In this document: piece by piece, positions 1 through 64,000 of the stretch
How positions within the stretch are numbered: position 1 is the first letter of the stretch
Layout of the letters: every line of letters begins with the position of its first letter
From: an uncultured Clostridia bacterium
GTDB taxonomy: Bacteria; Bacillota; Clostridia; TANB77; CAG-508
Direction of reading: 5' to 3'
NCBI GenBank assembly: GCA_947573445.1
Contig: CANPFR010000001.1
Location: 195,811-259,810, forward strand
Length of the DNA stretch: 64,000 nt
Notes under the pieces: model-generated
What the model saw: the letters and a program-made list of their open reading frames with translations, nothing else
Database searches by the model: none
Told to the model about the DNA's origin: nothing
Program-made: the position numbers and the translations under genes

Positions 1-1199
1 GACATATTAGCACATGTCCTACATAAATACATAGCAATTTGTCTTGGATAAACAATATCATTTGATTTTTTTGTGGAAATCAGGTCTTTTTTATCCAAAT
101 TGAAATATTTTGAAACAACTTCTTGTATGTAATCAGAAGATACTATTTTTTCTTTTTGAAGAGCTATTTCATTAATTGATTTTTCAGCTACTTCAATCGT
201 AATTGGACTGTGGATTAAAGAAGCATAAGCAGTAATTTTATTAAGTGCACCCTCCAATTCCCTTACATTTGAATTAATTTTTGTTGCAATGACTGATAAA
301 ATATAATCGTCAATTAAAATATTTTCTAGTTGAACTTTCTTCCTTAATATAGCGAAACGAGTTTCATAATCTGGCATTGAAACATCAGCAATCAGGCCCC
401 ATTCAAATCTAGTTTTTAGCCTTTCTTCAATTAGCGGAAGATCACGTGGTGGTCGATCACTAGAAATAATTACTTGTTTGTTGTTTTCACGCAACGTATT
501 AAAGGTGTGGAAAAACTCATTTTGCCCAGTTTTTCGATCTTTTAAAAATTGAATATCATCAATTAACAAGACATCCACATTTCGATATTTTTTTCGAAAG
601 CGTTCATTCTGATGATTTCCATCCTTTATGGCATTAATGATTTCATTGGAGAAATTTTCAGTTGTTACATATAAAATATTGGTATTTGGATTATTTTGCA
701 ATATTTTATTACCAATTGCATGCATTAAATGTGTTTTTCCTAAACCTACACCACCATAGATAAACAGTGGATTATAAGATGCGGCTGGTGAGTCTGCAAC
801 TGCTAAGGCTGCTGCATGTGCGAACTTATTATTGTCACCAACAACAAATGTATCAAATGTATATTTAGGATTTAAAAAGGTATTGGTATAACTTTCAGAT
901 TGTGTGTAATCTACTGTATTTTCTGGAGTATATTCCATTGTATTGAGTTCTGATTTTTCCACAATTTTGATTTCACAATTTTTATTTGTAATAAAGTTAA
1001 ATGTATTTAATACCAAGTCAAATAATCTTGATTCTATCGCATCTTTCTGGATTGTGGATTGAGCGATTAAAACGATTTTATGTTCATTTACGGAGTCAAT
1101 TTCTAAGTTTTTAATCCATGTTGTGTATGAAATATTTGTCATTTCTTCTTTTAAAAGGTTTTTTGCTTTTGTAAGTAAATCATTTTTATCAGAATACAT
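1..1199 (-). CDS. dnaA: Chromosomal replication initiator DnaA (N-terminal ~400 aa; the C-terminus lies beyond the window start)
   Basis: Reverse-complement translation begins MYSDKNDLLTKAKNLLKEEMTNISYTTWIKNLEI and contains the AAA+ Walker A block NPLFIYGGVGLGKTHLMHAIGN. The start codon (as CAT on the + strand) is at 1197-1199. The gene is divergent from rpmH, as at Firmicute origins. Confidence 0.9.
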   Translation of the reverse strand, partial: MYSDKNDLLTKAKNLLKEEMTNISYTTWIKNLEIDSVNEHKIVLIAQSTIQKDAIESRLFDLVLNTFNFITNKNCEIKIVEKSELNTMEYTPENTVDYTQSESYTNTFLNPKYTFDTFVVGDNNKFAHAAALAVADSPAASYNPLFIYGGVGLGKTHLMHAIGNKILQNNPNTNILYVTTENFSNEIINAIKDGNHQNERFRKKYRNVDVLLIDDIQFLKDRKTGQNEFFHTFNTLRENNKQVIISSDRPPRDLPLIEERLKTRFEWGLIADVSMPDYETRFAILRKKVQLENILIDDYILSVIATKINSNVRELEGALNKITAYASLIHSPITIEVAEKSINEIALQKEKIVSSDYIQEVVSKYFNLDKKDLISTKKSNDIVYPRQIAMYLCRTCANM

Positions 1200-1349
1200 C
1201 CATTTTTTCCTTTCTTTATTGTATATTGTGTATATTTTTAATAATTTGCAAAAGTAAATTTCCGTAAGTCAAAATATATTTCTTATAATATCAAAAAAAA
1301 AAAAAAATAGCAAGAGAAAATAAAAAATAAAATAACTTATTTTATTTAC

Positions 1350-1379
1350 TTGACTTTTTGTACACTTATATAGTATAAT
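1350..1379 (+). promoter_or_regulatory. Sigma-A-type promoter for rpmH (TTGACT-18-TATAAT), inside the dnaA/rpmH divergent intergenic region that also carries an A15 tract at 1293-1307
   Basis: TTGACT at 1350-1355 and TATAAT at 1374-1379, about 45 nt upstream of the rpmH start codon. Confidence 0.5.
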
Positions 1380-1425
1380 ACTTATACTTATGAGAAAAAA
1401 ATGAGTAAAAACAAGGAGGTGCAAA

Positions 1426-1560
1426 ATGAAAAGAACATATCAACCAAAAAAAAGACAAAGAAATAAAGTTCATGGTTTCAGAAAAAGAATGCAAACAAAA
1501 GCAGGAAGAAAAGTATTAAAGGCTAGAAGAAATAAGGGAAGAAAAAAACTTAGTGCATAA
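1426..1560 (+). CDS. rpmH: 50S ribosomal protein L34
   Basis: A 44-aa [47 protein letters not shown]. An RBS (AAGGAGG) lies 7 nt upstream. Confidence 0.93.
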
Positions 1561-1624
1561 TAAGAATAGGGGCATTTTGCGTCCCTTTTTTTATTATAAA
1601 TGTAAGTTTTTGAGTAGTAAAGAT

Positions 1625-1975
1625 ATGAAAAGAACTGTAATGATAAAAAGAAAATATGAATTCAAAATATTATTTTCCAGAGGCAAAATTTCTTACGGAA
1701 CTAACCTCACAATGTATATTTTAAAGAATAAATTAGGTGTGAATAAATTGGGGATAGCAGTAGGGAAAAAAAGTGGAAGAGCTGTGGATAGAAATCGAAT
1801 AAAACGACTAATAAAGGAAAATTACAGGCTTTCAGAGGAGTGTATAAAAAGTGGATATAATATTTTAATTTCTGTGAATAAAAAGTGTGAAATAAAAAAA
1901 ATTGATTTTTATGAAACTAAAAAAGAGTTACAAAGATTGTTCAAGAAATCAGGAATATGGACTGAGGAAACATGA
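1625..1975 (+). CDS. rnpA: Ribonuclease P protein component
   Basis: Its position directly after rpmH, basic composition and the conserved [14 protein letters not shown] motif. The ORF is open from 1553 and the start is uncertain (ATG at 1625 or 1640). Its stop overlaps the yidD start (ATGA). Confidence 0.8.
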
Positions 1976-2193
1976 AGAAATTATTGATCCAATTAATTAA
2001 AGTATATAAAAAGAATATTTCTCCTTATTTATCACAAATGCTAGGTATTCATTGTAAATTTGAACCAACTTGTTCAGAATATACAAAACAAGCAATTGAG
2101 AAGTATGGGGCCATGAAAGGAACCTGGAAGGGGTTCAAAAGAATCATAAGATGTAATCCTTTTTCAAAAGGAGGATATGATCCATTAAAATAA
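1972..2193 (+). CDS. yidD: Membrane protein insertion efficiency factor YidD
   Basis: A 73-aa ORF with the conserved Cys pattern ([11 protein letters not shown]...RCNPF), in the canonical position between rnpA and yidC. Confidence 0.8.
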
Positions 2194-2257
2194 ATCGATG
2201 TATAAATCTTTGATTTTATTACAACGATTTATACAAAATATAGAAAAAAAGGAGGAG

Positions 2258-3121
2258 ATGTTTTTGTTTAAGTTTTTTGCCAATATTTTTGGTTATGTAT
2301 TAAATTTTATTTATGGGATGGTGAATAATTATGGAGTAGCGATTATTTTATTTACTATATTATTAAAGCTAATAATGTTACCAATTTCCATAAAACAGCA
2401 AAAAACAATGAAAAAGTCCGCTAAAATTCAAGGACAAGTTAAAAAAATTCAAGAAAAATATAAAAATGACCCAACGAGAATGAATCAAGAGGTGATGGAT
2501 TTATATAAAAAAGAAAATATGAGTCCATTTAGTGGATGTTTAAGCTCGATTTTACAAATTGTATTGGTAATTTCTATGTTTTATTTGGTAAGTAGACCAT
2601 TAACTTATATGAAACATGTTGATACAGAACTCATTCATCAATACACACAAGAATTGCAAGAGGCTGAAGGGGCTGCAAATTATCAAGAAATAGGAATCAT
2701 TCGAACCAAGGCGTCAGAAGATGAAAGAGTTAATATTAATATGGATTTTTTGGGACTTAATTTGAGTAGTGTTCCATCACAGAATTATCATGATTGGAAA
2801 GTATTTATTATTCCAGTATTATATGTAATAACATCATTTATTTCAACACGAATTACGACTAATATGAATAAGACTAAGAAAAAAGAGGAAGAGAAACCAA
2901 AGGTTGATCCAAATACAAAGGAATTAATGAAAAAAGAAGAAGAAAATATTGACATGATGGAAGAGATGAATAAAAATATGATGATTATGATGCCAATTAT
3001 GACTGTATCTATCGCATTAATAGCACCATTAGGATTAGCACTATATTGGTTGATTAATAACATTTTTATGTTGGGAGAGAGATTAATCATCAATAAACTT
3101 TGTAAATCAGAGGAGGAGTAG
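2258..3121 (+). CDS. yidC: YidC/Oxa1-family membrane protein insertase (SpoIIIJ-like)
   Basis: Multi-TM protein in the conserved gene order. The ORF is open from 2198; the likely start is the ATG at 2258 after the AAGGAGG RBS. It has a K/E-rich cytoplasmic loop and C-terminal TM helices. Confidence 0.85.
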   Translation: MFLFKFFANIFGYVLNFIYGMVNNYGVAIILFTILLKLIMLPISIKQQKTMKKSAKIQGQVKKIQEKYKNDPTRMNQEVMDLYKKENMSPFSGCLSSILQIVLVISMFYLVSRPLTYMKHVDTELIHQYTQELQEAEGAANYQEIGIIRTKASEDERVNINMDFLGLNLSSVPSQNYHDWKVFIIPVLYVITSFISTRITTNMNKTKKKEEEKPKVDPNTKELMKKEEENIDMMEEMNKNMMIMMPIMTVSIALIAPLGLALYWLINNIFMLGERLIINKLCKSEEE

Positions 3122-3123
3122 AA

Positions 3124-3798
3124 ATGGATGATAAAACTTATGTTTTTGAAGGAAAAACGACAAATGAAGCAATTGAGAAGGGGTTAAAAGAGCTAAAGAC
3201 AACAAAATATAAAGTAGATATCAAAGTGCTGGAAGATGAAGAAAAAAAGACATTTTTTAGTATTTTGGCAACAAAGGTTGTTAAAGTTGAAATGAAGTTC
3301 AAAGAAGGTATGACAAAAAAGGAAGAAAAACAAGAACCAATGGATGTAACGCAGGTAATACAAGAATTGAAGAAGTTTATGGAAGATTTTTTGGCAAATT
3401 TGCCAACCAAAGGATTGAACTATGAAATAAAGCCAGAAGGAAACCTAATTAAAATCGATATTAAAGATGATAAAGCAGCTTATTTAATAGGATATAGGGG
3501 AGAGACATTAAATTCGCTACAAAGCATTTTAGCAAACATTGCAAGCAATGATAAACAAGAGAAAGTTCGTATTTTATTAAATATTAGTAACTATAGAGAA
3601 AAAAGAGAGCAAGATTTAAAAACATTGGCCAATAAAATTGCTGAATCGGTTACAAGAAATAAAAAATCGATCACCTTAGAGCCAATGATAGCTTATGACA
3701 GAAAAATTGTTCATAGTGTGTTACAAGAGCATGAAAAAGTAAAAACTTATAGTATAGGAAAGGAACCTTATAGAAAGGTTGTAGTGAGTCTAAAATAG
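3124..3798 (+). CDS. jag: Jag/KhpB-type RNA-binding protein (KH and R3H domains)
   Basis: Conserved position after yidC. The C-terminal R3H-like region (YDRKIVHSVLQEH) matches. RBS GAGGAGG. Confidence 0.8.
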   Translation: MDDKTYVFEGKTTNEAIEKGLKELKTTKYKVDIKVLEDEEKKTFFSILATKVVKVEMKFKEGMTKKEEKQEPMDVTQVIQELKKFMEDFLANLPTKGLNYEIKPEGNLIKIDIKDDKAAYLIGYRGETLNSLQSILANIASNDKQEKVRILLNISNYREKREQDLKTLANKIAESVTRNKKSITLEPMIAYDRKIVHSVLQEHEKVKTYSIGKEPYRKVVVSLK

Positions 3799-3820
3799 AA
3801 GCAAGAGCTTCTATTTTTTT
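3797..3820 (+). terminator. Intrinsic terminator after jag
   Basis: Hairpin AGAAGC-AAGA-GCTTCT followed by a run of 7 T. Confidence 0.6.
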
Positions 3821-3933
3821 ATTAACTTTAGAGAAAACCCCAGTTATACTAGGGGGATTAGGATAAGTCAACTGATAAAAAAATTCATAAAATGTAGAGT
3901 GTTACAATTGATAAAAAAAATCACAAAAAAGTA

Positions 3934-3962
3934 TTGACATAATAAATATAATGTGATATAAT
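3934..3962 (+). promoter_or_regulatory. Sigma-A-type promoter (TTGACA-17-TATAAT) driving the small transcription unit at 4021-4218
   Basis: Perfect consensus hexamers with 17-nt spacing. Confidence 0.55.
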
Positions 3963-4020
3963 AATAATTAAGAAAGAAGTTTATAGAAGAAAACCATGCA
4001 AAAAACAGGAGGGAAAAAAA

Positions 4021-4218
4021 ATGACAGAGAGAGAAAAAAAACAGGTGAATGCGAAATTTTGGAAAGTTTTCCATGCTAGTTTCAGTTCAGAAGAACTGGA
4101 AAGTATGACAAGAACAACTATCCGAGAAGAAAACATTTATTGGATGATGTATTGCGGTATGGCATACATCGCAAAGATTTCTGGCAACAAGGTTAGTGTT
4201 GCTAGGACAAGGGGATAG
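4021..4218 (+). CDS. Small hypothetical protein (65 aa) forming a self-contained promoter-RBS-ORF-terminator unit upstream of mnmE; it could instead be a leader or small RNA
   Basis: GGAGGG RBS 7 nt before the ATG. The ORF product MTEREKKQVNAKFWKVFHAS... matched no family I recognise. It is followed immediately by an intrinsic terminator. Confidence 0.3.
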   Translation: MTEREKKQVNAKFWKVFHASFSSEELESMTRTTIREENIYWMMYCGMAYIAKISGNKVSVARTRG

Positions 4219-4221
4219 AAA

Positions 4222-4250
4222 GGGGCGGAATAATTTCCGCTTTTTTCTTT
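4222..4250 (+). terminator. Intrinsic terminator (GCGGAA-TAAT-TTCCGC followed by T6)
   Basis: Perfect 6-bp GC-containing stem followed by TTTTTTCTTTTG. Confidence 0.6.
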
Positions 4251-4347
4251 TGTTTCATTATTCAATAATTTAGAAAATGGGATATAGTAAAAATATTTAT
4301 TTTTTATATAAATTCAACGTTAAGAAAGTAATTTCTTGCTTTTTTTC

Positions 4348-4376
4348 TTGCATTATTATGTATACGGTGGTATAAT
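4348..4376 (+). promoter_or_regulatory. Promoter for mnmE with an extended -10 (TTGCAT-17-TGGTATAAT)
   Basis: TTGCAT at 4348-4353 and TATAAT at 4371-4376, preceded by TGG. Confidence 0.5.
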
Positions 4377-4399
4377 ATTGCAAAAAGAAGGAGAAAAAT

Positions 4400-5758
4400 A
4401 TGAGTACAATTGTTGCTATTTCAACTTCACCAGGAGTTGGTGGGATTGGAATAATCCGAATGAGTGGAGAAAACTGTTTTGAAATATTAGAAAAAATTTT
4501 TGTACCGAAAAGTAAATCACCTATAAAAGGCTATTCTATGAAGTATGGAAAGATTGTGGATATCTGTGGAAAAGTTGTGGATGAGGTTCTAGTCTCCTAT
4601 TTTATGGAACCCAGAAGTTATACAACTGAAAATATGTGTGAAATCAATTCACATGGGGGCGTTGTTGTGATGAACCAAATTTTAGAGATTTGCTTGAGAA
4701 ATGGTGCAGTATTGGCAGAGCCAGGGGAATTTACGAAACGAGCATTTTTGAATGGAAGAATCGATTTATCACAAGCAGAAGCTGTTGTGGATATAATTCA
4801 TTCGAAAACAGATAAGGAGTCAAAGGTTGCAGCTCAACAGTTGGAAGGCAATTTATCTGAAAAAATAAAAAATATTCGTGAAAAAATGATTTCACTTTTA
4901 GCAGACATCGAGGTAACCATTGACTATCCTGAATATGACGTAGAGGACGTCACAGAATCGAAAATAAGCCACGTTTTAAAAGAAATCGACTTATATCTCG
5001 ACCAACTAGAAAAAAGCTTTTTAAATGGCAAAATTTTGCGTGAGGGGCTAAAAGTAGCTATAATAGGGAGACCAAATGCAGGAAAATCTTCTTTGCTAAA
5101 TTTAATGTTAAATGAAGAAAGAGCTATTGTCACAGATATAGAAGGTACAACACGTGATTCTATTGAAGAGTTTATCACAATTGAAGGTGTTCCACTCAAA
5201 ATTATTGATACAGCTGGGATTCGAAATGCGAAAGATGAAGTGGAGAAAATAGGTGTGGAAAAGTCGGTGAAAATATCAAATGAGAGTGATATTGTTTTAG
5301 CAATTTTTGATAGTTCCAAAGAATTGGATAACGAGGATCGAAAAATATTAGCGATGATAAAAGAAAAAAATGCTATTATTTTGCTTAATAAAATTGATTT
5401 AGGTAAAAAAGTAAACCTTACGGAAATAAGCAATTGCAATAAAAAAATTGTCGAAATTTCTGTTAAAAATAAACAGGGAATTGAACAGTTGTATCAAGAG
5501 ATTTCAGAACTTTTTAAACTGAATGAAATAGCAATTGATGGCGAATTGATTGTAAGTAACAATAGACATAAGAGTTTGATTATAAAGGCAAGAGATAATT
5601 TAAAAAAATCGCAAGACATTATTCGACAAAATATGCCAATTGATATCATTTCATCTTACTTAAAAGAAATTATTGAAGAACTTGGAAAGATAACGGGAGA
5701 GAACGTTACAGAGGATGTTATTAATGAAATTTTTGCGAAATTTTGTTTGGGAAAATAA
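4400..5758 (+). CDS. mnmE: tRNA modification GTPase MnmE (TrmE)
   Basis: 452 aa with the G-domain motifs (GRPNAGKSSLLN, DTAGIR, NKIDL) and the C-terminal CLGK motif. Confidence 0.92.
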   Translation: MSTIVAISTSPGVGGIGIIRMSGENCFEILEKIFVPKSKSPIKGYSMKYGKIVDICGKVVDEVLVSYFMEPRSYTTENMCEINSHGGVVVMNQILEICLRNGAVLAEPGEFTKRAFLNGRIDLSQAEAVVDIIHSKTDKESKVAAQQLEGNLSEKIKNIREKMISLLADIEVTIDYPEYDVEDVTESKISHVLKEIDLYLDQLEKSFLNGKILREGLKVAIIGRPNAGKSSLLNLMLNEERAIVTDIEGTTRDSIEEFITIEGVPLKIIDTAGIRNAKDEVEKIGVEKSVKISNESDIVLAIFDSSKELDNEDRKILAMIKEKNAIILLNKIDLGKKVNLTEISNCNKKIVEISVKNKQGIEQLYQEISELFKLNEIAIDGELIVSNNRHKSLIIKARDNLKKSQDIIRQNMPIDIISSYLKEIIEELGKITGENVTEDVINEIFAKFCLGK

Positions 5759-5836
5759 AACAAATGTTTTTGGAACAATATTTTTGTGTTCCACGTTTGT
5801 CAGATTTTGTCATAAAATGTAGAAAGGTGTAGAAAA

Positions 5837-7723
5837 ATGGGGTATAACGCAGGAAAGTATGATATTGCAGTAATTGGAGCAGGACATGCAGGTTGTGAAG
5901 CAGCATTGGCAGCAGCTCGATTAGGTATGAAGACATTGATTTTTTCGATTAGTTTGGAATGTGTAGCTAATATGCCATGTAATCCACATATTGGAGGTTC
6001 TTCTAAAGGTCATTTGGTAAGAGAAATTGATGCATTAGGTGGTGAAATGGGGAAAAATATTGATAAAACTTTAATTCAATTGAGAATGCTGAACACTTCT
6101 AAAGGGCCAGCAGTACATTCTTTGAGAGCACAAGCGGATCGTAAGAAATATCAAGCTGAAATGAAACATACTTTGGAAAAACAGGAAAACTTATATTTAA
6201 AACAAGCGGAGATTGTAGAAATAAAAGTAGAAGAAAACAAAATAAAATCGGTTGTAACAAATCTAGGGGCAGAATATGAGGTTGATTGCGTAATTTTAGC
6301 AACAGGAACATATTTAAAAGGAAAAGTATTTATTGGAGAAAATTCTTTTGAAAGTGGGCCAGATGGTGTATTTGCAGCAAATCAATTGTCAGAATGTCTA
6401 ACTAATTTGGGGATTGAAATTCAGCGTTTTAAGACAGGAACACCAGCAAGAATTAATAAAAAAAGCATTGATTTTTCAAAAATGGAGATACAAGAGGGCG
6501 ATTTAGATGTGGTTCCGTTTTCATTTGAAGATAAAGTGTTAAATATAGAACAAGAACCTTGTTGGTTGACTTATACAAATCACAAAACCCATGAAATTAT
6601 TCGAAAAAATTTACATAGATCTCCCTTATATGCGGGGATGATTGAAGGAACAGGGCCAAGATATTGCCCTTCGATAGAGGATAAGGTAGTGCGTTTTGCA
6701 GATAAGGAAAGGCATCAGATTTTTGTTGAACCAGTGGGAAAGGATACAGATGAAATGTATATTCAGGGCATGAGTTCGTCTTTGCCAGAAGATGTACAAA
6801 TTGCAATGTATCGTACTTTGCCAGGTTTGGAAAAGGCAGAGTTTACAAGACCTGCTTACGCTATAGAATATGATGCAATTGAACCATCACAATTGAAAAG
6901 TTCGTTGGAACTTAAGAAAATTAATGGAATGTTTTTTGCAGGACAAATTAATGGAACATCTGGTTATGAAGAAGCTGCTGCTCAAGGTATTATGGCAGGT
7001 ATTAATGCGGTGCATAAATTGAAAGGGAAAAGTCCAGTTATTTTGGATCGTTCGCAGGCTTATATTGGTGTTTTAATTGATGATATTGTGACGAAAAGTA
7101 CAGCAGAGCCTTATAGAATGATGACTTCTAGAGCAGAATATAGGTTATTATTAAGACAAGATAATGCTGATTTGCGATTAACAAAGATTGGTCATGATGT
7201 TGGTTTAATTTCTGATGAAAGATATGCTAGGTTTTTAGAAAAAAAGGTGCAAATTGAAAAAGAGGTAGAACGCTTAAAAACGACGAATATCAAGCCAAAT
7301 CAGGAAAATAATGCTGTTTTAGAGAAATGTGGAACGACACCAATTGCTTTTGGAACGAAAATGTCTGATTTATTAAAAAGAACAGAACTTACCTATGCAA
7401 ATTTGGAAGAAATTGATAAAGATAGGCCACATTTGGATAAGCAAGTTTGGGAAGAAGTCGAAATCATGGTAAAATACGAAGGCTATATTGATATGCAAAA
7501 GAAACAAGTAGAAGGTTTTAAGAAGATGGAACAGAAAATTTTACCAGAAAATATAAATTATGAAGAAATCAAAGGATTAAGATTAGAAGCAAGGCAGAAA
7601 CTCAATAAGTTTAAACCATATTCAATAGGACAAGCATCAAGAATATCAGGAGTTTCACCAGCTGATATATCGGTATTATTAATCTATTTGGAACAATATA
7701 AACATACCCAAAATAGAACCTAG
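5837..7723 (+). CDS. mnmG: tRNA uridine 5-carboxymethylaminomethyl modification enzyme MnmG (GidA)
   Basis: 628 aa with the N-terminal FAD-binding motif [23 protein letters not shown], in the conserved position after mnmE. Confidence 0.92.
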
Positions 7724-7787
7724 AGAAATACTAGGATTAAGGTTCCAATTTTACCTTTAAAATAAAAATATATAAAAAGGAGAAAAA

Positions 7788-8507
7788 ATGGATTTACAAC
7801 AATTTCAACAAATATTTAAGAAAGAATGCGAGAAAAATCAAATAGAATTTGAAGAAAGTAAAAGTGAATTATTGTATCAATATATGAATTTAGTCTTAGA
7901 ATGGAATGAAAAAATCAATTTAACCGCGATAATTGACAAAAGTAAGTTTATCGTGAAACATTATGTTGATTCCTTGACACTAAATCAATATATTGGAAAG
8001 GCTAATCGATTACTTGATATTGGCACTGGTGCTGGTTTTCCTGGAATTCCACTGAAGATATATAATCAAGATAAAGAGATAACGTTGATTGATTCTGTTA
8101 ATAAGAAAGTGATGGTTTTGCAGGATGCAATTGAGAAATTGCAACTTAAAAAAATCGAGGCTTTGCATATTCGTGCAGAGGATTTGGCACGAGATTTGGC
8201 CTATCGAGAGGGGTTTGATATCGTGACAACAAGAGCAGTTTCTAATCTTGCGACAATTAGTGAGTATATGTTGCCATTTGTAAAGCTTGGAGGAATTGCA
8301 ATTTGCATGAAGGGACCTAATGTGGATTTAGAATTAGAGGAGGCTCAAAATGCTATTAGGTTGCTTGGGGGAGAAATTGAGCAAATTGAAAGGTTGCATA
8401 TCAATCAAGAATTAGAACGAAATTTGGTTATGATTAAAAAAGTAAAAAAGACAGATGATAAATATCCAAGAGGGCAGGGAAAACCTGCAAAAGAGCCGAT
8501 TAGATAA
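7788..8507 (+). CDS. rsmG: 16S rRNA (guanine527-N7)-methyltransferase RsmG (GidB)
   Basis: 239 aa with the SAM-binding motif LDIGTGAGFPGIPL, in the conserved gene order. Confidence 0.88.
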   Translation: MDLQQFQQIFKKECEKNQIEFEESKSELLYQYMNLVLEWNEKINLTAIIDKSKFIVKHYVDSLTLNQYIGKANRLLDIGTGAGFPGIPLKIYNQDKEITLIDSVNKKVMVLQDAIEKLQLKKIEALHIRAEDLARDLAYREGFDIVTTRAVSNLATISEYMLPFVKLGGIAICMKGPNVDLELEEAQNAIRLLGGEIEQIERLHINQELERNLVMIKKVKKTDDKYPRGQGKPAKEPIR

Positions 8508-8535
8508 AAAGCAGGTGTAATCCTGCTTTTTATTT
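8506..8535 (+). terminator. Intrinsic terminator after rsmG
   Basis: AAAAAGCAGG-TGTAAT-CCTGCTTTTT followed by ATTTTG. Confidence 0.65.
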
Positions 8536-8626
8536 TGAACGAAAATAATTGACAAAATTTTCAAAATTTATTGACATATGAGAAAATATTTTATATGATA
8601 TAAGATATGAAAAAGGAGTGAGAATT

Positions 8627-9412
8627 TTGGGCAGAATTATAGCAATAGCAAATCAAAAAGGTGGAGTAGGAAAGACAACAACAGCAGTAAATGTAAGTTC
8701 AATTTTATCCAAAAAAGGAAAAAAAGTGATGTTGATAGACTGCGATCCTCAAGGAAATGCTACAAGTGGTCTTGGAGTAGAAAAAGATGAAGAATATTCA
8801 ATTTATGATGTTTTGGTAAATGAAGTTGACATAAAACAGACGTTGCAAGATACTTGTATCAAAACCTTGAAAATATGTCCTGCAAATGTGAATTTGGCAG
8901 GGGCTGAGGTGGAATTGGTCAATCAAATGTCACGAGAGCAAAGGATGAAATCTGCTTTGGAAAATGTAAGAAATGAGTTTGATTTTATTATAATAGATTG
9001 TCCACCTTCTTTGGGGTTAGTAACATTGAATGCTTTTACAGCATCAGATTCTGTTCTAATTCCAGTACAGTGTGAGTATTTTGCTTTAGAAGGTTTGGGA
9101 CAACTATTAAATACAATTAACCTTGTAAAAAAGCATTTGAATAAGAATCTTGAAATTGAAGGGGCTGTTCTTACAATGTATGATAGTAGAACAAATCTTT
9201 CGAATCAGGTTGTAAAAGAGGTTAAAAAATATTTCGGAGATAGGGTGTATAAAACGGTTATACCAAGGAATATTAAATTGAGTGAGGCACCAAGTTATGG
9301 AATGCCAATCATATTGTATGATGACAAATCGAAAGGAGCAAGATGCTATGAGAAGCTTTCAAAGGAGATTTTGAAGGCTGCGACAGAAAGAGAAAAGGAA
9401 AATGAAGAGTAA
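8627..9412 (+). CDS. soj: Chromosome partitioning ATPase ParA/Soj
   Basis: The Walker A box KGGVGKTTT and its similarity to Soj (MGRIIAIANQKGGVGKTTTAVN). The likely start is TTG at 8627 after the AGGAGTGAG RBS. The ORF track begins at GTG 8618, which overlaps the RBS. Confidence 0.85.
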   Translation: MGRIIAIANQKGGVGKTTTAVNVSSILSKKGKKVMLIDCDPQGNATSGLGVEKDEEYSIYDVLVNEVDIKQTLQDTCIKTLKICPANVNLAGAEVELVNQMSREQRMKSALENVRNEFDFIIIDCPPSLGLVTLNAFTASDSVLIPVQCEYFALEGLGQLLNTINLVKKHLNKNLEIEGAVLTMYDSRTNLSNQVVKEVKKYFGDRVYKTVIPRNIKLSEAPSYGMPIILYDDKSKGARCYEKLSKEILKAATEREKENEE

Positions 9413-9433
9413 GAAAGAATAGGGGGAAATACA

Positions 9434-10291
9434 ATGGCTAAGAAAACAGGCTTAGGTAAAGGATTAGATGCATTATTTTCAATGCCAGTTGAAGAAAAAG
9501 TGGAGCCAGTAGAGGCAAATCCAGTACAAAATGGTGTTGTGAAATTGAATGTTAATGAAATAGAACCAAATGTGAATCAAGCAAGGAAAATATTTGATGA
9601 GGAATCAATTGAAGATTTAGCATCTTCGATTAAGGAATATGGTGTTATTCAACCCATTTTGGTAACCAAAAAAGAGAAATATTACGAAATTATTGCTGGG
9701 GAAAGAAGATGGAGAGCCTCCAAGAAAGCTGGTTTGGATGAGATACCAGTCATTATTAGAGAGGATGATGATAGAAGAAATCAGGAAATATCATTAATTG
9801 AAAATATTCAAAGAGAGGATTTGAATCCAATTGAAAAGGCTCGCGGAATTCGAAAATTAATGGATGAATATCAATTAACCCAAGCTAAAGTTGCTGAAAT
9901 ATTGGGAAAGAGTAGGAGTAGTATTGCAAATACTGTTAGAATCCTAAATTTAGATGAAAGAGTATTGAAATTAGCATTAGAGGGTAAACTAACAGAAGGA
10001 CATTGTAAATCTTTGATGTCAGTGGAGGATCCAGATAGACAGTATCAAATGGCTTTATACATTATTGAATCAGGGGATTCTGTACGAGAGGCAGAAAAGA
10101 AAATGAAGGTTCGCAAACAAACACCAAAAGCAGATGATAAATACATACCAATTTATAAAGATATTGAAAATACTTTTCAAGGTTTTTTTGGAACAAAAGT
10201 AAAATTGGATGCAGGCATTAAGAAAGGAAAAATTATCATTCAATATAATTCGAATGATGATTTGGAGAGAATTTTAGATTTGATAAAATAA
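9434..10291 (+). CDS. spo0J: Chromosome partitioning protein ParB/Spo0J
   Basis: ParB N-terminal motif (IIAGERRWRA) and HTH region, directly downstream of soj. Confidence 0.88.
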   Translation: MAKKTGLGKGLDALFSMPVEEKVEPVEANPVQNGVVKLNVNEIEPNVNQARKIFDEESIEDLASSIKEYGVIQPILVTKKEKYYEIIAGERRWRASKKAGLDEIPVIIREDDDRRNQEISLIENIQREDLNPIEKARGIRKLMDEYQLTQAKVAEILGKSRSSIANTVRILNLDERVLKLALEGKLTEGHCKSLMSVEDPDRQYQMALYIIESGDSVREAEKKMKVRKQTPKADDKYIPIYKDIENTFQGFFGTKVKLDAGIKKGKIIIQYNSNDDLERILDLIK

Positions 10292-10304
10292 GGATGTGAG
10301 AAAA

Positions 10305-10817
10305 ATGAGTGATACTTTTAATTTTATGGAAAACCCGAAGGCTGTAGCTGTGTTAATAATAGTATTGATTGTTCTAGTCATGATTGAGACGATAGCGATG
10401 ATTGTAATGCAGAGAAGATATATAACTTTTATGAAAAAAATGGGAAATGGCAACAATCTAGATGAAATGCTCAAGAAGTATTTGGATGAAGTACATGGTG
10501 TCAAGAAAGATAATGAGGAAATCAAAAATTATTATACGAAATTAGATTCAGACATGTCTTCTTGTATCCAAAAGATTGGATTGGTGAGATATAACGCTTT
10601 TAAGGATGTAGGAAGCGATCTGAGTTTTGCAATTGCATTGTTAGATGCTAATGATAATGGGGTTGTATTAAATGGAATTTATGGTTCAGAGTATTCTAAT
10701 ATTTATGCAAAACCAATTAAAAAGAAGGAATCAAGTTATCAGTTGTCACAAGAAGAGGAATATGCAATTGAAATTGCGGAGCAGACAAAGAGTTTTATGG
10801 CAAAGAAGAGAAAATAA
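10305..10817 (+). CDS. DUF4446-family protein (conserved membrane-anchored gene downstream of parB in Clostridia)
   Basis: N-terminal TM helix and the conserved position after spo0J. The family assignment is from memory of this gene neighbourhood. The ORF is also open from GTG 10296. Confidence 0.55.
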   Translation: MSDTFNFMENPKAVAVLIIVLIVLVMIETIAMIVMQRRYITFMKKMGNGNNLDEMLKKYLDEVHGVKKDNEEIKNYYTKLDSDMSSCIQKIGLVRYNAFKDVGSDLSFAIALLDANDNGVVLNGIYGSEYSNIYAKPIKKKESSYQLSQEEEYAIEIAEQTKSFMAKKRK

Positions 10818-10885
10818 GGTAATATAGTTGAAGTTTTAAAAACAAGATTTAAGAGGTTTAAATTTAATTTTTGAGATAAATCATT

Positions 10886-10929
10886 AAAAATCCAAAAAAG
10901 TGGCGAAAAAGCATTTTTTTGGATTTTTT
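10886..10929. terminator. Long AT-rich inverted repeat (AAAAATCCAAAAAA...TTTTTTTGGATTTTT), likely a bidirectional terminator
   Basis: 14-15 bp complementary arms around a 14-nt loop. Confidence 0.5.
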
Positions 10930-11403
10930 AGACATACAAAAATGGATACCAACATAAAATATAGAATTTTGAAAAAGCATTTAAAAGCAATTTAAGACGC
11001 TTTTATTTTTTTATTAGACAAAAATGACAAAAAAATGGAATAAAATAGCTAAAAAGTATTTTTATGCATTTTTTAAAACCATAAAAACACACGGTATGAC
11101 AAAATAGTGATTTTTTTACAAAATAATGAAAAGGATAAAAAGGGCATTTTATTTTTAAGGTAATATAAAAGGTCGAAAAAGTTTTTTAAATCGATTCTAG
11201 GCCATTCTGAGAAGAATAAGTTAAAAGCGTTCTAGATGCTAGGATTGATAGCCAAAATGATAAAATGTTTCAAGAGGTGCTTAGGTGATAAAAAAAGTTG
11301 TTTTTTTTAATGAATATATTATGTGATAAGAGAGAAAATAAGAAGAAATTAGGTATGATGAAATGTTTTGTGATAGAAAAAATAAAAAATCCATAATAAA
11401 AAG

Positions 11404-11433
11404 TAAAAAATATATTGACAAAACACTATCAAA
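11404..11433 (+). promoter_or_regulatory. Promoter for the tRNA-Ser pair (TTGACA-18-TAATAT)
   Basis: TTGACA at 11404-11409 and TAATAT at 11428-11433, about 40 nt before the tRNA 5' end. Confidence 0.45.
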
Positions 11434-11474
11434 TATGCTAATATATAAATAGTTGTTTTGAAAAACAACACCAT

Positions 11475-11566
<92 letters not shown>

Positions 11567-11579
11567 TTTTTAAATAAGT

Positions 11580-11670
11580 GGAGCAGTACCCAAGTGGTTG
11601 AAGGGGGCAGTTTGCTAAACTGCTAGGGTTCGTAAGGGCCGCGGAGGTTCAAATCCTCTCTGTTCCGCCA
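11580..11670 (+). tRNA. tRNA-Ser (anticodon GCT), with a long variable arm and encoded CCA
   Basis: Acceptor GGAGCAG/CTGTTCC (one G-U pair), anticodon loop TTGCTAA, and GGTTCAAATCC T-loop. Confidence 0.85.
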
Positions 11671-11675
11671 GTGTG

Positions 11676-11706
11676 AAATATAGAATTTAATTCTATATTT
11701 TTTTTG
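11676..11706 (+). terminator. Intrinsic terminator after the tRNA-Ser pair
   Basis: ATAGAAT-TTA-ATTCTAT followed by ATTTTTTTTT. Confidence 0.65.
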
Positions 11707-14700
11707 GCTTAAATAAAATATAGTGAGAGATATTGAATAAAGTATTAGATAAATTATTAAAATATATTTTTGGTAATTTATTACTAATAATAAAATAATT
11801 AAATTAAATAAAACGAAATTACTTTTACTTAGTTTTAAATTTAATTAAATATTATATAATTAATAATATAATAAAAATATAATAAAAACATTTAATATAA
11901 TAACATTATTATATTAAATGTTTTATTAATAATTATTAAAGAAAAATATTTATCTGAGAATTGATTTTTGATATTATTTAATAAATATTAATTCAAATAA
12001 AATCAATTAAAATATAAAAGACTATTTTTATTTTAATTAATATAATTTTATATGTTTTAATTTATTTTAGTTATTGAATTATAAAGAGATATACAATTTA
12101 ATAATTAATATTTATTATAAAACAAAAGGTAAATCATACTTTAAGTGGTGAGGAATTTGATTTAGTAATAAATACAAATTAATATAATGAGAAAATAGAG
12201 AAAAACAAATAAGATAACATAAGAGAGAGAAAAAACAGGTTGAAAAAAAGAATTGCATGATAGATAACAGGGAGTGTGTAAAGGGGGAAAAGGAGTGAAG
12301 GAATCAAGTAAAATAAAGAGCGGAGTTTTGATAATTAATAAATAAAATTGGAAAAAAGTGTAATTTACATAACAAAAACACTTTGCAATTACTGAAGGAA
12401 TTACTTGCCTCAAAAATCTTATAAAAATGAAGGGAAATAAAGAAAAACATTGTTTTTATATAGAGAATAAAAAGTTATACATAACACAAAATAAAAATAT
12501 GACAAAAAGACAAAAATAGTAAAGTAATTCAATTTGTTTAACTCTAGAAAGGAAAAATTAAGTCAGAATGTATATTGGATAAAACTGTAAGTATTTTCAA
12601 AAAATTTGATACAAAAGGAATGTGTGGATGAATGAATAGATAACAAAGTAAATTGGATTGGCTTGTTTTCGTATAATGCATAATTGAAAAGCATAATTAT
12701 TAAAAGAAAGAAAAAACAAATTAATTTGAAACTATAAATTAAAGAAATACAAAAATTAGGATATTTAATAAATATAAAAAATATAGTTTACAACATATAA
12801 ATAAAAAAATAATTTAAATTGAAAACAATAAAGTATATTATAAAACAAAACAGATTTAAAGATAATTTTAAAAGAACAAAAAACAGTAAAAACAATGAAG
12901 AAATAAAACAAAAAAATAGAATTGATTAAAAATAAAAATAAATTAAATATAATTTAAGAAACAAACAAAAATAAAACTAAAATAAAAAGCAAAAAAGAAT
13001 TCAAGAAATATTAATTATAAAAATAAAACAACAAACAAATAATTAAATAATAGAAATAAAATTTAATAATAAATTTTAAAAATAAATATATTTAAAAATA
13101 AATTAAAATTGAAATTAAAGAAAAGACAAATAAAAAATATTTATAAATATTAAACAATAAATAAATGATTAATAAAAATTTATTGCAAAACAAAAAACAA
13201 ATTAAAGTAAAATTTAACAAAGCATAAAATTAACTCGAATAACATAAAAATGAATACATAAAAGAGAAATTAAAATTGGATGAACAATTAAAGAATTAAA
13301 AAATTAATATATAATTTTAGTAAATAGAATAAAACAATTTTAAATACTACTATAATAGGATGAATAGGATAAACTAATTCACGAAAATTAAGTTTAGTGA
13401 AGGGTAGTGAAATGTTAAAAGTTTAGATGTAGTATAAAGAAAGAAAGAATACTATATCTTATATAAAAGGAAAAACAATAAGTGTACATAATATAGAAAC
13501 CATGTAATTATTATTAATAAATTAAAAGTATAATAATTGAAAAGCACATAGAGGAAATAGAGAAAATAATTGTTTTTTTTAGCAGTAAAAGTATGAAACA
13601 TAATATAAAACATTTTATTGACATTTTGTCAATAAAATGTTTTGCTTGAGAAACAAATGAAAGATGTAATTTATCGGGAGAATAACAAGTGAGTAAGGTA
13701 AAAATGGAAAAATGTGAAATGAAGTTTACAAATAATACCTATTTTTGTATGGAAAATAAGAATGATAAAACTAATTTTGATAAGATAAAGTATGATTCTT
13801 GAAACAGTTAAGAATATTAATGTTTATAGTATAAATTAATTTATAAAAAAATATTTTAAATTATAAGATAATATTTTTTTTAAACAATAATAAGGTTTTT
13901 GAATTTAGAAATATAGTTATATTATTTTTGTTTTATTAAAGTATAATAAAAGATTTGATATGGAAATCGGGCATGGATTTAAAAAAAGAAAATTAATTTG
14001 CTAAAATAATTAATTTCGATGGAATGATATAGAAAAATATAATAAAATGAAAAATAATTAATTAAGCAATAATGATATGAAAATAAATTCATAAAGAAAA
14101 GATTTGATTTTATATTTTATATAACATAATTTTTGTTTACAATTTTGATAATAATCTTATAAATTAATTGTGATTAAATTGATTATAGATATTATTAAAT
14201 TATAATATATTTTAAAAAATAAAAATGTATTTAAAATAATACAAATAAAAATGGTATTTATAATATTTATTTGCTTTTCTATAAATTTAAAGATAAAAAG
14301 TAAAATATTAAATGGAGATGGAAAAAGATATTTTGAATAAATATAAAAACAAGACATATATTAATATGAAAAATATTAATATATAATAAAATTATAATTC
14401 ATTTATAAAGCAAATAACATATTTACTAAAATTTTGGACAAAATAACAATATGGATAGAGTAAACAATAATTTTGTATCTAAAGATTATAGCTAAATAGT
14501 ATAAGTAATAGTAGAGGTTTGACTTTTCTAAACAGACAGAAAATAATAAAGAGATATAGAAGAAAATATTTAACAAAAGACGAGATTAGTAAGAAAAATT
14601 AGAGGATACATAACAACAAAACAAATCGGTTATTAATCAATTAAAGCATAACTCATAATCACATAGATTATATGGGGAATAATAGGTTAGTTGTTTTTTG

Positions 14701-16052
14701 TTGTATGGAAAGAATAATATACATAAAAACAAAAAGAATATTGACTAAAAGACAAAAAAGTTAAAACCTAATCAATCTTATGGATACTGCTCTTTGATAG
14801 TAAGAAGGGGATAATAAGAAGAAAATCTATGAATCAGTTAAGAAAGTATAGTCTCAATAGAGTGGTGTGGATATAAAAAAACTTAGAGTTAGTTAATTAT
14901 AAACTTATGAATTAAAATTGATAAGATAATAAAAAACAAATATTTATAAAGTGTTTAAGTCATAGTTGAAAAATTAAAAATTCTATTGAAATTATATATA
15001 TTTATAAAATACAAACAAGAATAAATTAATAAAAAATAAAATACTAAAATAAAAAAATATAATTATTTTAGCACAGAAAAATAAAAAAGTTTTAAATAAT
15101 ATAAACAAACAAAAAAGAAATTCAAAAACAAAACAAAAACTAAATAAGTGTTGGACAAAAGAAATGATAATAATATAAAACATTTTTTGAAACTAAAACA
15201 AAAATAAAAGTAAAAACAAAAAACGAAACAACAATTATTAAAAAAACGAAAAACGAAAAACAAAAAATATAAAATAAAATTGTAAAATAGTAACGAAATG
15301 AAAATAATATCTTAAAAACAGATAACACAAAAAACAAAACAACATTTAATAGCATAAAATAAAAAGTAATTAAAAATAAAAATTCACAACAAAATAATTC
15401 ATAAAATTAAAAACAAAAAACAACAATAAAAACAAATAATAAGCCGAAGTCAGATAGATTAACTTAATAAAAAAGTTAAAATATGAAACAAAAAATGAAT
15501 TGTTAATAAATAAAATATAACAAAAATGGAAATGTAACAATAGAATTGTACTAAAAATATTAATTTATATGAATAAATAATAATAAACTTCAAGAATTAT
15601 AATGGAATATAAAATATAAGTAAGGAATTTTTACTTGTATATGATTATATTTGGAGCTAAGATATTAGTAATAATATAGGAAAGTAAACTCTGATTTTAC
15701 AATTAAAATTTTTAAAATCATTCCTTATCTAGAAAGGATTTGATTCAAAAATATAAAAGAGACATAAAAAGTTATATAAGAAATTATGAATGTTTGTTGT
15801 TATGAAAAATATAGGATAATAAATATGGGAAATAACAATAAAAACGTTTTTTATTCATTTATGTTATAGGTATACATAACATAAACAAAGAGGCTGTCTA
15901 AAAGACAAAAAAGAAAGTCATTTATGATTTGATGGATTATCTAAAAGGGAAAGTATCGTCTAATATTTCTATGACAACAAATAGAATTTATATGGAGGAA
16001 ATTGAATGATATGCTATTGATAAAATCAAAATTAAGGAACAAAACTAAGACA
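11707..16052. other. ~4.3 kb stretch with no ORF in any frame, extremely AT-rich and A/purine-skewed on the + strand
   Basis: The six-frame track shows only short minus-strand ORFs rich in F, L and I, which are artefacts of the T-rich complement. Long runs are almost free of G and C. Sub-blocks alternate between A/C-rich text (such as aaaacaaaa), AT-balanced text and A/G-rich text. The stretch is flanked by terminators at 11676-11706 and 16053-16091. Confidence 0.8.
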
Positions 16053-16091
16053 AAAAACTGACTACTAAAACGTGAAGTAGTCAGTTTTTTT
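16053..16091. terminator. Bidirectional intrinsic terminator (A-run, ACTGACTACT...AGTAGTCAGT, T-run)
   Basis: 10-bp perfect stem flanked by A6 upstream and T7 downstream. It is functional in both orientations. It ends the 16101-20429 gene on the minus strand and would end any + strand transcript of the AT-rich region. Confidence 0.7.
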
Positions 16092-16100
16092 AAAATTAAA

Positions 16101-19100
16101 TTAATTAATTTTTTCTTCAATTTTATTATTAGAAATATTTTCTTCCTCAAATTTAATTTTATTATTATTAATTTTATTTTTATTTTTTAAATTATCTTTT
16201 GCAACAGTCAATAATAATTTAATTCGATTTGTTTGATTTGTTTTACTTGCTCCAGGATCGTAATCTATTGCGGCGATATTTGCATATGGATATTTTTCAC
16301 GAATTGTTTTTATAACACCTTTTCCAACAACATGATTTGGTAAACAAGCAAATGGTTGTACACAAACAATATTTGGAATTTCATGTTCAATATATTCTAC
16401 CATTTCAGCTGTTAAAAACCAACCTTCTCCAGTTTGATTTCCAATGGATAAGATATTTTTTACTTTATTTTCTAGTTCCCAAATATCACAAGGTAATAAA
16501 TAATCTTTTTTTGATTTTTTTAATGCTTTTACATTATCTTTTTCAAAAAGAGAAATCAATTTTAATACAATTTTAAATATTGTAGATTTTGTTTTATCAG
16601 TATTTAATAAAGTATTGTTTGTAATTTTATGAGTACAAATAAATTTTAAAAATCCCATAAAATCTGGAGAAATGACTTCTGCACCTTCTTGTTCTAAAAC
16701 ATCAACAATATAATTATTTCCAAAAGGATGGTATTTAATCAAAACTTCACCCACAATGCCAACTTTTGGTTTAGTGATACTTAAATCAAGTTGGATATTT
16801 TCAAAATCTTCAACAATTTCATAAATGCTTTTTTTGAATTCTGACATATTGGTAGTTGAAACCAATGTCTTACATTTTTCTAACCAATACTCAAATTTTT
16901 CTTGTGTTTCGCCTTGATGTATTTCATAAGCTCTATTTTTATAAAGCAATTTTTGAAGTAAATCACCATATAATACGCCTTTTAACATTTTTTCAATCAT
17001 TTTTATATTGATTTTAAAGCCATTTGTTTTTTCCATTCCCACAATATTAAACGACACAACAGGAATATTAGGATAACCAGCATCTTTTAATGCTTTTCGA
17101 ATAAAACCAATATAATTGGTTGCCCTACAACCACCACCAGTTTGGGACATAATTAAAGCAGTCTTATTAATATCGTATTTTCCACTTTCTAAAGCCTCAA
17201 TCATTTGTCCAACTGTCAGAATAGATGGATAACAAGCATCATTATTAACGTATTTTAAGCCTGTTTCTACGGTGTGTTCAGTACAATCTTTTAGTAATTT
17301 GATATTGTATCCAAGCGATTGTACTGCCGATTCTAATAATTCAAAATGAATTGGAGCCATTTGTGGGCATAAAATAGTATAGCCTTTTTCTTTCATATTT
17401 TTGGTAAAAAATACTTTATCAATTTCATAATTTCCTAGTTTTTCAGGTGATTTGTGAGTGTTGATTCGTTTATTCATACTAGCTAAAAGTGAACGAACAC
17501 GAATTCGAATCGCTCCCAAATTGTTAATTTCATCAATTTTTATCAAAGTATACAAATTGTCATAACTTTTTAAGATTTCTTCAACTTGATCAGTTGTAAC
17601 GGCATCAACTCCACAACCAAATGAATTTAGCTGAATCATTTCTAAATAATCATGTTTTCCAACAAAATCAGCTGCTGCATACAATCTAGAATGATAAACC
17701 CACTGGTTTACAACACGAATTGGTTTCTTAATTTCACCTTGATTTTCAATACTATCCTCAGACAACACACATAATCCAAGTGATGTAATCAAAGTATCGA
17801 TACCATGGTTAATTTCTGGGTCAACGTGATAAGGGCGTCCAGCTAAAACGATACCACGCAAGTCATTTTTTTCCATATATTGCAAAACTTCTTTTCCTTT
17901 ATCACGTATATCTTTTTTGTATTTTTGATATTCAGTCTCAGCCTTTTCAGCAGCACTTTTCAATTCTGCTTTGTTGAAATTGTAATCTTTAAATTCTGGT
18001 AAAGATGAAATAATTTTTACTAAATTTTTTGTATTATCAATTGGCAAAAAAGAATTTATGTATTTAATATTCTTCAATTCTTCCACATTATTTTTGATGA
18101 CTTCCGAATATGAAATGACAATAGGGCAATTATAATGATTATCAGCTACTTCGTGCTCTTTTCTCGAATATGGAATACAGGGATAAAATATCGTTTTTAT
18201 GCCTTGGTTCAGCAAACTCATAATATGCCCGTGTGCTAATTTAGCTGGATAACAGACTGATTCTGAAGGCATTGATTCAATCCCTTTTTCATAAGTTTTA
18301 CGGTTGCTTTTTTCCGAAATAATCACACGGAAACCGAGATTTGTAAAAAACGTAAACCAAAATGGATAATCTTCATACATATTCAAAACTCTAGGAATGC
18401 CAATAGTTCCACGGTGGGCTTCTGATTCTTCCAAAGGCTGATAACTAAACAAACGTTCAAATTTGTATTGATAAAGATTTGGTAAATCATGATTTTGAGA
18501 AACTTCACCACTTCCTTTTTCACAACGGTTTCCAGAAATGAATTTTTTTCCATTATCAAATTGGTTAATAGTAAGTAAACAGTGATTTTCACAACCATTA
18601 CAACGAGTATGTGTAATTTGAATGTTCAATTTATCAAGCTCTTCTGCCTTTAAAATAGTGGAATGATATTCCATATCCATATTTGCGATAAATTGCTGTT
18701 TTGCCAATAATGCAACACCGTAAGCACCCATTAAACCAGAAATATTTGGTCTTACAACATCACGTTCTACAATGGATTCGAAACTACGAAGTACAGCATC
18801 ATTATAAAAAGTTCCACCTTGTACTACGATGTGTTCTCCTAAAGTATTGATATCTCTAACTTTCATAACTTTTTGAATTGCATTTTTAATAATTGAATAA
18901 GAAAGTCCAGCAGAAATATCACCAACTGAAGCACCTTCTTTTTGGGCTTGTTTAATTTTGGAATTCATGAAAACGGTACAACGTGACCCTAAATCCACAG
19001 GTGTTTTTGCGTTTAAGGCTTCTTGTACAAATTCCTGAATTGAAATTCCTAAACTTTTGGCAAAAGTTTCCAAAAATGAGCCACATCCAGAAGAACAAGC

Positions 19101-20429
19101 TTCGTTTAACATAATATTATCAATTGTATTATCTTTAATTTTAATATATTTCATATCCTGGCCACCAATATCGATGATGCTGGAAACATTAGGTTCAAAG
19201 GATTTTGCAGCAGTATAATGTGCAATTGTTTCAATTTCGTTCAAATCAATATTCAATCCAGTTTGGATTAATTTTTCACCATAGCCTGTAACGCCACTAA
19301 AACGTAGCTTTGCACCAGCAGGTAAAACCAAATATAATTGCTGTAACATCTGAATAACGGATGTAAGTGGGTTGCCATTATTATTTCGGTATAGGGAATA
19401 CAAAATTTCGTTTTTCTCATTAATTAAAACTAATTTTGTAGTTGTAGAACCTGCATCAATTCCTAAATAGCAGTTTCCAATATAACCTTCTAAAGGTGCT
19501 TCGTTAACAGTATGTTTGGCATGTCTTTCTTTAAAATCCTCATAATCATGTTTGGTTTCAAATAATGCAGGTAATGGTTTGCTTTCTGTATAATTTGATT
19601 TTTCAAATTTTTTGAGATTATTTTTCAACGTTTTTGTAGAGATGACTTCTGTTTCAACAGAAGAAAAAGCGGCACCTGTTGCAACCAATAAATGAGCATT
19701 TTCTGGAACGATGATTTCATCATCAGAAAGTTCAAGTGTTTCGATAAAACGTTTACGTAGTTCAGATAAATAGTTTAGAGGACCACCTAAAAAAGCGACT
19801 TTCCCTCGAATTGGCCTTCCGCAAGCCAATCCAGAAATTGTTTGATTAACAACCGCTTGAAAAATAGAAACCGCAATGTCTTGTTTTGCTGCACCTTCAT
19901 TGATTAGGGGTTGAATATCTGTTTTGGCAAAAACGCCACAACGTGAGGCAATTGGGTAAATTGTCTTGTAATCTTTGGCAAGTTCATTTAAACCAGTAGT
20001 ATCTGTGTTTAGCAAAGAAGCCATTTGGTCTAAGAAAGCACCAGTCCCACCAGCACAGGTACCATTCATACGTTGTTCGATAAATTTATCAAAATAAATG
20101 ATTTTTGCATCTTCTCCACCAAGTTCAATTACTACATCGGTTTGAGGAATCAAATTTTCCACTGCTTTTTTACAAGCAATCACTTCTTGAATAAAAGAAA
20201 TATTTAATAATCGTGAGATTTCTAATGCACCGGATCCAGTAAGGGACATTGTAAATTCTGCATTTGGATAATCTTTCACAAATTTCAATAAAACATCAGA
20301 CAGTGTTTTTTTTGTATCTGAGAAATGCCTAGTATAACTAGCATAAATTGGCTTTAATTGCTCATTTAAAATCATAATTTTTATGGTAGTAGAGCCAATA
20401 TCAAGTCCAACGTGTAATTTATTTTTCAT
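16101..20429 (-). CDS. Large fusion protein of the CoA-substrate-specific enzyme activase / 2-hydroxyacyl-CoA dehydratase family, with two BadF/BadG/BcrA/HgdC-type ASKHA ATPase domains plus a dehydratase-like domain
   Basis: 1442 aa with two acetate/sugar-kinase-fold phosphate-1 motifs (GLDIGSTTIK at the N-terminus, LGIDAGSTTTK mid-protein), Cys clusters, and a GGTFYNDAVLRSFE-type activase motif. Similar ~1400-aa activase fusions are typical of Clostridia, from memory. Confidence 0.6.
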   Translation of the reverse strand: MKNKLHVGLDIGSTTIKIMILNEQLKPIYASYTRHFSDTKKTLSDVLLKFVKDYPNAEFTMSLTGSGALEISRLLNISFIQEVIACKKAVENLIPQTDVVIELGGEDAKIIYFDKFIEQRMNGTCAGGTGAFLDQMASLLNTDTTGLNELAKDYKTIYPIASRCGVFAKTDIQPLINEGAAKQDIAVSIFQAVVNQTISGLACGRPIRGKVAFLGGPLNYLSELRKRFIETLELSDDEIIVPENAHLLVATGAAFSSVETEVISTKTLKNNLKKFEKSNYTESKPLPALFETKHDYEDFKERHAKHTVNEAPLEGYIGNCYLGIDAGSTTTKLVLINEKNEILYSLYRNNNGNPLTSVIQMLQQLYLVLPAGAKLRFSGVTGYGEKLIQTGLNIDLNEIETIAHYTAAKSFEPNVSSIIDIGGQDMKYIKIKDNTIDNIMLNEACSSGCGSFLETFAKSLGISIQEFVQEALNAKTPVDLGSRCTVFMNSKIKQAQKEGASVGDISAGLSYSIIKNAIQKVMKVRDINTLGEHIVVQGGTFYNDAVLRSFESIVERDVVRPNISGLMGAYGVALLAKQQFIANMDMEYHSTILKAEELDKLNIQITHTRCNGCENHCLLTINQFDNGKKFISGNRCEKGSGEVSQNHDLPNLYQYKFERLFSYQPLEESEAHRGTIGIPRVLNMYEDYPFWFTFFTNLGFRVIISEKSNRKTYEKGIESMPSESVCYPAKLAHGHIMSLLNQGIKTIFYPCIPYSRKEHEVADNHYNCPIVISYSEVIKNNVEELKNIKYINSFLPIDNTKNLVKIISSLPEFKDYNFNKAELKSAAEKAETEYQKYKKDIRDKGKEVLQYMEKNDLRGIVLAGRPYHVDPEINHGIDTLITSLGLCVLSEDSIENQGEIKKPIRVVNQWVYHSRLYAAADFVGKHDYLEMIQLNSFGCGVDAVTTDQVEEILKSYDNLYTLIKIDEINNLGAIRIRVRSLLASMNKRINTHKSPEKLGNYEIDKVFFTKNMKEKGYTILCPQMAPIHFELLESAVQSLGYNIKLLKDCTEHTVETGLKYVNNDACYPSILTVGQMIEALESGKYDINKTALIMSQTGGGCRATNYIGFIRKALKDAGYPNIPVVSFNIVGMEKTNGFKINIKMIEKMLKGVLYGDLLQKLLYKNRAYEIHQGETQEKFEYWLEKCKTLVSTTNMSEFKKSIYEIVEDFENIQLDLSITKPKVGIVGEVLIKYHPFGNNYIVDVLEQEGAEVISPDFMGFLKFICTHKITNNTLLNTDKTKSTIFKIVLKLISLFEKDNVKALKKSKKDYLLPCDIWELENKVKNILSIGNQTGEGWFLTAEMVEYIEHEIPNIVCVQPFACLPNHVVGKGVIKTIREKYPYANIAAIDYDPGASKTNQTNRIKLLLTVAKDNLKNKNKINNNKIKFEEENISNNKIEEKIN

Positions 20430-20795
20430 ATTGTATACACCTTCTTTTCAATAGTATGCTAAAATGAACATTTTAACATAATTATATATTATAATTTTTG
20501 TCGCAATTTGTCAATTGGTAATTTTGAGAAAAGTGGAAGAAGTTGGGATAATGAAGAAATAATATTTTATGCAAACTATAATGAATGCAACTTGTTGACA
20601 ATGGAAGAAATTCTTGTGACGAAAGATCCTTAGATTAAAGTAAAAGAGGCTACTTTAATTTTGAGGTATGTCTTTTGAAATGGAAACTTAATAAAAAATC
20701 ACATGCAAATGCATTTAAACTGGCATGTGATTTTTTATTTAGCTACAATAAGAACGGCCTGAGAGAAATATTAATATAGGGAATACAGGAAAAAG

Positions 20796-21470
20796 TCAAA
20801 CTAATATATTTACATTTTCAACACATATCTCAAAATAAACCAATAATGACACCCACTTCCGAAGCATCACAAAAATATGAAAAATTTCGTGAAATCCGAA
20901 ATCTTTCCATTTGGTTTTGGGTAGCTTCAACCAATAAATAATTCCGCCAATGGTGTAAAAAATACCACACAAAATGAGCCATAAAAGGCCATGTAACAAA
21001 TTAGCTTGCTGAAAAGATTGATAAAGAGGATAAATTGCAAAAATACCCATCCAGCCCATAATTAGATAAATCGTGGTAGTTAATGCACGCGGAGCCTTGA
21101 TCCAGATAGCAGAAAAAATTGTTCCTAATAGTGCAAATATCCACAAAACGCCGAAAATACTCCAACCCCAAGGTCCACGTAAAGGACCAAGGCAAATCGG
21201 TGTATAACTAGAGGCGATTAAAATGTAAATCATAATATGGTCAAATTTTCGAAACACATTGATTCCTTTCTGACTAATGTTTAACCAGTGATATAAAGTA
21301 CTGAATAAATACAATAAAAATAGTCCAATTCCAAATATCGTAAAGGATACAACATCGTATCCATCGCCCCAAATTGCTGAAAAAACGATTAAAACAATCA
21401 TTCCAGCTAAAGCCAAAACCGCACCAATACAGTGGGTTAGGCCACTTGTAAAATCTCTAACTTTTGCCAT
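20796..21470 (-). CDS. Hemolysin-III / PAQR-family 7-TM protein with its C-terminus disrupted by a 1-nt insertion
   Basis: 7-TM composition with conserved His residues. The last ~20 codons read LRKWVSLLVYFEICVENVNILV. Removing one C at about 20861 (sense CTTcGGA) restores the family-typical ending MLGSGCHYWFILRYVLKM, with a stop at 20810. Confidence 0.6.
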   Translation of the reverse strand: MAKVRDFTSGLTHCIGAVLALAGMIVLIVFSAIWGDGYDVVSFTIFGIGLFLLYLFSTLYHWLNISQKGINVFRKFDHIMIYILIASSYTPICLGPLRGPWGWSIFGVLWIFALLGTIFSAIWIKAPRALTTTIYLIMGWMGIFAIYPLYQSFQQANLLHGLLWLILCGIFYTIGGIIYWLKLPKTKWKDFGFHEIFHIFVMLRKWVSLLVYFEICVENVNILV

Positions 21471-21687
21471 AAAACCTCCGTTTTTTTAAATTCTACCTAT
21501 ATCATATTCGATTTTTAAGTCTTTGTCAATACAAATAATATAAAAAAACACATAAAATAGTTTTTAAAACTAGATTCGACAAAATTTGCTATAAAATAGT
21601 ACCAGAAATGTTTGAAGAAATTAAAAAATGATTAGCATAAAATGTACAGACTTGAATATGATTTACGAGAAAGGGAAGGGTTGTGCT

Positions 21688-22209
21688 ATGAAAAAGTGGT
21701 TAGTGGTTATATTAGTGATTTTAACAGTATTAATTTGTGGGATTTTATTATTTAATACAAATGTTGAGGTGGAATATGTTCCTGAAACAGAGATTGCAGA
21801 GGTAGACATGCGAAAAACAATGATTACATTGTATTTCCAAAATGTGGAGAATAAGGAGTTGCAGAAAGAAAGCCGATTAATCGATTCCAAAGATTTATTA
21901 CTGGATCCATATGCAGAATTGCTAAATATGTTAATAAATGGTCCAGAAAGTGATTTCCTTCAAAAAACAATCCCAGATGGCACAAAGTTGTTAAATGTGG
22001 AATTGGTGGGGGATTGTTTGCAGGTAAATTTGTCAAAAGAATTTGTTGAAAATAGCTCAAATGATGAAGTTGAAAGGAGAAATTACATAAATTCAATTGT
22101 CAATACTGTGACAGAATTAAATGAAGTAAATGCAGTTAAAATTTTAATAGAAGGTGAAGAGGCAGAAGGATTTACAGAGAATTTTCAAAAAGAAAAAGAA
22201 AACAATTGA
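21688..22209 (+). CDS. GerMN-domain protein (germination/sporulation-associated lipoprotein-like)
   Basis: Signal/TM anchor MKKWLVVILVILTVLICG, then the GerMN pattern (TLYF...LLNGP...LNVELVGDCLQVNLSKEF...KILIEGEE). The ORF is open from 21628 and the RBS supports the start at 21688. Confidence 0.65.
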   Translation: MKKWLVVILVILTVLICGILLFNTNVEVEYVPETEIAEVDMRKTMITLYFQNVENKELQKESRLIDSKDLLLDPYAELLNMLINGPESDFLQKTIPDGTKLLNVELVGDCLQVNLSKEFVENSSNDEVERRNYINSIVNTVTELNEVNAVKILIEGEEAEGFTENFQKEKENN

Positions 22210-22300
22210 CAAAATTTAGCAAATATGATATAATAAAATAAAGAAAGAGCCATACTTTTATTAAGTGTGGTCTTTTTTTATAAAAAATAAGGGAAAAAAG

Positions 22301-23047
22301 ATGGAAAATATAAAGTTATATAAAAATGAGAGAATAGATGATTTACAATACAAAGGTTTAAAAATCATTCAAAATAAAGAAGGATTTTGTTTTGGCATTG
22401 ATAGTGTATTACTTTCGGATTTTGCAAAAAGCATAAAACCGAATAGTACAGTGTTAGATATTGGGACTGGCACAGGAATTATAGGTTTATTACTGTGCAG
22501 AAAAACAGAACTTTTGAAAATATATGGTGTAGAGATTCAAAAAGATGTTGCTGAAATGGCAAAAAGAAGTGTAAGACTCAATCAATTAGAAGGGAAATTT
22601 GAAATTATAAATTGCAATGTAAAGGACATTTTAGATTTTTTACCTGCCCATTCTATTGATTGCATTGTCACTAATCCACCTTATAAAAAGGCCAATACAG
22701 GCATAAAAAGCGAAGACGAAAAGCAACTAATTTCAAGGCATGAAGTAAAATGTACATTAGAAGATGTGATAGAAAAAAGTAGTAATTTATTAAAAGATAA
22801 AGGTGAATTTTTTATGGTACATCGAGCTGAAAGAATGGTAGACATTATGTGTGCTCTAAGAGAATATAGATTGGAGCCGAAAAATATCAGATTTGTCCAT
22901 TCCAAGCAAAGGGAAAAGCCTAATTTAATTCTGGTAAAAGCCATCAAACATGCAAATCCGTTTTTAAAGATAGATAAACCTCTTATTATTTATGATGAAG
23001 AGGGGAATTACACAGAGGAAATTAACCAAATTTATGGAAGAAAATAA
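22301..23047 (+). CDS. Class I SAM-dependent methyltransferase of the tRNA1(Val) (adenine37-N6) TrmN6/YfiC type
   Basis: SAM motif LDIGTGTGIIGL and the catalytic NPPY motif (TNPPYKK). It sits upstream of rsmI, as the yabB-yabC pair does in Firmicutes. Confidence 0.55.
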   Translation: MENIKLYKNERIDDLQYKGLKIIQNKEGFCFGIDSVLLSDFAKSIKPNSTVLDIGTGTGIIGLLLCRKTELLKIYGVEIQKDVAEMAKRSVRLNQLEGKFEIINCNVKDILDFLPAHSIDCIVTNPPYKKANTGIKSEDEKQLISRHEVKCTLEDVIEKSSNLLKDKGEFFMVHRAERMVDIMCALREYRLEPKNIRFVHSKQREKPNLILVKAIKHANPFLKIDKPLIIYDEEGNYTEEINQIYGRK

Positions 23048-23246
23048 GGAGACATATGATTAGGAAATAGTGAAAATAGAGAAATAAGCCATTTTGATTA
23101 GGATTTTGACATAAATTTGAAGGTATTGTATAATAAAATATAAGATAATTGATAGAAAAGAGGAATAATCACAAAAAAAAGATTGTACATAGAGCTGTGA
23201 AGCATTAGTATGTAAAAAAATAGAAATTTTAGGAAAGGGAATCGAA

Positions 23247-24080
23247 ATGTCAGGAAAATTGTATTTGGTGGCAACACCAATTGGGAATTTAGAGGATATT
23301 ACATTACGAGCTTTGCGTATTTTAAAAGAGGTGGACATGATTGCAGCAGAGGATACAAGGCATACGCTTAAGTTGTTAAATTATTTTGAGATTTCTAAAC
23401 CATTGATTAGTTATTACAAACAAAATGAATCCACAAGAAGTGTGGAACTTGTGGAAAAGTTGCAGGCTGGAAAAAATATTGCGATAGTTTCTGATGCAGG
23501 AACGCCAGGAATATCAGATCCTGGTGAACAAATTGTGAAATCTGTTATTGAAAATGGGATAGAAATTGTTCCGATTCCAGGGGCATGTGCGTTTGTAAAT
23601 GCGTTGATTTCTTCTGGAATTTCAACCAAAGAATTTTGTTTTTTGGGATTTTTATCAGCGATGAAAAAAGAGCGAAAAGAAAAATTACAAGAGCTCAAAT
23701 ATGAAACCAAAACACTAATTTTCTACGAAGCTCCACATAAATTAAACAATACATTAAAAGATATGTTAGAAATTTTGGGTGATAGGGAAATTGTTTTAGC
23801 AAGAGAACTTACTAAAATCCATGAAGAATTTATACGTGGAAAAATATCCGAGATTTTAGAAAATAAAGAAGAAATTAGGGGGGAATTTGTGCTTATTTTG
23901 GAGGGGAGCTGTGAATCGAAAAGGGAAATGGAATTAAAAAAATTCAATTGTATGACATTAGAGGAACAATATGAGTTTTATAAAAATCATGGATTGTCGA
24001 AAAAAGAGATTATAAAACAGATTACAAAGGACAGAGGGGTTAATAAAAATGAGATTTATCAGTATTTTTTAGATAAATAA
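23247..24080 (+). CDS. rsmI: 16S rRNA (cytidine1402-2'-O)-methyltransferase RsmI
   Basis: Tetrapyrrole-methylase-fold N-terminus LYLVATPIGNLEDITLRALRIL...AAEDTRHT. Confidence 0.85.
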   Translation: MSGKLYLVATPIGNLEDITLRALRILKEVDMIAAEDTRHTLKLLNYFEISKPLISYYKQNESTRSVELVEKLQAGKNIAIVSDAGTPGISDPGEQIVKSVIENGIEIVPIPGACAFVNALISSGISTKEFCFLGFLSAMKKERKEKLQELKYETKTLIFYEAPHKLNNTLKDMLEILGDREIVLARELTKIHEEFIRGKISEILENKEEIRGEFVLILEGSCESKREMELKKFNCMTLEEQYEFYKNHGLSKKEIIKQITKDRGVNKNEIYQYFLDK

Positions 24081-24117
24081 AAAGTGAGAATTTGTGTGTT
24101 CTCACTTTTTGTTTTTA
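24080..24117. terminator. Bidirectional terminator (AAAAGTGAGAA-TTTGTGTG-TTCTCACTTTTT)
   Basis: Lies between the convergent rsmI (+) gene and the 24115-24462 (-) gene. Confidence 0.65.
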
Positions 24118-24462
24118 TAATTTATAATTAAATTTAAAGGAATAATAATTTTTCTTTTCAAATCGAACGCTAATACCTTCTGATTTAGCGAAATTATCAG
24201 ATGCAAATTTGACTGATTGAGCAGAACAGTTTGTTGTGAATTCGTAATAATTGTCATCAGTTGGTAATTGATATAATACCGAACCATTGCTATCCTTTTT
24301 GATAATAACTTCAATGGTATAACCATCATCATTGGCTAAAAGTTGGGTGTCTGTATTCAAGAAAAGATTTTTAAGTTCGGCCCAGAAACTCTTAGCACCA
24401 TCTATCATTTGTTTTTCTTGTAATTTTAATACACGAGCATCTAATTTTTCTTTTAAATTCAT
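24115..24462 (-). CDS. Hypothetical protein (115 aa)
   Basis: ORF with an RBS. Matched no family I recognise. Confidence 0.35.
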   Translation of the reverse strand: MNLKEKLDARVLKLQEKQMIDGAKSFWAELKNLFLNTDTQLLANDDGYTIEVIIKKDSNGSVLYQLPTDDNYYEFTTNCSAQSVKFASDNFAKSEGISVRFEKKNYYSFKFNYKL

Positions 24463-24609
24463 TTTAAAAATACCTCCTTGAAAAATAGAAATTATAATAT
24501 AGAAATATTATAAAGGAAAAATTAAAAATTGTAAACATTTTTTTACAAAAAAATTAAAAAAAGTCATAAAAATTTTGGTAAATTTATATAATGAATTAGA
24601 GGTAAAAAT

Positions 24610-25191
24610 ATGATTAATAAGATTTGGTGTTTTTTTATTATAATTTCAATTATTTTTTCATTATTAAATGGAAATTTGGAAAATTTAAATCAAAGCATAT
24701 TTTCATCTATAAATGATACAACTCAAATGGTAATTAATTTATTTGGAAGTATGTGTTTTTGGTGTGGAATTATAAAAATAATTTCAGAAACAACATTGCA
24801 GGAAAAAATGAAAAAAATTATCCATCCGTTAAATAAAAGAATTTTTAAAAATTTAACGCCAAAAAGCAAAGCGTATGAATACATTACAGTAAATATGGTA
24901 ACCAATATGTTAGGGATAGGGAATGCTGCTACACCAGCTGGTTTGAAAGCAGTGGAAGAATTGGAAAAGATGAATCCTGATAAAAATAAGTTATCAGATG
25001 AAATGATTTTATTTATTGCAATCAATACAGCATCTCTTCAATTGATTCCTACCAATGTGATAGCGATTAGAAATAGCTTAAATTCCCAAAATCCGAGTGG
25101 GATTATAATAGCAGTTTTATTTTCAAGTGTTATGACTTTTTTAGCTATTATTTTTTTAACAAGATTGTATTTAAAAATGAGGAGAAATTAA
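24610..25191 (+). CDS. spmA: Spore maturation protein A (nucleoside-recognition-domain membrane protein)
   Basis: Close pattern match to SpmA (MINKIW...GNAATP.G.KA..EL). It is immediately followed by spmB with abutting stop and start (TAAATG). Confidence 0.8.
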   Translation: MINKIWCFFIIISIIFSLLNGNLENLNQSIFSSINDTTQMVINLFGSMCFWCGIIKIISETTLQEKMKKIIHPLNKRIFKNLTPKSKAYEYITVNMVTNMLGIGNAATPAGLKAVEELEKMNPDKNKLSDEMILFIAINTASLQLIPTNVIAIRNSLNSQNPSGIIIAVLFSSVMTFLAIIFLTRLYLKMRRN

Positions 25192-25722
25192 ATGAAATTA
25201 GTGCAATATTTAGGTAGTTCAGCTATTATATTTATGATAGGATTTATTGTAATTTATGGTGTTTTAGAAAAGAAAAATGTATTTGAAATATTTATGAAAG
25301 GAGTTGTAGAAGGACAGAAATTAGTTATAAGTTTATTTCCAACATGGCTTGGATTATTTGTGGCAGTTGGAATGTTAAAGGCATCTGGAATAATAGAATT
25401 TTTGGTGGAAAAAATAGATGGTATCGTAAAAAATTTTTTTGTTTACAAGGAAATTTTACCATTGATTTTTTTAAGACCAATTTCAGGAAGTACCGCTACA
25501 GTTATGGGAACTGAAATTATGAAAAATTATGGAGTTGATAGTAATATTGGATTGCTGGCATCTTGTATTATGGGATCCACCGAAACCACCATTTATGTAG
25601 TTGCACTATATGCATCAAAATTGAGAAATAAAAATTTTAAACCAGTACTAATAATTGGATTGATAGCTGACTTTTTATGTATCATTTTCTCGGTGTTAGC
25701 ATTGAATTTAGGATTGATGTGA
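25192..25722 (+). CDS. spmB: Spore maturation protein B
   Basis: 176-aa membrane protein directly coupled to spmA, which is the canonical pair. Confidence 0.8.
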   Translation: MKLVQYLGSSAIIFMIGFIVIYGVLEKKNVFEIFMKGVVEGQKLVISLFPTWLGLFVAVGMLKASGIIEFLVEKIDGIVKNFFVYKEILPLIFLRPISGSTATVMGTEIMKNYGVDSNIGLLASCIMGSTETTIYVVALYASKLRNKNFKPVLIIGLIADFLCIIFSVLALNLGLM

Positions 25723-26151
25723 TTATTAATAATAAAGCTGGAAAAATAGTTGATTGGAAAACAGAGCCTATTTGATGAAAAATGTCGAATTTTGTAAATG
25801 AAAATGTTTTGACATTTGAAAGAGTTAGTGTTAAAATATAATAAATTGAAGTTCAATTGGTATTTCTGCCAAAATTTTCACCAGTAAAAATTAAAAAAAC
25901 AGATAAAAGTGTAAATAACATAAAATAAAGAAGTATTAAAAAATTTTAAAGTATGTTAAATATTTGGAAGCAAGGTAATAGTATGTCACCAGTAAATTGA
26001 AATGTAAAAAAAGATGTTATTTGTAATAATTTTTACATAAAATTATAAAAGAAAGGTGGTGATAACATGGTGATACTCAATATCATTTTGCTAATTTATC
26101 TAATAAAAAGGCTAATGGTAAAAATAATGGCTTATAAAATTTATCATCTTA

Positions 26152-26943
26152 TTAAATATTAACTACTTTGCTTGGAGAATGACGATTTGCTACAGAAAGC
26201 TGAAGAATAGCTAAATCGTTATCATTTTCAATTAATTCATTGGCAACAGTTTGATAAGCAAGTTCTGGAAAATTATTTTCTTTGCTCAAATGTCCAAGCA
26301 TAACTTCTTTTAAATTATTTTTTTGTAATAAGTTAGAAATTGTTTTTCCTGCAGTTGAATTGGATAAATGTCCCTGAGGACCACTAATACGTTGTTTTAG
26401 TGAAAATGGATATTTAGAAACTTTTAAAATTTCTGGGTCATAATTAGATTCCAAAAATACAAATGAACTGTCATATAGTTGTGAAATTAGGCGATTATCC
26501 ATATAACCCAAATCTGTTGCAATACTTAGTTTTTTTGAATCATTGTGAATATTGAAACCACAAGGATTAGCAGCATCATGAGGTGTACTAAATGGATGAA
26601 TTGTTAAATCGTTTAGTTTGAAATCAGTGTCATTTTCAAATGTATGAATGTTATGTGGATCGATTTTATTGCGTTGTTTTTCCATAGCATTCCAAGTTTC
26701 AAGGTTTGCGTATACAGGAATATTATATTTTTGTGAAACAGTTCCGATGCTTTGAACGTGATCAGAATGCTCATGGGTTACTAAAATGGCATCAATATCT
26801 GTTATAGAAGTACCAATGGATTCCAATCCTTCACATACTTTTTTACAACTAACTCCAGCATCAATTAATATTTTTGTGTGGTTTGAATTTATAAATAGGC
26901 AGTTACCAGAACTGCCACTAAAAATACTACAAAAGTTTATCAT
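26152..26943 (-). CDS. MBL-fold metallo-hydrolase (YycJ/WalJ-like)
   Basis: Metallo-beta-lactamase motif VTHEHSDH together with downstream His/Asp ligands. Confidence 0.7.
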   Translation of the reverse strand: MINFCSIFSGSSGNCLFINSNHTKILIDAGVSCKKVCEGLESIGTSITDIDAILVTHEHSDHVQSIGTVSQKYNIPVYANLETWNAMEKQRNKIDPHNIHTFENDTDFKLNDLTIHPFSTPHDAANPCGFNIHNDSKKLSIATDLGYMDNRLISQLYDSSFVFLESNYDPEILKVSKYPFSLKQRISGPQGHLSNSTAGKTISNLLQKNNLKEVMLGHLSKENNFPELAYQTVANELIENDNDLAILQLSVANRHSPSKVVNI

Positions 26944-26979
26944 AATTTTATCCTAATTCTACCTAATTTTATCTTTTTG

Positions 26980-28255
26980 TTATTCTTCAACTCTTTCGAT
27001 TTTTGCACCTAGTTTTCTAAATTTTTCTTCAATGTTTTCATATCCACGATCAATATAGTTTAAATTATAAATTTCAGTTTTCCCTTTTGCTACAATACCA
27101 GCGATGATTAATGCAGCACCAGCACGTAAATCGCAAGCATAAACAGGGGCAGCGTTTAATTTATCGACACCTTCAAATACAGCACTTTTCCCTTGAGCAG
27201 TAATTTGTGCACCCATTTTGTTTAATTCAGCAGTATATTGAAAACGAGATTCCCAAATGCTTTCATTAATAATGCTTGTCCCTTTTGAAAGAGACAAAAC
27301 AACACCCATTTGAGGTTGCAAATCAGTTGGAAATCCTGGGTAAGGTAATGTTTTTATAGTTGCTTTATTGGTTCGTGTGTTACACCAAACACGTAAATGA
27401 TCTCCATTTGCATCAACATTTCCACCAATTTCAATGATTTTGGCAGTGATGGATTCTAAATGTTTTGTAATGCAATTTTTGATAATAACATCCCCTTTTG
27501 AAGCAATAGCAGCAAGCATAAATGTACCTGCTTCAATTTGATCTGGAACAACCGAATAAGAAGCATTTCCCTTCAATTCTTTTACACCATTGATTTTGAT
27601 AATATCAGTTCCTGCACCACGAATATCAGCTCCCATTGTATTTAGAAAATTGGCAACGTCTACAATATAAGGCTCCTTAGCAGCATTATCAATAACGGTT
27701 GTACCCTCAGCCAAAACGCTAGCAAGCATAATATTAATTGTTGCACCAACTGATACAACATCCATATAAATAGAATTTGCTGTTAATTTTTTTGCTTTAG
27801 CTGTGATATTTTCATTAGAAACCTCAACATCAGCTCCCAAAGCTTCAAAACCTTTGACGTGTTGGTCAATTGGTCTAGCTCCTAAATTACAGCCGACCAG
27901 GTAGACCAACTTGGGCTTTTTTGCATCTTCCAAGTAAGCTACCAATTAAATAATAAGAGGCTCTAAATTTGCTGGTAATATCAGATGGTGCTTTATAAGA
28001 ATTTATATTTCGATTATCGATTGTTACTTCATGTTCAGAGTTCCAAGTTACAATAGAACCTAAACTTTTTAATATATCACAATATAATTTTACATCACTA
28101 ATGTTTGGTAAATTCTCAATGGTACAAACTCCGTTGATTAGTAGAGTAGCGGGGATAATAGCTACAGCAGCATTTTTTGCACCGCTGATAACAACTTCAC
28201 CCTTTAAAGGAGTATTTCCTGTAATGACTAGTTTTTCCAAAACAATTCCCTCCAA
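26980..28255 (-). pseudogene. murA: UDP-N-acetylglucosamine 1-carboxyvinyltransferase MurA, interrupted by a single-nucleotide insertion (possible sequencing error)
   Basis: Two overlapping ORFs (27887-28255 and 26980-27945) together encode a full-length MurA. The join falls exactly at the conserved LPGGC(N/A)IGARP segment. In gene sense the sequence reads CCT GGT cGG CTG TAA, and deleting the C gives [18 protein letters not shown]. Confidence 0.75.
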
Positions 28256-28617
28256 ATTTGATTTTATTTAGATAAAAAATTAAACTCATAAAAAACTATA
28301 TCATAAATGTAAAATATTTACAATATAAATTTGCAAAATTTTTAAAGTTATTTTTATAAATAAGGTTTCTTTCTTTTTACTTAAATATATTAAGGAGATA
28401 TAGCAGATTGTAGTGCAAATAATCTTTTTATTGATGTTTGGTTTTTGATGATTTTTATCTTAAATTGGATAAAATTGCAAAAAATATTGACAAGTAGGTA
28501 AATATAATGTAAAATACAAACAATAGTTCTGTTGCTACAAATACAACTTCAACAGTAGGAATTAAATATTAATATAAAGAGTAGATAAATTACAATTTTT
28601 TCATATATTATATAGGG

Positions 28618-29151
28618 GTGAAAAATTTGTATTGTTGTGAGAAAAAATGTAATATATGCTATTTGGCTATTCGTATTAGTCTAATTGTAATATTACTAAT
28701 ATGGAATATTACTTTGACAAGTATAGTATCAAATGAAAATCCTGCACATATAAATAGCTTTAATTATGCACCTGAGAATTTACAAGATGGAGGATATATC
28801 ACTTTTGATACTAATAGGGTTATAGAGAAAAATGATATAACACATCAAGAAGGAAGTTCAGATTTTATAATTAATAAAGAGGGAAACTATTATATTCAAT
28901 TTAATACTACTGTTTATGAACCACCCTCAACAGGGAAGGAAACAACATTATCAGTTTATTTAGAGCATAATAATGCTACGATATATGGTACAACTGTTGG
29001 AGAAACTGTTGCCAATGCTTATCAAACAGTCAATTTGAGTTTTGGAGTGATTGTTAAAGCAAATAGTGGTGATGTTTTGAGAATAAAAAATAATTCTAGA
29101 ACAGTAGTCGAATTATTACAACCTAATATAACTATTATAAGAATAAAATAA
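28618..29151 (+). CDS. Membrane-anchored protein with a C-terminal C1q/TNF-like (BclA-C-terminal-like) beta-sandwich domain (tentative)
   Basis: N-terminal Cys-rich segment and TM helix. The C-terminal ~130 aa (ITFDT...YYIQFNTTV...SGDVLRIKNNS...NITIIRIK) resemble exosporium BclA/C1q-like domains. The call is tentative and rests on pattern alone. Confidence 0.3.
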   Translation: MKNLYCCEKKCNICYLAIRISLIVILLIWNITLTSIVSNENPAHINSFNYAPENLQDGGYITFDTNRVIEKNDITHQEGSSDFIINKEGNYYIQFNTTVYEPPSTGKETTLSVYLEHNNATIYGTTVGETVANAYQTVNLSFGVIVKANSGDVLRIKNNSRTVVELLQPNITIIRIK

Positions 29152-29326
29152 ATATAAGAGCATAAAGGACAAATGAAAAGGAATGAGCCCAGTGAAATTT
29201 AGAGTTCATTCCTACTTGTCTAGTACTGAATAAGAAATGTTCAATTTTTTGAATTCAGTACAGAAATTATCTATCTTTTTAGGTTATAATCATTATGAAA
29301 AATTACAATTTTGAGGAGAAATAGCA

Positions 29327-29839
29327 ATGTTAGAAATAAGACAAGAAAATATAAATGATTATGAACAAGTATATCATGTTATAAAGACTGCATTTGAAAA
29401 AGCTGAGCATCGTGATGGAAATGAGCAAAATTTAGTTATTGCATTGAGAGAAAGTAAGTCATTTGTTCCTGAATTATCATTAGTAGCTGTAAATAAAAAT
29501 AAAATTGTAGGTTATATTTTATTTACTAAAGTTCAAATTGGAGATAGTACAGAATTAGCACTTGCACCATTAGCAGTATTGCCAGAATACCAAAGAAGAG
29601 GAATAGGTACAAAGTTAATAAAAGAAGGACATAAAATAGCAAAACAATTGAATTATAACTATTCTATTGTTTTAGGAAGTAATAAATATTATGCTAGATT
29701 AGGATACGTTCCTGCAAGTAAATACAATATAAAAGCATCGTTTGATGTTGAAGATGAATATTTTATGGCTATTCCGTTAAATGAAAATGCAACAGCAATA
29801 AATGGAATCGTTGAATATGATAAAGTGTTTGGAATATAA
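29327..29839 (+). CDS. GNAT-family N-acetyltransferase
   Basis: Acetyl-CoA-binding motif QRRGIGTKLI. Confidence 0.7.
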   Translation: MLEIRQENINDYEQVYHVIKTAFEKAEHRDGNEQNLVIALRESKSFVPELSLVAVNKNKIVGYILFTKVQIGDSTELALAPLAVLPEYQRRGIGTKLIKEGHKIAKQLNYNYSIVLGSNKYYARLGYVPASKYNIKASFDVEDEYFMAIPLNENATAINGIVEYDKVFGI

Positions 29840-29868
29840 AAACAAATTATAATTCATAGGAGGAATAG

Positions 29869-30291
29869 ATGATAAGAAGATTTGAAAAGAATGATATAAA
29901 TAATATAATGCAAATTTGGAAAAATGAAAATATAAAGGCTCACAAATTTATTCCAGAAACATATTGGAAAAATAATTATAACTATGTAAAAGAAGTTTTG
30001 CCAAATGCAGAAATAAATGTTTATCTTATTAAAGAAGAAATCGTAGGATTTATTGGATTAGATAATAATTATATTGAAGGAATTTTTGTTGATACCAATA
30101 ATCAAAGTAATGGAATAGGAACATCTTTATTGAATAATGCAAAAGAAAGCAGAAATAGTTTGACTCTAAAGGTATATAAGAAAAATATAAATGCGATCAA
30201 TTTTTATAAAAAGAATCATTTTGTGATTATAAGTGAAAATATAGATGAAAACACAAATGAAATAGAATATATGATGATTTGGAATAGATAA
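29869..30291 (+). CDS. GNAT-family N-acetyltransferase
   Basis: Motif NGIGTSLL, 140 aa, in tandem with the preceding GNAT gene. Confidence 0.65.
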   Translation: MIRRFEKNDINNIMQIWKNENIKAHKFIPETYWKNNYNYVKEVLPNAEINVYLIKEEIVGFIGLDNNYIEGIFVDTNNQSNGIGTSLLNNAKESRNSLTLKVYKKNINAINFYKKNHFVIISENIDENTNEIEYMMIWNR

Positions 30292-30404
30292 AGAAAAAAT
30301 TATAATGGGTTAAACTATAAATCATACAAAATCAAAAAAGGGCCTGTAAAAAATTTAAACATTTCTTCTTTTTAGAAGATAGTATTTTTTACAGCCCTTT
30401 TTGG

Positions 30405-31025
30405 TTAACTTTTGCTATTAATTAATTCAATAATTTTAAATTTAAATTCTACGGTTTCTGAATCTTCTGAAACAATGGCGAATTCTTCATCAGATAGGTT
30501 TTCTCTTAAATATTCTTCTCCTTTTTCGTCAATAACACCAGAAGATACACTTACAAAACAAAGTGGTGGGAATAGAGAACACCACCAGTTTTGGCCTTGT
30601 GCTTCCCCAATTTCGATTTTTAAAGCATCGTAGTTTCCAGCAGGTAAAGAAATATTTCCATAATATTTGGTTGGAAAATAAAAATTACCAATTTCAATAT
30701 TAACAGAATATTCATAACCATTTTCCTGGATAACGTGTTCTGCAATTTGCTTGAAATCTTCTATATGTTCATTAGATAACTCAATAACCGCTTGTTTGTC
30801 CGATGTCTCAATTGTTAAAGTTTCCATATAAGCTAAAATAGCGTCACGTACTTTTAGTTTTAGTGCTTGATCTTCTTCTGAATCGCTGTTAGCTAGAATA
30901 TGAAGTCTGAATATATTTTCAGCAAGTCCTTCTGAAATATTAGTTGCATATGAATAAACAGTAATGGTAAAAAATAGGGCAAATAAAATAGATAGAAGAA
31001 TGAAGGTTTTTAAAAAATTTCTCAT
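30405..31025 (-). CDS. spoIIR: Stage II sporulation protein R
   Basis: Signal peptide followed by the hallmark RLHILANSDSEEDQALKLKVRD motif of SpoIIR. Confidence 0.75.
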   Translation of the reverse strand: MRNFLKTFILLSILFALFFTITVYSYATNISEGLAENIFRLHILANSDSEEDQALKLKVRDAILAYMETLTIETSDKQAVIELSNEHIEDFKQIAEHVIQENGYEYSVNIEIGNFYFPTKYYGNISLPAGNYDALKIEIGEAQGQNWWCSLFPPLCFVSVSSGVIDEKGEEYLRENLSDEEFAIVSEDSETVEFKFKIIELINSKS

Positions 31026-31168
31026 TTTACATTTCCTTTCTAAATTTTATAAAATTTTCTATTACATTAAGTATTTGTAAAAATGGATAAATTATTCATT
31101 ATTTTATAAAACAAGGAAAAAAATCAGAAAAACACCGAAATTGGTATTTTTCTGAAATAACAAATCAA

Positions 31169-31857
31169 TTATCGAGTGTCGCCATTAGGACGACGATTTT
31201 TAGTAAAATTAAATTTCAAATTAGTAGAATGAGAGGAAATCTCCTTTGTAAGAACAAAATCAGGTTCTCTTTTATAAATTCCATTAATTTGAATTCTTGT
31301 TACTTTTTTTAAATGGTTATATAATTCACTCATTTGTGCAGTATTTAGTGGAATGACCCACACCACAGTTTTTTACATCAATTGTTTCGCAAGGAATTCC
31401 CAGATATTGACAGGTTAATTCCATTGTTCTTGCGATTCCTTTGCATAAAGCATAATGCTGAACTAAGCCACCATATGGAACGTCAATATGATAAATACCA
31501 GCATTTGCATAATCATATGAGGTAGGATTCCAGCCGAGAAAAACCTCTAATTAATGGATGACAATATTTAATTTCTGTTTGAAATTTGTCATACAAAAGT
31601 AAGTAAGTCTTCAATCGATCAGAAGTGTTATGAACATAATCAATGTGCCAAGTATCTAAGTGACTTTTTATTTTTTCCAATGCATCTCTCATTTCAGTAA
31701 GACATTTATTTGATGTAATTCCAATGTTAGTAGGTAAATTCAAAACATCTTTCCCTAATGTTACAGGAAGAGAGCCTAAATTAATGCGATTGTTTTTTAA
31801 AGTAGAAACAAGATTAGCAGAAATATGATTTTTAATGTTGTGTATTTTGATTTCCAT
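31169..31857 (-). pseudogene. Disrupted gene in three frames, tentatively a transglutaminase-like or cysteine-protease-like protein
   Basis: Three consecutive minus-strand ORF pieces (31513-31857, about 31370-31512, and 31169-31366) read as one protein only if two frameshifts are repaired. The first shift sits at sense TCTcGGCTGG, where removing the C joins ...LIRGFS to GWNPTSYDYANAGIYHIDVPYGG.... The middle segment carries a Cys...LGIP...GH pattern. Confidence 0.4.
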
Positions 31858-31927
31858 AATGATACCTCCTATATAATTATAATACCATAAAATGGGGGAA
31901 AAGTCAATTTTATGTCAAATTAGGAAG

Positions 31928-31960
31928 AAATATTACAAAAATATTACAAAAATATTGCAA
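31928..31960. repeat. Three tandem copies of an 11-bp unit (AAATATTACAA, AAATATTACAA, AAATATTGCAA)
   Basis: Seen directly in the intergenic region upstream of the disrupted gene. Confidence 0.6.
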
Positions 31961-32154
31961 TCATGTTACAGAAAATAAAGTCGAAAAAAAGGGAATGAAA
32001 TAATATTTTGTTGAACAGCCAAGATTGTTAGTTGTCGAAATGTAAAAAAAGTGCTAAAAATCAGGATTTCTGTCGAAAAAGGAAATACGAAAATGATTGA
32101 CCTGCAAGGGTTTCAGTGGTAAAATTTAAGTATAGAATATATGGAGGTAATAAT

Positions 32155-32631
32155 ATGAATAAGAAAAGATTATGTTGTTTCTACGTAAACGATATTCATT
32201 TGATTACGATGCTTTTACCATATATAAACAAAAGAATTAATGAATCTACAAAAGTAATAACAATACTAGAAACAGATATGAGTAGAAGTGCCAAAAAAGT
32301 AATCGAGAGAGTCCAAGGGATGAAGTCCGAAAAACTATTAGAAATAGATTGGAGGAACAAGAGTTTAAAATATTTATACGAATGTGATATTAAAGATAAA
32401 CTTATTTTAATTGGTGGGACAGACGAATTTATGAAAGAAGCAAATAACATTATTACCAATCGAGAAGAAAGTTGTATGATATTGAATTGCTATGAAATGA
32501 TGCAGGGAAGTACAAATCTACAAGGAATTTTAGAAAGTCATAGCAAGGTTGTCAATACATCAGGTGAGAAATATCCAGAGGAAGTTTTTACAGGATATGT
32601 CCAAAAGAATTATAATAAAATAACCTTGTAA
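32155..32631 (+). CDS. Hypothetical protein (~158 aa)
   Basis: The ORF is open from 32116. The RBS GGAGGTAATAATATG supports a start at 32155. A hairpin terminator follows at about 32640-32675. Confidence 0.4.
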   Translation: MNKKRLCCFYVNDIHLITMLLPYINKRINESTKVITILETDMSRSAKKVIERVQGMKSEKLLEIDWRNKSLKYLYECDIKDKLILIGGTDEFMKEANNIITNREESCMILNCYEMMQGSTNLQGILESHSKVVNTSGEKYPEEVFTGYVQKNYNKITL

Positions 32632-32777
32632 TAAAAGTAGCTTAAGAATAGATAAATAGCCTATTCTTAAGCTTTCTTTGTCTAAAAAGTTGGGGCTTGA
32701 CTTATCTAATAAAATAATATAAAATACAAAAAAATAGACAAAATTGAAGACTAATTTTTAGAAAGGAATGGTGAGAA

Positions 32778-35744
32778 ATGGGGGATAGACTTGCAGAGAT
32801 TAGAAAAAAACTAGAAAAATATGGTCAAGAGCATGTATTGATGTTCTATGATAAAATGGATGAAGATGAGAAAAATAAATTGTTAAATAAAATTGAAAAT
32901 ATTGATTTTGATTTAATGAATGACTTATATCAAAAGGCAAATCAACCTATGGATTTGAAAAAAGAAGTAATCGAACCAGTTGAATATGTTGAAAAAGCAA
33001 AATTAACAGTGGCAGAAAGAAATGTATATGAGCAAAAGGGAATTGAGGCTATAAAAAAGGGGAAATATGCTGTTGTTACAATGGCTGGAGGACAAGGAAC
33101 TAGACTTGGTCACAAAGGGCCAAAAGGAACATTTGACTTGGGATTAGATTCGCAAAAATCAATTTTTGAATTATTATGCGAAGGAATTAAAAAAGCAATG
33201 TTTAAGTATGAGACAATTATTCCTTGGTACCTTATGACAAGTGAAGAAAATAATGACCAAACAGTTGAATTTTTTGAAAAGCATAACTATTTTGGGTACC
33301 CAAAAGAAGCTATACATTTTTTCAAACAAGGCCAATTACCAATGCTTGATTTGAATGGAAAGATATTACTTAATGAAAATGGAGCTATAAAAGAGGCGGC
33401 CAATGGCCATGGTGGTACACTTCAGTCAATGGAAAGAAGCAATGTTATAAGTCAGATGAGAGAAAATGGAATCGAATGGGTATTTATTAGTGGTGTTGAT
33501 AATATCTTGGCCAATTTGGTTGATCCATTATTAATTGGAATGTCGATTTCTAATAAAGTGTATAGTGCTGTAAAATCAGTTGAAAAAATTGACCCAAAAG
33601 AAAAAGTAGGTGTTATTTGCAAGAAAAATGGAAAAGTAGGAGTTATTGAATATACTGAAATCTCTGATGAAATGGCCAATATGAGGGATGATTATGGTTC
33701 TTTGGTTTATGGAGATGCCAATGCCATTATGCAATTGTTTAATATCAAAGCATTGGAAAAAGTGATGGATTTGAAATTACCTTATCATACAGCTGTGAAA
33801 AAGGCTAATTATATTGATAATATGGGCAAATTGATTGTCAGTGACGAACCAAATGCCTACAAATTTGAAATGTTTATTTTTGATGCTTTTGAAATGTTAG
33901 ATGATGTTCTGACTTTACGTGTTAAAAGGGAGGAAGAGTTTGCTCCAATTAAAAATGCAGAAGGAGTAGATAGTCCAGAAACAGCAAGAAAATTGTACAT
34001 TGATTTCTTCTCTAAATTGAATTATATGAAAAAATATAGCGAATGGTGCACGAATCCAGCATTTGATGAAGAAACGCGTCATGAATTATTGTTGATTGCT
34101 GGTGATGAAGAAGAAATTAAAGATCGATTTTATAAAGATTTGGAATTTGGAACAGCTGGATTAAGAGGAGTTATAGGCAATGGTACCAATAGGATGAATG
34201 TTTATACGGTGACAAAAGCGACACAAGGTTTGGCAAATTTTATTATTCGAGAAGGTAGCGAAAACAAAGGTGTTGCAATTTCGTATGATTCAAGAAGAAT
34301 GTCTAAAGAATTTGCCATTGAAACAGCATTATGCTTGAATGCTAATGGAATTAAAACGTATATTTTTGATGAGATTAGACCAGTACCAGAATTATCCTTT
34401 GCTGTAAGAGAACTTGGGTGCACAGCTGGAATTATGATTACAGCTAGCCATAATCCACCAGAATACAATGGTTATAAAGTATATTGGGATGATGGAGCTC
34501 AAATTGTAGCACCAAAAGATAAAGAAATTATTGAGGAAGTAAATAATGTATCAGATTATTCATTAGTTAAAAGAATGACTTATGAAGAGGCTCAAAATAC
34601 AGGTTTGTACAATATTGTGGGAAGTGCTATGGATAAATTATATTTAAATGCTATCAAAAAACAGGTATTAAATCCAGAAATGATAAAAGAAGTGGAAAAA
34701 GATTTAAACATTGTTTATACACCATTACATGGCACTGGAAATAAGCCCGTACAGAAAGTTTTAGAAGAACTTGGCTTTACGAATGTATATGTGGTTCCTG
34801 AGCAAGAATTGCCAAATGGCAATTTTCCGACGGTAGAATATCCAAACCCAGAAGATCCAAAAGCGTTTGAATTAGCATTGAAATTGGCAAGAAAAGTAGA
34901 TGCAGATGTTGTTTTAGCAACTGACCCAGATGCTGATAGATTAGGAGTATTTTCTAAAGATTCTGCAACTGGTGAATATGTATCATTTACAGGAAATATG
35001 TCAGCTTTATTAATTGCAGAATATGTTTTATCACAAAGGAAAGAAAAAAATTTGATGCCTAAAAATCCTGCGTTTGTCTCAACTGTAGTTTCATCAAACT
35101 TGGCAGGAGCAATTGCAAAAGAATATAATATGCATTTTGTAGAAACATTAACAGGTTTTAAATTTATAGGTGAGCAGATTAGAAATTTTGAGACAACAGG
35201 AGAATACGAATATGTATTTGGATTTGAAGAAAGTTATGGATGTTTAGTTGGAACACATGCAAGAGACAAAGATGGAATCACAGCCGTTATGATGCTTTGT
35301 GAGGCAGCAGCTTTTTATAAAAAACAAGGTTTAACATTATGGGATCAGATGCTTAAAATATACGAAAAATATGGATATTACAAAGAAGAAACGGTTATGA
35401 TTACACTAAAAGGTGCAGATGGAGCAGTTAAAATTAGAGAAATTATGGATATGATAAGAAGTAATCCACCAGAGGAAATTGGTGGTTATAAGGTTTTAGA
35501 AAGAAGAGATTATAAAACAGGATTTACAATTGATACTACAACAGGACAGGAAGGAAAAACAGGACTTCCAATGTCGAATGTTTTATATTATGCGATGGAA
35601 AATGATGTGTGGTGTTGTGTGAGACCTTCTGGGACGGAACCAAAAATCAAATTCTACATGGGGGTTAAAGGCAAAACAATGAAAGATGCAGATAAGCAAT
35701 TGGCTAAGTTAAAAAAAGCCATGATGGCTTTGGCTGAAAAATAG
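32778..35744 (+). CDS. Bifunctional fusion: UDP-sugar pyrophosphorylase (UDPGP/UAP1 family) N-terminal half plus phosphoglucomutase/phosphomannomutase (PgcA-like alpha-D-phosphohexomutase) C-terminal half
   Basis: The N-terminal half has the UDPGP signature MAGGQGTRLG. The C-terminal half begins with a PgcA-like N-terminus (MKKYSEW...FYKDLEFGTAGLRG) and has the active-site Ser loop TASHNPPEYNGYK. It is a single uninterrupted 988-aa ORF. Confidence 0.7.
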   Translation: MGDRLAEIRKKLEKYGQEHVLMFYDKMDEDEKNKLLNKIENIDFDLMNDLYQKANQPMDLKKEVIEPVEYVEKAKLTVAERNVYEQKGIEAIKKGKYAVVTMAGGQGTRLGHKGPKGTFDLGLDSQKSIFELLCEGIKKAMFKYETIIPWYLMTSEENNDQTVEFFEKHNYFGYPKEAIHFFKQGQLPMLDLNGKILLNENGAIKEAANGHGGTLQSMERSNVISQMRENGIEWVFISGVDNILANLVDPLLIGMSISNKVYSAVKSVEKIDPKEKVGVICKKNGKVGVIEYTEISDEMANMRDDYGSLVYGDANAIMQLFNIKALEKVMDLKLPYHTAVKKANYIDNMGKLIVSDEPNAYKFEMFIFDAFEMLDDVLTLRVKREEEFAPIKNAEGVDSPETARKLYIDFFSKLNYMKKYSEWCTNPAFDEETRHELLLIAGDEEEIKDRFYKDLEFGTAGLRGVIGNGTNRMNVYTVTKATQGLANFIIREGSENKGVAISYDSRRMSKEFAIETALCLNANGIKTYIFDEIRPVPELSFAVRELGCTAGIMITASHNPPEYNGYKVYWDDGAQIVAPKDKEIIEEVNNVSDYSLVKRMTYEEAQNTGLYNIVGSAMDKLYLNAIKKQVLNPEMIKEVEKDLNIVYTPLHGTGNKPVQKVLEELGFTNVYVVPEQELPNGNFPTVEYPNPEDPKAFELALKLARKVDADVVLATDPDADRLGVFSKDSATGEYVSFTGNMSALLIAEYVLSQRKEKNLMPKNPAFVSTVVSSNLAGAIAKEYNMHFVETLTGFKFIGEQIRNFETTGEYEYVFGFEESYGCLVGTHARDKDGITAVMMLCEAAAFYKKQGLTLWDQMLKIYEKYGYYKEETVMITLKGADGAVKIREIMDMIRSNPPEEIGGYKVLERRDYKTGFTIDTTTGQEGKTGLPMSNVLYYAMENDVWCCVRPSGTEPKIKFYMGVKGKTMKDADKQLAKLKKAMMALAEK

Positions 35745-35802
35745 AAAAGAGCATGGATGAAGTTTCATCCATGCTTTTTTGATAGTCAAGAAGTGGAAAG
35801 TT

Positions 35803-36459
35803 TTATTCATAGCCAAATTTTCTTTTTAGTTCTTCTGGATCCAAATCTAAAGCAGAAGCTAACATCAAAAGAGTATTTAAATATGGTTTTTTTGTTTTAC
35901 CAGTTTCAATGTTCCATAGTTGGCAGCGTGTTAGGCCAGTTATATCAGCCAAATTAATTATTGATAAATTTTCTTGAATACGGACATTTTTAATCAATTG
36001 TCCACCAGACAGATTTTTATCTAAGTTATAGGTATGTCTAAATTCTTTTTTAAGTTCTTCTAGATCTAAGTGCAAAGTATGAGATAGTTTTAGAAGTGTA
36101 CTTAAATCTGAATTTTTAGTTTTACCAGATTCTAAAGCTTGAATAACATGAGGAGCAATGTCAGAAATTTCTGCCAATTGTAGTTGTGATAAGCCAAGTT
36201 GTAAACGAGTTCTTGCAATCAAATTGAATTCTGAAGTATCAACATCTGTTTTTGGCTCTAAAATTGAATTTAAAACGGAAATTGTTTTCGGATGAAATTT
36301 TCTGACAACCCCTTGTTCAATTTGGACCAGGGTGGATAATGACAAATTAAATTGCCTTGCAAAGTCTATCTGCCGAAGGTTATGTTTTAAACGATACTCT
36401 TTTACTAATTTTGCTAAATTTTCTGTTTCCATTTTTCCTCCTAATATTTTTGATGACAT
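35803..36459 (-). CDS. XRE-family transcriptional regulator with three tandem HTH (Cro/C1-type) domains; paralog 1 of 3
   Basis: Three repeats of the LRQ...LSLSTL.QIE.G-type HTH_XRE motif in 218 aa. Confidence 0.7.
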   Translation of the reverse strand: MSSKILGGKMETENLAKLVKEYRLKHNLRQIDFARQFNLSLSTLVQIEQGVVRKFHPKTISVLNSILEPKTDVDTSEFNLIARTRLQLGLSQLQLAEISDIAPHVIQALESGKTKNSDLSTLLKLSHTLHLDLEELKKEFRHTYNLDKNLSGGQLIKNVRIQENLSIINLADITGLTRCQLWNIETGKTKKPYLNTLLMLASALDLDPEELKRKFGYE

Positions 36460-36480
36460 GATTTAAGAAACATTTTAAAA

Positions 36481-37137
36481 TTAGTATCTAAATTTAGATT
36501 TTAATTCATCTAAATTTAAATTTTCAAGGCTATTGGCTAAAATTTCTAAAGTTAAAAGATGTGGTTTTTTTGTCTTACCAGTTTCAATGTTCCGTAATTG
36601 GTGGTGTGTTAAGCCAGTTATATTAGCTAAATCAACTGTTGATATATTTTCTCGAATACGAGCATTTCTAATCAATTGTCCGCCAGACGGATTTTTATCT
36701 AAATTATAGATGTATCCAAATTCTTTTTTTACTTCTTCTAGGTCTAAGTTCAAAGCACGAGATAGTTTTAGAAGTGTACTTAAAGCTGGACTTTTTGTTT
36801 TACCAGATTCCAAAGCTTGAATAACATTAGGATCAACATCAGAAAGTTCTGCCAACTGTAGTTGTGATAAACCAAGTTGTAAACGAGTTCTTCTAATCAA
36901 ATTGAGTCCTGAAGTATCAAAATTTATTTTTTGCTCTAAAATTGAATTTAAAATAGCAACTGTTTTTGGATGAAATTTTTTGGCAACCCCTTGTTCAATT
37001 TGGGCAAGGGTACATAATGACAAATGAAGTTGCTTTGCCAGATCTTTTTGTCGAAGTCCATGATCTAAACGATAATCCTTTACCAATTTTGCTAATTTTT
37101 CTGTTTCCATTTTTTCCTCCTGATATTTTGATGGCAT
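36481..37137 (-). CDS. XRE-family regulator with three HTH domains; paralog 2 of 3
   Basis: About 85% nucleotide identity to paralog 1 by eye. Same length, and a conserved RBS and intergenic spacer. Confidence 0.7.
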   Translation of the reverse strand: MPSKYQEEKMETEKLAKLVKDYRLDHGLRQKDLAKQLHLSLCTLAQIEQGVAKKFHPKTVAILNSILEQKINFDTSGLNLIRRTRLQLGLSQLQLAELSDVDPNVIQALESGKTKSPALSTLLKLSRALNLDLEEVKKEFGYIYNLDKNPSGGQLIRNARIRENISTVDLANITGLTHHQLRNIETGKTKKPHLLTLEILANSLENLNLDELKSKFRY

Positions 37138-37158
37138 TCTTCAAGAAACATTTTAAAA

Positions 37159-37848
37159 TTAATATCCAAATTTAGATTTTAACTCATCTAAGTTCAGCTT
37201 TTCAAGATTATTGGCTAAAATTTCTAAAGTTAAAAGATGTGGTTTTTTTGTCTTACCAGTTTCAATATTCCGTAGTTGGTGGTGTGTCAGGCCAGTTATA
37301 TTAGCTAAATCAGCCGTTGATAAATTTTCTCGAATACGAGCATTTTTAATCAATTGTTCACCAGATGTATTTTTTTTCGGACAGTACGTATAGCCAAATT
37401 CCCTTTTTACTTCTTCAGGATCCAAATGTAAAGTAAGAGCCAAAGTTAAAAGTGTATTTAGATGTGGTTTTTTGGTTTTACCAGTTTCTAAATGGTGAAT
37501 GACCTGAGGTTTAATCCCAGATTTGTTGGATAACTGTCGCAGAGACAGACCTAATTGTAACCGGGTCTTTGCAATTAAGTTCAATTTTGAAACATCCATG
37601 TTTAATTTTGAATCTAGAATCAAATTTAAGGCTGAAATTGTTTTAGGCTGAAACTCTCTAACAATGCCTTGTTCAATTTGTGATAAGGTGGCTACTGACA
37701 AGTTAAGCTGTTTTGCCAGATCTTTCTGTCGAATCTTATGTTTTAACCGATAATTTTTTACTAATTCAGCTAAATTTTTTCTTCCATTTCTTTTCCTCCT
37801 AATATTTTTTAATATTAATAGTATACCATAATTTACATAATAAATCAA
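37159..37848 (-). CDS. XRE-family regulator with three HTH domains; paralog 3 of 3, with the N-terminal frame disturbed at an A6 homopolymer
   Basis: The conserved RBS and ATG (start at about 37787) are out of frame with the body because of the A-run in ATGGAAGAAAAAATTTAG. The open frame instead runs upstream to 37848. Confidence 0.6.
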   Translation of the reverse strand: MIYYVNYGILLILKNIRRKRNGRKNLAELVKNYRLKHKIRQKDLAKQLNLSVATLSQIEQGIVREFQPKTISALNLILDSKLNMDVSKLNLIAKTRLQLGLSLRQLSNKSGIKPQVIHHLETGKTKKPHLNTLLTLALTLHLDPEEVKREFGYTYCPKKNTSGEQLIKNARIRENLSTADLANITGLTHHQLRNIETGKTKKPHLLTLEILANNLEKLNLDELKSKFGY

Positions 37849-37911
37849 GGCCTTTTAAAGATTTCGTCATAAATTGGTGGTTTTTCAATATAATTTTATT
37901 AGGAGGTTTTT

Positions 37912-38502
37912 ATGTTAGAGAAAATTAATTTACCTTATGCTTTAAATGCTTTGGAGCCGTTTTATAGTAAGCAAACGTTAGAAATACATTATCAAACTTT
38001 ATATTCGGCTTATGTTGATAATACCAATAAAACAGAAGAAAAATTAAAACAGGCTCGAAAAAATAATGATTTTGAAAATATAAAATGTTTAGAAAAAGAA
38101 TTATCCTACCAAGGTTCGGGTGCTATTTTGCATGAATTATTTTTTGAGAATTTGGGACCTGTTACACAATCAGGACCAAGTACAAAACTGATGCATCAAA
38201 TTAGCAAAGATTTTGGGACATTTGGTATGTTTAAAAGCCAGTTTACAGCAAGTAGTAAGGCAGTTGAAGCGTCTGGATGGAATTTGCTTGTATGGGTTCC
38301 GAAATGGAAAAAATTGCAAATTTTACAATGTGAAAAGCATCAAAATTTAACACTTTGGGGATGTAAACTATTACTAGTATTAGATATGTGGGAACACTCC
38401 TATTTTTTGCAATACAAAGCGAATCGTGCAGAATATGTAAATGCATTTTGGAATATTGTAAATTGGAATGCAGTAAATGGAAGGTTTGAAGAGGTTGTGT
38501 AA
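37912..38502 (+). CDS. Fe/Mn superoxide dismutase family protein, divergent in its second-sphere residues
   Basis: SOD fold motifs DMWEHSYFL and WNIVNW are present and the metal-ligand positions are conserved. The N-terminal HHxKHH block is degenerate (EIHYQTLYSAY). Confidence 0.65.
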   Translation: MLEKINLPYALNALEPFYSKQTLEIHYQTLYSAYVDNTNKTEEKLKQARKNNDFENIKCLEKELSYQGSGAILHELFFENLGPVTQSGPSTKLMHQISKDFGTFGMFKSQFTASSKAVEASGWNLLVWVPKWKKLQILQCEKHQNLTLWGCKLLLVLDMWEHSYFLQYKANRAEYVNAFWNIVNWNAVNGRFEEVV

Positions 38503-38603
38503 TAAAAGGGCTATAAAAATGAAAGTTTTTACAATTGACCTGCTGTAAATACTAAAAAAAGCGAGTGAAATTCTCGGAAGAAATTTCTCACGCTTTTATT
38601 TTT

Positions 38604-39416
38604 TTAATCGATAGAAGTAAGTGCATTAACTACTTTTGTGCATTTTCCATTTTGGAAAATAAATGAGTAAGTTTTTGATGCATCAGGACTGGTTGTTTCT
38701 TCAGGTGTTGATGGGGTGTAATTTTTAAAGTTTTCTGCAACGGTTGTATCTGGTTCGAAACCGCCAGCACAAATAGTGTTTCCAGGAATTACAATTTCTT
38801 TATAATTAGTTGTTAATTTCCAAACATCGCTTAACTGTGCTTGACATTCTAAATAATATTCCTTAGAATTTTTTGCTTTTATTTTGTAAAGAACATAATT
38901 GCTAGAATCATATACATCAAATTCATTTCCATTGGGTTTTACTAAATAATTTTTTTTATCTAATTGAATGGAATTGGAATCTAGTATCTGATTCAATTCA
39001 TTTGCTGATATTGTATATTGTGTATAAATAACGCCTTGTAATGTATAAGAATTGTCATTATTTTTTTCAGCATTTGTGACATACAAAACATCAATTCCAT
39101 CTAATTCTTGCGTAATCTGACTATAATTGTGAGTATCAGAAGTGCTGTCAACAATTGATGTGTTTTGTGTGGCTGTATTTGAATTATTTTCATCAGGAAC
39201 AGTGTTATCTAAGGTATTAGAAATACTACTAATTTTGTCTTGTAGAGTATTGATTTGTGTTTCTTTACTAGATAAATTATTTTGAAGTTCATGAATACTT
39301 TCAGCATTTGAATTTTTTACTTGTGATAATTGATACCCCATCAAAATGATAATAATAACTAAAAGCAAAATAATCATAATATAGAGAATGTTACTTACAT
39401 TATTTTTCTTTTCCAT
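38604..39416 (-). CDS. Hypothetical membrane-anchored protein (270 aa)
   Basis: N-terminal TM helix, a coiled-coil/low-complexity region, and a Cys-containing C-terminal domain. Confidence 0.4.
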   Translation of the reverse strand: MEKKNNVSNILYIMIILLLVIIIILMGYQLSQVKNSNAESIHELQNNLSSKETQINTLQDKISSISNTLDNTVPDENNSNTATQNTSIVDSTSDTHNYSQITQELDGIDVLYVTNAEKNNDNSYTLQGVIYTQYTISANELNQILDSNSIQLDKKNYLVKPNGNEFDVYDSSNYVLYKIKAKNSKEYYLECQAQLSDVWKLTTNYKEIVIPGNTICAGGFEPDTTVAENFKNYTPSTPEETTSPDASKTYSFIFQNGKCTKVVNALTSID

Positions 39417-39493
39417 TTTTTACCTCCTCCTTATATTTATTGTATACAAAAGGTAAGAGTTTTTCAAGTAGTTTGGAGGAGAATTTTTTTATA

Positions 39494-39528
39494 AAAATCC
39501 CCCAGTACAACTGGGGGATAATTTTTTC
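39494..39528. terminator. GC-rich bidirectional terminator (TCCCCCAG-TACAA-CTGGGGGA flanked by A/T runs)
   Basis: Perfect 8-bp G/C stem, which is rare in this genome, with T-runs on both sides. Confidence 0.7.
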
Positions 39529-39581
39529 TATCTCATTGAATAAAATAGAAATTTTCTGCCCTTCCTCAGTGGTAGGACGAA

Positions 39582-40019
39582 TTAAGAGACTGGGTCTAGT
39601 TTATATAAATAATCAATAACTTTGCCATTTTTACATACTAAATAGCTTTGGTAGGCCAAATCAGATTTTCGCAAGATAGTTGTCTCTGAAACACCCTCTT
39701 GTGAAAGCTGGTAAGTATTATCATCGATTTTCTGGGCTTCAATAATAGTTGTTTCATAGAAATAACCATTTTTTTCTACCCAGTTTACAGCTCCTTTTTC
39801 GATGTAACGACAATCGGAAATAGTTGAATCTTGCGTGCTCCAAGCAATTAGACTACCCAATGGGCAGACAATATGTTTTTTAGAAAAAGTTAAATAGATA
39901 TTATCCTGGATGACTGCAACGTAATTCCAGAGAATTTGCGGAATATCATAGTCATTTTTTACCCGAGTGATATTGAAATTTGTTCCCAAGTCTTCGGGAA
40001 CCAGAAAAATTTTTTTCAT
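39582..40019 (-). CDS. Hypothetical protein (145 aa)
   Basis: ORF with an RBS. Matched no family I recognise. Confidence 0.4.
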   Translation of the reverse strand: MKKIFLVPEDLGTNFNITRVKNDYDIPQILWNYVAVIQDNIYLTFSKKHIVCPLGSLIAWSTQDSTISDCRYIEKGAVNWVEKNGYFYETTIIEAQKIDDNTYQLSQEGVSETTILRKSDLAYQSYLVCKNGKVIDYLYKLDPVS

Positions 40020-40154
40020 GAGGTTACCTCCTTGTTATTTATATGATTTGTGAAAATATAACTTATATTATAATCTATTTTACATAAATTGTCAATATTG
40101 ACATGCTGAAAATTTAGTGATATAGTAGAAAATATACTAAGAAAGGGAACAAAA

Positions 40155-40883
40155 ATGGAAAACAAAAGAAGTAGCCAAAATATAAAGATTTTAATTATAA
40201 TTAGTGCACTTTTATTCATTATAGGTGTTTTTATAGAAAACTTAAATGTGGGACAAGTAAATGATAAAGTAGCTAGTTTGACTGCAGAAGAAGAAACCAA
40301 TGTGGTAGAGAAAACGGTATTGGATACAGAAAGAATTGCAGCAGCCTATGTTCCAAGAAGAGAAGTAGCTAGTGAAGAAGTCGTTTCGAGATATGCCAAA
40401 GCACGTCAACGTGAATTATATAATTCGATTGATGAGATTACGATTTCAAAAGACATGGATTTAACGGTTAGATGTAATGTATCAAGAGAGGATTTTATCA
40501 CATTAATGGCAGGTGTAAAAGCAGATACATCAGGTTTTTTTGAGCAAAATGCAGGTTTAATTTATGATGTGTGTGAAAAATATCAATTAAATGAAATATT
40601 TTTCTGTGGTTTAATTTCAGCAGAATCTGGTTGGAATATAGCAGGAAATCATAGGAGAACACATAATTATATTAGTTTGATGGGAAAAGGGGGCTTACTT
40701 CAATTTGCATCGATTGAACAAGGCCTTGAAAAAGCAGCTAGTACTTTGCATTTCAATTACTTATCAGAAGGTGGAAGATTTTATTATGGTAAAACATTGG
40801 CTGCGGTAAGAACAAGATTCTGTCCAGTTAATCCTAATTGGACCAATTTGGTTTATGGGAGAATGCAACAAATTGTAAAATAA
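40155..40883 (+). CDS. Membrane-anchored hypothetical protein with a weak glucosaminidase (GH73/FlgJ-like) ...AESGWN... motif
   Basis: N-terminal TM segment. The C-terminal domain contains LISAESGWN. The family assignment is weak. Confidence 0.35.
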   Translation: MENKRSSQNIKILIIISALLFIIGVFIENLNVGQVNDKVASLTAEEETNVVEKTVLDTERIAAAYVPRREVASEEVVSRYAKARQRELYNSIDEITISKDMDLTVRCNVSREDFITLMAGVKADTSGFFEQNAGLIYDVCEKYQLNEIFFCGLISAESGWNIAGNHRRTHNYISLMGKGGLLQFASIEQGLEKAASTLHFNYLSEGGRFYYGKTLAAVRTRFCPVNPNWTNLVYGRMQQIVK

Positions 40884-41168
40884 AAGCTCAAAAGGAGCTT
40901 TTTTTGATTGGTAAAATTTGAGATAAAGAATAAAAAAATAGAAATAATTTTGCCTTATTTCTAAAAATACTCTCCACCTTTTATTATATCACATTTTTAA
41001 AGTTATGTCAACTTGACAAAACATTAAAAATATGCTCTCGCTTAAATTTACTGATTTTTCTAGTAAAAAAATTTTTTATATGATTTTTAAAAAAGTTTGG
41101 CTATTTTTGGGAAATTGTGATAAAATAAAAATATCAATTAAAAGATTTAAGAATAAATAGAGGAAAAA

Positions 41169-41804
41169 ATGGAATTTTTATTTACTTTTTTAGAAGGAAT
41201 TGCGAGTTTTGTATCACCTTGTTTATTACCAATGATTCCAATTTACATTGCCTATTTTACGGGTGAAAATGAGGAAAAATCAACTAAAACTGTGATAAAT
41301 GCAATGGGATTTGTTTTAGGGTTTACAGTTGTATTTTTGATATTGGCAATATTTGCGAGTCAACTGGGAAAATTGGTGAGTAGCCATATGAAATTTATAA
41401 AAATTATATTTGGAATTGTTATTATCGTATTTGGTTTGTATGATATGGAGTTGTTAAAACTTAGTTTTATGAGCAAAATGAGAGGAATGAAGGCAAATGT
41501 GAAAAATTTGAATTTTATAAAATCATTTTTGTTTGGAATGTTATTTTCGATAAGTTGGACGCCTTGCATAGGAACTTTTTTGAGTTCAGCACTGTTATTG
41601 GTTGCTAAAGGCCAACAATTATTAAAAGGAATTTTGCTCATGTTGATTTATTCGATGGGACTTGGAATTCCATTTATAGTGTCTGTTTTGTTGCTTGAAA
41701 AATTAAAAGGGATTTTTGATATTATTAAAAGAAATTTTAGCAAAATCAGAAAAGTTTCAGGTGGAATTTTGATTGGTATGGGAATTTATGTGATTTTCTT
41801 TTGA
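41169..41804 (+). CDS. ccdA: Cytochrome c-type biogenesis protein CcdA (DsbD-family thiol-disulfide transporter)
   Basis: 6-TM protein with the conserved Cys in the first TM (SFVSPCLLPMIP) and a second Cys in TM4 (WTPCIG). Confidence 0.8.
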   Translation: MEFLFTFLEGIASFVSPCLLPMIPIYIAYFTGENEEKSTKTVINAMGFVLGFTVVFLILAIFASQLGKLVSSHMKFIKIIFGIVIIVFGLYDMELLKLSFMSKMRGMKANVKNLNFIKSFLFGMLFSISWTPCIGTFLSSALLLVAKGQQLLKGILLMLIYSMGLGIPFIVSVLLLEKLKGIFDIIKRNFSKIRKVSGGILIGMGIYVIFF

Positions 41805-41815
41805 AGGAGAAAAGT

Positions 41816-42247
41816 ATGAAAAATAAATTTATTATGATTGTTTTGTGTCTTATTTTTATTGTGGGATTGTTTGCTATAAAGGGAGTGCTTAAAACGCAAG
41901 GAAATAATGGACAAAATCAAACTATGGAGGAGGAAAAAATGAGTGTTTTAGAAGTAACAGGAAGTGAATTTGAAAGGGAAGTTTTGCAAAGCGAGAAACC
42001 AGTTTTAGTGGATTTTTATGCAGATTGGTGTGGTCCATGTAAAATGTTGGCTCCATTGCTTGAGCAAGTGGCGACAGAAAATGATGCCATAAAAGTATGT
42101 AGAATTAATGTTGATGAAGAACAGGATTTAGCTGTAAAATATGGAATTATGTCCATACCAACTCTTGTTGCTATCAAAAAAGGAGAAGAAGTCAATCGAA
42201 GTGTTGGGGTTGTTGATAAAGAAGAGATTTTGGATATGTTCAAGTAG
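41816..42247 (+). CDS. Membrane-anchored thioredoxin (partner of CcdA)
   Basis: The WCGPCK active site follows an N-terminal TM anchor. The gene is translationally coupled to ccdA. The likely start is ATG 41816 after an AAGGAG RBS. Confidence 0.8.
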   Translation: MKNKFIMIVLCLIFIVGLFAIKGVLKTQGNNGQNQTMEEEKMSVLEVTGSEFEREVLQSEKPVLVDFYADWCGPCKMLAPLLEQVATENDAIKVCRINVDEEQDLAVKYGIMSIPTLVAIKKGEEVNRSVGVVDKEEILDMFK

Positions 42248-42325
42248 GTGGAGAGATAGAAGTATTTGGGAAAAGAATAGGAGTTTTATATATTGATAAA
42301 ACCAAAAAGAGGGAGAAAATAGCAT

Positions 42326-44473
42326 TTAAGCTAAATTCTCTTTTTTGTATTTGGCAATAAAATAGCGTATATCAAAATAATTGACTTTGTTTGGTAAATT
42401 TTCTTTTAAAATTTTTAGTTTTTCATAGCCAAATTCATCAATGGCATCAAAAATATTTTTTTCAAATTGCATTTGAATATCTTTTGTTAGATTTATTTCT
42501 AAATTAAGTTCATAACAGTTAATTAAATGATTTTCAATTGTTTGCCTTGTAAGACCACGAATTTTAGCGATTTCATCAATGCTTTTTCCAGTATGATATA
42601 AATCGTAGGAAACAAGGTTAGTGTTTTCTTTTGAATTGGTTGTGGATTTTGGCGATTTTTTATCTGGTTTTTGTATTATTTGGATGTTGTTTTCGGTAAC
42701 ATATTTTTGAATGGTTTCGATAAAAATGTTTCCATATTTTTCTAATTTATTTACGCCAACCCCACTAATCTTAAGCATATTATCCACAGAAATAGGATAA
42801 TATGTGGACATCTCTTTCAAAGAAATATCAGTCAACACGATAAAAGGAGGAATTTTGTTAATTTCTGCAATTTCTCGTCTAAGCGTTTTTAAAATCTCAA
42901 ATAAATTTTCATCAAAAGTAAGGTCTTTATTTGGTAGAAGGTCATTCTTTTCAATTTTTCGCTTGATTAAAACCTCCTTGTTGTGAAATAAGACGTCGTC
43001 TGCGGATTTGTTTAAGGCTAAGATGGGATATTTGTCGCCAATGCTGTTAATATAATTTTCAGTGATTAAAAAGTAAATTAAATCAGTAATGGTATTTTTG
43101 GAATATTCATGCATGATTCCATAGGTGGATAGTTGGTCGAACCCTAGATTTTTTACTTTAGCAGATTTAGAACCTTTTAAAACATCAGCAACAAGGCCAA
43201 TACCAAATCTTTCGTGCATTCGTTTAATACAGGATAATATTTTTTTTGCATCCAAGGTAATATTGGTTATTTCCACTTCAGATAAGCAATTGCTACAATT
43301 ATTGCAACTATCAAAAGTTGGTGTTTCGCCAAAATATTCTAAAATATATTTTCGAAGACATTTGTCAGTGTTGCAAAAATCAATCATATCATTTAATTTA
43401 TCGTATTCAATTTGATGGTTAGAATCAGAAGGATTTCTTTCAATGAGGAATTTTTGTGTGATAATGTCACTTCTATTAAAAAGTAGGAGACATTGAGCAG
43501 TATCACCATCACGACCAGCACGTCCAGCTTCTTGATAATAACTTTCGAGGTCTTTGGGCATGTTATAATGAATGACATAGCGAATATTAGATTTGTCAAT
43601 TCCCATCCCAAAAGCATTTGTGGCAATCATGATGGAAGTTTTATCATAAGTAAAATCTTCTTGGGAAGAATTCCTTGCTTTTTCGCTCATACCACCATGG
43701 TATTTGGAAACAGGATAACCTTTATCAGAAAGGCACTGGAATAACTGATCGACTTGTTTTCTAGTGGAACAGTAAATAATACCAGCATTTTTATCATTGT
43801 TTTTTAGAAAATGGAGAATGTATTCTTGTTTATTTTTTGGTTTTTCTACAGAAAAAGTTAGATTGGTGCGATTAAATCCAGTTGTTAAGGTGAATGGATT
43901 AGATAAGGTAAGTAAGTTGATGATGTCATGTTTCACTATTTCAGTGGCAGTTGCTGTGAATGCTGATAAAATAGGACGTTTTTTTAGAGTAGAAATGACA
44001 GTTGCAATTTGGCGATAGCTTGGGCGAAAGTCGTGCCCCCACTGAGAGACGCAGTGTGCTTCGTCAATTGTGACCATGGAAATAGATAATTGGTTCAGGA
44101 AATGAAGAAAGGAATCAGAAAGAAGTCTTTCTGGGGCAACGTAGACAATTTTGTAAAGTCCATAGGTAATATTTTGTAGAGTTTGGGAATACTCTATTTC
44201 ACTAAGTGTACTATTAATAAATGTGGCAGGGATGCCGATTTCATTCAAATTGTTAACTTGATCTTTCATGAGTGAAATGAGTGGAGATATAACAAGTGTA
44301 ATGCCTGGTAAGATCATGGCTGGTATTTGGTAACAGATGGATTTTCCAGCACCTGTAGGCATAATTGCTAAGCAATCTTTGCCATTTAGGATTTGGTCGA
44401 TTATTTCGGCTTGGCCAGTTCTGAATTGTTCGTAGCCAAAGTATTTTTTAAGTAAATTTTGTGATTGGTTCAT
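42326..44473 (-). CDS. recQ: ATP-dependent DNA helicase RecQ
   Basis: Helicase motifs (FGYEQFRTGQ, DEAHCVSQWGHDFR), the Zn-binding Cys cluster, and the HRDC region. The likely start is MNQSQNLL at 44473; the ORF track starts it at 44545. Confidence 0.85.
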   Translation of the reverse strand: MNQSQNLLKKYFGYEQFRTGQAEIIDQILNGKDCLAIMPTGAGKSICYQIPAMILPGITLVISPLISLMKDQVNNLNEIGIPATFINSTLSEIEYSQTLQNITYGLYKIVYVAPERLLSDSFLHFLNQLSISMVTIDEAHCVSQWGHDFRPSYRQIATVISTLKKRPILSAFTATATEIVKHDIINLLTLSNPFTLTTGFNRTNLTFSVEKPKNKQEYILHFLKNNDKNAGIIYCSTRKQVDQLFQCLSDKGYPVSKYHGGMSEKARNSSQEDFTYDKTSIMIATNAFGMGIDKSNIRYVIHYNMPKDLESYYQEAGRAGRDGDTAQCLLLFNRSDIITQKFLIERNPSDSNHQIEYDKLNDMIDFCNTDKCLRKYILEYFGETPTFDSCNNCSNCLSEVEITNITLDAKKILSCIKRMHERFGIGLVADVLKGSKSAKVKNLGFDQLSTYGIMHEYSKNTITDLIYFLITENYINSIGDKYPILALNKSADDVLFHNKEVLIKRKIEKNDLLPNKDLTFDENLFEILKTLRREIAEINKIPPFIVLTDISLKEMSTYYPISVDNMLKISGVGVNKLEKYGNIFIETIQKYVTENNIQIIQKPDKKSPKSTTNSKENTNLVSYDLYHTGKSIDEIAKIRGLTRQTIENHLINCYELNLEINLTKDIQMQFEKNIFDAIDEFGYEKLKILKENLPNKVNYFDIRYFIAKYKKENLA

Positions 44474-44907
44474 GTGTGTCCTTCTTTCTTTATTTTCTAT
44501 CTCGTTTATCGCTATCTTCTTTGCGTTGTTAAAAATTTTGTCCATTGTAATAGCCTTTTTCTTGATTTGATGGTTGCTCTTTTTTCATTAACTCCATTAA
44601 TTTTATTGGGTTTATTATATGAATTTCACATACAACTGTCAAGATTATTTGGGAAAATTATTTCTGGCATAATTGCTACTTTGTATGTCCTTTTGGGATA
44701 GGTTGTTTTTTAAATTTCATTTTGTGAGATTTTGGCAGAAATACCTTGAATTTTAAAGGTAAATTATTTATATCACAAAAATTTACACTTGTCAATACAT
44801 TAGGTAAAAAATTTCTATAGGCTAAATAATAATTTTTAAGATTTTGCAAAAACTATTTTTTATACAAATATTATTTGATATAATCATAAAAAAATAAGGA
44901 GGTTTTT

Positions 44908-45984
44908 ATGGAAAGAAAATTGAAAGTGTTCCAATATGGAACTGGGAAAATGTCTGTGTATATGATGCGTTATGTTTATGAAAAAGGAGGCCAAATTGTT
45001 GGGGCTGTTGATGTGAATCCAGATTTGATTGGCAAAGATATAGGTGAGATAATTGGTTCAGAAAATAAAGGTGTAATTGTAAAGGATGCCAAAGATGCAA
45101 GAAACGCTTTACAGGAGACAAAACCAGATATTGTGATTGTAACAACCATGAGTTTATTAAATGATGTGGAAGAACCATTAATGCTTTGTGCAGAGCTCGG
45201 AATCAATGCAATAACAACGTGTGAAGAGGCATTTTATCCAATGAATTCGAATCCCAATTTAACGAAAAAAATCGATGAATTGGCCAAAAAAAATAATTGT
45301 ACGATTACAGGAAGTGGTTATCAGGATATTTATTGGGGGCAATTAATTACATCAATTGCAGGTTCAACGCAAAAAATTACAAAAATAAAAGGAAGTTCAA
45401 GTTATAATGTTGAAGATTACGGAATTGCTTTGGCACAAGCACATGGTGCAGGTTTGACGCTAAGTGATTTTGAAAAAGAAGTTGCCTCAGGTGATCATAT
45501 TTCGCCTGAAGCAAGACAAGAAATCATTGAAAAAGGGGAATATATGCCATCTTATATGTGGAATGTAAATGGTTGGCTTGCTGAAAAGTTAGGATTAACA
45601 GTAACTTCTCAAACGCAAAAGTGTGTACCACAGACTTATGATAAAGATATTTTTTCAACCACGTTGAATATGACCGTAAAAGCTGGAGATGCAACTGGAA
45701 TGAGTGCAGTTGTAACGACAGAAACAAAAGAAGGGATTATGATTGAGTCAGAATGTATTGGAAAAGTTTACGCACCAGAGGAATTTGACAAAAATGTCTG
45801 GACCGTAGAAGGAGAACCAAATACAACAATTGTTGTCGAAAAACCAGCAACAGTAGAGTTAACCTGTGCAACGATTGTGAATCGTTTGCCAGATGTGATA
45901 AACAGCGAGCCAGGCTATGTTCCGACAGAAAAAATGGGAGACTTACAGTTTAAATTAAAGGCTTTAAATGAGTATATCAAATAG
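44908..45984 (+). CDS. NAD(P)-dependent amine dehydrogenase of the DapB-like / 2,4-diaminopentanoate dehydrogenase family
   Basis: The N-terminal Rossmann region KVFQYGTGKMSVYMMRYVYEKGGQIVGAVDVNPDLIGKDIGEIIG resembles 2,4-diaminopentanoate dehydrogenases (Ord), from memory. Confidence 0.45.
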   Translation: MERKLKVFQYGTGKMSVYMMRYVYEKGGQIVGAVDVNPDLIGKDIGEIIGSENKGVIVKDAKDARNALQETKPDIVIVTTMSLLNDVEEPLMLCAELGINAITTCEEAFYPMNSNPNLTKKIDELAKKNNCTITGSGYQDIYWGQLITSIAGSTQKITKIKGSSSYNVEDYGIALAQAHGAGLTLSDFEKEVASGDHISPEARQEIIEKGEYMPSYMWNVNGWLAEKLGLTVTSQTQKCVPQTYDKDIFSTTLNMTVKAGDATGMSAVVTTETKEGIMIESECIGKVYAPEEFDKNVWTVEGEPNTTIVVEKPATVELTCATIVNRLPDVINSEPGYVPTEKMGDLQFKLKALNEYIK

Positions 45985-45991
45985 AGAAATT

Positions 45992-46019
45992 AAAATATGA
46001 CATGAAAATGTCATATTTT
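45992..46019. promoter_or_regulatory. Perfect palindrome AAAATATGACAT-gaaa-ATGTCATATTTT (12-bp arms); operator-like or terminator-like
   Basis: Lies 8 nt after the stop of the upstream gene. A second copy lies 107 bp downstream. Confidence 0.5.
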
Positions 46020-46098
46020 AATTTTGGGATAATTTTGAGGTGATAACTGAAAATGCTGGTAATATTAACAATTTTCGGGATTTAGGAAATGGATTTTT

Positions 46099-46126
46099 TA
46101 AATATGACATAAAAATGTCATATTTA
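46099..46126. promoter_or_regulatory. Second perfect palindrome TAAATATGACAT-aaaa-ATGTCATATTTA (12-bp arms)
   Basis: Same core as the 45992-46019 palindrome. It sits about 40 bp upstream of a TTGACA-17-TATCAT promoter for the 46235 gene. Confidence 0.5.
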
Positions 46127-46234
46127 ACTTTTACATCATATTTTTTGAAAATAAGAAAAACTTGACATTTTATGTAAAATGTGATATCATACAAATGTTG
46201 CAAATTGTATGATATATAACATAGAAAAGGAGAA

Positions 46235-46639
46235 ATGAAAATGGAGAAGAAAAGACGGGAAGAAATTATAGCACTTTTGAAAAAAGAGAAAAAGCAATAT
46301 GAACACAAGCTTCGGGAAGTGCAAATTTTGTTTCGGGAGTTGAAAGATATGGAACATGATGGGCATATTTCCAAGGAAGTAAAAAAATACATTGATAAGT
46401 ACAAGCTTGAAGCAGGTGCTAGGTTATATATGCAGTTAATAGCAGATGTGAGTCGGATAATATTGGCTGTAGAAGAGGGAGAAACGAATGTAGACTGTTT
46501 AGGGCAATTGTATGATGGAGAGATGTATCCAGAGCTTTTTGATATTATCGAAAAAGTTGGATTTGAACATCGGGGTATTAGTGCAATAATTCAGTTTTCA
46601 GAAAAATTGGGTTTGGACATCGGGGCATTAGTGCAATAA
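46235..46639 (+). CDS. Hypothetical protein (134 aa) whose C-terminus is altered by a 50-bp tandem duplication
   Basis: RBS AAAGGAG. The 3' end contains two 50-bp direct repeats (46559-46608 and 46609-46658). Confidence 0.4.
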   Translation: MKMEKKRREEIIALLKKEKKQYEHKLREVQILFRELKDMEHDGHISKEVKKYIDKYKLEAGARLYMQLIADVSRIILAVEEGETNVDCLGQLYDGEMYPELFDIIEKVGFEHRGISAIIQFSEKLGLDIGALVQ

Positions 46640-47174
46640 TTCAGTTTTCAGAATAATTTAAGCAAAATATTTCTCAAAAGGAGGCTCTAAGAGTAATTCT
46701 CGAGCCTCCTTATTATAAAAAACAGCCAAACTTGATGTTTGCAATTCTGTTTGGCTGTTTTTTTATATTTACCGTTTAAAGAAAGAGCCATCTGGACGGA
46801 TGACAAGAATGTCACCTTTATTAAGTGTCTCTGATTTATTATTGGTTGAAAGTACACCATTATAGGGTACTTTTATGATTTTCTCAGCAATTAGATTTTC
46901 TTCATTTGAATCTCTCCAATTGCCTGAAAAAAACTCTTTTTCCTTTTTACAATTTCTTCGGTGCTAATGATTGCTTGTCCGTTCCGAATTTCAATTGTTA
47001 TATTAAAAATTTTTTCTGTCATAGCGAGTCTCCTTCCTTGTCACAAGAGTGACGTTGTATACATTGTTTTTAAGTATTACTATATTAAAAAAAAGACGGT
47101 TGAAATATTCAAAATACTATGTAATTTTGATACTTCAACCATCTCTAAAATAAGATAAAAAGACATTAAAAAAT

Positions 47175-47480
47175 TTAGCTATTTGTTAATGTTAAAAACA
47201 TTTCCAACTCAGCGATGATCATACGAATTTTAATTTTCTCGCTGGCCGATAAGTTATAATCCTTTCCGATATTCTTGTATACCCAATCCACTCTTTCGAG
47301 TAAGCAGGTACTAGGTAAACAAGAATATGTTGCCAATAAATTATAAATGGCTTCCAAGATTTTTAAAATATACTCACTAGTACTATTGTTCAGATTATTT
47401 CTTAAAGCCTCAATAGCATACCGCAAACTTTCGTTCTGCATCTTACAGAGCTGGTTACATTTCAGATTACACATGCACAT
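47175..47480 (-). CDS. Small Cys-containing hypothetical protein (~101 aa; MCMCNLKCNQLCKMQ...)
   Basis: The ORF track extends it to 47663, overlapping the radical-SAM gene. A strong RBS (AAAAAGGAGG) 7 nt before the ATG at 47480 supports the shorter product. A terminator hairpin sits downstream. Confidence 0.45.
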   Translation of the reverse strand: MCMCNLKCNQLCKMQNESLRYAIEALRNNLNNSTSEYILKILEAIYNLLATYSCLPSTCLLERVDWVYKNIGKDYNLSASEKIKIRMIIAELEMFLTLTNS

Positions 47481-47634
47481 ATAATGCCTCCTTTTTTGTT
47501 GTCTTTGCCCCAAATAGGACAAAATTGTTTTATATAAGTTACATAAGTTTATTATATTATAATTTACATAAAATGTCAAGTGCTTTTTAACCACTTTTTT
47601 TAAAATTTCATGATTTAGTCCTGAATTTGAATAA

Positions 47635-48579
47635 CTAAGAAGACAATAAATTAGCTTTAGCATCTTCTTCGTTTTTGTAGTGCATTCCTTGCCATAAATC
47701 TTTTTCTCGCATTAATTTATCCAAGCCATTCAAAATCCATTTTTTATGAGAGTTCCATTGGGGAGCGATTAACAAGTCTTTTGGGGCGTCGCCAGAAAGT
47801 CTGTGGATGACAATATTGGGCGAAATATGAGTTAGAATATAGGTTAAGGTATTAAGGTAGGTTTCGAGAGAAATGGGCTCATATTGACTGTTTTTGTACA
47901 TTTGAGCCAGAATTGTATTTTCTACAACATAGGTACAATGAATTTTTAAGCCTTGAATGTTGTGCTTATTGATAAAATCTACAGTATTTTTGATATCTTC
48001 CAAGGTTTCACCAGGAAGCCCGACCATGATATGAGTTACGATATCGATATGATGTTGGTTTAAAATTTGTACAGCTTGTGTAAATTGATGGTTAGTATAA
48101 CCACGGTTGAGAAGCTTTCCAGTCTCGTTATTTGCTGTTTGCAGGCCAAGTTCTACCCAAACATGGTGCTTATTTTGGTAAGTTTCCAAAAGTTTGGCAA
48201 TCGATTCATTGATGCAGTCTGGGCGAGTTGCAATGGTTAGAGCAACGATTCGGTTGTCAATTAAGGCAGCATCGTATTTGGATTTTAAGTTTTCTACGGT
48301 ATCATAAGTGTTGCTGAAATTTTGAAAATAAGCGATAAACTTGTTTGCACGAGTGGCTTTGTAGCTTGAAAAATAGTTTTCAATTTGTTTTGAAATACTT
48401 GGAGCAGAGTGAATATGCTCACCAGATCCTCTTTCACTACAAAAAATACAGCCACTTGTTCCCAAACTTCCATCACGATTGGGGCAAGTAAAATTGCCAT
48501 CAATGCAAATTTTTAGAGTTCTTTCACCAAATTTGTTTTTAAGATATGTATTTAGATGATTGTATCGTTCTTTTTCCAT
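47635..48579 (-). CDS. Radical SAM protein of the TIGR01212 family
   Basis: N-terminal CPNRDGSLGTSGCIFC cluster typical of TIGR01212, plus TIM-barrel radical-SAM core motifs. Confidence 0.7.
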   Translation of the reverse strand: MEKERYNHLNTYLKNKFGERTLKICIDGNFTCPNRDGSLGTSGCIFCSERGSGEHIHSAPSISKQIENYFSSYKATRANKFIAYFQNFSNTYDTVENLKSKYDAALIDNRIVALTIATRPDCINESIAKLLETYQNKHHVWVELGLQTANNETGKLLNRGYTNHQFTQAVQILNQHHIDIVTHIMVGLPGETLEDIKNTVDFINKHNIQGLKIHCTYVVENTILAQMYKNSQYEPISLETYLNTLTYILTHISPNIVIHRLSGDAPKDLLIAPQWNSHKKWILNGLDKLMREKDLWQGMHYKNEEDAKANLLSS

Positions 48580-48616
48580 GAAACAATTATATCACAAGTG
48601 AGTAGATTAGTAAAGA

Positions 48617-49492
48617 TTAGAATAGGACTAGGATAGAGAAAAGGGTAATGATAATGCCACAAAGAATTCTTTTCCAGTGTCTTTTTAGGTCAATTTCTTT
48701 GAAAATAGTAATCCCAAATAAAATTGACCAAATTGCACTTAATTGAACAATGATACTAACAATAGAAGCAGGTAATTTTTGATAAGCAAGTGCTTGAAAA
48801 AAAGAGGCAAAGAAGAAGAGGCAACCGCCTAGCATAGCTAGTATTTTATGTTGTTTTGAAATCGAAACCAGGGATTTCAAATTTTTATCTTTTAATAAAG
48901 TTGATAAGCTAGCAAAAAGGAAAGAGGAAATCGCAGTAAAGATATGTTGTGAATAGATGATACCTTCATTTGTGACTAATTTTTGTAAAAAATTGGTTGT
49001 GGCTAGCAAAATAGCAGATAAGATGGCATAAAAAATACCCATTTTGTCTATTTTTTGAAGAGGCATTTTGGGGATGGTTAATAAAATTGCTGATGTGAAG
49101 GTTAGAATTGTTGAACATAGTATAGTAACTAGATTGGTTGTTATAAATTCGTTTAGAAAAGATAAAGTTAGTATAATACAAAAAGGTGTTTTTAAGTTTT
49201 GATACTGTGTTGCTCTTGAGATGCCTATTTTGTCAATTGCAATAGCATAGAGGGAAATTGATAAATACCATAATAATCCTCGAACTATTAGGATTAGGAT
49301 AATAGGAAAAGAGGGAATTTCAGTATTGATACCTTGCCTTACAAAAAAGGTATAAAAAATGGTGGATGTGATTAGAAATCCAAAGGTTAAAAAAGAGGTA
49401 TAGTAGATTGTTTTTTCTTTTATTATTTTTTTTGGTATAACATAAAGGCTAAAAAATAGGGAAGTGATAAAGGCCAATAAATATCCAATCAT
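48617..49492 (-). CDS. DMT-superfamily (EamA-like) transporter
   Basis: 291 aa and about 10 TM helices in two EamA-like halves. Confidence 0.65.
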   Translation of the reverse strand: MIGYLLAFITSLFFSLYVIPKKIIKEKTIYYTSFLTFGFLITSTIFYTFFVRQGINTEIPSFPIILILIVRGLLWYLSISLYAIAIDKIGISRATQYQNLKTPFCIILTLSFLNEFITTNLVTILCSTILTFTSAILLTIPKMPLQKIDKMGIFYAILSAILLATTNFLQKLVTNEGIIYSQHIFTAISSFLFASLSTLLKDKNLKSLVSISKQHKILAMLGGCLFFFASFFQALAYQKLPASIVSIIVQLSAIWSILFGITIFKEIDLKRHWKRILCGIIITLFSILVLF

Positions 49493-49591
49493 TTTAAATC
49501 TCCTTGTTTTTTTTCTTTATTTATAGTATACTATAAATAATAACGCAAATAAAGCATGCGTTTTTTGCGATTATAGCAAAGGAGAGTTTAC

Positions 49592-50494
49592 ATGCAAAAT
49601 TTCGATTTAAATTTATATAAAATATTTTGTTGTGTTGCTAAAAATGGAAATATTTCTAAAGCTGCAGAGGAATTGTTTGTTTCTCGTCAGGCGGTTAGTT
49701 ATAGTATAAAACAGTTGGAAAGTGCATTAGGGGGACAACTATTTTTTAGAACGCCCAAAGGTGTTGTCTTAACGCCTGAAGCGGAAGGATTGTATCAGCA
49801 GATTAGTGAATCTTTTGAATTAATTACACTGGGAGAGAGAATTTTTAGGGAAAATCATGAGCTGTTGCATGGAACAATTCATATTGGTTGTAATCCAGAG
49901 TTGTTTGAAAAATGTTTGTATAAATATGTGGAGAAATTTTATAGGAAATATCCCCATATTAAGATTAACATTATTAGTAAGCCAATAGGAGATTTATTGG
50001 AGATGTTTAAGCAACACAAGTTGGATATGATTATTCGAAAGAAGTTTACAGAGTCAGTGACATATCCTAATTTATCAATTAAAATGTTTGATACTGTGCA
50101 AAATTGTTTTTTTTGTAATCCAAATTTTAGAAAACTTGCTGAAAAAAAGTCTGTTTCATTGGAAGAACTAGCGAAGTTACCACTTTTGTTACTTAACAAA
50201 GAGAGTAATGAAAGGGAATTTGTTGAGAAGTACTTTAAACATAAGAATTTAGAGTTGAAAACGATTATGGAATTTACTTATCATGAACCACTTATTTTAT
50301 TGGTAAAGTTGGGATATGGAATTGGTTATACATTGAAAGAAACAATTGAAAAGGAGTTACAAAATCAGGAGTTATTTGAAATTTCTGTAAAAGAGATTCC
50401 GATGGATTTGGAAATTGGGGCTCTTTATAATGAGAAGTATTTATCTTGTGTAGCCAAGCAATTTATAGAAATGCTTGGAGAAGTGCTAGATTAG
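49592..50494 (+). CDS. LysR-family transcriptional regulator
   Basis: N-terminal HTH (NISKAAEELFVSRQAVSYSIKQLE) and a C-terminal substrate-binding domain. Confidence 0.8.
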   Translation: MQNFDLNLYKIFCCVAKNGNISKAAEELFVSRQAVSYSIKQLESALGGQLFFRTPKGVVLTPEAEGLYQQISESFELITLGERIFRENHELLHGTIHIGCNPELFEKCLYKYVEKFYRKYPHIKINIISKPIGDLLEMFKQHKLDMIIRKKFTESVTYPNLSIKMFDTVQNCFFCNPNFRKLAEKKSVSLEELAKLPLLLLNKESNEREFVEKYFKHKNLELKTIMEFTYHEPLILLVKLGYGIGYTLKETIEKELQNQELFEISVKEIPMDLEIGALYNEKYLSCVAKQFIEMLGEVLD

Positions 50495-50519
50495 AAAAAG
50501 AAAAGTGAGGGAGATTAAA

Positions 50520-50975
50520 GTGAATTTGGAATATGATAAAAGTCCTTTTGGACTAATAGAAATTGAAGCAGATGAGGACAGTATTGTAGGTGTAAGGTTT
50601 ACAGATTGTATAAAATCCACGAAAAATCATAATGTTCTGACTTCAGAATGTTACAAACAATTGGTACAGTATTGTTCTAAAAAAAGAACAATATTTGAAT
50701 TGCCGATTAAGCTACAGGGAACAGAGTTTCAGCAAAAAGTCTGGGAGGAAGTGAGGAAGATTCCATATGGTGAGACGAGGACATATCAGGAAATTGCCCG
50801 AAATATTGGGAACGAGAAGGCTGTTAGAGCGGTTGGAGCGGCGATTGGCAAAAATCCAATTGCGATTATTGTGCCTTGTCATAGAGTAATTGGATCAAAT
50901 GGAGCAATGACAGGATATGCTTATGGAATAGATAAGAAGGAAAAATTGTTGGCATTCGAGAGAAAAAAAGCTTGA
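50520..50975 (+). CDS. ogt: Methylated-DNA--protein-cysteine methyltransferase (Ogt/MGMT)
   Basis: Active-site motif IIVPCHRVIGSNG. The ORF is open from GTG 50505. The RBS GAGGGAG favours GTG 50520. Confidence 0.8.
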   Translation: MNLEYDKSPFGLIEIEADEDSIVGVRFTDCIKSTKNHNVLTSECYKQLVQYCSKKRTIFELPIKLQGTEFQQKVWEEVRKIPYGETRTYQEIARNIGNEKAVRAVGAAIGKNPIAIIVPCHRVIGSNGAMTGYAYGIDKKEKLLAFERKKA

Positions 50976-51130
50976 ATTTTGTGCATAAATTATTGTGTTT
51001 TTGAAAAAATAAAAATAAATATTGCAAAAAATGTAGAAAATTTCAAAAAACTATTGACAAATTAAAGAAAAACGTTTATACTATTAAATGTCTTGACTAA
51101 CGAGAGTTAGAAAAAGATGTACAAAAGTTT

Positions 51131-51206
51131 GGGCTATTAGCTCAGGTGGTAGAGCACTTGACTTTTAATCAAGTTGTCCCGCGTTCGAGTCGCGGATAGC
51201 TCACCA
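51131..51206 (+). tRNA. tRNA-Lys (anticodon TTT)
   Basis: GGGCTATTAGCTCAGGTGGTAGAGC..., anticodon loop CTTTTAA, encoded CCA. Confidence 0.85.
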
Positions 51207-51238
51207 AATGAATCTATTGGAAAATAGATTCATTTTAT

Positions 51239-51313
51239 GGCCCCTTGGTCAAGCGGTTAAGACATCGCCCTTTCACGGCGGAGACATGGGTTCGATTCCC
51301 GTAGGGGTCACCA
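51239..51313 (+). tRNA. tRNA-Glu (anticodon TTC)
   Basis: GGCCCCTTGGTCAAGCGGTTAAGAC..., anticodon loop CTTTCAC, encoded CCA. Confidence 0.85.
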
Positions 51314-51325
51314 CTTTTGTAGTTT

Positions 51326-51348
51326 GCCATTTTAGCTCAGTTGGTAGA
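51326..51348 (+). other. 23-nt 5' fragment of tRNA-Thr (GCCATTTTAGCTCAGTTGGTAGA), a direct repeat of the 5' end of the intact gene 140 bp downstream
   Basis: Identical to 51466-51488. It is followed by 117 bp of unrelated sequence and then the complete tRNA-Thr. Confidence 0.7.
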
Positions 51349-51465
51349 TTTTGAAGTTGTTAGCGACGTAAGGAGCTTTACAAATTCAATATACGTAGCG
51401 AAACGGAGTTGCTTGCGAATGGCAAGAAATGTAATTACTTGTTTGACAAAACAAAAAGAATGCGT

Positions 51466-51541
<76 letters not shown>

Positions 51542-51670
51542 AATAAAGCCAATAGTTTTGAGATAGCTCTTAATTATTGTCTTTTTTTATTGTATAGGAA
51601 AATAGAAGATTTTTACGTATACAACAAATATAGGTTTCTTATATTTTTAAAATAAAAAGGAGGGATAAAT

Positions 51671-52402
51671 TTGAATAAAGTTGTCATAGTAACAGGAGCT
51701 TCAAGAGGAATTGGAAGAGATATAGTAAAACAATTAGCTAGAGAAGGAAACATAGTAATAGCAAATTATAATAAATCTGAAAATGAAGCTATTAAACTAA
51801 AAGAAGAATTACGAAATGAAAGCATTAATATAGAAATATATAAAGCAGATGTATCAAAGCGTATAGAAGTAAAAGAAATGGTTAAATTTGTCATAGATAG
51901 ATTTAAAAAAATAGATGTATTAATAAATAATGCAGGAATATCAGAGTTTAAAGTGTTTACTGAGGAAACTGATGAAGATTGGAATAGAATAATAAATACA
52001 AATTTATATTCAGTTTTTTGTACTACTCAAGAAGTTCTGGAAAATATGATACATAACAAAAAAGGATGTATAATAAATATTTCTTCAATATGGGGAATAG
52101 TAGGAGCATCTTGTGAAACTATTTATTCCGTATCAAAAGCGGGGATAGATGCTCTAACAAAGTCACTTGCTAAGGAAATGGGTCCTAGCAATATTAGGAT
52201 AAATTCTATTGCACCAGGTATTATTGATACAAATATGAATGAAAGACTTACGGAAAATGAACTTTGCAATATCAAAGAAGAAATTCCATTAGGGAAAATA
52301 GGAAAAACAATTGATATTGTTAGATGTATAGAATGGTTAATTAAAGATGAATTTACTACAGGTCAAGTTATTTCTATAGATGGTGGATGGATAATTACAT
52401 AA
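51671..52402 (+). CDS. SDR-family oxidoreductase (FabG-like 3-oxoacyl-ACP reductase type)
   Basis: N-terminal TGASRGIG and catalytic S...YSVSK motifs. TTG start after an AGGAGGG RBS. Confidence 0.75.
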   Translation: MNKVVIVTGASRGIGRDIVKQLAREGNIVIANYNKSENEAIKLKEELRNESINIEIYKADVSKRIEVKEMVKFVIDRFKKIDVLINNAGISEFKVFTEETDEDWNRIINTNLYSVFCTTQEVLENMIHNKKGCIINISSIWGIVGASCETIYSVSKAGIDALTKSLAKEMGPSNIRINSIAPGIIDTNMNERLTENELCNIKEEIPLGKIGKTIDIVRCIEWLIKDEFTTGQVISIDGGWIIT

Positions 52403-52429
52403 AATAAAAAACCTTATTTAATAAGGTTT

Positions 52430-52894
52430 TTATTCTGATACTTTTTTTCTATAATTTCCAGATATTATTTTTGGCAAATAAGTTATAATCTTATATACTG
52501 CTAATCTGATTTTCTTATTCCACATATATGATTTCCTTAATTTACGAGCATTTCCTATAGAAATAGATTTATCATTTAAAACTAATAGCTCTGTAGGTGC
52601 TTTTTCAATATAAAATATATAGTTTTGTCCATTATTATTATCCCATTTATTTTCTCCATTTTTAAAGCAGAAATTAAATGTTCCTACTCCTAATAAATTG
52701 ATTTCACATTGATATCCTAGTTCTGTTTTTTCCATTTTTGTTTCAGTAACATTATCCCAATTAAGTCCAAATCCATAATGGATATAAACTTCTTCAGACC
52801 CATCTTGGAAAAGTTCACCTGTGTAAGATAATTTAACTACACTATTTTCAATTAATTTATCAGTATTAAAAAATATATTCTTGATTAGTTCCAT
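52430..52894 (-). CDS. Hypothetical cytoplasmic protein with a CBM25/26-like starch-binding-type motif (WDNNNGQNYIF)
   Basis: YIHYGFGLNWDNV...KWDNNNGQNYIF is the characteristic WDNN signature. No signal peptide. Confidence 0.35.
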   Translation of the reverse strand: MELIKNIFFNTDKLIENSVVKLSYTGELFQDGSEEVYIHYGFGLNWDNVTETKMEKTELGYQCEINLLGVGTFNFCFKNGENKWDNNNGQNYIFYIEKAPTELLVLNDKSISIGNARKLRKSYMWNKKIRLAVYKIITYLPKIISGNYRKKVSE

Positions 52895-52984
52895 TTTTAA
52901 AACTCCTTATTTATCTTTTGCTGGATACATTATAATATTAATTTCTACAATATTCAAGTATTTTTTGAAAAATTTTTTAAAATT

Positions 52985-53188
52985 TTAGCTTTTTTTGCGT
53001 TCGATTAAATCTGATAATTCGCATTCAAATATGTCGCATAAAACATCTAACTCTTTTACATTTATACTTATTACTTTGTTGAAATAGTATGCATTTATCC
53101 TTTTATAATTCCACTTTGTTAGTTGTTGCAGTCTATATCTTGAAATATTTTGTTTTTCCATTAATTCTTTTACTTTTAATTTAATCAT
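52985..53188 (-). CDS. Small XRE-type HTH DNA-binding protein (67 aa)
   Basis: Cro/C1-type HTH pattern. A 10-bp perfect inverted repeat (ATATTATATA...TATATAATAT at about 53241-53266) lies in its upstream region. Confidence 0.5.
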   Translation of the reverse strand: MIKLKVKELMEKQNISRYRLQQLTKWNYKRINAYYFNKVISINVKELDVLCDIFECELSDLIERKKS

Positions 53189-53367
53189 AATAACACCTCA
53201 ATTAGTATTATATTTTAAAATATCAAATTTATGTAGTACAATATTATATAGTAGTATATAATATACAGTAAAAAATAAAAGTTGAGAATTATTATATAGG
53301 CAAGTAATAAATCAAATTAAAAAATAAATTTAGGTAGAAATGAATTAATCAATTTCTACCTAAACTA

Positions 53368-53443
53368 TGGTGACTCATCTCAGCTTCGAACTGAGGACCT
53401 CCAGATTAAGAGTCTGTTGCTCTACCAACTGAGCTAATGAGCC
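53368..53443 (-). tRNA. tRNA-Lys (anticodon CTT)
   Basis: Reverse complement GGCTCATTAGCTCAGTTGGTAGAGC..., anticodon loop CTCTTAA, CCA encoded (TGG on the + strand at 53368-53370). Confidence 0.8.
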
Positions 53444-53587
53444 ATATCGTTTGATATTATAATACTTTTTTACTTGATTTGTCAATACTATTAATTAAAA
53501 TATCAGAAAAGAAAAATATGAAGACATTAATGAATAATTATGTTATAATTAAAATATAAATATAGTTTTTAGAAAGGAGCAGAAAAC

Positions 53588-53890
53588 ATGGCAACAACAA
53601 AAGAATATAGAGATTTTATATTAGAACAGTTAGATTTATTAGAAGATATAACTTGTAGAGCAATGATGAGAGAATATCTATTATATTATAATAAAATTTT
53701 ATTTGGAGGAATATATGATAATATGCTATTGATAAAGATTGTTAATAGTAATAAAAAGTATAATATGAAAGAACAAATACCATATAAAGGTGCGAAACCA
53801 ATGTATTTAGTAGATGATATAGATGATAAAGAAAAAATAAAAAATATTATTATAGAAACTTGTAAAGAATTGCCAAAAAAGAATAAATAA
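53588..53890 (+). CDS. TfoX/Sxy N-terminal-domain protein (100 aa)
   Basis: Pattern ...REYLLYYNKILFGGIYDNMLLIKI... resembles the TfoX_N family. Tentative. Confidence 0.4.
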   Translation: MATTKEYRDFILEQLDLLEDITCRAMMREYLLYYNKILFGGIYDNMLLIKIVNSNKKYNMKEQIPYKGAKPMYLVDDIDDKEKIKNIIIETCKELPKKNK

Positions 53891-53984
53891 AAATATATAA
53901 AAAAGAAGATATTAATGGTTATATAACCAATAGTCAAATAACATACTATGCATATATAATTTATATAAATTATGGAGGAAAAGT

Positions 53985-54227
53985 ATGTTTAAAGTTGAAA
54001 TAGAAAATGGATATTATTTATTTAAATTAAAAAAATTATTAAATGACAGAAATATAAGCATAAATAAATTAATGAAAGATACTAATACAGATTATAAAGT
54101 ATTAAAGAGGTTATTAACAGGAGAAATAGTAAGATTTGATATATTTGTTATGGCAAGACTATGTGATTATTTAAATTGTAGAATAACAGACATAGTAGAA
54201 TATTTTCCAAATAATAAGAAAAATTAA
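53985..54227 (+). CDS. Small XRE-type HTH protein (80 aa)
   Basis: HTH pattern, and similar to the 52985-53188 product. Confidence 0.45.
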   Translation: MFKVEIENGYYLFKLKKLLNDRNISINKLMKDTNTDYKVLKRLLTGEIVRFDIFVMARLCDYLNCRITDIVEYFPNNKKN

Positions 54228-54398
54228 AATATAGTTTTTTAGCTATATTTTAATTTTGCGCAAAAAAAGTGCAAGTAAACATAATTAGTTATTGAATAGT
54301 ATAAAAAAATGTGTTATAATTAAATTTATGGAAAAGAAAAAATTGTTGAATATGTAAAATTATACAACAATATAAATAATAAAAAGGGGCGTGAAAAC

Positions 54399-55359
54399 AT
54401 GTTAAAGATTTATAATACAGATGTATCAAATGGAAAATTAAAAGAATTAAAAAAATTAGAAGAAGCAGAAAAAGGAGCCTGGATTAATTTAACATCGCCC
54501 ACTGAAAGTGAAATAAAAAAAGTATGTGAAAAATTAAAAATACAAGAAGATTTTATAAGATATGCATTAGATAGCGAAGAAAAAGCAAGAATAGATCAAG
54601 AGGAAGATGATGGAACAATATTATTTATCATTGACATTCCAGTAGAAGAAAAAACAGATGAAAATGTTTTATACACAACTATGCCAGTAGGAGTAATAAT
54701 AGTTAGAGATGAATATATGTTAACAGTATCATTGAATAAAAATAGAATAATTGAAACATTTGAAAATGGAAAAATAAAAACATTTGCTACATATAAAAAA
54801 AGTAGATTTATTTTTCAAATATTGTATCAAATATCACTTAATTATTTGGAATGCTTAAGGAAGATAAGTAAAGAAACAGAAATTGCAGAAAATGATTTAC
54901 AGAGAACAATGAAAAATAGAGAGCTATTTAAAATGTTGGGATTAGAAAACACTTGTATATTTTACAACATCTTTAAAATCTAATGAAATAATAATGGAGA
55001 GAACAGCAAAAGGAAAAATAATAAAATTATATGAAGAAGATGAAGATATTCTAGATGATGCGATAATTGAAAATAGGCAAGCAATAGAAATGAGTAGGAT
55101 ATATAGCGATATTTTAAATACAACAATGGATGCATGTGCATCAATAATTTCAAATAATCTAAATGGAGTAATGAAATTTTTAACATCAATTACAATTGTA
55201 TTAGCGATACCAACAATGATTTCTAGTTTTTGGGGAATGAATGTTAATTTGCCTTTTCAAAATTCTGCATTTGGATTTGCTATAATGTTAGGGATTTCTA
55301 TAGTTATAACTTTATTAGTAACATATTGGCTATATAAAAAAGATATGTTAAATAAATGA
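54399..55359 (+). pseudogene. corA: CorA-family Mg2+/Co2+ transporter split into two ORFs (54399-54983 and 54994-55359) by a frameshift
   Basis: The second ORF carries the CorA signature FWGMNV and two TM helices. The first carries the cytoplasmic domain. The combined length of 315 aa equals a typical CorA. The frames differ by +1 within 54940-54985. Confidence 0.7.
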
Positions 55360-55457
55360 GAGAATGATTTAATAAAATATTTTAGTAGAATAGAAATATA
55401 AAGAAATGAGTTAATATATTTACAAACTAATCATAAATATATTAACTCATTTCTTTT

Positions 55458-56684
55458 TTAATGTATTTCTTCACCTAAAATATTTTTTGTTAATGTCAAA
55501 GCATTTTTTAAATTATTATAAGTTGTTTTATTTATAGATGTATTTTCTCCTGATTCATAATCAGCAATAGCTTTTTCAGTGAGAATTAATTTATGACTTT
55601 GAGGTGTGCCAGAAGAAATATTATACATATATACAGGAATATATGAGGCATTATCTATAGACATCTTTCCTGTTTTACCATTTTTAGTAAAGGTTAAATT
55701 CAATATAGCAGATGTTTTGGTATTTTCTTTTTTCTGACCAGAGATAAAATTACCCAAAGAATATATAACAAATCCATCTACTATAGAACCATCAGATAAT
55801 GTAATAGATCTTTTTTCCATAGGTTGTAAAACATGAGGATGTCCACCTAAGATTACATCTACACCATTTTCAAATAAAAAATCTGCTAATTCTTCTTGAG
55901 AAGCATTTTGCTTTGTAACATATTCAACTCCCCAGTGCATAAATACACATATTAAATCAGGTTGTTTTGCCTGTGCTAATTCAAGTTGTTTTTTTATTAA
56001 ATTTTTATCAATTAAATTTATACAATATTCTTTACCAGATGGAACTGGAATACCATTAGTTCCGTAAGTAAAACTTAAAAAAGCTATTTTAATTCCTTTT
56101 ACATTTTGTATTAATATTTCATTTTGAGCTTCTTCTGATGTGTAGGTTCCAGTATGAGAAATACCAGCATCATCTAGATAATGCAATGTACTTTCTAAAC
56201 CTTTATATCTTTTATCAAGGCTATGATTATTAGCAGTTGATAATACGTCTATTCCTAATCTTTTTAAGTTGTATGCTAATGCTTCAGGTGTATTAAATGT
56301 AGGATAATTGCTATAACCAACTTCTTTTCCTGCAAAAGTAGTTTCTAAATTTCCTACTGATATATCTGCTGTTTGCAAATAGTATTCTACATCAGAAAAA
56401 ACATATGAAAAGTCATATTCTTTGGTAGTAGAATTATATGCATCTTTATATTGTCTATCATGACACATAATGTCTCCAACTACACTCATTGTTATTGTTG
56501 TATCCTGTGGAATCTCTTCTTTTGGTTCTTGTGGATTATCAGCCGAAGTAGGTATTGTATTTTTTTCTGAATTATTATTTGATTTATTATTTATTGAATA
56601 AATTAAAAATATTATTGAAATAAATAATAAAAAGGTTATAAATACTTTTTTCTTGTTTAATTTTCTTTTTTTACTTTTTTTCAT
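55458..56684 (-). CDS. CapA-family (poly-gamma-glutamate / capsule biosynthesis-type) metallophosphatase-fold protein
   Basis: Signal/TM anchor, then SVVGDIMCHDRQY and LGGHPH motifs typical of CapA/PGA_cap. The start is taken at MKKSKKRK (56684). The ORF is open to 56714. Confidence 0.7.
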   Translation of the reverse strand: MKKSKKRKLNKKKVFITFLLFISIIFLIYSINNKSNNNSEKNTIPTSADNPQEPKEEIPQDTTITMSVVGDIMCHDRQYKDAYNSTTKEYDFSYVFSDVEYYLQTADISVGNLETTFAGKEVGYSNYPTFNTPEALAYNLKRLGIDVLSTANNHSLDKRYKGLESTLHYLDDAGISHTGTYTSEEAQNEILIQNVKGIKIAFLSFTYGTNGIPVPSGKEYCINLIDKNLIKKQLELAQAKQPDLICVFMHWGVEYVTKQNASQEELADFLFENGVDVILGGHPHVLQPMEKRSITLSDGSIVDGFVIYSLGNFISGQKKENTKTSAILNLTFTKNGKTGKMSIDNASYIPVYMYNISSGTPQSHKLILTEKAIADYESGENTSINKTTYNNLKNALTLTKNILGEEIH

Positions 56685-56963
56685 TTTTACCTCCATTTGT
56701 AATATAGGGCACAAAAAATATTATTGAAATTATTACTATAAATAAAATATCACAATTATATAGTTTTTTCAATAAAATAATAAAGTTATTAAATATAAAA
56801 ATAATAAAATTACAAGAATAACTAAAAATTTTTAATATATATAATAAATATAAAGTATATATAAAATAAGAAAAGTTGCTTAGTAAATATACACAGACTG
56901 AGGAAACTTAACCATTTGGTATATATAAAAAACTTCGATTTTCCGATACAATAAAAAGAAGGA

Positions 56964-57344
56964 TTATTTACCTTCTTTTGAATCGTATACTAAATTTTCT
57001 AACTGATTTACTCTGTTATTTTGTTTGTTTTCTAAGTTTGAAAGCATTTCTTCTGGTAATTCATTGTAATTGTTGTCGATATAATCTTCTGTATTTTTAT
57101 AGTTACTTATTAAATTTTCTATTTGTTTATTTCTTGTATCTAAAGTAGTTTCTAAAATTTGATTTTTTAACACCTTAATTTCTTTTTCACGTGTATTTTG
57201 TTTTTCCCTAGCATTTTGCTTATTTTTTGGATTTCCTATTTCAGAATATTGTTCCAAATGTCTTTGTGTTCTAGTATGATTTTCAACAACATTAATCAAA
57301 TTATCTATTTGACGTTCCTTTTTTTCTGAATTATTATTTTCCAT
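56964..57344 (-). CDS. Hypothetical coiled-coil, K/E/N/Q-rich protein (126 aa); possibly a spore-associated, Tlp-like protein (weak)
   Basis: Composition and a short similarity (NAREKQNTREKEI) to Tlp-type SASPs. Very tentative. Confidence 0.25.
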   Translation of the reverse strand: MENNNSEKKERQIDNLINVVENHTRTQRHLEQYSEIGNPKNKQNAREKQNTREKEIKVLKNQILETTLDTRNKQIENLISNYKNTEDYIDNNYNELPEEMLSNLENKQNNRVNQLENLVYDSKEGK

Positions 57345-57406
57345 ATAAACACCTCCATAGAGGTAGTATTTGAAAAAATTAAGAAAAATATAAGTAAAAT
57401 TTTAAA

Positions 57407-57823
57407 TTATTTCATACTCATTTCACAATATTTACATCTATATACACTATTTTCTTTATCTGTAAGATAAAAAACTTGGTCAAGATTTTTTTCAATAGAT
57501 GTTATACATCTTGGATTTTGACATTTTACTAGATTTACTATTTTCTCAGGAAGTTCTACGTGAAACTTTTCTGTAAGGTTATCTTCTTTTACTATATTTA
57601 TTGTAATATTTGAATCAATAAATCCTAAAATATCTAAATTTACATCTATAGCTTTATCTATTTTTATTATGTCTTTTCTACCCATTTTTTTACTTTTTGC
57701 ATTTGTAATTAGCGCAACTGAACAATCTAATTCATCTAATTTTAAAGCTCTATATATTTCCATTCCTTTTTTTGCTTTAATATGGTCTATTACGATTCCA
57801 TTTTTAATACTATCTATATTCAT
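57407..57823 (-). CDS. pyrI: Aspartate carbamoyltransferase regulatory subunit
   Basis: The C-terminal Zn domain (CQNPRC...YRCKYCE) is diagnostic. Confidence 0.85.
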   Translation of the reverse strand: MNIDSIKNGIVIDHIKAKKGMEIYRALKLDELDCSVALITNAKSKKMGRKDIIKIDKAIDVNLDILGFIDSNITINIVKEDNLTEKFHVELPEKIVNLVKCQNPRCITSIEKNLDQVFYLTDKENSVYRCKYCEMSMK

Positions 57824-57988
57824 TTTATTATTCCTTATATAATATATTTAGGTTTTGGCGAGCGATACCTATAAACTCATGAATTTTATAAAAATTAAAT
57901 TTTGATAAAAGTTATACACATATAAATAATAAAATGTGGACAACTACAACAAATTAATTAAAATTAATTATTAAAATAATAATTAATT

Positions 57989-58903
57989 TTAATTAATATC
58001 TAACAATTTTAAAATTAATGCCATTCTAATATATTTTCCATAATTAGCTTGTCTAAAATAACAAGCTCTTTCATCATCATCAACATCTGTAGAAATTTCA
58101 TTTACTCTAGGTAAAGGATGCATAATACACAAGTCATTTTTAGCATTTACTAATTTTTCTTTATTTAATATATAATAATCTTTTAATCTTACATAATCAT
58201 CTTCATTAAAAAATCTTTCTTTTTGAACTCTAGTCATATAAAGGATATCTAATTCACTCATATATTCTTCAATATTATGTGTTTCAACATATTCAATATT
58301 ATTTTTGTCTAAAACTTCCTTTTTGATATATTCTGGGATATTTAGCTCTTTTGGTGAGATTAAAACAAATTTTATATTTTTGTATCTTGACATAGCTGTA
58401 ATTAGGGAATGAACAGTTCTACCAAATTTTAAATCGCCACAAAGACCAATTGTTAAATTATCTAATCTATTTTTTTCACATTGAATAGTTAATAAGTCTG
58501 TTAATGTTTGTGTTGGATGATTATGACCACCATCTCCAGCATTAATTATTGGTACATCTGATTTTAATGAAGCAACTAATGGCGCACCCTCTTTTGGATG
58601 TCGCATTGCAATTATATCTGCATAATATCCTACGACTTTTATTGTGTCCGAAATACTTTCTCCCTTTGATGTAGAACTTGAATCTGCTGATGAAAATCCT
58701 AAAACATTTCCACCTAATTCCATCATTGCTGCTTCAAAACTGAGTCTGGTTCTTGTACTTGGTTCAAAAAATAGTGTTGCTAACTTTTTTCCTTTACATT
58801 TTTCAGAATATTTTTCTTTGTTTTTTATTATATCTCTTGCAGTTAGTATTAATTCGTCAATTTCTTCAACTGATAAATCTTTAATATCAATTAGATTTTT
58901 CAT
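57989..58903 (-). CDS. pyrB: Aspartate carbamoyltransferase catalytic subunit
   Basis: STRTRLSFE carbamoyl-phosphate-binding motif, HPTQ and HPLP motifs. Confidence 0.88.
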
Positions 58904-59126
58904 TTTTTTTTATCCTCCCATATGATTTTTTTTATTATACTACAAATTTTTATTAATTCAAATATAAAAACAAAAAATATTGGGGAAATACAGTTTTAGA
59001 TACCAAATATTACAAAAAATGAGAAAATGTAACAAAATTATAATAAAAATATAATAAAAGAAAACAATCTACACAAACTAGAAAAATCCGTAAGAAAAAG
59101 TTGAAACTTATTTAAAATAGAGGGAA

Positions 59127-59154
59127 TTGACAGTTTTCTTTTTTTATTTATAAT
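59127..59154 (+). promoter_or_regulatory. Promoter TTGACA-16-TATAAT for the cohesin-like/dockerin gene
   Basis: Consensus hexamers at 59127-59132 and 59149-59154. Confidence 0.5.
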
Positions 59155-59213
59155 GTGGTAAAGCAAGCAAGAGGTTGACAAAAGATGAACTAAAAAAAAA
59201 GAGGTGCAAAAGA

Positions 59214-60789
59214 TTGAGTAAGAAAACTAACAGTTCTTTGAAAAATTTGATAATTGTAGTTCTAATTATTTTATTTGCACTTAATACTTACTCATTAAAA
59301 GTAGAAGCAGCATCAACAGTAACAATTGAACCAGAAGATAATCAATATTTCGAACTCAAGGCTACAACGATAAACGACATAGAAGGGCAAGGGAAGCAAG
59401 TCATTATGGAGTTATGGGGATATGAAATAGATTTTAAGCGGAATGGATGTAAGGTTCAAGTATGACAACACAAAGTTAGCAACATCAAATTTATTAACAA
59501 ATGTAGAGACAGATGATGAAATGGAATACTTTAAATTTGAAAATGAATTTGAAAGTGCGTTAGAAATGTCTACAATGAATGATACAAGTAATGACAATGT
59601 AATAAGAGCAGTATTTTCATTTTACCCCCCAGTAAATGAAACAGAGCATATCATTGTCAAAGATGGTGTTGATGGTAAAGTTATAACAACAACAGGCGGT
59701 GTACTACTTGGAAAAATGAGTTTCAAAATGCTGACAAATCAATTTGATATATCAGGATTTGAATTAGTAACAAATACAAGTTCTCCCCAAACAGGAGTAA
59801 AAGTAAATCTAGATGCAAAGACATGCTTTGAAGCACCACCAACTTTTAGATTTTCAGATGAAACATCTTCTAATGATGCGGATTTAACTAATATAGTATT
59901 AAGTAGTGGAAAAAATAATGAAGATGAACCAGAAGAGTCAACTTATAAAGAGTATGACTTAACACCAACATTTGATAAAGAAACAAAGAACTATGAGGTA
60001 GTCTTATTAGAATATATAGATGCAATAGATATAACAGCCACACAAAGTGATGCTAATGCAAATATGAAGATAAGTGTACCAAAACATGATGATGATGGGA
60101 AACTGGTTTATGATGATGATGGAACAACAATTATATATGAAGAAAAAGAATTAATTGATGAAATACCATTAGAAGTGATACTAAATAAACTAGGAGAACC
60201 TGATACAAAGTTAACAATTATTATTACAGCAGAAGATGGAATAACAGAAAATACATATGAAGTATTCATAAAAAGACCATATGGAACAATTTATACTCCA
60301 CACACAACATCTACAACAGGAATTTATAAATCAGACATAAGAATTTATAAATCAGAGGATGTAGAAACTGTAATAGATTGGAATACAATAGTTTCAGGGA
60401 CAACAGATGACGTACATGATAAATTATTAACATTAAAATCTCAAGATTATGTAACAAAAGATGATGGAACATATGAAATATATGTAATTCCAGGAACATA
60501 TGATGTTTTACTTGATAAGGGAGGATACTTAGATCATATTTATATTTCCAAAGTAGTAAATGAAGGAGACATTATTGATTTAGGCACAAAAGAATTACTA
60601 GCAGGTGAATTAAATAAAGATGGAAGTATTGAAATATCAGACCTATCATTACTATTAGCTTCATTTGGAATTACAAGTTCAGATGCAACATTTAATCCAG
60701 ATATGGATTTTAATGAAGATGAAGTAATAGATATATCAGACTTATCAATATTGTTAAATGATTATTTAGAAACTAGACATATAGAATAG
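59214..60789 (+). pseudogene. Secreted modular protein: signal peptide, cohesin-like beta-sandwich (tentative), cadherin-like domain and C-terminal type-I dockerin, with a +1 frameshift at ~59439
   Basis: TTG start with an RBS and signal peptide. The two ORFs (59175-59465 and 59443-60789) join if the C at 59439 (AAGcGGAATGG) is removed, giving ...YEIDFKGMDVRFKYDN.... The C-terminus carries a duplicated Ca-binding dockerin motif (ELNKDGSIEISDLSLLL and DFNEDEVIDISDLSILL). Confidence 0.6.
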
Positions 60790-60830
60790 ATAAAAAACAA
60801 GAATATAAAAAACTAAAGAAAGGAGTAGAA

Positions 60831-63800
60831 ATGAAAGCAGTACAAATGAATATGAAAATTACTGAAACAGAGGAATTAGATGAAGAAACACCTAATGCAG
60901 AAGAAAAAGAAGATTCAGAAATTTCAAATATAGAAGAAATAGAAAATATACCAGTAATTAAAAAAATAAAATATTTAACAAAGCAGCGACTATGTGCGTT
61001 AATGACATTATTAGCATTTATAATAAATACATTTTCTCCATATGGATTATTGTTACAGCCAACATATGCAGCAAGTGAACAAGTACCACTACCAGGAGAA
61101 CCATATTATAAATTGTCAATAACACCAATTGATGGAACAGTAGATTATGATGACTGGGATGATGCAACAAACTACTACTATTATGATTTTGATCCAGATA
61201 CAGATACAATAGAATCATATAGTGGAACAAGATTAATAACAATGACATTAACAGTTAATGGATGTGATACAGTAAATGCAGGAACTATATATTTTAAATA
61301 TGATAGTAGTAAATTAATACCAGCATCAGAAGTTAATAAAGGAACAAATAAAAAACCTATATGGGTAATAGAAGAAGCAGAGACATATGAAGACTTCGCA
61401 GAAACTGGTTGGGGATTACCAGTAATTGAATTATTAGACACAAACATAAGTACAATAGGGCTAGAAGGAGGAGTTAGTCCAGGAGGAGATAAATACATAT
61501 CAGATGGTGAACTTGTAGCAACATTTACATTCAAATTAGCAGATGGAATTAAATTAGAAGATTTAACAGAAGATGTAATGGCATTAAATACAACATATAG
61601 CAGTATTTATCCAACAGGGTTAAAAATTCCATATTTCAAAGATGGAGTATCAGTATTTGTAAATCAGCCATATTATTTAGTATATGAGGGATTTGCAACT
61701 AATAACAAAAAAACAATAACAGGAATTACATTAAATTCAAATATGGATAAAACAAAATATTACACAGGGGAAAATATTGACTTTACAGGAGCAAGTATAA
61801 CAATACAATATGATGATGGTTCAACTGATGTAATAACAGATATAAGTAAAGCGGTAACAGATGGATTAATAACAATTGATTCAACTAAAGCCACAACAAG
61901 TAAAAAAGTAGTTGTAACAGCTGGAGGAGAGACTTGTGATTTGAATTATAATATTGCAACAAGTATTACAGTTTCAAAAAATCCAACAACAATGACATAT
62001 GACCATGATGACACAATTAATTTTGCTGGTGGAACAATAAATGTAGTATATGATAATGGAGACACAGTACCATTAGACATAAACACAGGTATTACATCAA
62101 AATTATTAACAGTAGATAAAACAAAAGCTGATGTAAATAACAAAACAGTGACATTTACATATGTAGATGGAAAATTGAAGACATCAATTAATTTAACAGT
62201 AAATGATCCAATAGTAAGTATTGCAATTACATCAAATCCAACAACTACAACATATGACCATGGAGATACAATAGATTTGACAGGAGGAACAATTGAAGCA
62301 ACAAAGAAGAGTGGAGCTAAAGTATCAGGAATATCAATGAAAGACCCAAAAGTATCTACTTCTTCTACAACAGCAGATATAAATTCTTGTACAAGTAAAT
62401 GGCAAAATGGAGAATTAACAGCAGGTAGTCAAGATATAATAGTTACATATGAGAATAAAACAGCTAAGTTTAGCGTAGTTGTAAATGATACAATATCTTC
62501 AATAGTAGTAAAAACACAGCCAACAGCAAAAAATAAATATGGAACAGAAGGAAATAGCTTAAATTTGACAGGAGCACAATTAGAAGTAACAACTTCATCA
62601 AATAATAAATTTACAACAAATATAAATGTAGGAATGTTAAATTTAACAGGATATAATAAACAAACATTAACAACACAAAATCTACCTGTAACTTACGGAG
62701 GATTAACAACTAGCACAGGAAATGGTGTAAATATAAAATTAAAAGATTATATTACAGGAATTACAGTAACAGCACCAAACAACTTAACAGCAAATTATAA
62801 TACAGAACTAGATTTAACAGGAGTTACATATGTTACCAGTAACAAAAAGTATGATTTCAGGATATAATAAAACACCACCAGCAAGTTCATTTAACGCAAA
62901 TCACGAATATCCTGAAACAATAACGGTAACATTAAATACACCAGATGACGCAGATATTGATACAATTCCAGTAAATGATACATTTAATGTAAAAGTTATA
63001 GATACAGTTACAGGAATTCAAATAGCACAAAGACCAAATAAAACAAGCTATAATTATGGAGAAACATTTAGTGCAACAGGAGGAAGAGTACAACTTTCAT
63101 ATGCAAGTGGAGCAACAGCAAGTTCAAGTGTTTCAATGTTAGATGCAAATGTAAAGATAACTGAAACAGATGATAGTCCAATAAATATGAACCCATCAGC
63201 TAGTAGCTTTACAAATGGAAGGGCAACAAAGACATTAAAAGTAACATATACAGATCCAAGTACATCACAAAAATATAGTGCAAACTTACAAAACATTTTT
63301 GTAAATGATGTATTAGATACAATTCAGATTGGAACAACACCAAAAATAATATTCAACCATGGAGATACATTTAGTGTTGGAAGTGGAACATTAGAATTAA
63401 TATATAAATCAGGTAATACTAGTACAATAGATTTAGACGATGGAACAACAATAAAAGAAACAGCAACAGGAACAGCAGTAAATATGACACCACTAGTAAC
63501 AGAATACATAGATAATAGTTTAACAAAAAATCTTACAGTAACTTACACAGAAGGTCAAGTAACAAAAACAGTGGATTATGACATAACAATTAATAATCCA
63601 ATAGATAATATAGCAATAGGAACATCACCAAAAACAAATTATAATTTGAATGAGCCAAAAGATGTAACAGGTACAATAACGGTTACAAGGAAAGCTGGAA
63701 ATACATCAACTGTAAATATTACAGATTCGATGGTAACAGGATTAGATACGACAGTTGCAGGAACAAATAAAACAGCAACTGTAACATACACAGAAGATGG

Positions 63801-64000: not shown

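Follow-up and report, generated by a model that had tools for sequence, protein, structure and literature searches.

What is a stretch of more than four kilobases without a gene doing in a bacterial genome that is compact elsewhere? Useless DNA is normally lost from bacteria, and compact genomes are thought to purge it quickly. The question is raised by a locus in an uncultured gut Clostridia bacterium, which we analysed within a stretch of 64,000 nucleotides (the window). The original prediction drew the limits of the block at 11707–16052 and was right that it is gene-free; the true interval is slightly wider, with 4430 nt (11671–16100) lying between the end of tRNA-Ser(GCU) at 11670 and the stop of the gene for a 1442-residue protein at 16101 (Table 1). 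The junction is convergent, with the operon of tRNA-Ser(UGA) and tRNA-Ser(GCU) facing the 3′ end of the activase-like gene, and it is origin-proximal, as had been proposed, with the gene order rnpA-yidC-jag-mnmE-mnmG-rsmG-parA-parB-DUF4446-tRNA-Ser x2.

Table 1. Features of the block and its flanks (positions in the window).
Feature	Position	Strand	Remarks
tRNA-Ser(UGA)	11475–11566	+	Left anchor; ARAGORN, Rfam tRNA 53.5 bits
tRNA-Ser(GCU)	11580–11670	+	ARAGORN, Rfam; variable interval starts immediately 3′ in the window and in all relatives
Block	11671–16100	.	Gene-free, ~17–19% GC, A-rich on the + (leading) strand, without sequence conservation
Intrinsic terminator of the tRNA operon	11675–11707	+	AT-only hairpin, then T8; −8.5 kcal/mol, z = −4.2
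Near-pure A/T sub-block	11750–12150	.	GC 0.09, almost no A/T skew
AT-only palindrome, ~22 bp	11880–11928	.	Terminator-like on both strands; −16.2 kcal/mol, z = −5.9
G-containing island 1	12150–12700	+	Includes polypurine tract 12180–12330
~96-nt repeat, copy 1	12430–12525	+	Boxes TATACATAA-N21-AAAGACAAAAA
A-rich desert 1	12750–13250	+	GC 0.108, AT skew ~0.4, degenerate short-period tandem traces
Perfect palindrome, 18 bp	13606–13643	.	17 pairs called; −18.1 kcal/mol, z = −6.5
Second low-skew, very AT-rich sub-block	13750–14450	.	GC ~0.13
~96-nt repeat, copy 2	14672–14767	+	
A-rich desert 2	14950–15550	+	GC 0.15, AT skew up to 0.52, (AAACAA)n-like traces
~96-nt repeat, copy 3	15825–15920	+	
Bidirectional intrinsic terminator	16052–16090	.	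−17.4 kcal/mol on +, −18.3 kcal/mol on −
1442-aa BcrAD_BadFG + DUF2229 protein, 'CoA enzyme activase' type	16101–20429	−	Pfam; right anchor

Coding potential and composition of the block

The longest start-to-stop ORF in the block encodes 83 residues on the T-rich strand, in agreement with the earlier observation that no frame exceeds ~85 codons and that such frames as exist are F/L/I-rich and come from the T-rich complement. Stop-to-stop frames reach 41–48 codons on the + strand and 66–97 on the − strand, and no ORF of gene length was found in the block under either the standard or a reassigned-stop code: with a single stop codon read through, the longest frame has 191 codons on + and 408 on the T-rich −, in both cases only with TAA ignored, which is by far the commonest stop in DNA as AT-rich as this. 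The block is the sole gap of at least 800 nt without a 100-codon frame within the 64-kb window, as well as its only ORF-free gap longer than 1 kb, and an ORF-less gap of this size exceeds the chance expectation for the window.

The extreme AT content and A skew that had been noted are clearly present, with GC of 0.11–0.24 and AT skew of up to +0.52 in 500-nt windows. Purines make up 0.635 of positions 11707–16052 (G 0.113, C 0.059), and the wider gap at 10818–16100 contains A 0.50, T 0.31, G 0.125 and C 0.067. Does this purine loading mark the sense strand of a transcript, as was originally suggested? Four-fold degenerate sites of + strand genes have A.537, T.278, G.123 and C.061, those of − strand genes (in + strand coordinates) A.434, T.374, G.142 and C.049, and the block agrees with the four-fold sites of its strand in composition, A>T and G>C skew included. 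The other short spacers of the window, even those between minus-strand genes, share this composition. Since the skew is no different from that of four-fold sites and of such spacers, it is not evidence of a transcript. Work on S. aureus has been used to argue that the A>T bias of intergenic DNA in Firmicutes does not represent the mutational equilibrium (PMC3174206). Under this argument the match with four-fold sites tells us that the skew of the block does not exceed that of weakly constrained DNA, but not that mutation alone has produced it.

A long A-rich non-coding RNA, one of the four explanations offered originally, is unsupported as far as a structured RNA is concerned. In Rfam searches of the window the two tRNAs alone reach the gathering score, and relaxing E up to 5 adds terminator-like noise only; the corresponding blocks of six relatives gave no match, and the block is not conserved among relatives. 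That the block is about the size of an rRNA operon is coincidental: Rfam gives no signal, from rRNA or otherwise, even at E up to 5, and the interval in relatives varies from 0 to 4.9 kb. Promoter-like sites in the block number 55, compared with 57.6 ± 8.2 in shuffles. The + strand terminator that was said to close the region at 16053–16091 does exist as a hairpin, with an equally good fold on both strands and runs of A and T on its opposite sides. It is not proper to the block, however: it is bidirectional and belongs to the convergent activase gene as its terminator, and relatives lacking the block have one like it, the equivalent hairpin in L105 and L104 adjoining the tRNA, between it and the activase stop. 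Both flanking terminators belong to the flanking genes. An origin-related or nucleoid-organising element, another of the original candidates, finds no more favour: no parS (up to 3 mismatches) and no DnaA-box cluster were found in the block, which has two one-mismatch DnaA-box-like sites in 4.4 kb, A-tract phasing at 10–11 bp was not detected in it, and the block is missing in near-identical strains.

The junction in related genomes

Activase orthologues with 69–90% identity allowed us to retrieve 80 loci. The tRNA-Ser pair bounds a variable interval in L004, L005, L085, L088, L093, L097, L105, L112 and others, and the distance from tRNA-Ser(GCU) to the activase gene among relatives extends from 32 nt to 4.9 kb. 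It is 32 nt in L104, L105 and L108, similarly short in L100 and ~150 nt in L110 and L156, while ORF-less intervals measure 1.1–1.5 kb in L097 and L088, 2.7 kb in L093 and L112, 3.3 kb in L004 and 4.9 kb in L085. The synteny test is thus mixed with respect to the original prediction: some relatives have comparable blocks, and in others the position is empty or occupied by ordinary genes. The variation persists at very short evolutionary distances: in the group of L097, L155, L101 and L105, with activases 95–99% identical, the block is absent, 1.1 kb long or 2 kb long, a presence/absence polymorphism beside the tRNA that goes from 32 nt to 2 kb. The junction is therefore a hypervariable locus, as these lengths show. 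Natural block-less relatives (L100, L104, L105, L108, L110, L151 and L156) indicate that the block is dispensable. Because this spot holds as little as 32 bases in some close relatives and as much as 4.9 kb in others, the most likely reading, and one that we consider probable, is that the block is genuine chromosomal DNA which is not a gene but dispensable, essentially unconstrained and fast-evolving filler, found in a clade of uncultured gut Clostridia.

Genuine chromosomal DNA has to be distinguished here from a mis-join or a mis-sized reconstruction of low-complexity sequence, which was also among the original candidates. Assemblers do have difficulty at this locus: contigs of relatives very often end inside the region (within 1.3 kb, 42 of 80 on the block side and 11 of 80 on the opposite one; Fisher p = 3e-7) and near-identical contigs diverge abruptly near their ends. 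Nevertheless, six independent contigs from other samples (L004, L085, L093, L112, L097 and L088) join the tRNA pair to the activase gene across equivalent ORF-less blocks, and in the window both junctions run straight into conserved flanks. The block is also no simple repeat. Its tandem arrays are weak and short (best TRF score 78) and no internal duplication rises above shuffles, so there is little for an assembler to collapse. An artefact is, in our opinion, very improbable.

How fast does such DNA diverge? Alignments of the window block to those of L004, L005, L085 and L093 were no better than alignments of shuffles, and in comparison with L082 homology is lost 22 nt past the stop codon, though the gene itself is 84% identical. 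No GC-containing 11-mer is common to three block families. Divergence was compared for one pair of contigs that span the interval, L093 and L112. Their blocks, of 2703 and 2706 nt, are collinear with ~65% identity and more than 100 gap columns, and the matches per alignment column (0.585, against 0.482 ± 0.010 for shuffles) reveal a detectable but weak homology. Third codon positions of the activase gene are 0.656 identical between these two loci, so a block shared by the two lineages appears, for this single pair, to have diverged at least as far as third codon positions, with many indels in addition.

Could the block instead be a graveyard of formerly coding DNA, eroded past recognition by AT-biased mutation? 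Its sources would be either chromosomal genes (patatin-like, MetK, AsnB/YlmH) or an element integrated at the tRNA-Ser hotspot. Relatives do carry intact genes in the same interval (AsnB and YlmH in L130, a patatin in L152 and others, MetK in L153), an IS200-type transposase identified by Pfam lies directly after the tRNA in L005, and in L006 and L009 the tRNA is followed by runs of small membrane proteins and large ORFs, putatively a conjugative element by look alone. In the L140 clade a 2.1-kb ORF-less block adjoins two ORFs that, again by look alone, are putatively of a conjugative element. In the window, the palindromes at 11880–11928 and 13606–13643 could be the 3′ ends of lost genes, and the G-containing islands have GC of 0.20–0.24, closer to coding values. 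However, no trace of a protein was recovered: Pfam gave zero matches in the three + frames of the block, blastx against 4888 ORFs of relatives matched nothing but a spurious ORF of the block itself, tblastn searches for AsnB, YlmH, patatin, MetK and IS200 uncovered no remnant in it, and the ORF-less blocks of relatives contained no protein remnants either. Residual codon periodicity is absent, with a G+C period-3 power of 1.6 in the block versus 93 and 73 in the flanking genes, and values of 0.2–2.1 throughout the block versus 2.1–10 in those genes when scanned in 450-nt windows. As for an integrated element, neither homology to phages or plasmids nor an integrase or transposase was found in the block, nor was a second copy of the 3′-end 24-mer or 16-mer of tRNA-Ser(GCU), allowing up to 3 mismatches. 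Finally, in about one third of the block GC falls clearly short of the value at neutral sites (for 11750–12150, binomial p = 2e-7 against 0.184), whereas decay from coding DNA (~30% GC) would come down towards this value and not undershoot it. We therefore regard a graveyard as unlikely. The "heavily decayed locus" of the original prediction comes closest among its four candidates, but a recognisable decayed gene is not what is seen, and the evidence points to turnover of filler.

Repeats inside the block and the case for a function

How would filler arise? Fresh repeats are seen in relatives, both satellites (7–22 nt) and longer duplications (88–190 nt). L155 has the highest-scoring example, an AT-only array of 575 nt with 38.8 copies of a 15-nt unit (TRF score 732), and other AT-only arrays are found in L115, L092, L005 (190 nt x2), L097 (114 nt x2.7), L153 and L140. 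In the window block repetition is more subtle. Repetition of words nearby one another is not above a local Markov model, and an apparent composition pattern of two units of ~2.2 kb received no support from alignment, while dispersed repeated 12-mers number 23 against 6.9 ± 3.7, an excess found in L004 and L088 as well. We propose that the interval lengthens as AT-only sequence slips and is duplicated in tandem, with gene gain and loss at the junction also altering it, and that AT-biased point mutation and indels would then randomise the added DNA until only composition remains. For the window block itself, growth by duplication is suggested by the arrays of relatives together with the dispersed-word excess. 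The very AT-rich sub-blocks (GC 0.09–0.13, below the neutral-site 0.18) would represent decaying AT-only arrays, and the G-containing islands older or different material. Of the two polypurine islands described originally, that at 12180–12330 is confirmed (78% purine, 26.5% G), while that at 14500–14620 is weak (69% purine). The palindrome at 11880–11928 has a sliding-window fold z below −3 on both strands, and that at 13606–13643, which may be a relic bidirectional terminator, sits near a change in composition, with strong AT skew upstream and weak skew downstream.

No function is required to explain the block. One item is nevertheless left over: the ~96-nt element, the three copies of which have perfectly conserved boxes at fixed spacing, since pure neutrality does not predict invariant boxes. 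There is also the fact that nearly every lineage of the window's clade carries a block, despite the usual deletion of useless DNA and complete turnover of the sequence, so blocks could be maintained. The alternative would then be a functional element defined by its composition, either a long, fast-evolving RNA rich in A (a sponge, for instance, that titrates A-rich-RNA-binding proteins) or a DNA spacer needed for its AT-richness or length, such as an insulator between the tRNA operon and the activase gene or a landing pad for nucleoid proteins near parAB. Consistent with this are the polarity, the A-rich strand being the tRNA strand in most relatives, the near-equal lengths of the L093 and L112 blocks in spite of ~35% divergence, the ~96-nt copies and the bracketing of the region by terminators. 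On the other hand, the block is reduced to 32 nt where the flanking gene is 95–99% identical to that of carriers, the length varies from 0 to 4.9 kb, the polarity is reversed in the L155 array, and blocks have no motifs in common. The ~96-nt element was sought in relatives and found in none, being private to the window, and no consensus RNA structure was found for it. Promoter-like sites, A-tract phasing, parS and DnaA boxes speak against such an element as well (see above), and the skew is explicable without a transcript. We consider a functional element of this kind quite unlikely. Its fullest form, in which the block is a bacterial counterpart of satellite DNA, maintained at this origin-proximal junction by a family-level clade of gut Clostridia via continual duplication and turnover, acting by its AT-richness, its length or an A-rich transcript and having the ~96-nt element as a functional core (a promoter or a protein-binding site, for example), appears to us more doubtful still. 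If true, maintenance for composition would define a new kind of bacterial chromosomal element.

Comparison with known systems

With filler as the preferred reading, one bacterial parallel is found in AT-rich, reduced genomes such as that of Buchnera, where intergenic spacers that are non-functional and derive from pseudogenes are likewise ORF-less, very AT-rich, fast-evolving and variable in length, with a composition drifting to that of unconstrained sites. In Buchnera the spacers are mostly short, their lengths are correlated across genomes and many retain conserved functional blocks (Degnan, Ochman & Moran 2011, PMC3164680), whereas here we have a single locus that reaches 4.4–4.9 kb, with no block conserved between lineages, no recognisable pseudogene and differences even between near-identical strains. 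Islands linked to tRNAs share with this locus a variable interval directly after the tRNA, cargo that differs between relatives and a jump in flank identity (from 95% to 86% across the junction), but the window block lacks an integrase or transposase, a direct repeat of the tRNA 3′ end and cargo genes. Moreover, when strains are compared the variable tract extends into the activase gene, covering its terminator and final ~15 codons, and because of this it is not a clean site-specific insertion.

The head-to-tail AT-only arrays of relatives (7- to 22-nt units, up to ~39 copies of the 15-nt unit) and the length differences between strains resemble bacterial VNTRs or minisatellites, which change by slipped-strand mispairing. 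Known VNTRs usually span tens to a few hundred bases, often in genes or promoters, where they act as phase-variation switches. In contrast, the arrays here are found where there are no genes and seem to accumulate into degenerate sequence kilobases long; the window block no longer looks like a tandem array. A locus that repeatedly gains and loses kilobases of gene-free DNA derived from AT-only sequence would represent unusual junk-DNA dynamics for a free-living gut bacterium, and a natural system in which to measure the balance of duplication and deletion. It may serve equally for the study of neutral strand asymmetry in Firmicutes, as four-fold sites and non-coding DNA both have A>T on the leading strand.

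Like OLE, GOLLD, ROOL, HEARO and rRNA operons, the block is a long gene-free stretch of Firmicute DNA, bracketed by terminators and of roughly similar size. Large structured bacterial RNAs are defined by conserved sequence and covarying structure, while the block has neither a covariance-model match nor conservation even between close relatives. Judging by composition only, an annotator could wrongly call a long non-coding RNA here. As an analogy only, non-coding DNA of Plasmodium falciparum is also low-complexity and 80–90% AT; it is described as extremely AT-rich, approaching 90% AT, and prone to indels (PMC5389722). There this is a genome-wide property of a eukaryote, and here it is confined to one locus. 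The main practical effect of the block is that it breaks short-read assemblies, the junction being a systematic breakpoint of metagenome assembly in this clade.

The block between the tRNA-Ser pair and the activase gene

The window starts with a canonical origin-proximal set of genes (rnpA, yidC, jag, mnmE, mnmG, rsmG, parA, parB, a DUF4446 gene and two tRNA-Ser), and a large activase-type gene converges on the tRNA-Ser pair from the right. Upstream of rnpA the first 1519 nt lack a long ORF and hold four DnaA-box-like sites with one mismatch each (at 91, 209, 506 and 955); they are probably part of the oriC/rpmH region. The end of tRNA-Ser(GCU) (11670) and the activase stop are separated by 4430 nt, in which the longest stop-to-stop frames reach 48 codons on the plus strand and 97 on the minus strand, none of them usable. 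GC content is 0.11–0.24, AT skew rises to +0.52, purines make up 63.5% overall, and no other ORF-free gap of at least 800 nt exists in the 64-kb window. The original prediction had therefore described this block correctly in its frames, GC, skew and purine content, and the observation is genuine and, in so compact a genome, statistically striking; of the two polypurine islands proposed, the second is weak (69% purine).

The block is not a protein gene, and it is no known or conserved RNA either. The power of three-base periodicity is 1.6, as against 73–93 in the neighbouring genes, and the signal is absent from every 450-nt sub-window. Ignoring any single stop codon opens no frame, which argues against an alternative genetic code or stop read-through, and neither a Pfam search of the plus-strand frames nor blastx against 4888 ORFs from relatives returned a match. 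At the gathering score the covariance-model search that had been suggested for structured RNAs (Rfam) found only the tRNAs; admitting hits with E up to 5 added nothing except terminator-like noise, and six related loci gave the same outcome. For lack of any Rfam signal, a degenerate rRNA operon or known large RNA was rejected. A role as origin or partition element is not supported, as a parS site and a DnaA-box cluster are both absent from the block, and curved DNA was rejected when the proposed check of A-tract periodicity gave AA/TT or AAA phasing at 10–11 bp not beyond noise. Nor does the block look like an integrated element: neither an att-like tRNA repeat nor phage or plasmid similarity was found, and the latter search matched only an insect symbiont of AT-rich genome, in stretches of ~67% identity that reflect composition only.

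The two flanking terminators belong to the neighbouring genes. The right one, previously taken for a plus-strand terminator at the end of the block, is a bidirectional hairpin, and in block-less relatives the tRNA and the activase stop have a like hairpin directly between them. The strand skew had likewise been read as that of the sense strand of a transcript. At the four-fold degenerate third positions of all window genes of at least 200 aa, the fractions of A, T, G and C are.537,.278,.123 and.061 in plus-strand genes and, in plus-strand coordinates,.434,.374,.142 and.049 in minus-strand genes. Since A exceeds T and G exceeds C for both gene directions, the least constrained sites here are A-rich with G over C regardless of orientation, which suggests an A-excess asymmetry between the replication strands. 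The block (A.50, T.31, G.125, C.067) lies inside the four-fold-site range, and short spacers elsewhere in the window, those between minus-strand genes included, are alike (GC 0.16–0.22, A 0.45–0.51), so its ‘sense-strand-like’ composition is no sign of a transcript. For S. aureus, the A excess of Firmicute intergenic DNA has been argued not to be the mutational equilibrium (PMC3174206), a conclusion that differs from the apparent A-excess replication asymmetry of the window; we therefore limit our claim to the resemblance between the block and this genome’s weakly constrained DNA.

The junction in relatives

Related loci (L-numbers) were obtained by two routes, a ParB search of species-representative genomes and an activase-protein search of metagenome contigs. 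They come from uncultured gut Clostridia, including MGBC101636, the rabbit ‘Lapin’ MAGs and Clostridium sp. CAG:389. The synteny comparison called for by the original prediction had a mixed outcome, the same position being occupied by 32 nt, by genes or by comparable ORF-less blocks depending on the lineage (table).

Features of the window and of related loci; intervals run from tRNA-Ser(GCU) to the activase gene
Locus	Feature	Position	Strand	Remark
Window	No long ORF upstream of rnpA	1-1519		
Window	ParB	9434-10291		
Window	Hairpin + T8	11675-11707		Ends tRNA operon
Window	Palindromes	11880-11928; 13606-13643		Strong, internal
Window	~96-nt element, three copies	12430-12525; 14672-14767; 15825-15920	+	Same strand
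Window	Hairpin	16052-16090		Folds equally well on both strands; A-run one side, T-run other
Window	Activase-type gene, BcrAD_BadFG/DUF2229	16101-20429	minus	1442 aa
Window	HlyIII-family	20796-21470		
L104, L105, L108	Interval			32 nt; L100 similarly short
L110, L156	Interval			About 150 nt
L097, L088	Interval			1.1-1.5 kb, ORF-less
L093, L112	Interval			2.7 kb, ORF-less
L004	Interval			3.3 kb, no credible ORF
L085	Interval			4.9 kb, ORF-less
L130	Interval			AsnB-like and YlmH-like genes
L152, L111-L128 clade, L122, L142	Interval			Patatin-like gene
L153	Interval			MetK-like gene
L155	Interval			One unannotated ORF
L155	A/T satellite	14380-14930		
L005	IS200-type Y1 transposase	11757-12251		Directly after tRNA-Ser(GCU)
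L006; L009	Candidate conjugative-element ORFs	11874-20837; 11924-12792		Small membrane proteins, large ORFs; after tRNA-Ser(GCU)
L140	Region with activase gene adjoining gyrA and gyrA-gyrB interval	14374-24226		Also L135, L136, L138, L139, L143
L140	ORF-less block between gyrA and gyrB	20098-22256		2.1 kb
L119; L125	ORF-free stretch	1-1661; 312-1655		~1.3-1.7 kb

The block is variable and dispensable, even among near-identical strains. A tight group in the activase tree, whose DNA is 95–99% identical in that gene (L097, L155, L099, L109, L101, L100, L104, L105 and L108), ranges from members without any block to a block of 1.1 kb and a variant of 2 kb, and among strains of this identity the activase gene already differs in its final ~15 codons, where the variable tract starts, and in its terminator. 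Between L105 (14298/14331) and L097 (8353/9469) DNA identity is 95–96% on the activase side and 86% on the tRNA/ParB side, and the junction is therefore a recombination boundary. This drop points to recombinational replacement, not to a clean insertion.

The blocks also show a lack of constraint. Those of L093 and L112 are collinear and about 65% identical with many gaps (identity per alignment column 0.585 vs 0.482 ± 0.010 in locally shuffled controls), and for the same pair the identity of the activase genes is 95%, 98.5% and 65.6% at first, second and third codon positions, so that divergence of the block is no less than that of third positions. Alignments of the window block with those of L004, L005, L085 and L093 were indistinguishable from shuffles, default-scoring alignment with local shuffles gave nothing above noise between the window and relatives’ blocks, and the block families have no GC-containing 11-mers in common; the hundreds of roughly 57% matches returned by permissive blastn are composition artefacts. 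In L082, the nearest relative, whose gene is 84% identical, homology stops 22 nt beyond the stop codon. An apparent faster-than-synonymous divergence between L098 and L103 was set aside, as these loci match perfectly over ~195 nt and part abruptly close to the contig ends, a pattern that resembles assembly noise.

Possible growth of the blocks

The best-supported reading, ordinary in kind, is that the block represents filler DNA at a hypervariable junction, which is dispensable and evolves in a roughly neutral manner. The block is unusual in degree, given the kilobase scale, the recurrence across the clade and the difference between near-identical strains. Such blocks would grow by AT-rich duplication together with gene gain and loss, and AT-biased mutation would then randomise the added DNA. 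The variability, the dispensability, the missing constraint and the matching composition are demonstrated; we infer this manner of growth for the window’s own block, as well as the absence of any function.

Fresh AT-only tandem arrays are found at the locus in several relatives. In L155, ~550 nt of pure A/T satellite with AATAATT/AAATAATT-type units (38.8 copies of a 15-nt unit, TRF score 732) directly follow the activase terminator and are T-rich on the tRNA strand, a polarity opposite to that of most blocks; L115 carries 36 copies of TAATAAA, and tandem duplications of 88 to 190 nt occur in L005, L097, L153 and L140. The window block itself retains only weak TRF traces (best score 78) and no excess of nearby word repeats. 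Its dispersed repeated words are in excess (23 vs 6.9 ± 3.7), and they are likewise raised in L004 and L088. About a third of it has a GC of 0.09–0.13, significantly under the 0.18 of four-fold sites, as is expected if AT-only arrays decay ‘upwards’. An ancient 2.2-kb tandem duplication, considered because of a two-fold composition pattern, is not supported, since global alignment was not above shuffles (z −2 to −0.3); the collinear word chain was only weakly raised (28 vs 19.8 ± 4.2). Gene loss probably contributes too, since some relatives carry genes in the interval and the two internal palindromes of the window block resemble relic terminators; protein remnants are undetectable here and in the relatives’ blocks.

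In the clade of L140, where the activase gene adjoins gyrA, the gyrA–gyrB interval contains candidate conjugative-element ORFs (a 597-aa putative VirB4-type ATPase and a 186-aa ORF). The ORF-less block in this interval, A-rich on the neighbours’ sense strand, shows that filler of this kind has a second locus. The ORF-free stretches of L119 and L125, ~8 kb upstream of the activase gene, have a GC of 0.24–0.25, no A/T skew and no Rfam match.

A repeated element and assembly behaviour

The three copies of the ~96-nt element align without gaps at 57–60/96 identity vs 17–30/60 in the flanks. Invariant boxes, in the order (A)TGGGRAATAA, GTTTTT and TATACATAA-N21-AAAGACAAAAA, lie at fixed spacing; the last combination occurs three times in the window, always inside the block, and did not arise in 100 shuffles. 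A small-protein family might be suspected, as a 30-codon ORF is readable in two copies. Mismatches fall evenly on the three codon positions, and copy 3 is interrupted by in-frame stops, so coding constraint is absent. A structured RNA was rejected as well, neither strand giving a consensus fold (only −2.0 and −0.6 kcal/mol). There are no further copies in the rest of the window or in 162 related loci, and the one match in a scan of viral contigs, without the upstream box, looks like chance. The element may have been left behind by old duplications, or it may be a small functional site. It is mainly on its account that we rate a functional reading of the block as improbable and no lower than that.

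Contig ends were counted on both sides of the activase gene in 80 metagenome loci (L082–L161). They fall within 1.3 kb in 42/80 on the block side, downstream of the activase stop, and in 11/80 on the other (Fisher p = 3e-7), and the locus is a widespread and systematic assembly breakpoint for the clade. Six independent contigs cross equivalent blocks, so that, leaving aside this window’s exact length, the phenomenon is unlikely to be a pure artefact. Exact copies of the window’s ParB and HlyIII-family proteins are found on two ~1-kb scaffolds of the ENA metagenome ERZ28569135 (‘BATT21-1’), so the same organism is present, fragmented, in at least one other assembly.

Follow-up and report, generated by a model that had tools for sequence, protein, structure and literature searches.

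Three tandem genes for proteins with three XRE-type HTH domains each, the middle one a domain-swap hybrid, in an uncultured Clostridia bacterium

Introduction

XRE regulators are among the commonest transcription factors of bacteria, and nearly all that is understood about them concerns dimers bound to palindromes. The classical members combine one HTH domain with a part for dimerisation or sensing and bind palindromes in dimeric form, whereas the three proteins described here each have three HTH domains in a single chain. By sequence, all nine of these domains are members of the XRE/Cro-CI family, to which 434 Cro and repressor, SinR, DdrO, C.BclI and CylR2 belong. Covalently linked XRE domains reportedly bind as monomers in the engineered single-chain 434 repressors of Simoncsits et al., on composite operators that include asymmetric ones; those proteins are artificial and have two domains, and we use them as an analogy for mechanism only. 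The archaeal protein Cbp1 has HTH domains of a different type, homeodomain-like. This CRISPR-repeat binder of the Sulfolobales aligns its three HTH domains 5’ to 3’ along one asymmetric site, and it resembles our proteins in being a small single chain whose three HTH domains stem from the duplication of a domain and are joined by short linkers (PMC10883916). It differs in being archaeal, and no CRISPR array lies near our locus; the likeness is a mechanistic analogy in which no homology is expected.

Two further characterised proteins share with ours the presence of several HTH domains in one chain, namely Wmk, the male-killing protein of the Wolbachia prophage WO, with two XRE-type HTH domains (PMC12504857), and CasPRIB2, with four C-terminal HTH domains (bioRxiv 10.64898/2026.02.23.707548). 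However, our proteins score 34-46 bits with the Wmk family model NF047948, whose equivalog cut-off is 300, and they lack the CapR and AP2 domains that define the CasPRs, in which the HTH domains are dispensable for activity.

Layout of the array

The array lies on the minus strand at positions 35803-37848 of the 64-kb stretch of DNA analysed here (the window), which comes from a gut Firmicute of low GC content, and a repeat search found three head-to-tail units with a start-to-start period of exactly 678 bp. TRF gave no match, because this period is greater than its longest period of 500 bp. Gene 3 (37159-37787), supported by Pfam and dN/dS, comes first in the direction of transcription, followed by gene 2 (36481-37110), supported by the alignment, Pfam and a breakpoint test, and gene 1 (35803-36432), supported by Pfam and a public gene call and present also on a contig from another sample (L001). 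Genes 2 and 1 each encode 209 aa. The spacers between genes 3 and 2 (37111-37158) and between genes 2 and 1 (36433-36480), both on the minus strand, are conserved and 48 nt long and carry AGGAGG ahead of the ATG of the following gene; in all three units, AGGAGG lies 4-7 nt 5’ of an ATG. The element GAAACATTTTAAAATTA occurs exactly twice, in the spacers at 36467 and 37145, against 0.04 occurrences expected by chance, in agreement with an earlier note on this DNA, which had pointed to conserved ribosome-binding sites (RBSs) and spacers. Translation of genes 1 and 2 likely begins at their RBS-linked ATGs (36432 and 37110), which yields the 209-aa proteins that are also the gene call in public collections, and not the 218-aa open reading frames (ORFs).

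Directly upstream of the gene 3 RBS is a promoter-like sequence, TTGATT-17-TATACT with a TG extended -10 (37820-37848, minus strand), recognised as a consensus match only. A terminator-like hairpin of 11 pairs with a T-run (35750-35775, minus strand) follows gene 1 and is common to it and the convergent UDPGP-PGM gene. The divergent neighbour at 37912-38502 on the plus strand was correctly named in the earlier note as a superoxide dismutase gene (sod) and is of the Fe/Mn type by Pfam; we treat it as context only. The genes around the array are housekeeping genes (SpoIIR, UDPGP-PGM, SOD, CcdA, thioredoxin and RecQ), together with three unannotated ORFs at 38604-40883 that have no Pfam or PADLOC match, and the region from 29.8 to 46 kb revealed neither phage nor integrase genes. 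The GC content of the array equals that of its flanks. The array is best explained, with what we consider reasonable probability, as an operon of three paralogous genes on the chromosome, each encoding a single-chain DNA-binding protein.

The sequence comes from a metagenome-assembled contig, and the short contigs of two other samples that cover the locus (L001 and L013) both end inside the repeat, as could occur if one gene had been falsely expanded to three in assembly or if a homopolymer error had produced the A6 tract of gene 3 described below. Against this, those two contigs match the 2/1 and 3/2 unit junctions and the A6 tract at 100% identity, and every frame is open with dN/dS <1. The units differ from each other at 20-31% of positions, each with its own indels, and therefore cannot derive from copying one sequence. 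An assembly artefact is thus effectively refuted and scarcely credible, and the locus is a true tandem array of paralogues. Two contigs of a sister lineage (L021 and L022) are ~500 bp each at 1-2x coverage, one of them apparently chimeric, and are too poor for copy number.

Domain composition and predicted fold

Pfam HTH_3 (PF01381) matches three stretches in each of the three proteins with E-values of 1e-23 to 1e-26 (83-93 bits against a cut-off of 23), which gives the nine HTH domains that had been proposed from the sequence. The three domains and two linkers of ~12 residues fill all 209 aa, leaving no sensor domain, as had also been proposed, and in place of the classical architecture of one HTH and a C-terminal oligomerisation or sensor domain the chains consist of HTH domains and linkers only. 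No cysteine cluster or metal site is present in the proteins. TIGR03070, the model of the HipB-type antitoxin HTH, exceeds its cut-off with genes 1 and 2, but only when the three domains are summed.

The AF2 model (pLDDT 90.7, pTM 0.70) has 14 helices in three bundles of 4-5 helices, and its single predicted domains superpose on 434 Cro, SinR and CylR2 with an rmsd of 1.1-2.2 Å, as expected of the XRE fold, a bundle of four to five helices in which helices 2-3 are the HTH. Foldseek matches in the PDB cover one domain each (434 Cro, SinR, DdrO, C.BclI and CylR2; target TM 0.7-0.87), and none of the solved structures there extends beyond a single domain of the protein (query TM ≤0.30). The paralogues differ at some positions of the recognition helices, implying that their site preferences are probably overlapping but distinct; by hand count, the differences are not enriched in these helices (~27% vs 29% overall).

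The mosaic middle gene

Aligned with each other, units 1 and 2 are 79.5% identical in nucleotide sequence, units 2 and 3 75.0% and units 1 and 3 69.1%, while the mean column identity across the units in the MAFFT alignment is 87%. The identity of ~85% estimated earlier by eye is therefore right locally but too high for whole units, which are 69-80% identical in pairs, because the array is a mosaic. Gene 2 is 85-92% identical to gene 1 over domains 1-2 and 92-97% identical to gene 3 over domain 3, and its 3’ spacer is also gene 3-like. The inferred recombination breakpoint lies at 36662-36680 (minus strand), within residues 144-150 of unit 2, where the AF2 helix map places the start of helix 1 of the third HTH domain. 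At this boundary between domains 2 and 3 the max-chi2 is 61.7 (permutation p≤1e-4), with informative sites divided 106:30 to the left of the breakpoint and 8:44 to the right. Gene 2 is a hybrid that owes domains 1-2 to the lineage of gene 1 and domain 3, with the downstream spacer, to the lineage of gene 3.

The dS values are similar for both halves of the hybrid (0.20-0.31 and 0.35, that is ~0.2-0.35), whereas they are 0.9-1.5 between the outer genes over domains 1-2. The three genes are tandem paralogues, as the earlier note had concluded, but its recent duplications do not hold for all of them, since the ages are not uniform and the units form a recombinant mosaic and not a set of plain copies. 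dN/dS is 0.15-0.56 throughout, and purifying selection acts on each of the three reading frames (dN/dS 0.26-0.54). The constant period, the head-to-tail units and the chimeric middle copy with a single breakpoint fit the product expected from unequal crossover, and a later gene-conversion tract over domain 3 would give an indistinguishable pattern. If copies of an older array of two genes misaligned, a single unequal crossover where domain 2 meets domain 3 could have produced gene 2.

The start of gene 3

The RBS-linked ATG of gene 3 (37787-37785) reads ATG GAA GAA AAA ATT TAG, a mini-ORF that ends at 37770 and whose frame is not that of the 204-codon body (37776-37159). Compared with units 1 and 2, the frame is one base short at an A6 tract (37775-37780, minus strand; T6 on the plus strand), which is where the loss of frame had been placed from the sequence. 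For want of this one base in its A tract, gene 3 has no in-frame start; with one more nucleotide there, or after a -1 slip, the product begins MEEKNLAELVK..., collinear with genes 1 and 2. A longer, 229-aa ORF can be read from a TTG codon, and this start falls in the apparent -35 box of the operon promoter. A homopolymer sequencing error, which the earlier note had allowed for, is unlikely because a second, independent assembly from another sample (contig L013) carries the identical A6. The A6 state is a genuine allele and most likely a recent lesion that silences gene 3 or strongly reduces its translation. Genes 2 and 1 retain their own ribosome-binding sites.

We also considered that gene 3 is still made through the A tract, either by slipped-strand phase variation between A6 and A7 or by -1 ribosomal or transcriptional slippage on GAA-AAA-A before the TAG; paralogue 3 would then be made at a low level or in a switchable way. 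Several features are consistent with this: the A6 tract is in the right place for a switch of frame, the restored MEEKNLAELVK aligns with METENLAKLVK of genes 1 and 2, the 204-codon body is free of stops and has a dN/dS of 0.26-0.28 against the other two genes, no other in-frame start lies behind the RBS, and the slip site is two codons ahead of the stop with a strong SD ~14 nt upstream. However, A6 is short for a contingency tract and both assemblies have the same tract length; for slippage, A-AAA-AUU is not a canonical X-XXY-YYZ heptamer and would permit P-site slippage only, and just a weak RNA hairpin follows it (-10.1 kcal/mol, z -1.4, not significant). Continued production of paralogue 3 appears rather unlikely, and we retain the lesion as the reading of this allele.

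Relatives of the array proteins

A HMMER search against 1.84 billion representatives gave 142 matches at E<1e-10, mostly with several HTH repeats, and many of them are ~210-230 aa long with three repeats. The triple-HTH architecture is therefore real, but calling it unusual, as the earlier note did, overstated the case. The proteins have no close homologues outside this lineage in the collections searched: word-indexed protein searches returned the three paralogues alone, and a profile of 22 sequences added very few; the GTDB species representatives, which exclude the source genome and its close relatives, gave only single-HTH proteins at 40-45% identity; a scan of metagenome contigs gave one irrelevant match at 39%; and a scan of viral contigs gave only single-HTH Cro-like proteins.

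The distant relatives come from gut Firmicutes and their phages and have, for example, three (P0009, P0010, P0011, P0013 and P0056) or five to eight HTH_3 repeats (P0004, P0005 and P0006). They share with our proteins the ~70-aa repeat subtype ARxxxGLSxxxLAxxxGIS...IExGKTKKP..xTL..La..L.LD...L....GY and often a total length of 205-232 aa, but they are only 24-36% identical to them, with no positional orthology of domains. Domains within one relative are more alike to each other than to the domains of the window proteins, implying that the three-repeat form arose repeatedly. In the contexts retrieved, the relatives form no tandem gene arrays and have no common neighbours; the readable contexts hold phage replication genes, a Cro-like gene with an integrase, or plsX/acpP. 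None of these relatives is named or has a reported function. Chains with 2 to 9 or more XRE repeats are common in phages and in metagenomes of the gut, and a single HTH subtype that is prone to repetition seems to have given rise to them repeatedly.

Discussion

The most likely function of the array proteins, by analogy, is that of single-chain monomeric DNA binders on a tripartite operator. Each protein would bind as a monomer, which is probable because it has no oligomerisation or ligand domain, although the helix 5 tails could mediate dimerisation as they do in SinR and the C-proteins. Within one extended, non-palindromic operator of ~30 bp, each of the three recognition helices would read one of three consecutive subsites in the major groove, a mode probably comparable to that of the archaeal Cbp1 and the engineered single-chain 434 repressors, on which it is modelled. 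The most probable target would be the operon’s own promoter (autoregulation), which stands back to back with that of sod.

This arrangement had led to the suggestion of a redox role, in which the array would be a dedicated oxidative-stress regulator of the divergent sod. Both promoter regions indeed lie back to back within ~125 bp, and further redox genes (CcdA and thioredoxin) are 3-4 kb off. However, divergent placement of genes is common by chance, the proteins lack any cysteine cluster, metal site or sensor domain, and none of the relatives adjoins sod among the contexts retrieved, where the neighbours of the distant relatives are unrelated. The 125-bp shared promoter region (37787-37911) holds the two RBSs but no convincing triple, periodic or palindromic operator, and none of its 14-mers is found again at another promoter within the window, so that no operator motif was found in the promoter region or across the window. 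What speaks for the redox role is adjacency, and we regard it as unlikely.

A derivation from mobile elements, in which the proteins would be domesticated remnants of phage CI/Cro-type repressors or type II antitoxins serving superinfection immunity or toxin control, is suggested by the HTH subtype (NIETGKTK...), which is that of Cro-like proteins in Firmicute prophage switches, by distant multi-HTH relatives in phage replication modules or in the CI position by an integrase, by multi-HTH proteins named repressor CI in BFVD, and by the summed TIGR03070 score of genes 1 and 2. However, no integrase, toxin, cro partner or phage genes lie near the array in the window, the flanks are housekeeping genes with the same GC content, and PADLOC gave only generic HTH matches. 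The neighbours of each gene are its paralogues, UDPGP-PGM and SOD, with no adjacent co-transcribed toxin as a type II antitoxin would have, and no phage modules, integrase or divergent cro-like gene as in a prophage CI/Cro switch are nearby; we consider this origin quite improbable. Less probable still is an architectural, chromatin-like role, in which the proteins would bind a DNA element repeated in another part of the genome and would not be classical promoter regulators. Cbp1 provides the precedent of three HTH domains on a repeated asymmetric site (PMC10883916), and abundant binding would be in keeping with a dosage of three paralogues in one operon, but the 64-kb window contains no CRISPR or other candidate repeat array.

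Apart from its mosaic, the array is an ordinary genome feature, a lineage-specific expansion of regulator paralogues with one copy whose start is damaged, and its triple-HTH proteins represent a variation, so far little studied, on an ordinary family of regulators and nothing new in kind. Our literature search found no direct study of tandem or triple XRE HTH proteins and no functional study of chains made of several XRE domains only, yet such chains are abundant in gut metagenomes and phages. One speculative interpretation, to which we give little weight, is that the GKTKKP-type XRE repeat is a modular DNA-reading unit and that tandem arrays recombine HTH modules at domain boundaries to give new composite specificities. 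Each HTH domain would then read its own subsite, and gene 2 would join domains 1-2 of one paralogue to the third domain of the other. Such a system would parallel, in bacteria, the logic of Myb repeats or zinc fingers and would also explain the frequency of proteins with 3 to >9 repeats in gut Firmicutes and phages. With three diverged copies and a natural domain-swap hybrid, the locus is a handy test system for how chains of HTH domains read DNA and how specificity evolves by the shuffling of modules.

Layout and reality of the array

All three genes are on the minus strand in head-to-tail order, as the earlier note described (predicted ORFs at 35803-36459, 36481-37137 and 37159-37848), and the repeat search gives three copies at a start-to-start period of exactly 678 bp; Tandem Repeats Finder reports no array because its longest period is 500 bp. 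The unit identity of ~85% proposed previously holds locally but not for whole units, whose pairwise nucleotide identities are 79.5% (units 1 and 2), 75.0% (2 and 3) and 69.1% (1 and 3). The conserved ribosome-binding site (RBS) and spacer were recovered: there are exactly two copies of the spacer GAAACATTTTAAAATTA (at 36467 and 37145; 0.04 expected by chance), and AGGAGG stands 4-7 nt ahead of an ATG in every unit. The RBS-linked ATGs at 36432 and 37110 give 209-aa products and are also the starts in the public gene calls; in the alternative 218-aa ORFs the RBS would fall within the coding sequence. A promoter-like TTGATT-17-TG-n-TATACT (37848-37820) precedes the genes and a terminator-like hairpin (35775-35750) follows them, both on the minus strand, which makes the layout operon-like; one operon running from gene 3 through gene 2 to gene 1 is the simplest reading. 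Genes 3 and 2 also carry a conserved promoter-like TTGAAA-18-TAAAAT within their 3' ends (37176-37205 and 36498-36527, minus strand), ~65 nt ahead of the next gene's ATG, and from these motifs the downstream paralogues may have promoters of their own.

The array is real. An assembly duplication was rejected because the units differ at 20-31% of positions, with unit-specific indels, and both junctions recur at 100% identity in ENA metagenome contigs from two different samples: L001 (SAMEA7076284) matches 35218-36585 across the unit 2/unit 1 junction, and L013 (SAMEA7076250) matches 36866-37873, which takes in the unit 3/unit 2 junction as well as the A tract. Each contig terminates within a stretch common to the units, the pattern that a true repeat should produce in short-read assembly.

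Domain composition and predicted structure

In the Pfam search each product contains three separate HTH_3 stretches (E 1e-23 to 1e-26) and nothing else, in agreement with the triple-HTH, sensorless architecture noticed earlier. The AlphaFold2 model of the gene 2 product (pLDDT 90.7, pTM 0.70) has 14 helices arranged as three 4-5-helix bundles with linkers of ~12 residues. Foldseek against the PDB returned single-domain alignments only, to 434 Cro, SinR, DdrO, C.BclI and CylR2 (target TM 0.7-0.87, query TM ≤0.30), implying that the three-domain chain has no counterpart among solved structures. Domains 2 and 3, which share the signature ...IE(S/T)GKTK.P...TL..L...L.LD.EE.K.(E/K)F.(Y/H), are clearly sister repeats; domain 1 is more diverged and has no C-terminal tail.

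Recombinant origin of gene 2

Identity along the aligned units is a mosaic. Across columns 120-480 identity is 85-92% between units 1 and 2, against 58-78% between unit 3 and either of them; over columns 480-685 it is units 2 and 3 that agree closely (87-97%), with unit 1 falling to 55-58% toward the 3' end. The best breakpoint (max-chi-square 61.7, permutation p ≤ 1e-4) separates informative sites joining units 1 and 2 or units 2 and 3 in a ratio of 106 to 30 on the left and 8 to 44 on the right, and it maps to 36662-36680 (gene 2 residues 144-150), at the start of domain 3 helix 1 and thus at the domain 2/3 boundary. This mosaic is the expected product of one unequal crossover in a two-gene array, in which A-B misaligned with A-B would yield A-[B5'/A3']-B, and the same event would account for the likeness of the two spacers. 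Alternatively, the mosaic could stem from gene conversion over domain 3 at a later time. The two halves of the hybrid have similar dS from their donors (0.20-0.31 and 0.35), and the outer genes differ in domains 1-2 by a dS of 0.9-1.5. For every pair and every segment dN/dS is 0.15-0.56, indicating that all three frames, gene 3 included, have been maintained by selection.

The start of gene 3

On the minus strand the start region of gene 3 reads AGGAGGaaaagaaATG GAA GAA AAA ATT TAG, and its A6 tract (T6 on the plus strand, 37775-37780) is one base short relative to units 1 and 2, which bears out the out-of-frame start reported before. No ATG, GTG or TTG stands in the gene 3 body frame behind the RBS, and the TTG from which the 229-aa ORF would start is part of the -35 hexamer. 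The homopolymer error that the earlier note had considered is unlikely, since the same A6 is seen in L013, which was assembled from another sample and, being fragmented at the array, cannot be the source of the 260-kb contig. One extra A, or tRNA-Lys slipping by -1 on A-AAA-A, would give MEEKNLAELVKNYRL, collinear with METENLAKLVKEYRL, as phase variation or programmed slippage would entail; however, the downstream hairpin is weak (-10.1 kcal/mol, z -1.4) and the slip heptamer is non-canonical, and we consider this explanation rather unlikely. Because the gene 3 body is intact and constrained, the lesion must be young or bypassed, and we favor, at slightly better than even chances, a recent inactivating or attenuating mutation.

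Genomic context and the sod gene

The host is a 28.8%-GC spore-forming Firmicute known from metagenomes only. The array has the GC content of its flanks (30-32%), its neighbors are chromosomal housekeeping genes (SpoIIR, GNAT acetyltransferase, UDPGP-PGM, SOD, CcdA, thioredoxin, RecQ), and no toxin, integrase or defence genes were found around it. It is divergent from the Fe/Mn SOD gene and convergent with the UDPGP-PGM fusion gene (32778-35744, plus strand), a single 988-aa ORF in which a UDP-sugar pyrophosphorylase is joined to a phosphoglucomutase/phosphomannomutase complete with all four domains; to have these two consecutive steps fused is uncommon. The redox genes clustered by the array (37912-38502 and 41169-42247) comprise SOD, three ORFs at 38604-40883 with no family match, and CcdA/DsbD_TM and thioredoxin, whose coding sequences overlap.

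XRE proteins are expected by default to autoregulate, acting at the promoter of their own operon. As the operon promoter lies back to back with sod, co-regulation is possible; no operator-like repeat was found in the operon/sod promoter region, whose sequence does not recur elsewhere in the window, and the redox or stress role suggested earlier through sod appears improbable. At the sod RBS, a 31-nt segment (37872-37902; repeat family D4, spacing 598) shares 74% identity with the part of each unit that encodes domain 3; in AT-rich DNA the match could be due to chance, or it could be what is left of an older unit.

Elsewhere in the window, a ~4.4-kb stretch (11700-16100) that follows two tRNA genes (11475-11667) has a GC content of only 13-23%, no ORF reaching 100 aa and no Rfam match; a 1442-aa protein (16101-20429, minus strand) carries two acyl-CoA dehydratase activase (CoA_E_activ / BcrAD_BadFG) modules; and a 50-bp tandem repeat lies at 46550-46658 (2.2 copies, 91% match).

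Relatives of the array

A word-indexed search of 5.8 billion proteins returned nothing beyond the three paralogues, and the genome is absent from 185,579 GTDB species representatives. Two ~500-bp contigs of a related organism, too poor for copy number, carry a gene-3-like copy (65-70% aa identity) adjoining the same terminator and PGM gene. In L021 (1-502; coverage 1.7x) this copy is followed directly by the gene-1-type terminator and has its own frameshift in the A-rich GKTKKP codons; L022 (1-555; 0.9x), where part of a regulator gene is joined to the PGM gene end, looks chimeric.

Exhaustive HMMER against 1.84 billion cluster representatives gave 1563 matches at E<1e-3 (142 at E<1e-10, 10 at E<1e-30), most with several HTH repeats, including many three-repeat proteins of 205-232 aa, 5-8-repeat proteins of 360-530 aa and giants of 1200-2000 aa. 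Four giant poly-HTH_3 metagenome representatives (P0015, P0018, P0047, P0075; 1235-2059 aa) have at least 3-9 XRE domains each, one with a terminal Peptidase_S24 (LexA/CI-type) domain and one with HEAT repeats. We rejected the poly-HTH relatives as orthologues because they are 24-36% identical to the window proteins, their domains show no preferred positional partner for domains 1, 2 and 3, and domains inside one relative are closer to each other than to ours. What is common therefore appears to be a repeat-prone XRE subtype, independently multiplied many times, and these comparisons argue against an ancient three-domain family. The few contexts traced differ: a phage replication module, a plsX/acpP neighborhood, and a CI position opposite a Cro-like gene near an integrase. 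Viral contigs encode the same HTH subtype as single-domain Cro-like proteins opposite CI-S24 repressors, and BFVD includes multi-HTH proteins annotated as CI repressors.

Discussion

The array, correctly described in outline before, is best filed as a lineage-specific paralogue expansion within the XRE family. Each protein has three DNA-reading heads but neither an oligomerisation nor a ligand domain, which makes a monomer the most economical model: it would place its heads on three successive major-groove subsites of an extended asymmetric operator. Two precedents serve as analogies for such binding, engineered single-chain 434 repressors and Cbp1 of Sulfolobales, in which three HTH domains lie along a CRISPR repeat in 5' to 3' order (PMC10883916). 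Among characterised multi-HTH proteins the nearest are Wmk and CasPRIB2. Wmk has two HTH domains (PMC12504857), but its NCBIfam model scores far below cut-off on the window proteins, and CasPRIB2 has four accessory HTH domains, dispensable for its activity (bioRxiv 10.64898/2026.02.23.707548), but its defining CapR/AP2 domains are absent here. Our literature searches turned up no functional work on proteins that consist solely of tandem XRE domains, an architecture that is common yet uncommonly studied. The most interesting element of the array is gene 2, a natural domain-swap hybrid, which hints at module shuffling at domain boundaries; recombination at such boundaries could, though we think it a long shot, shuffle HTH modules into new composite specificities.
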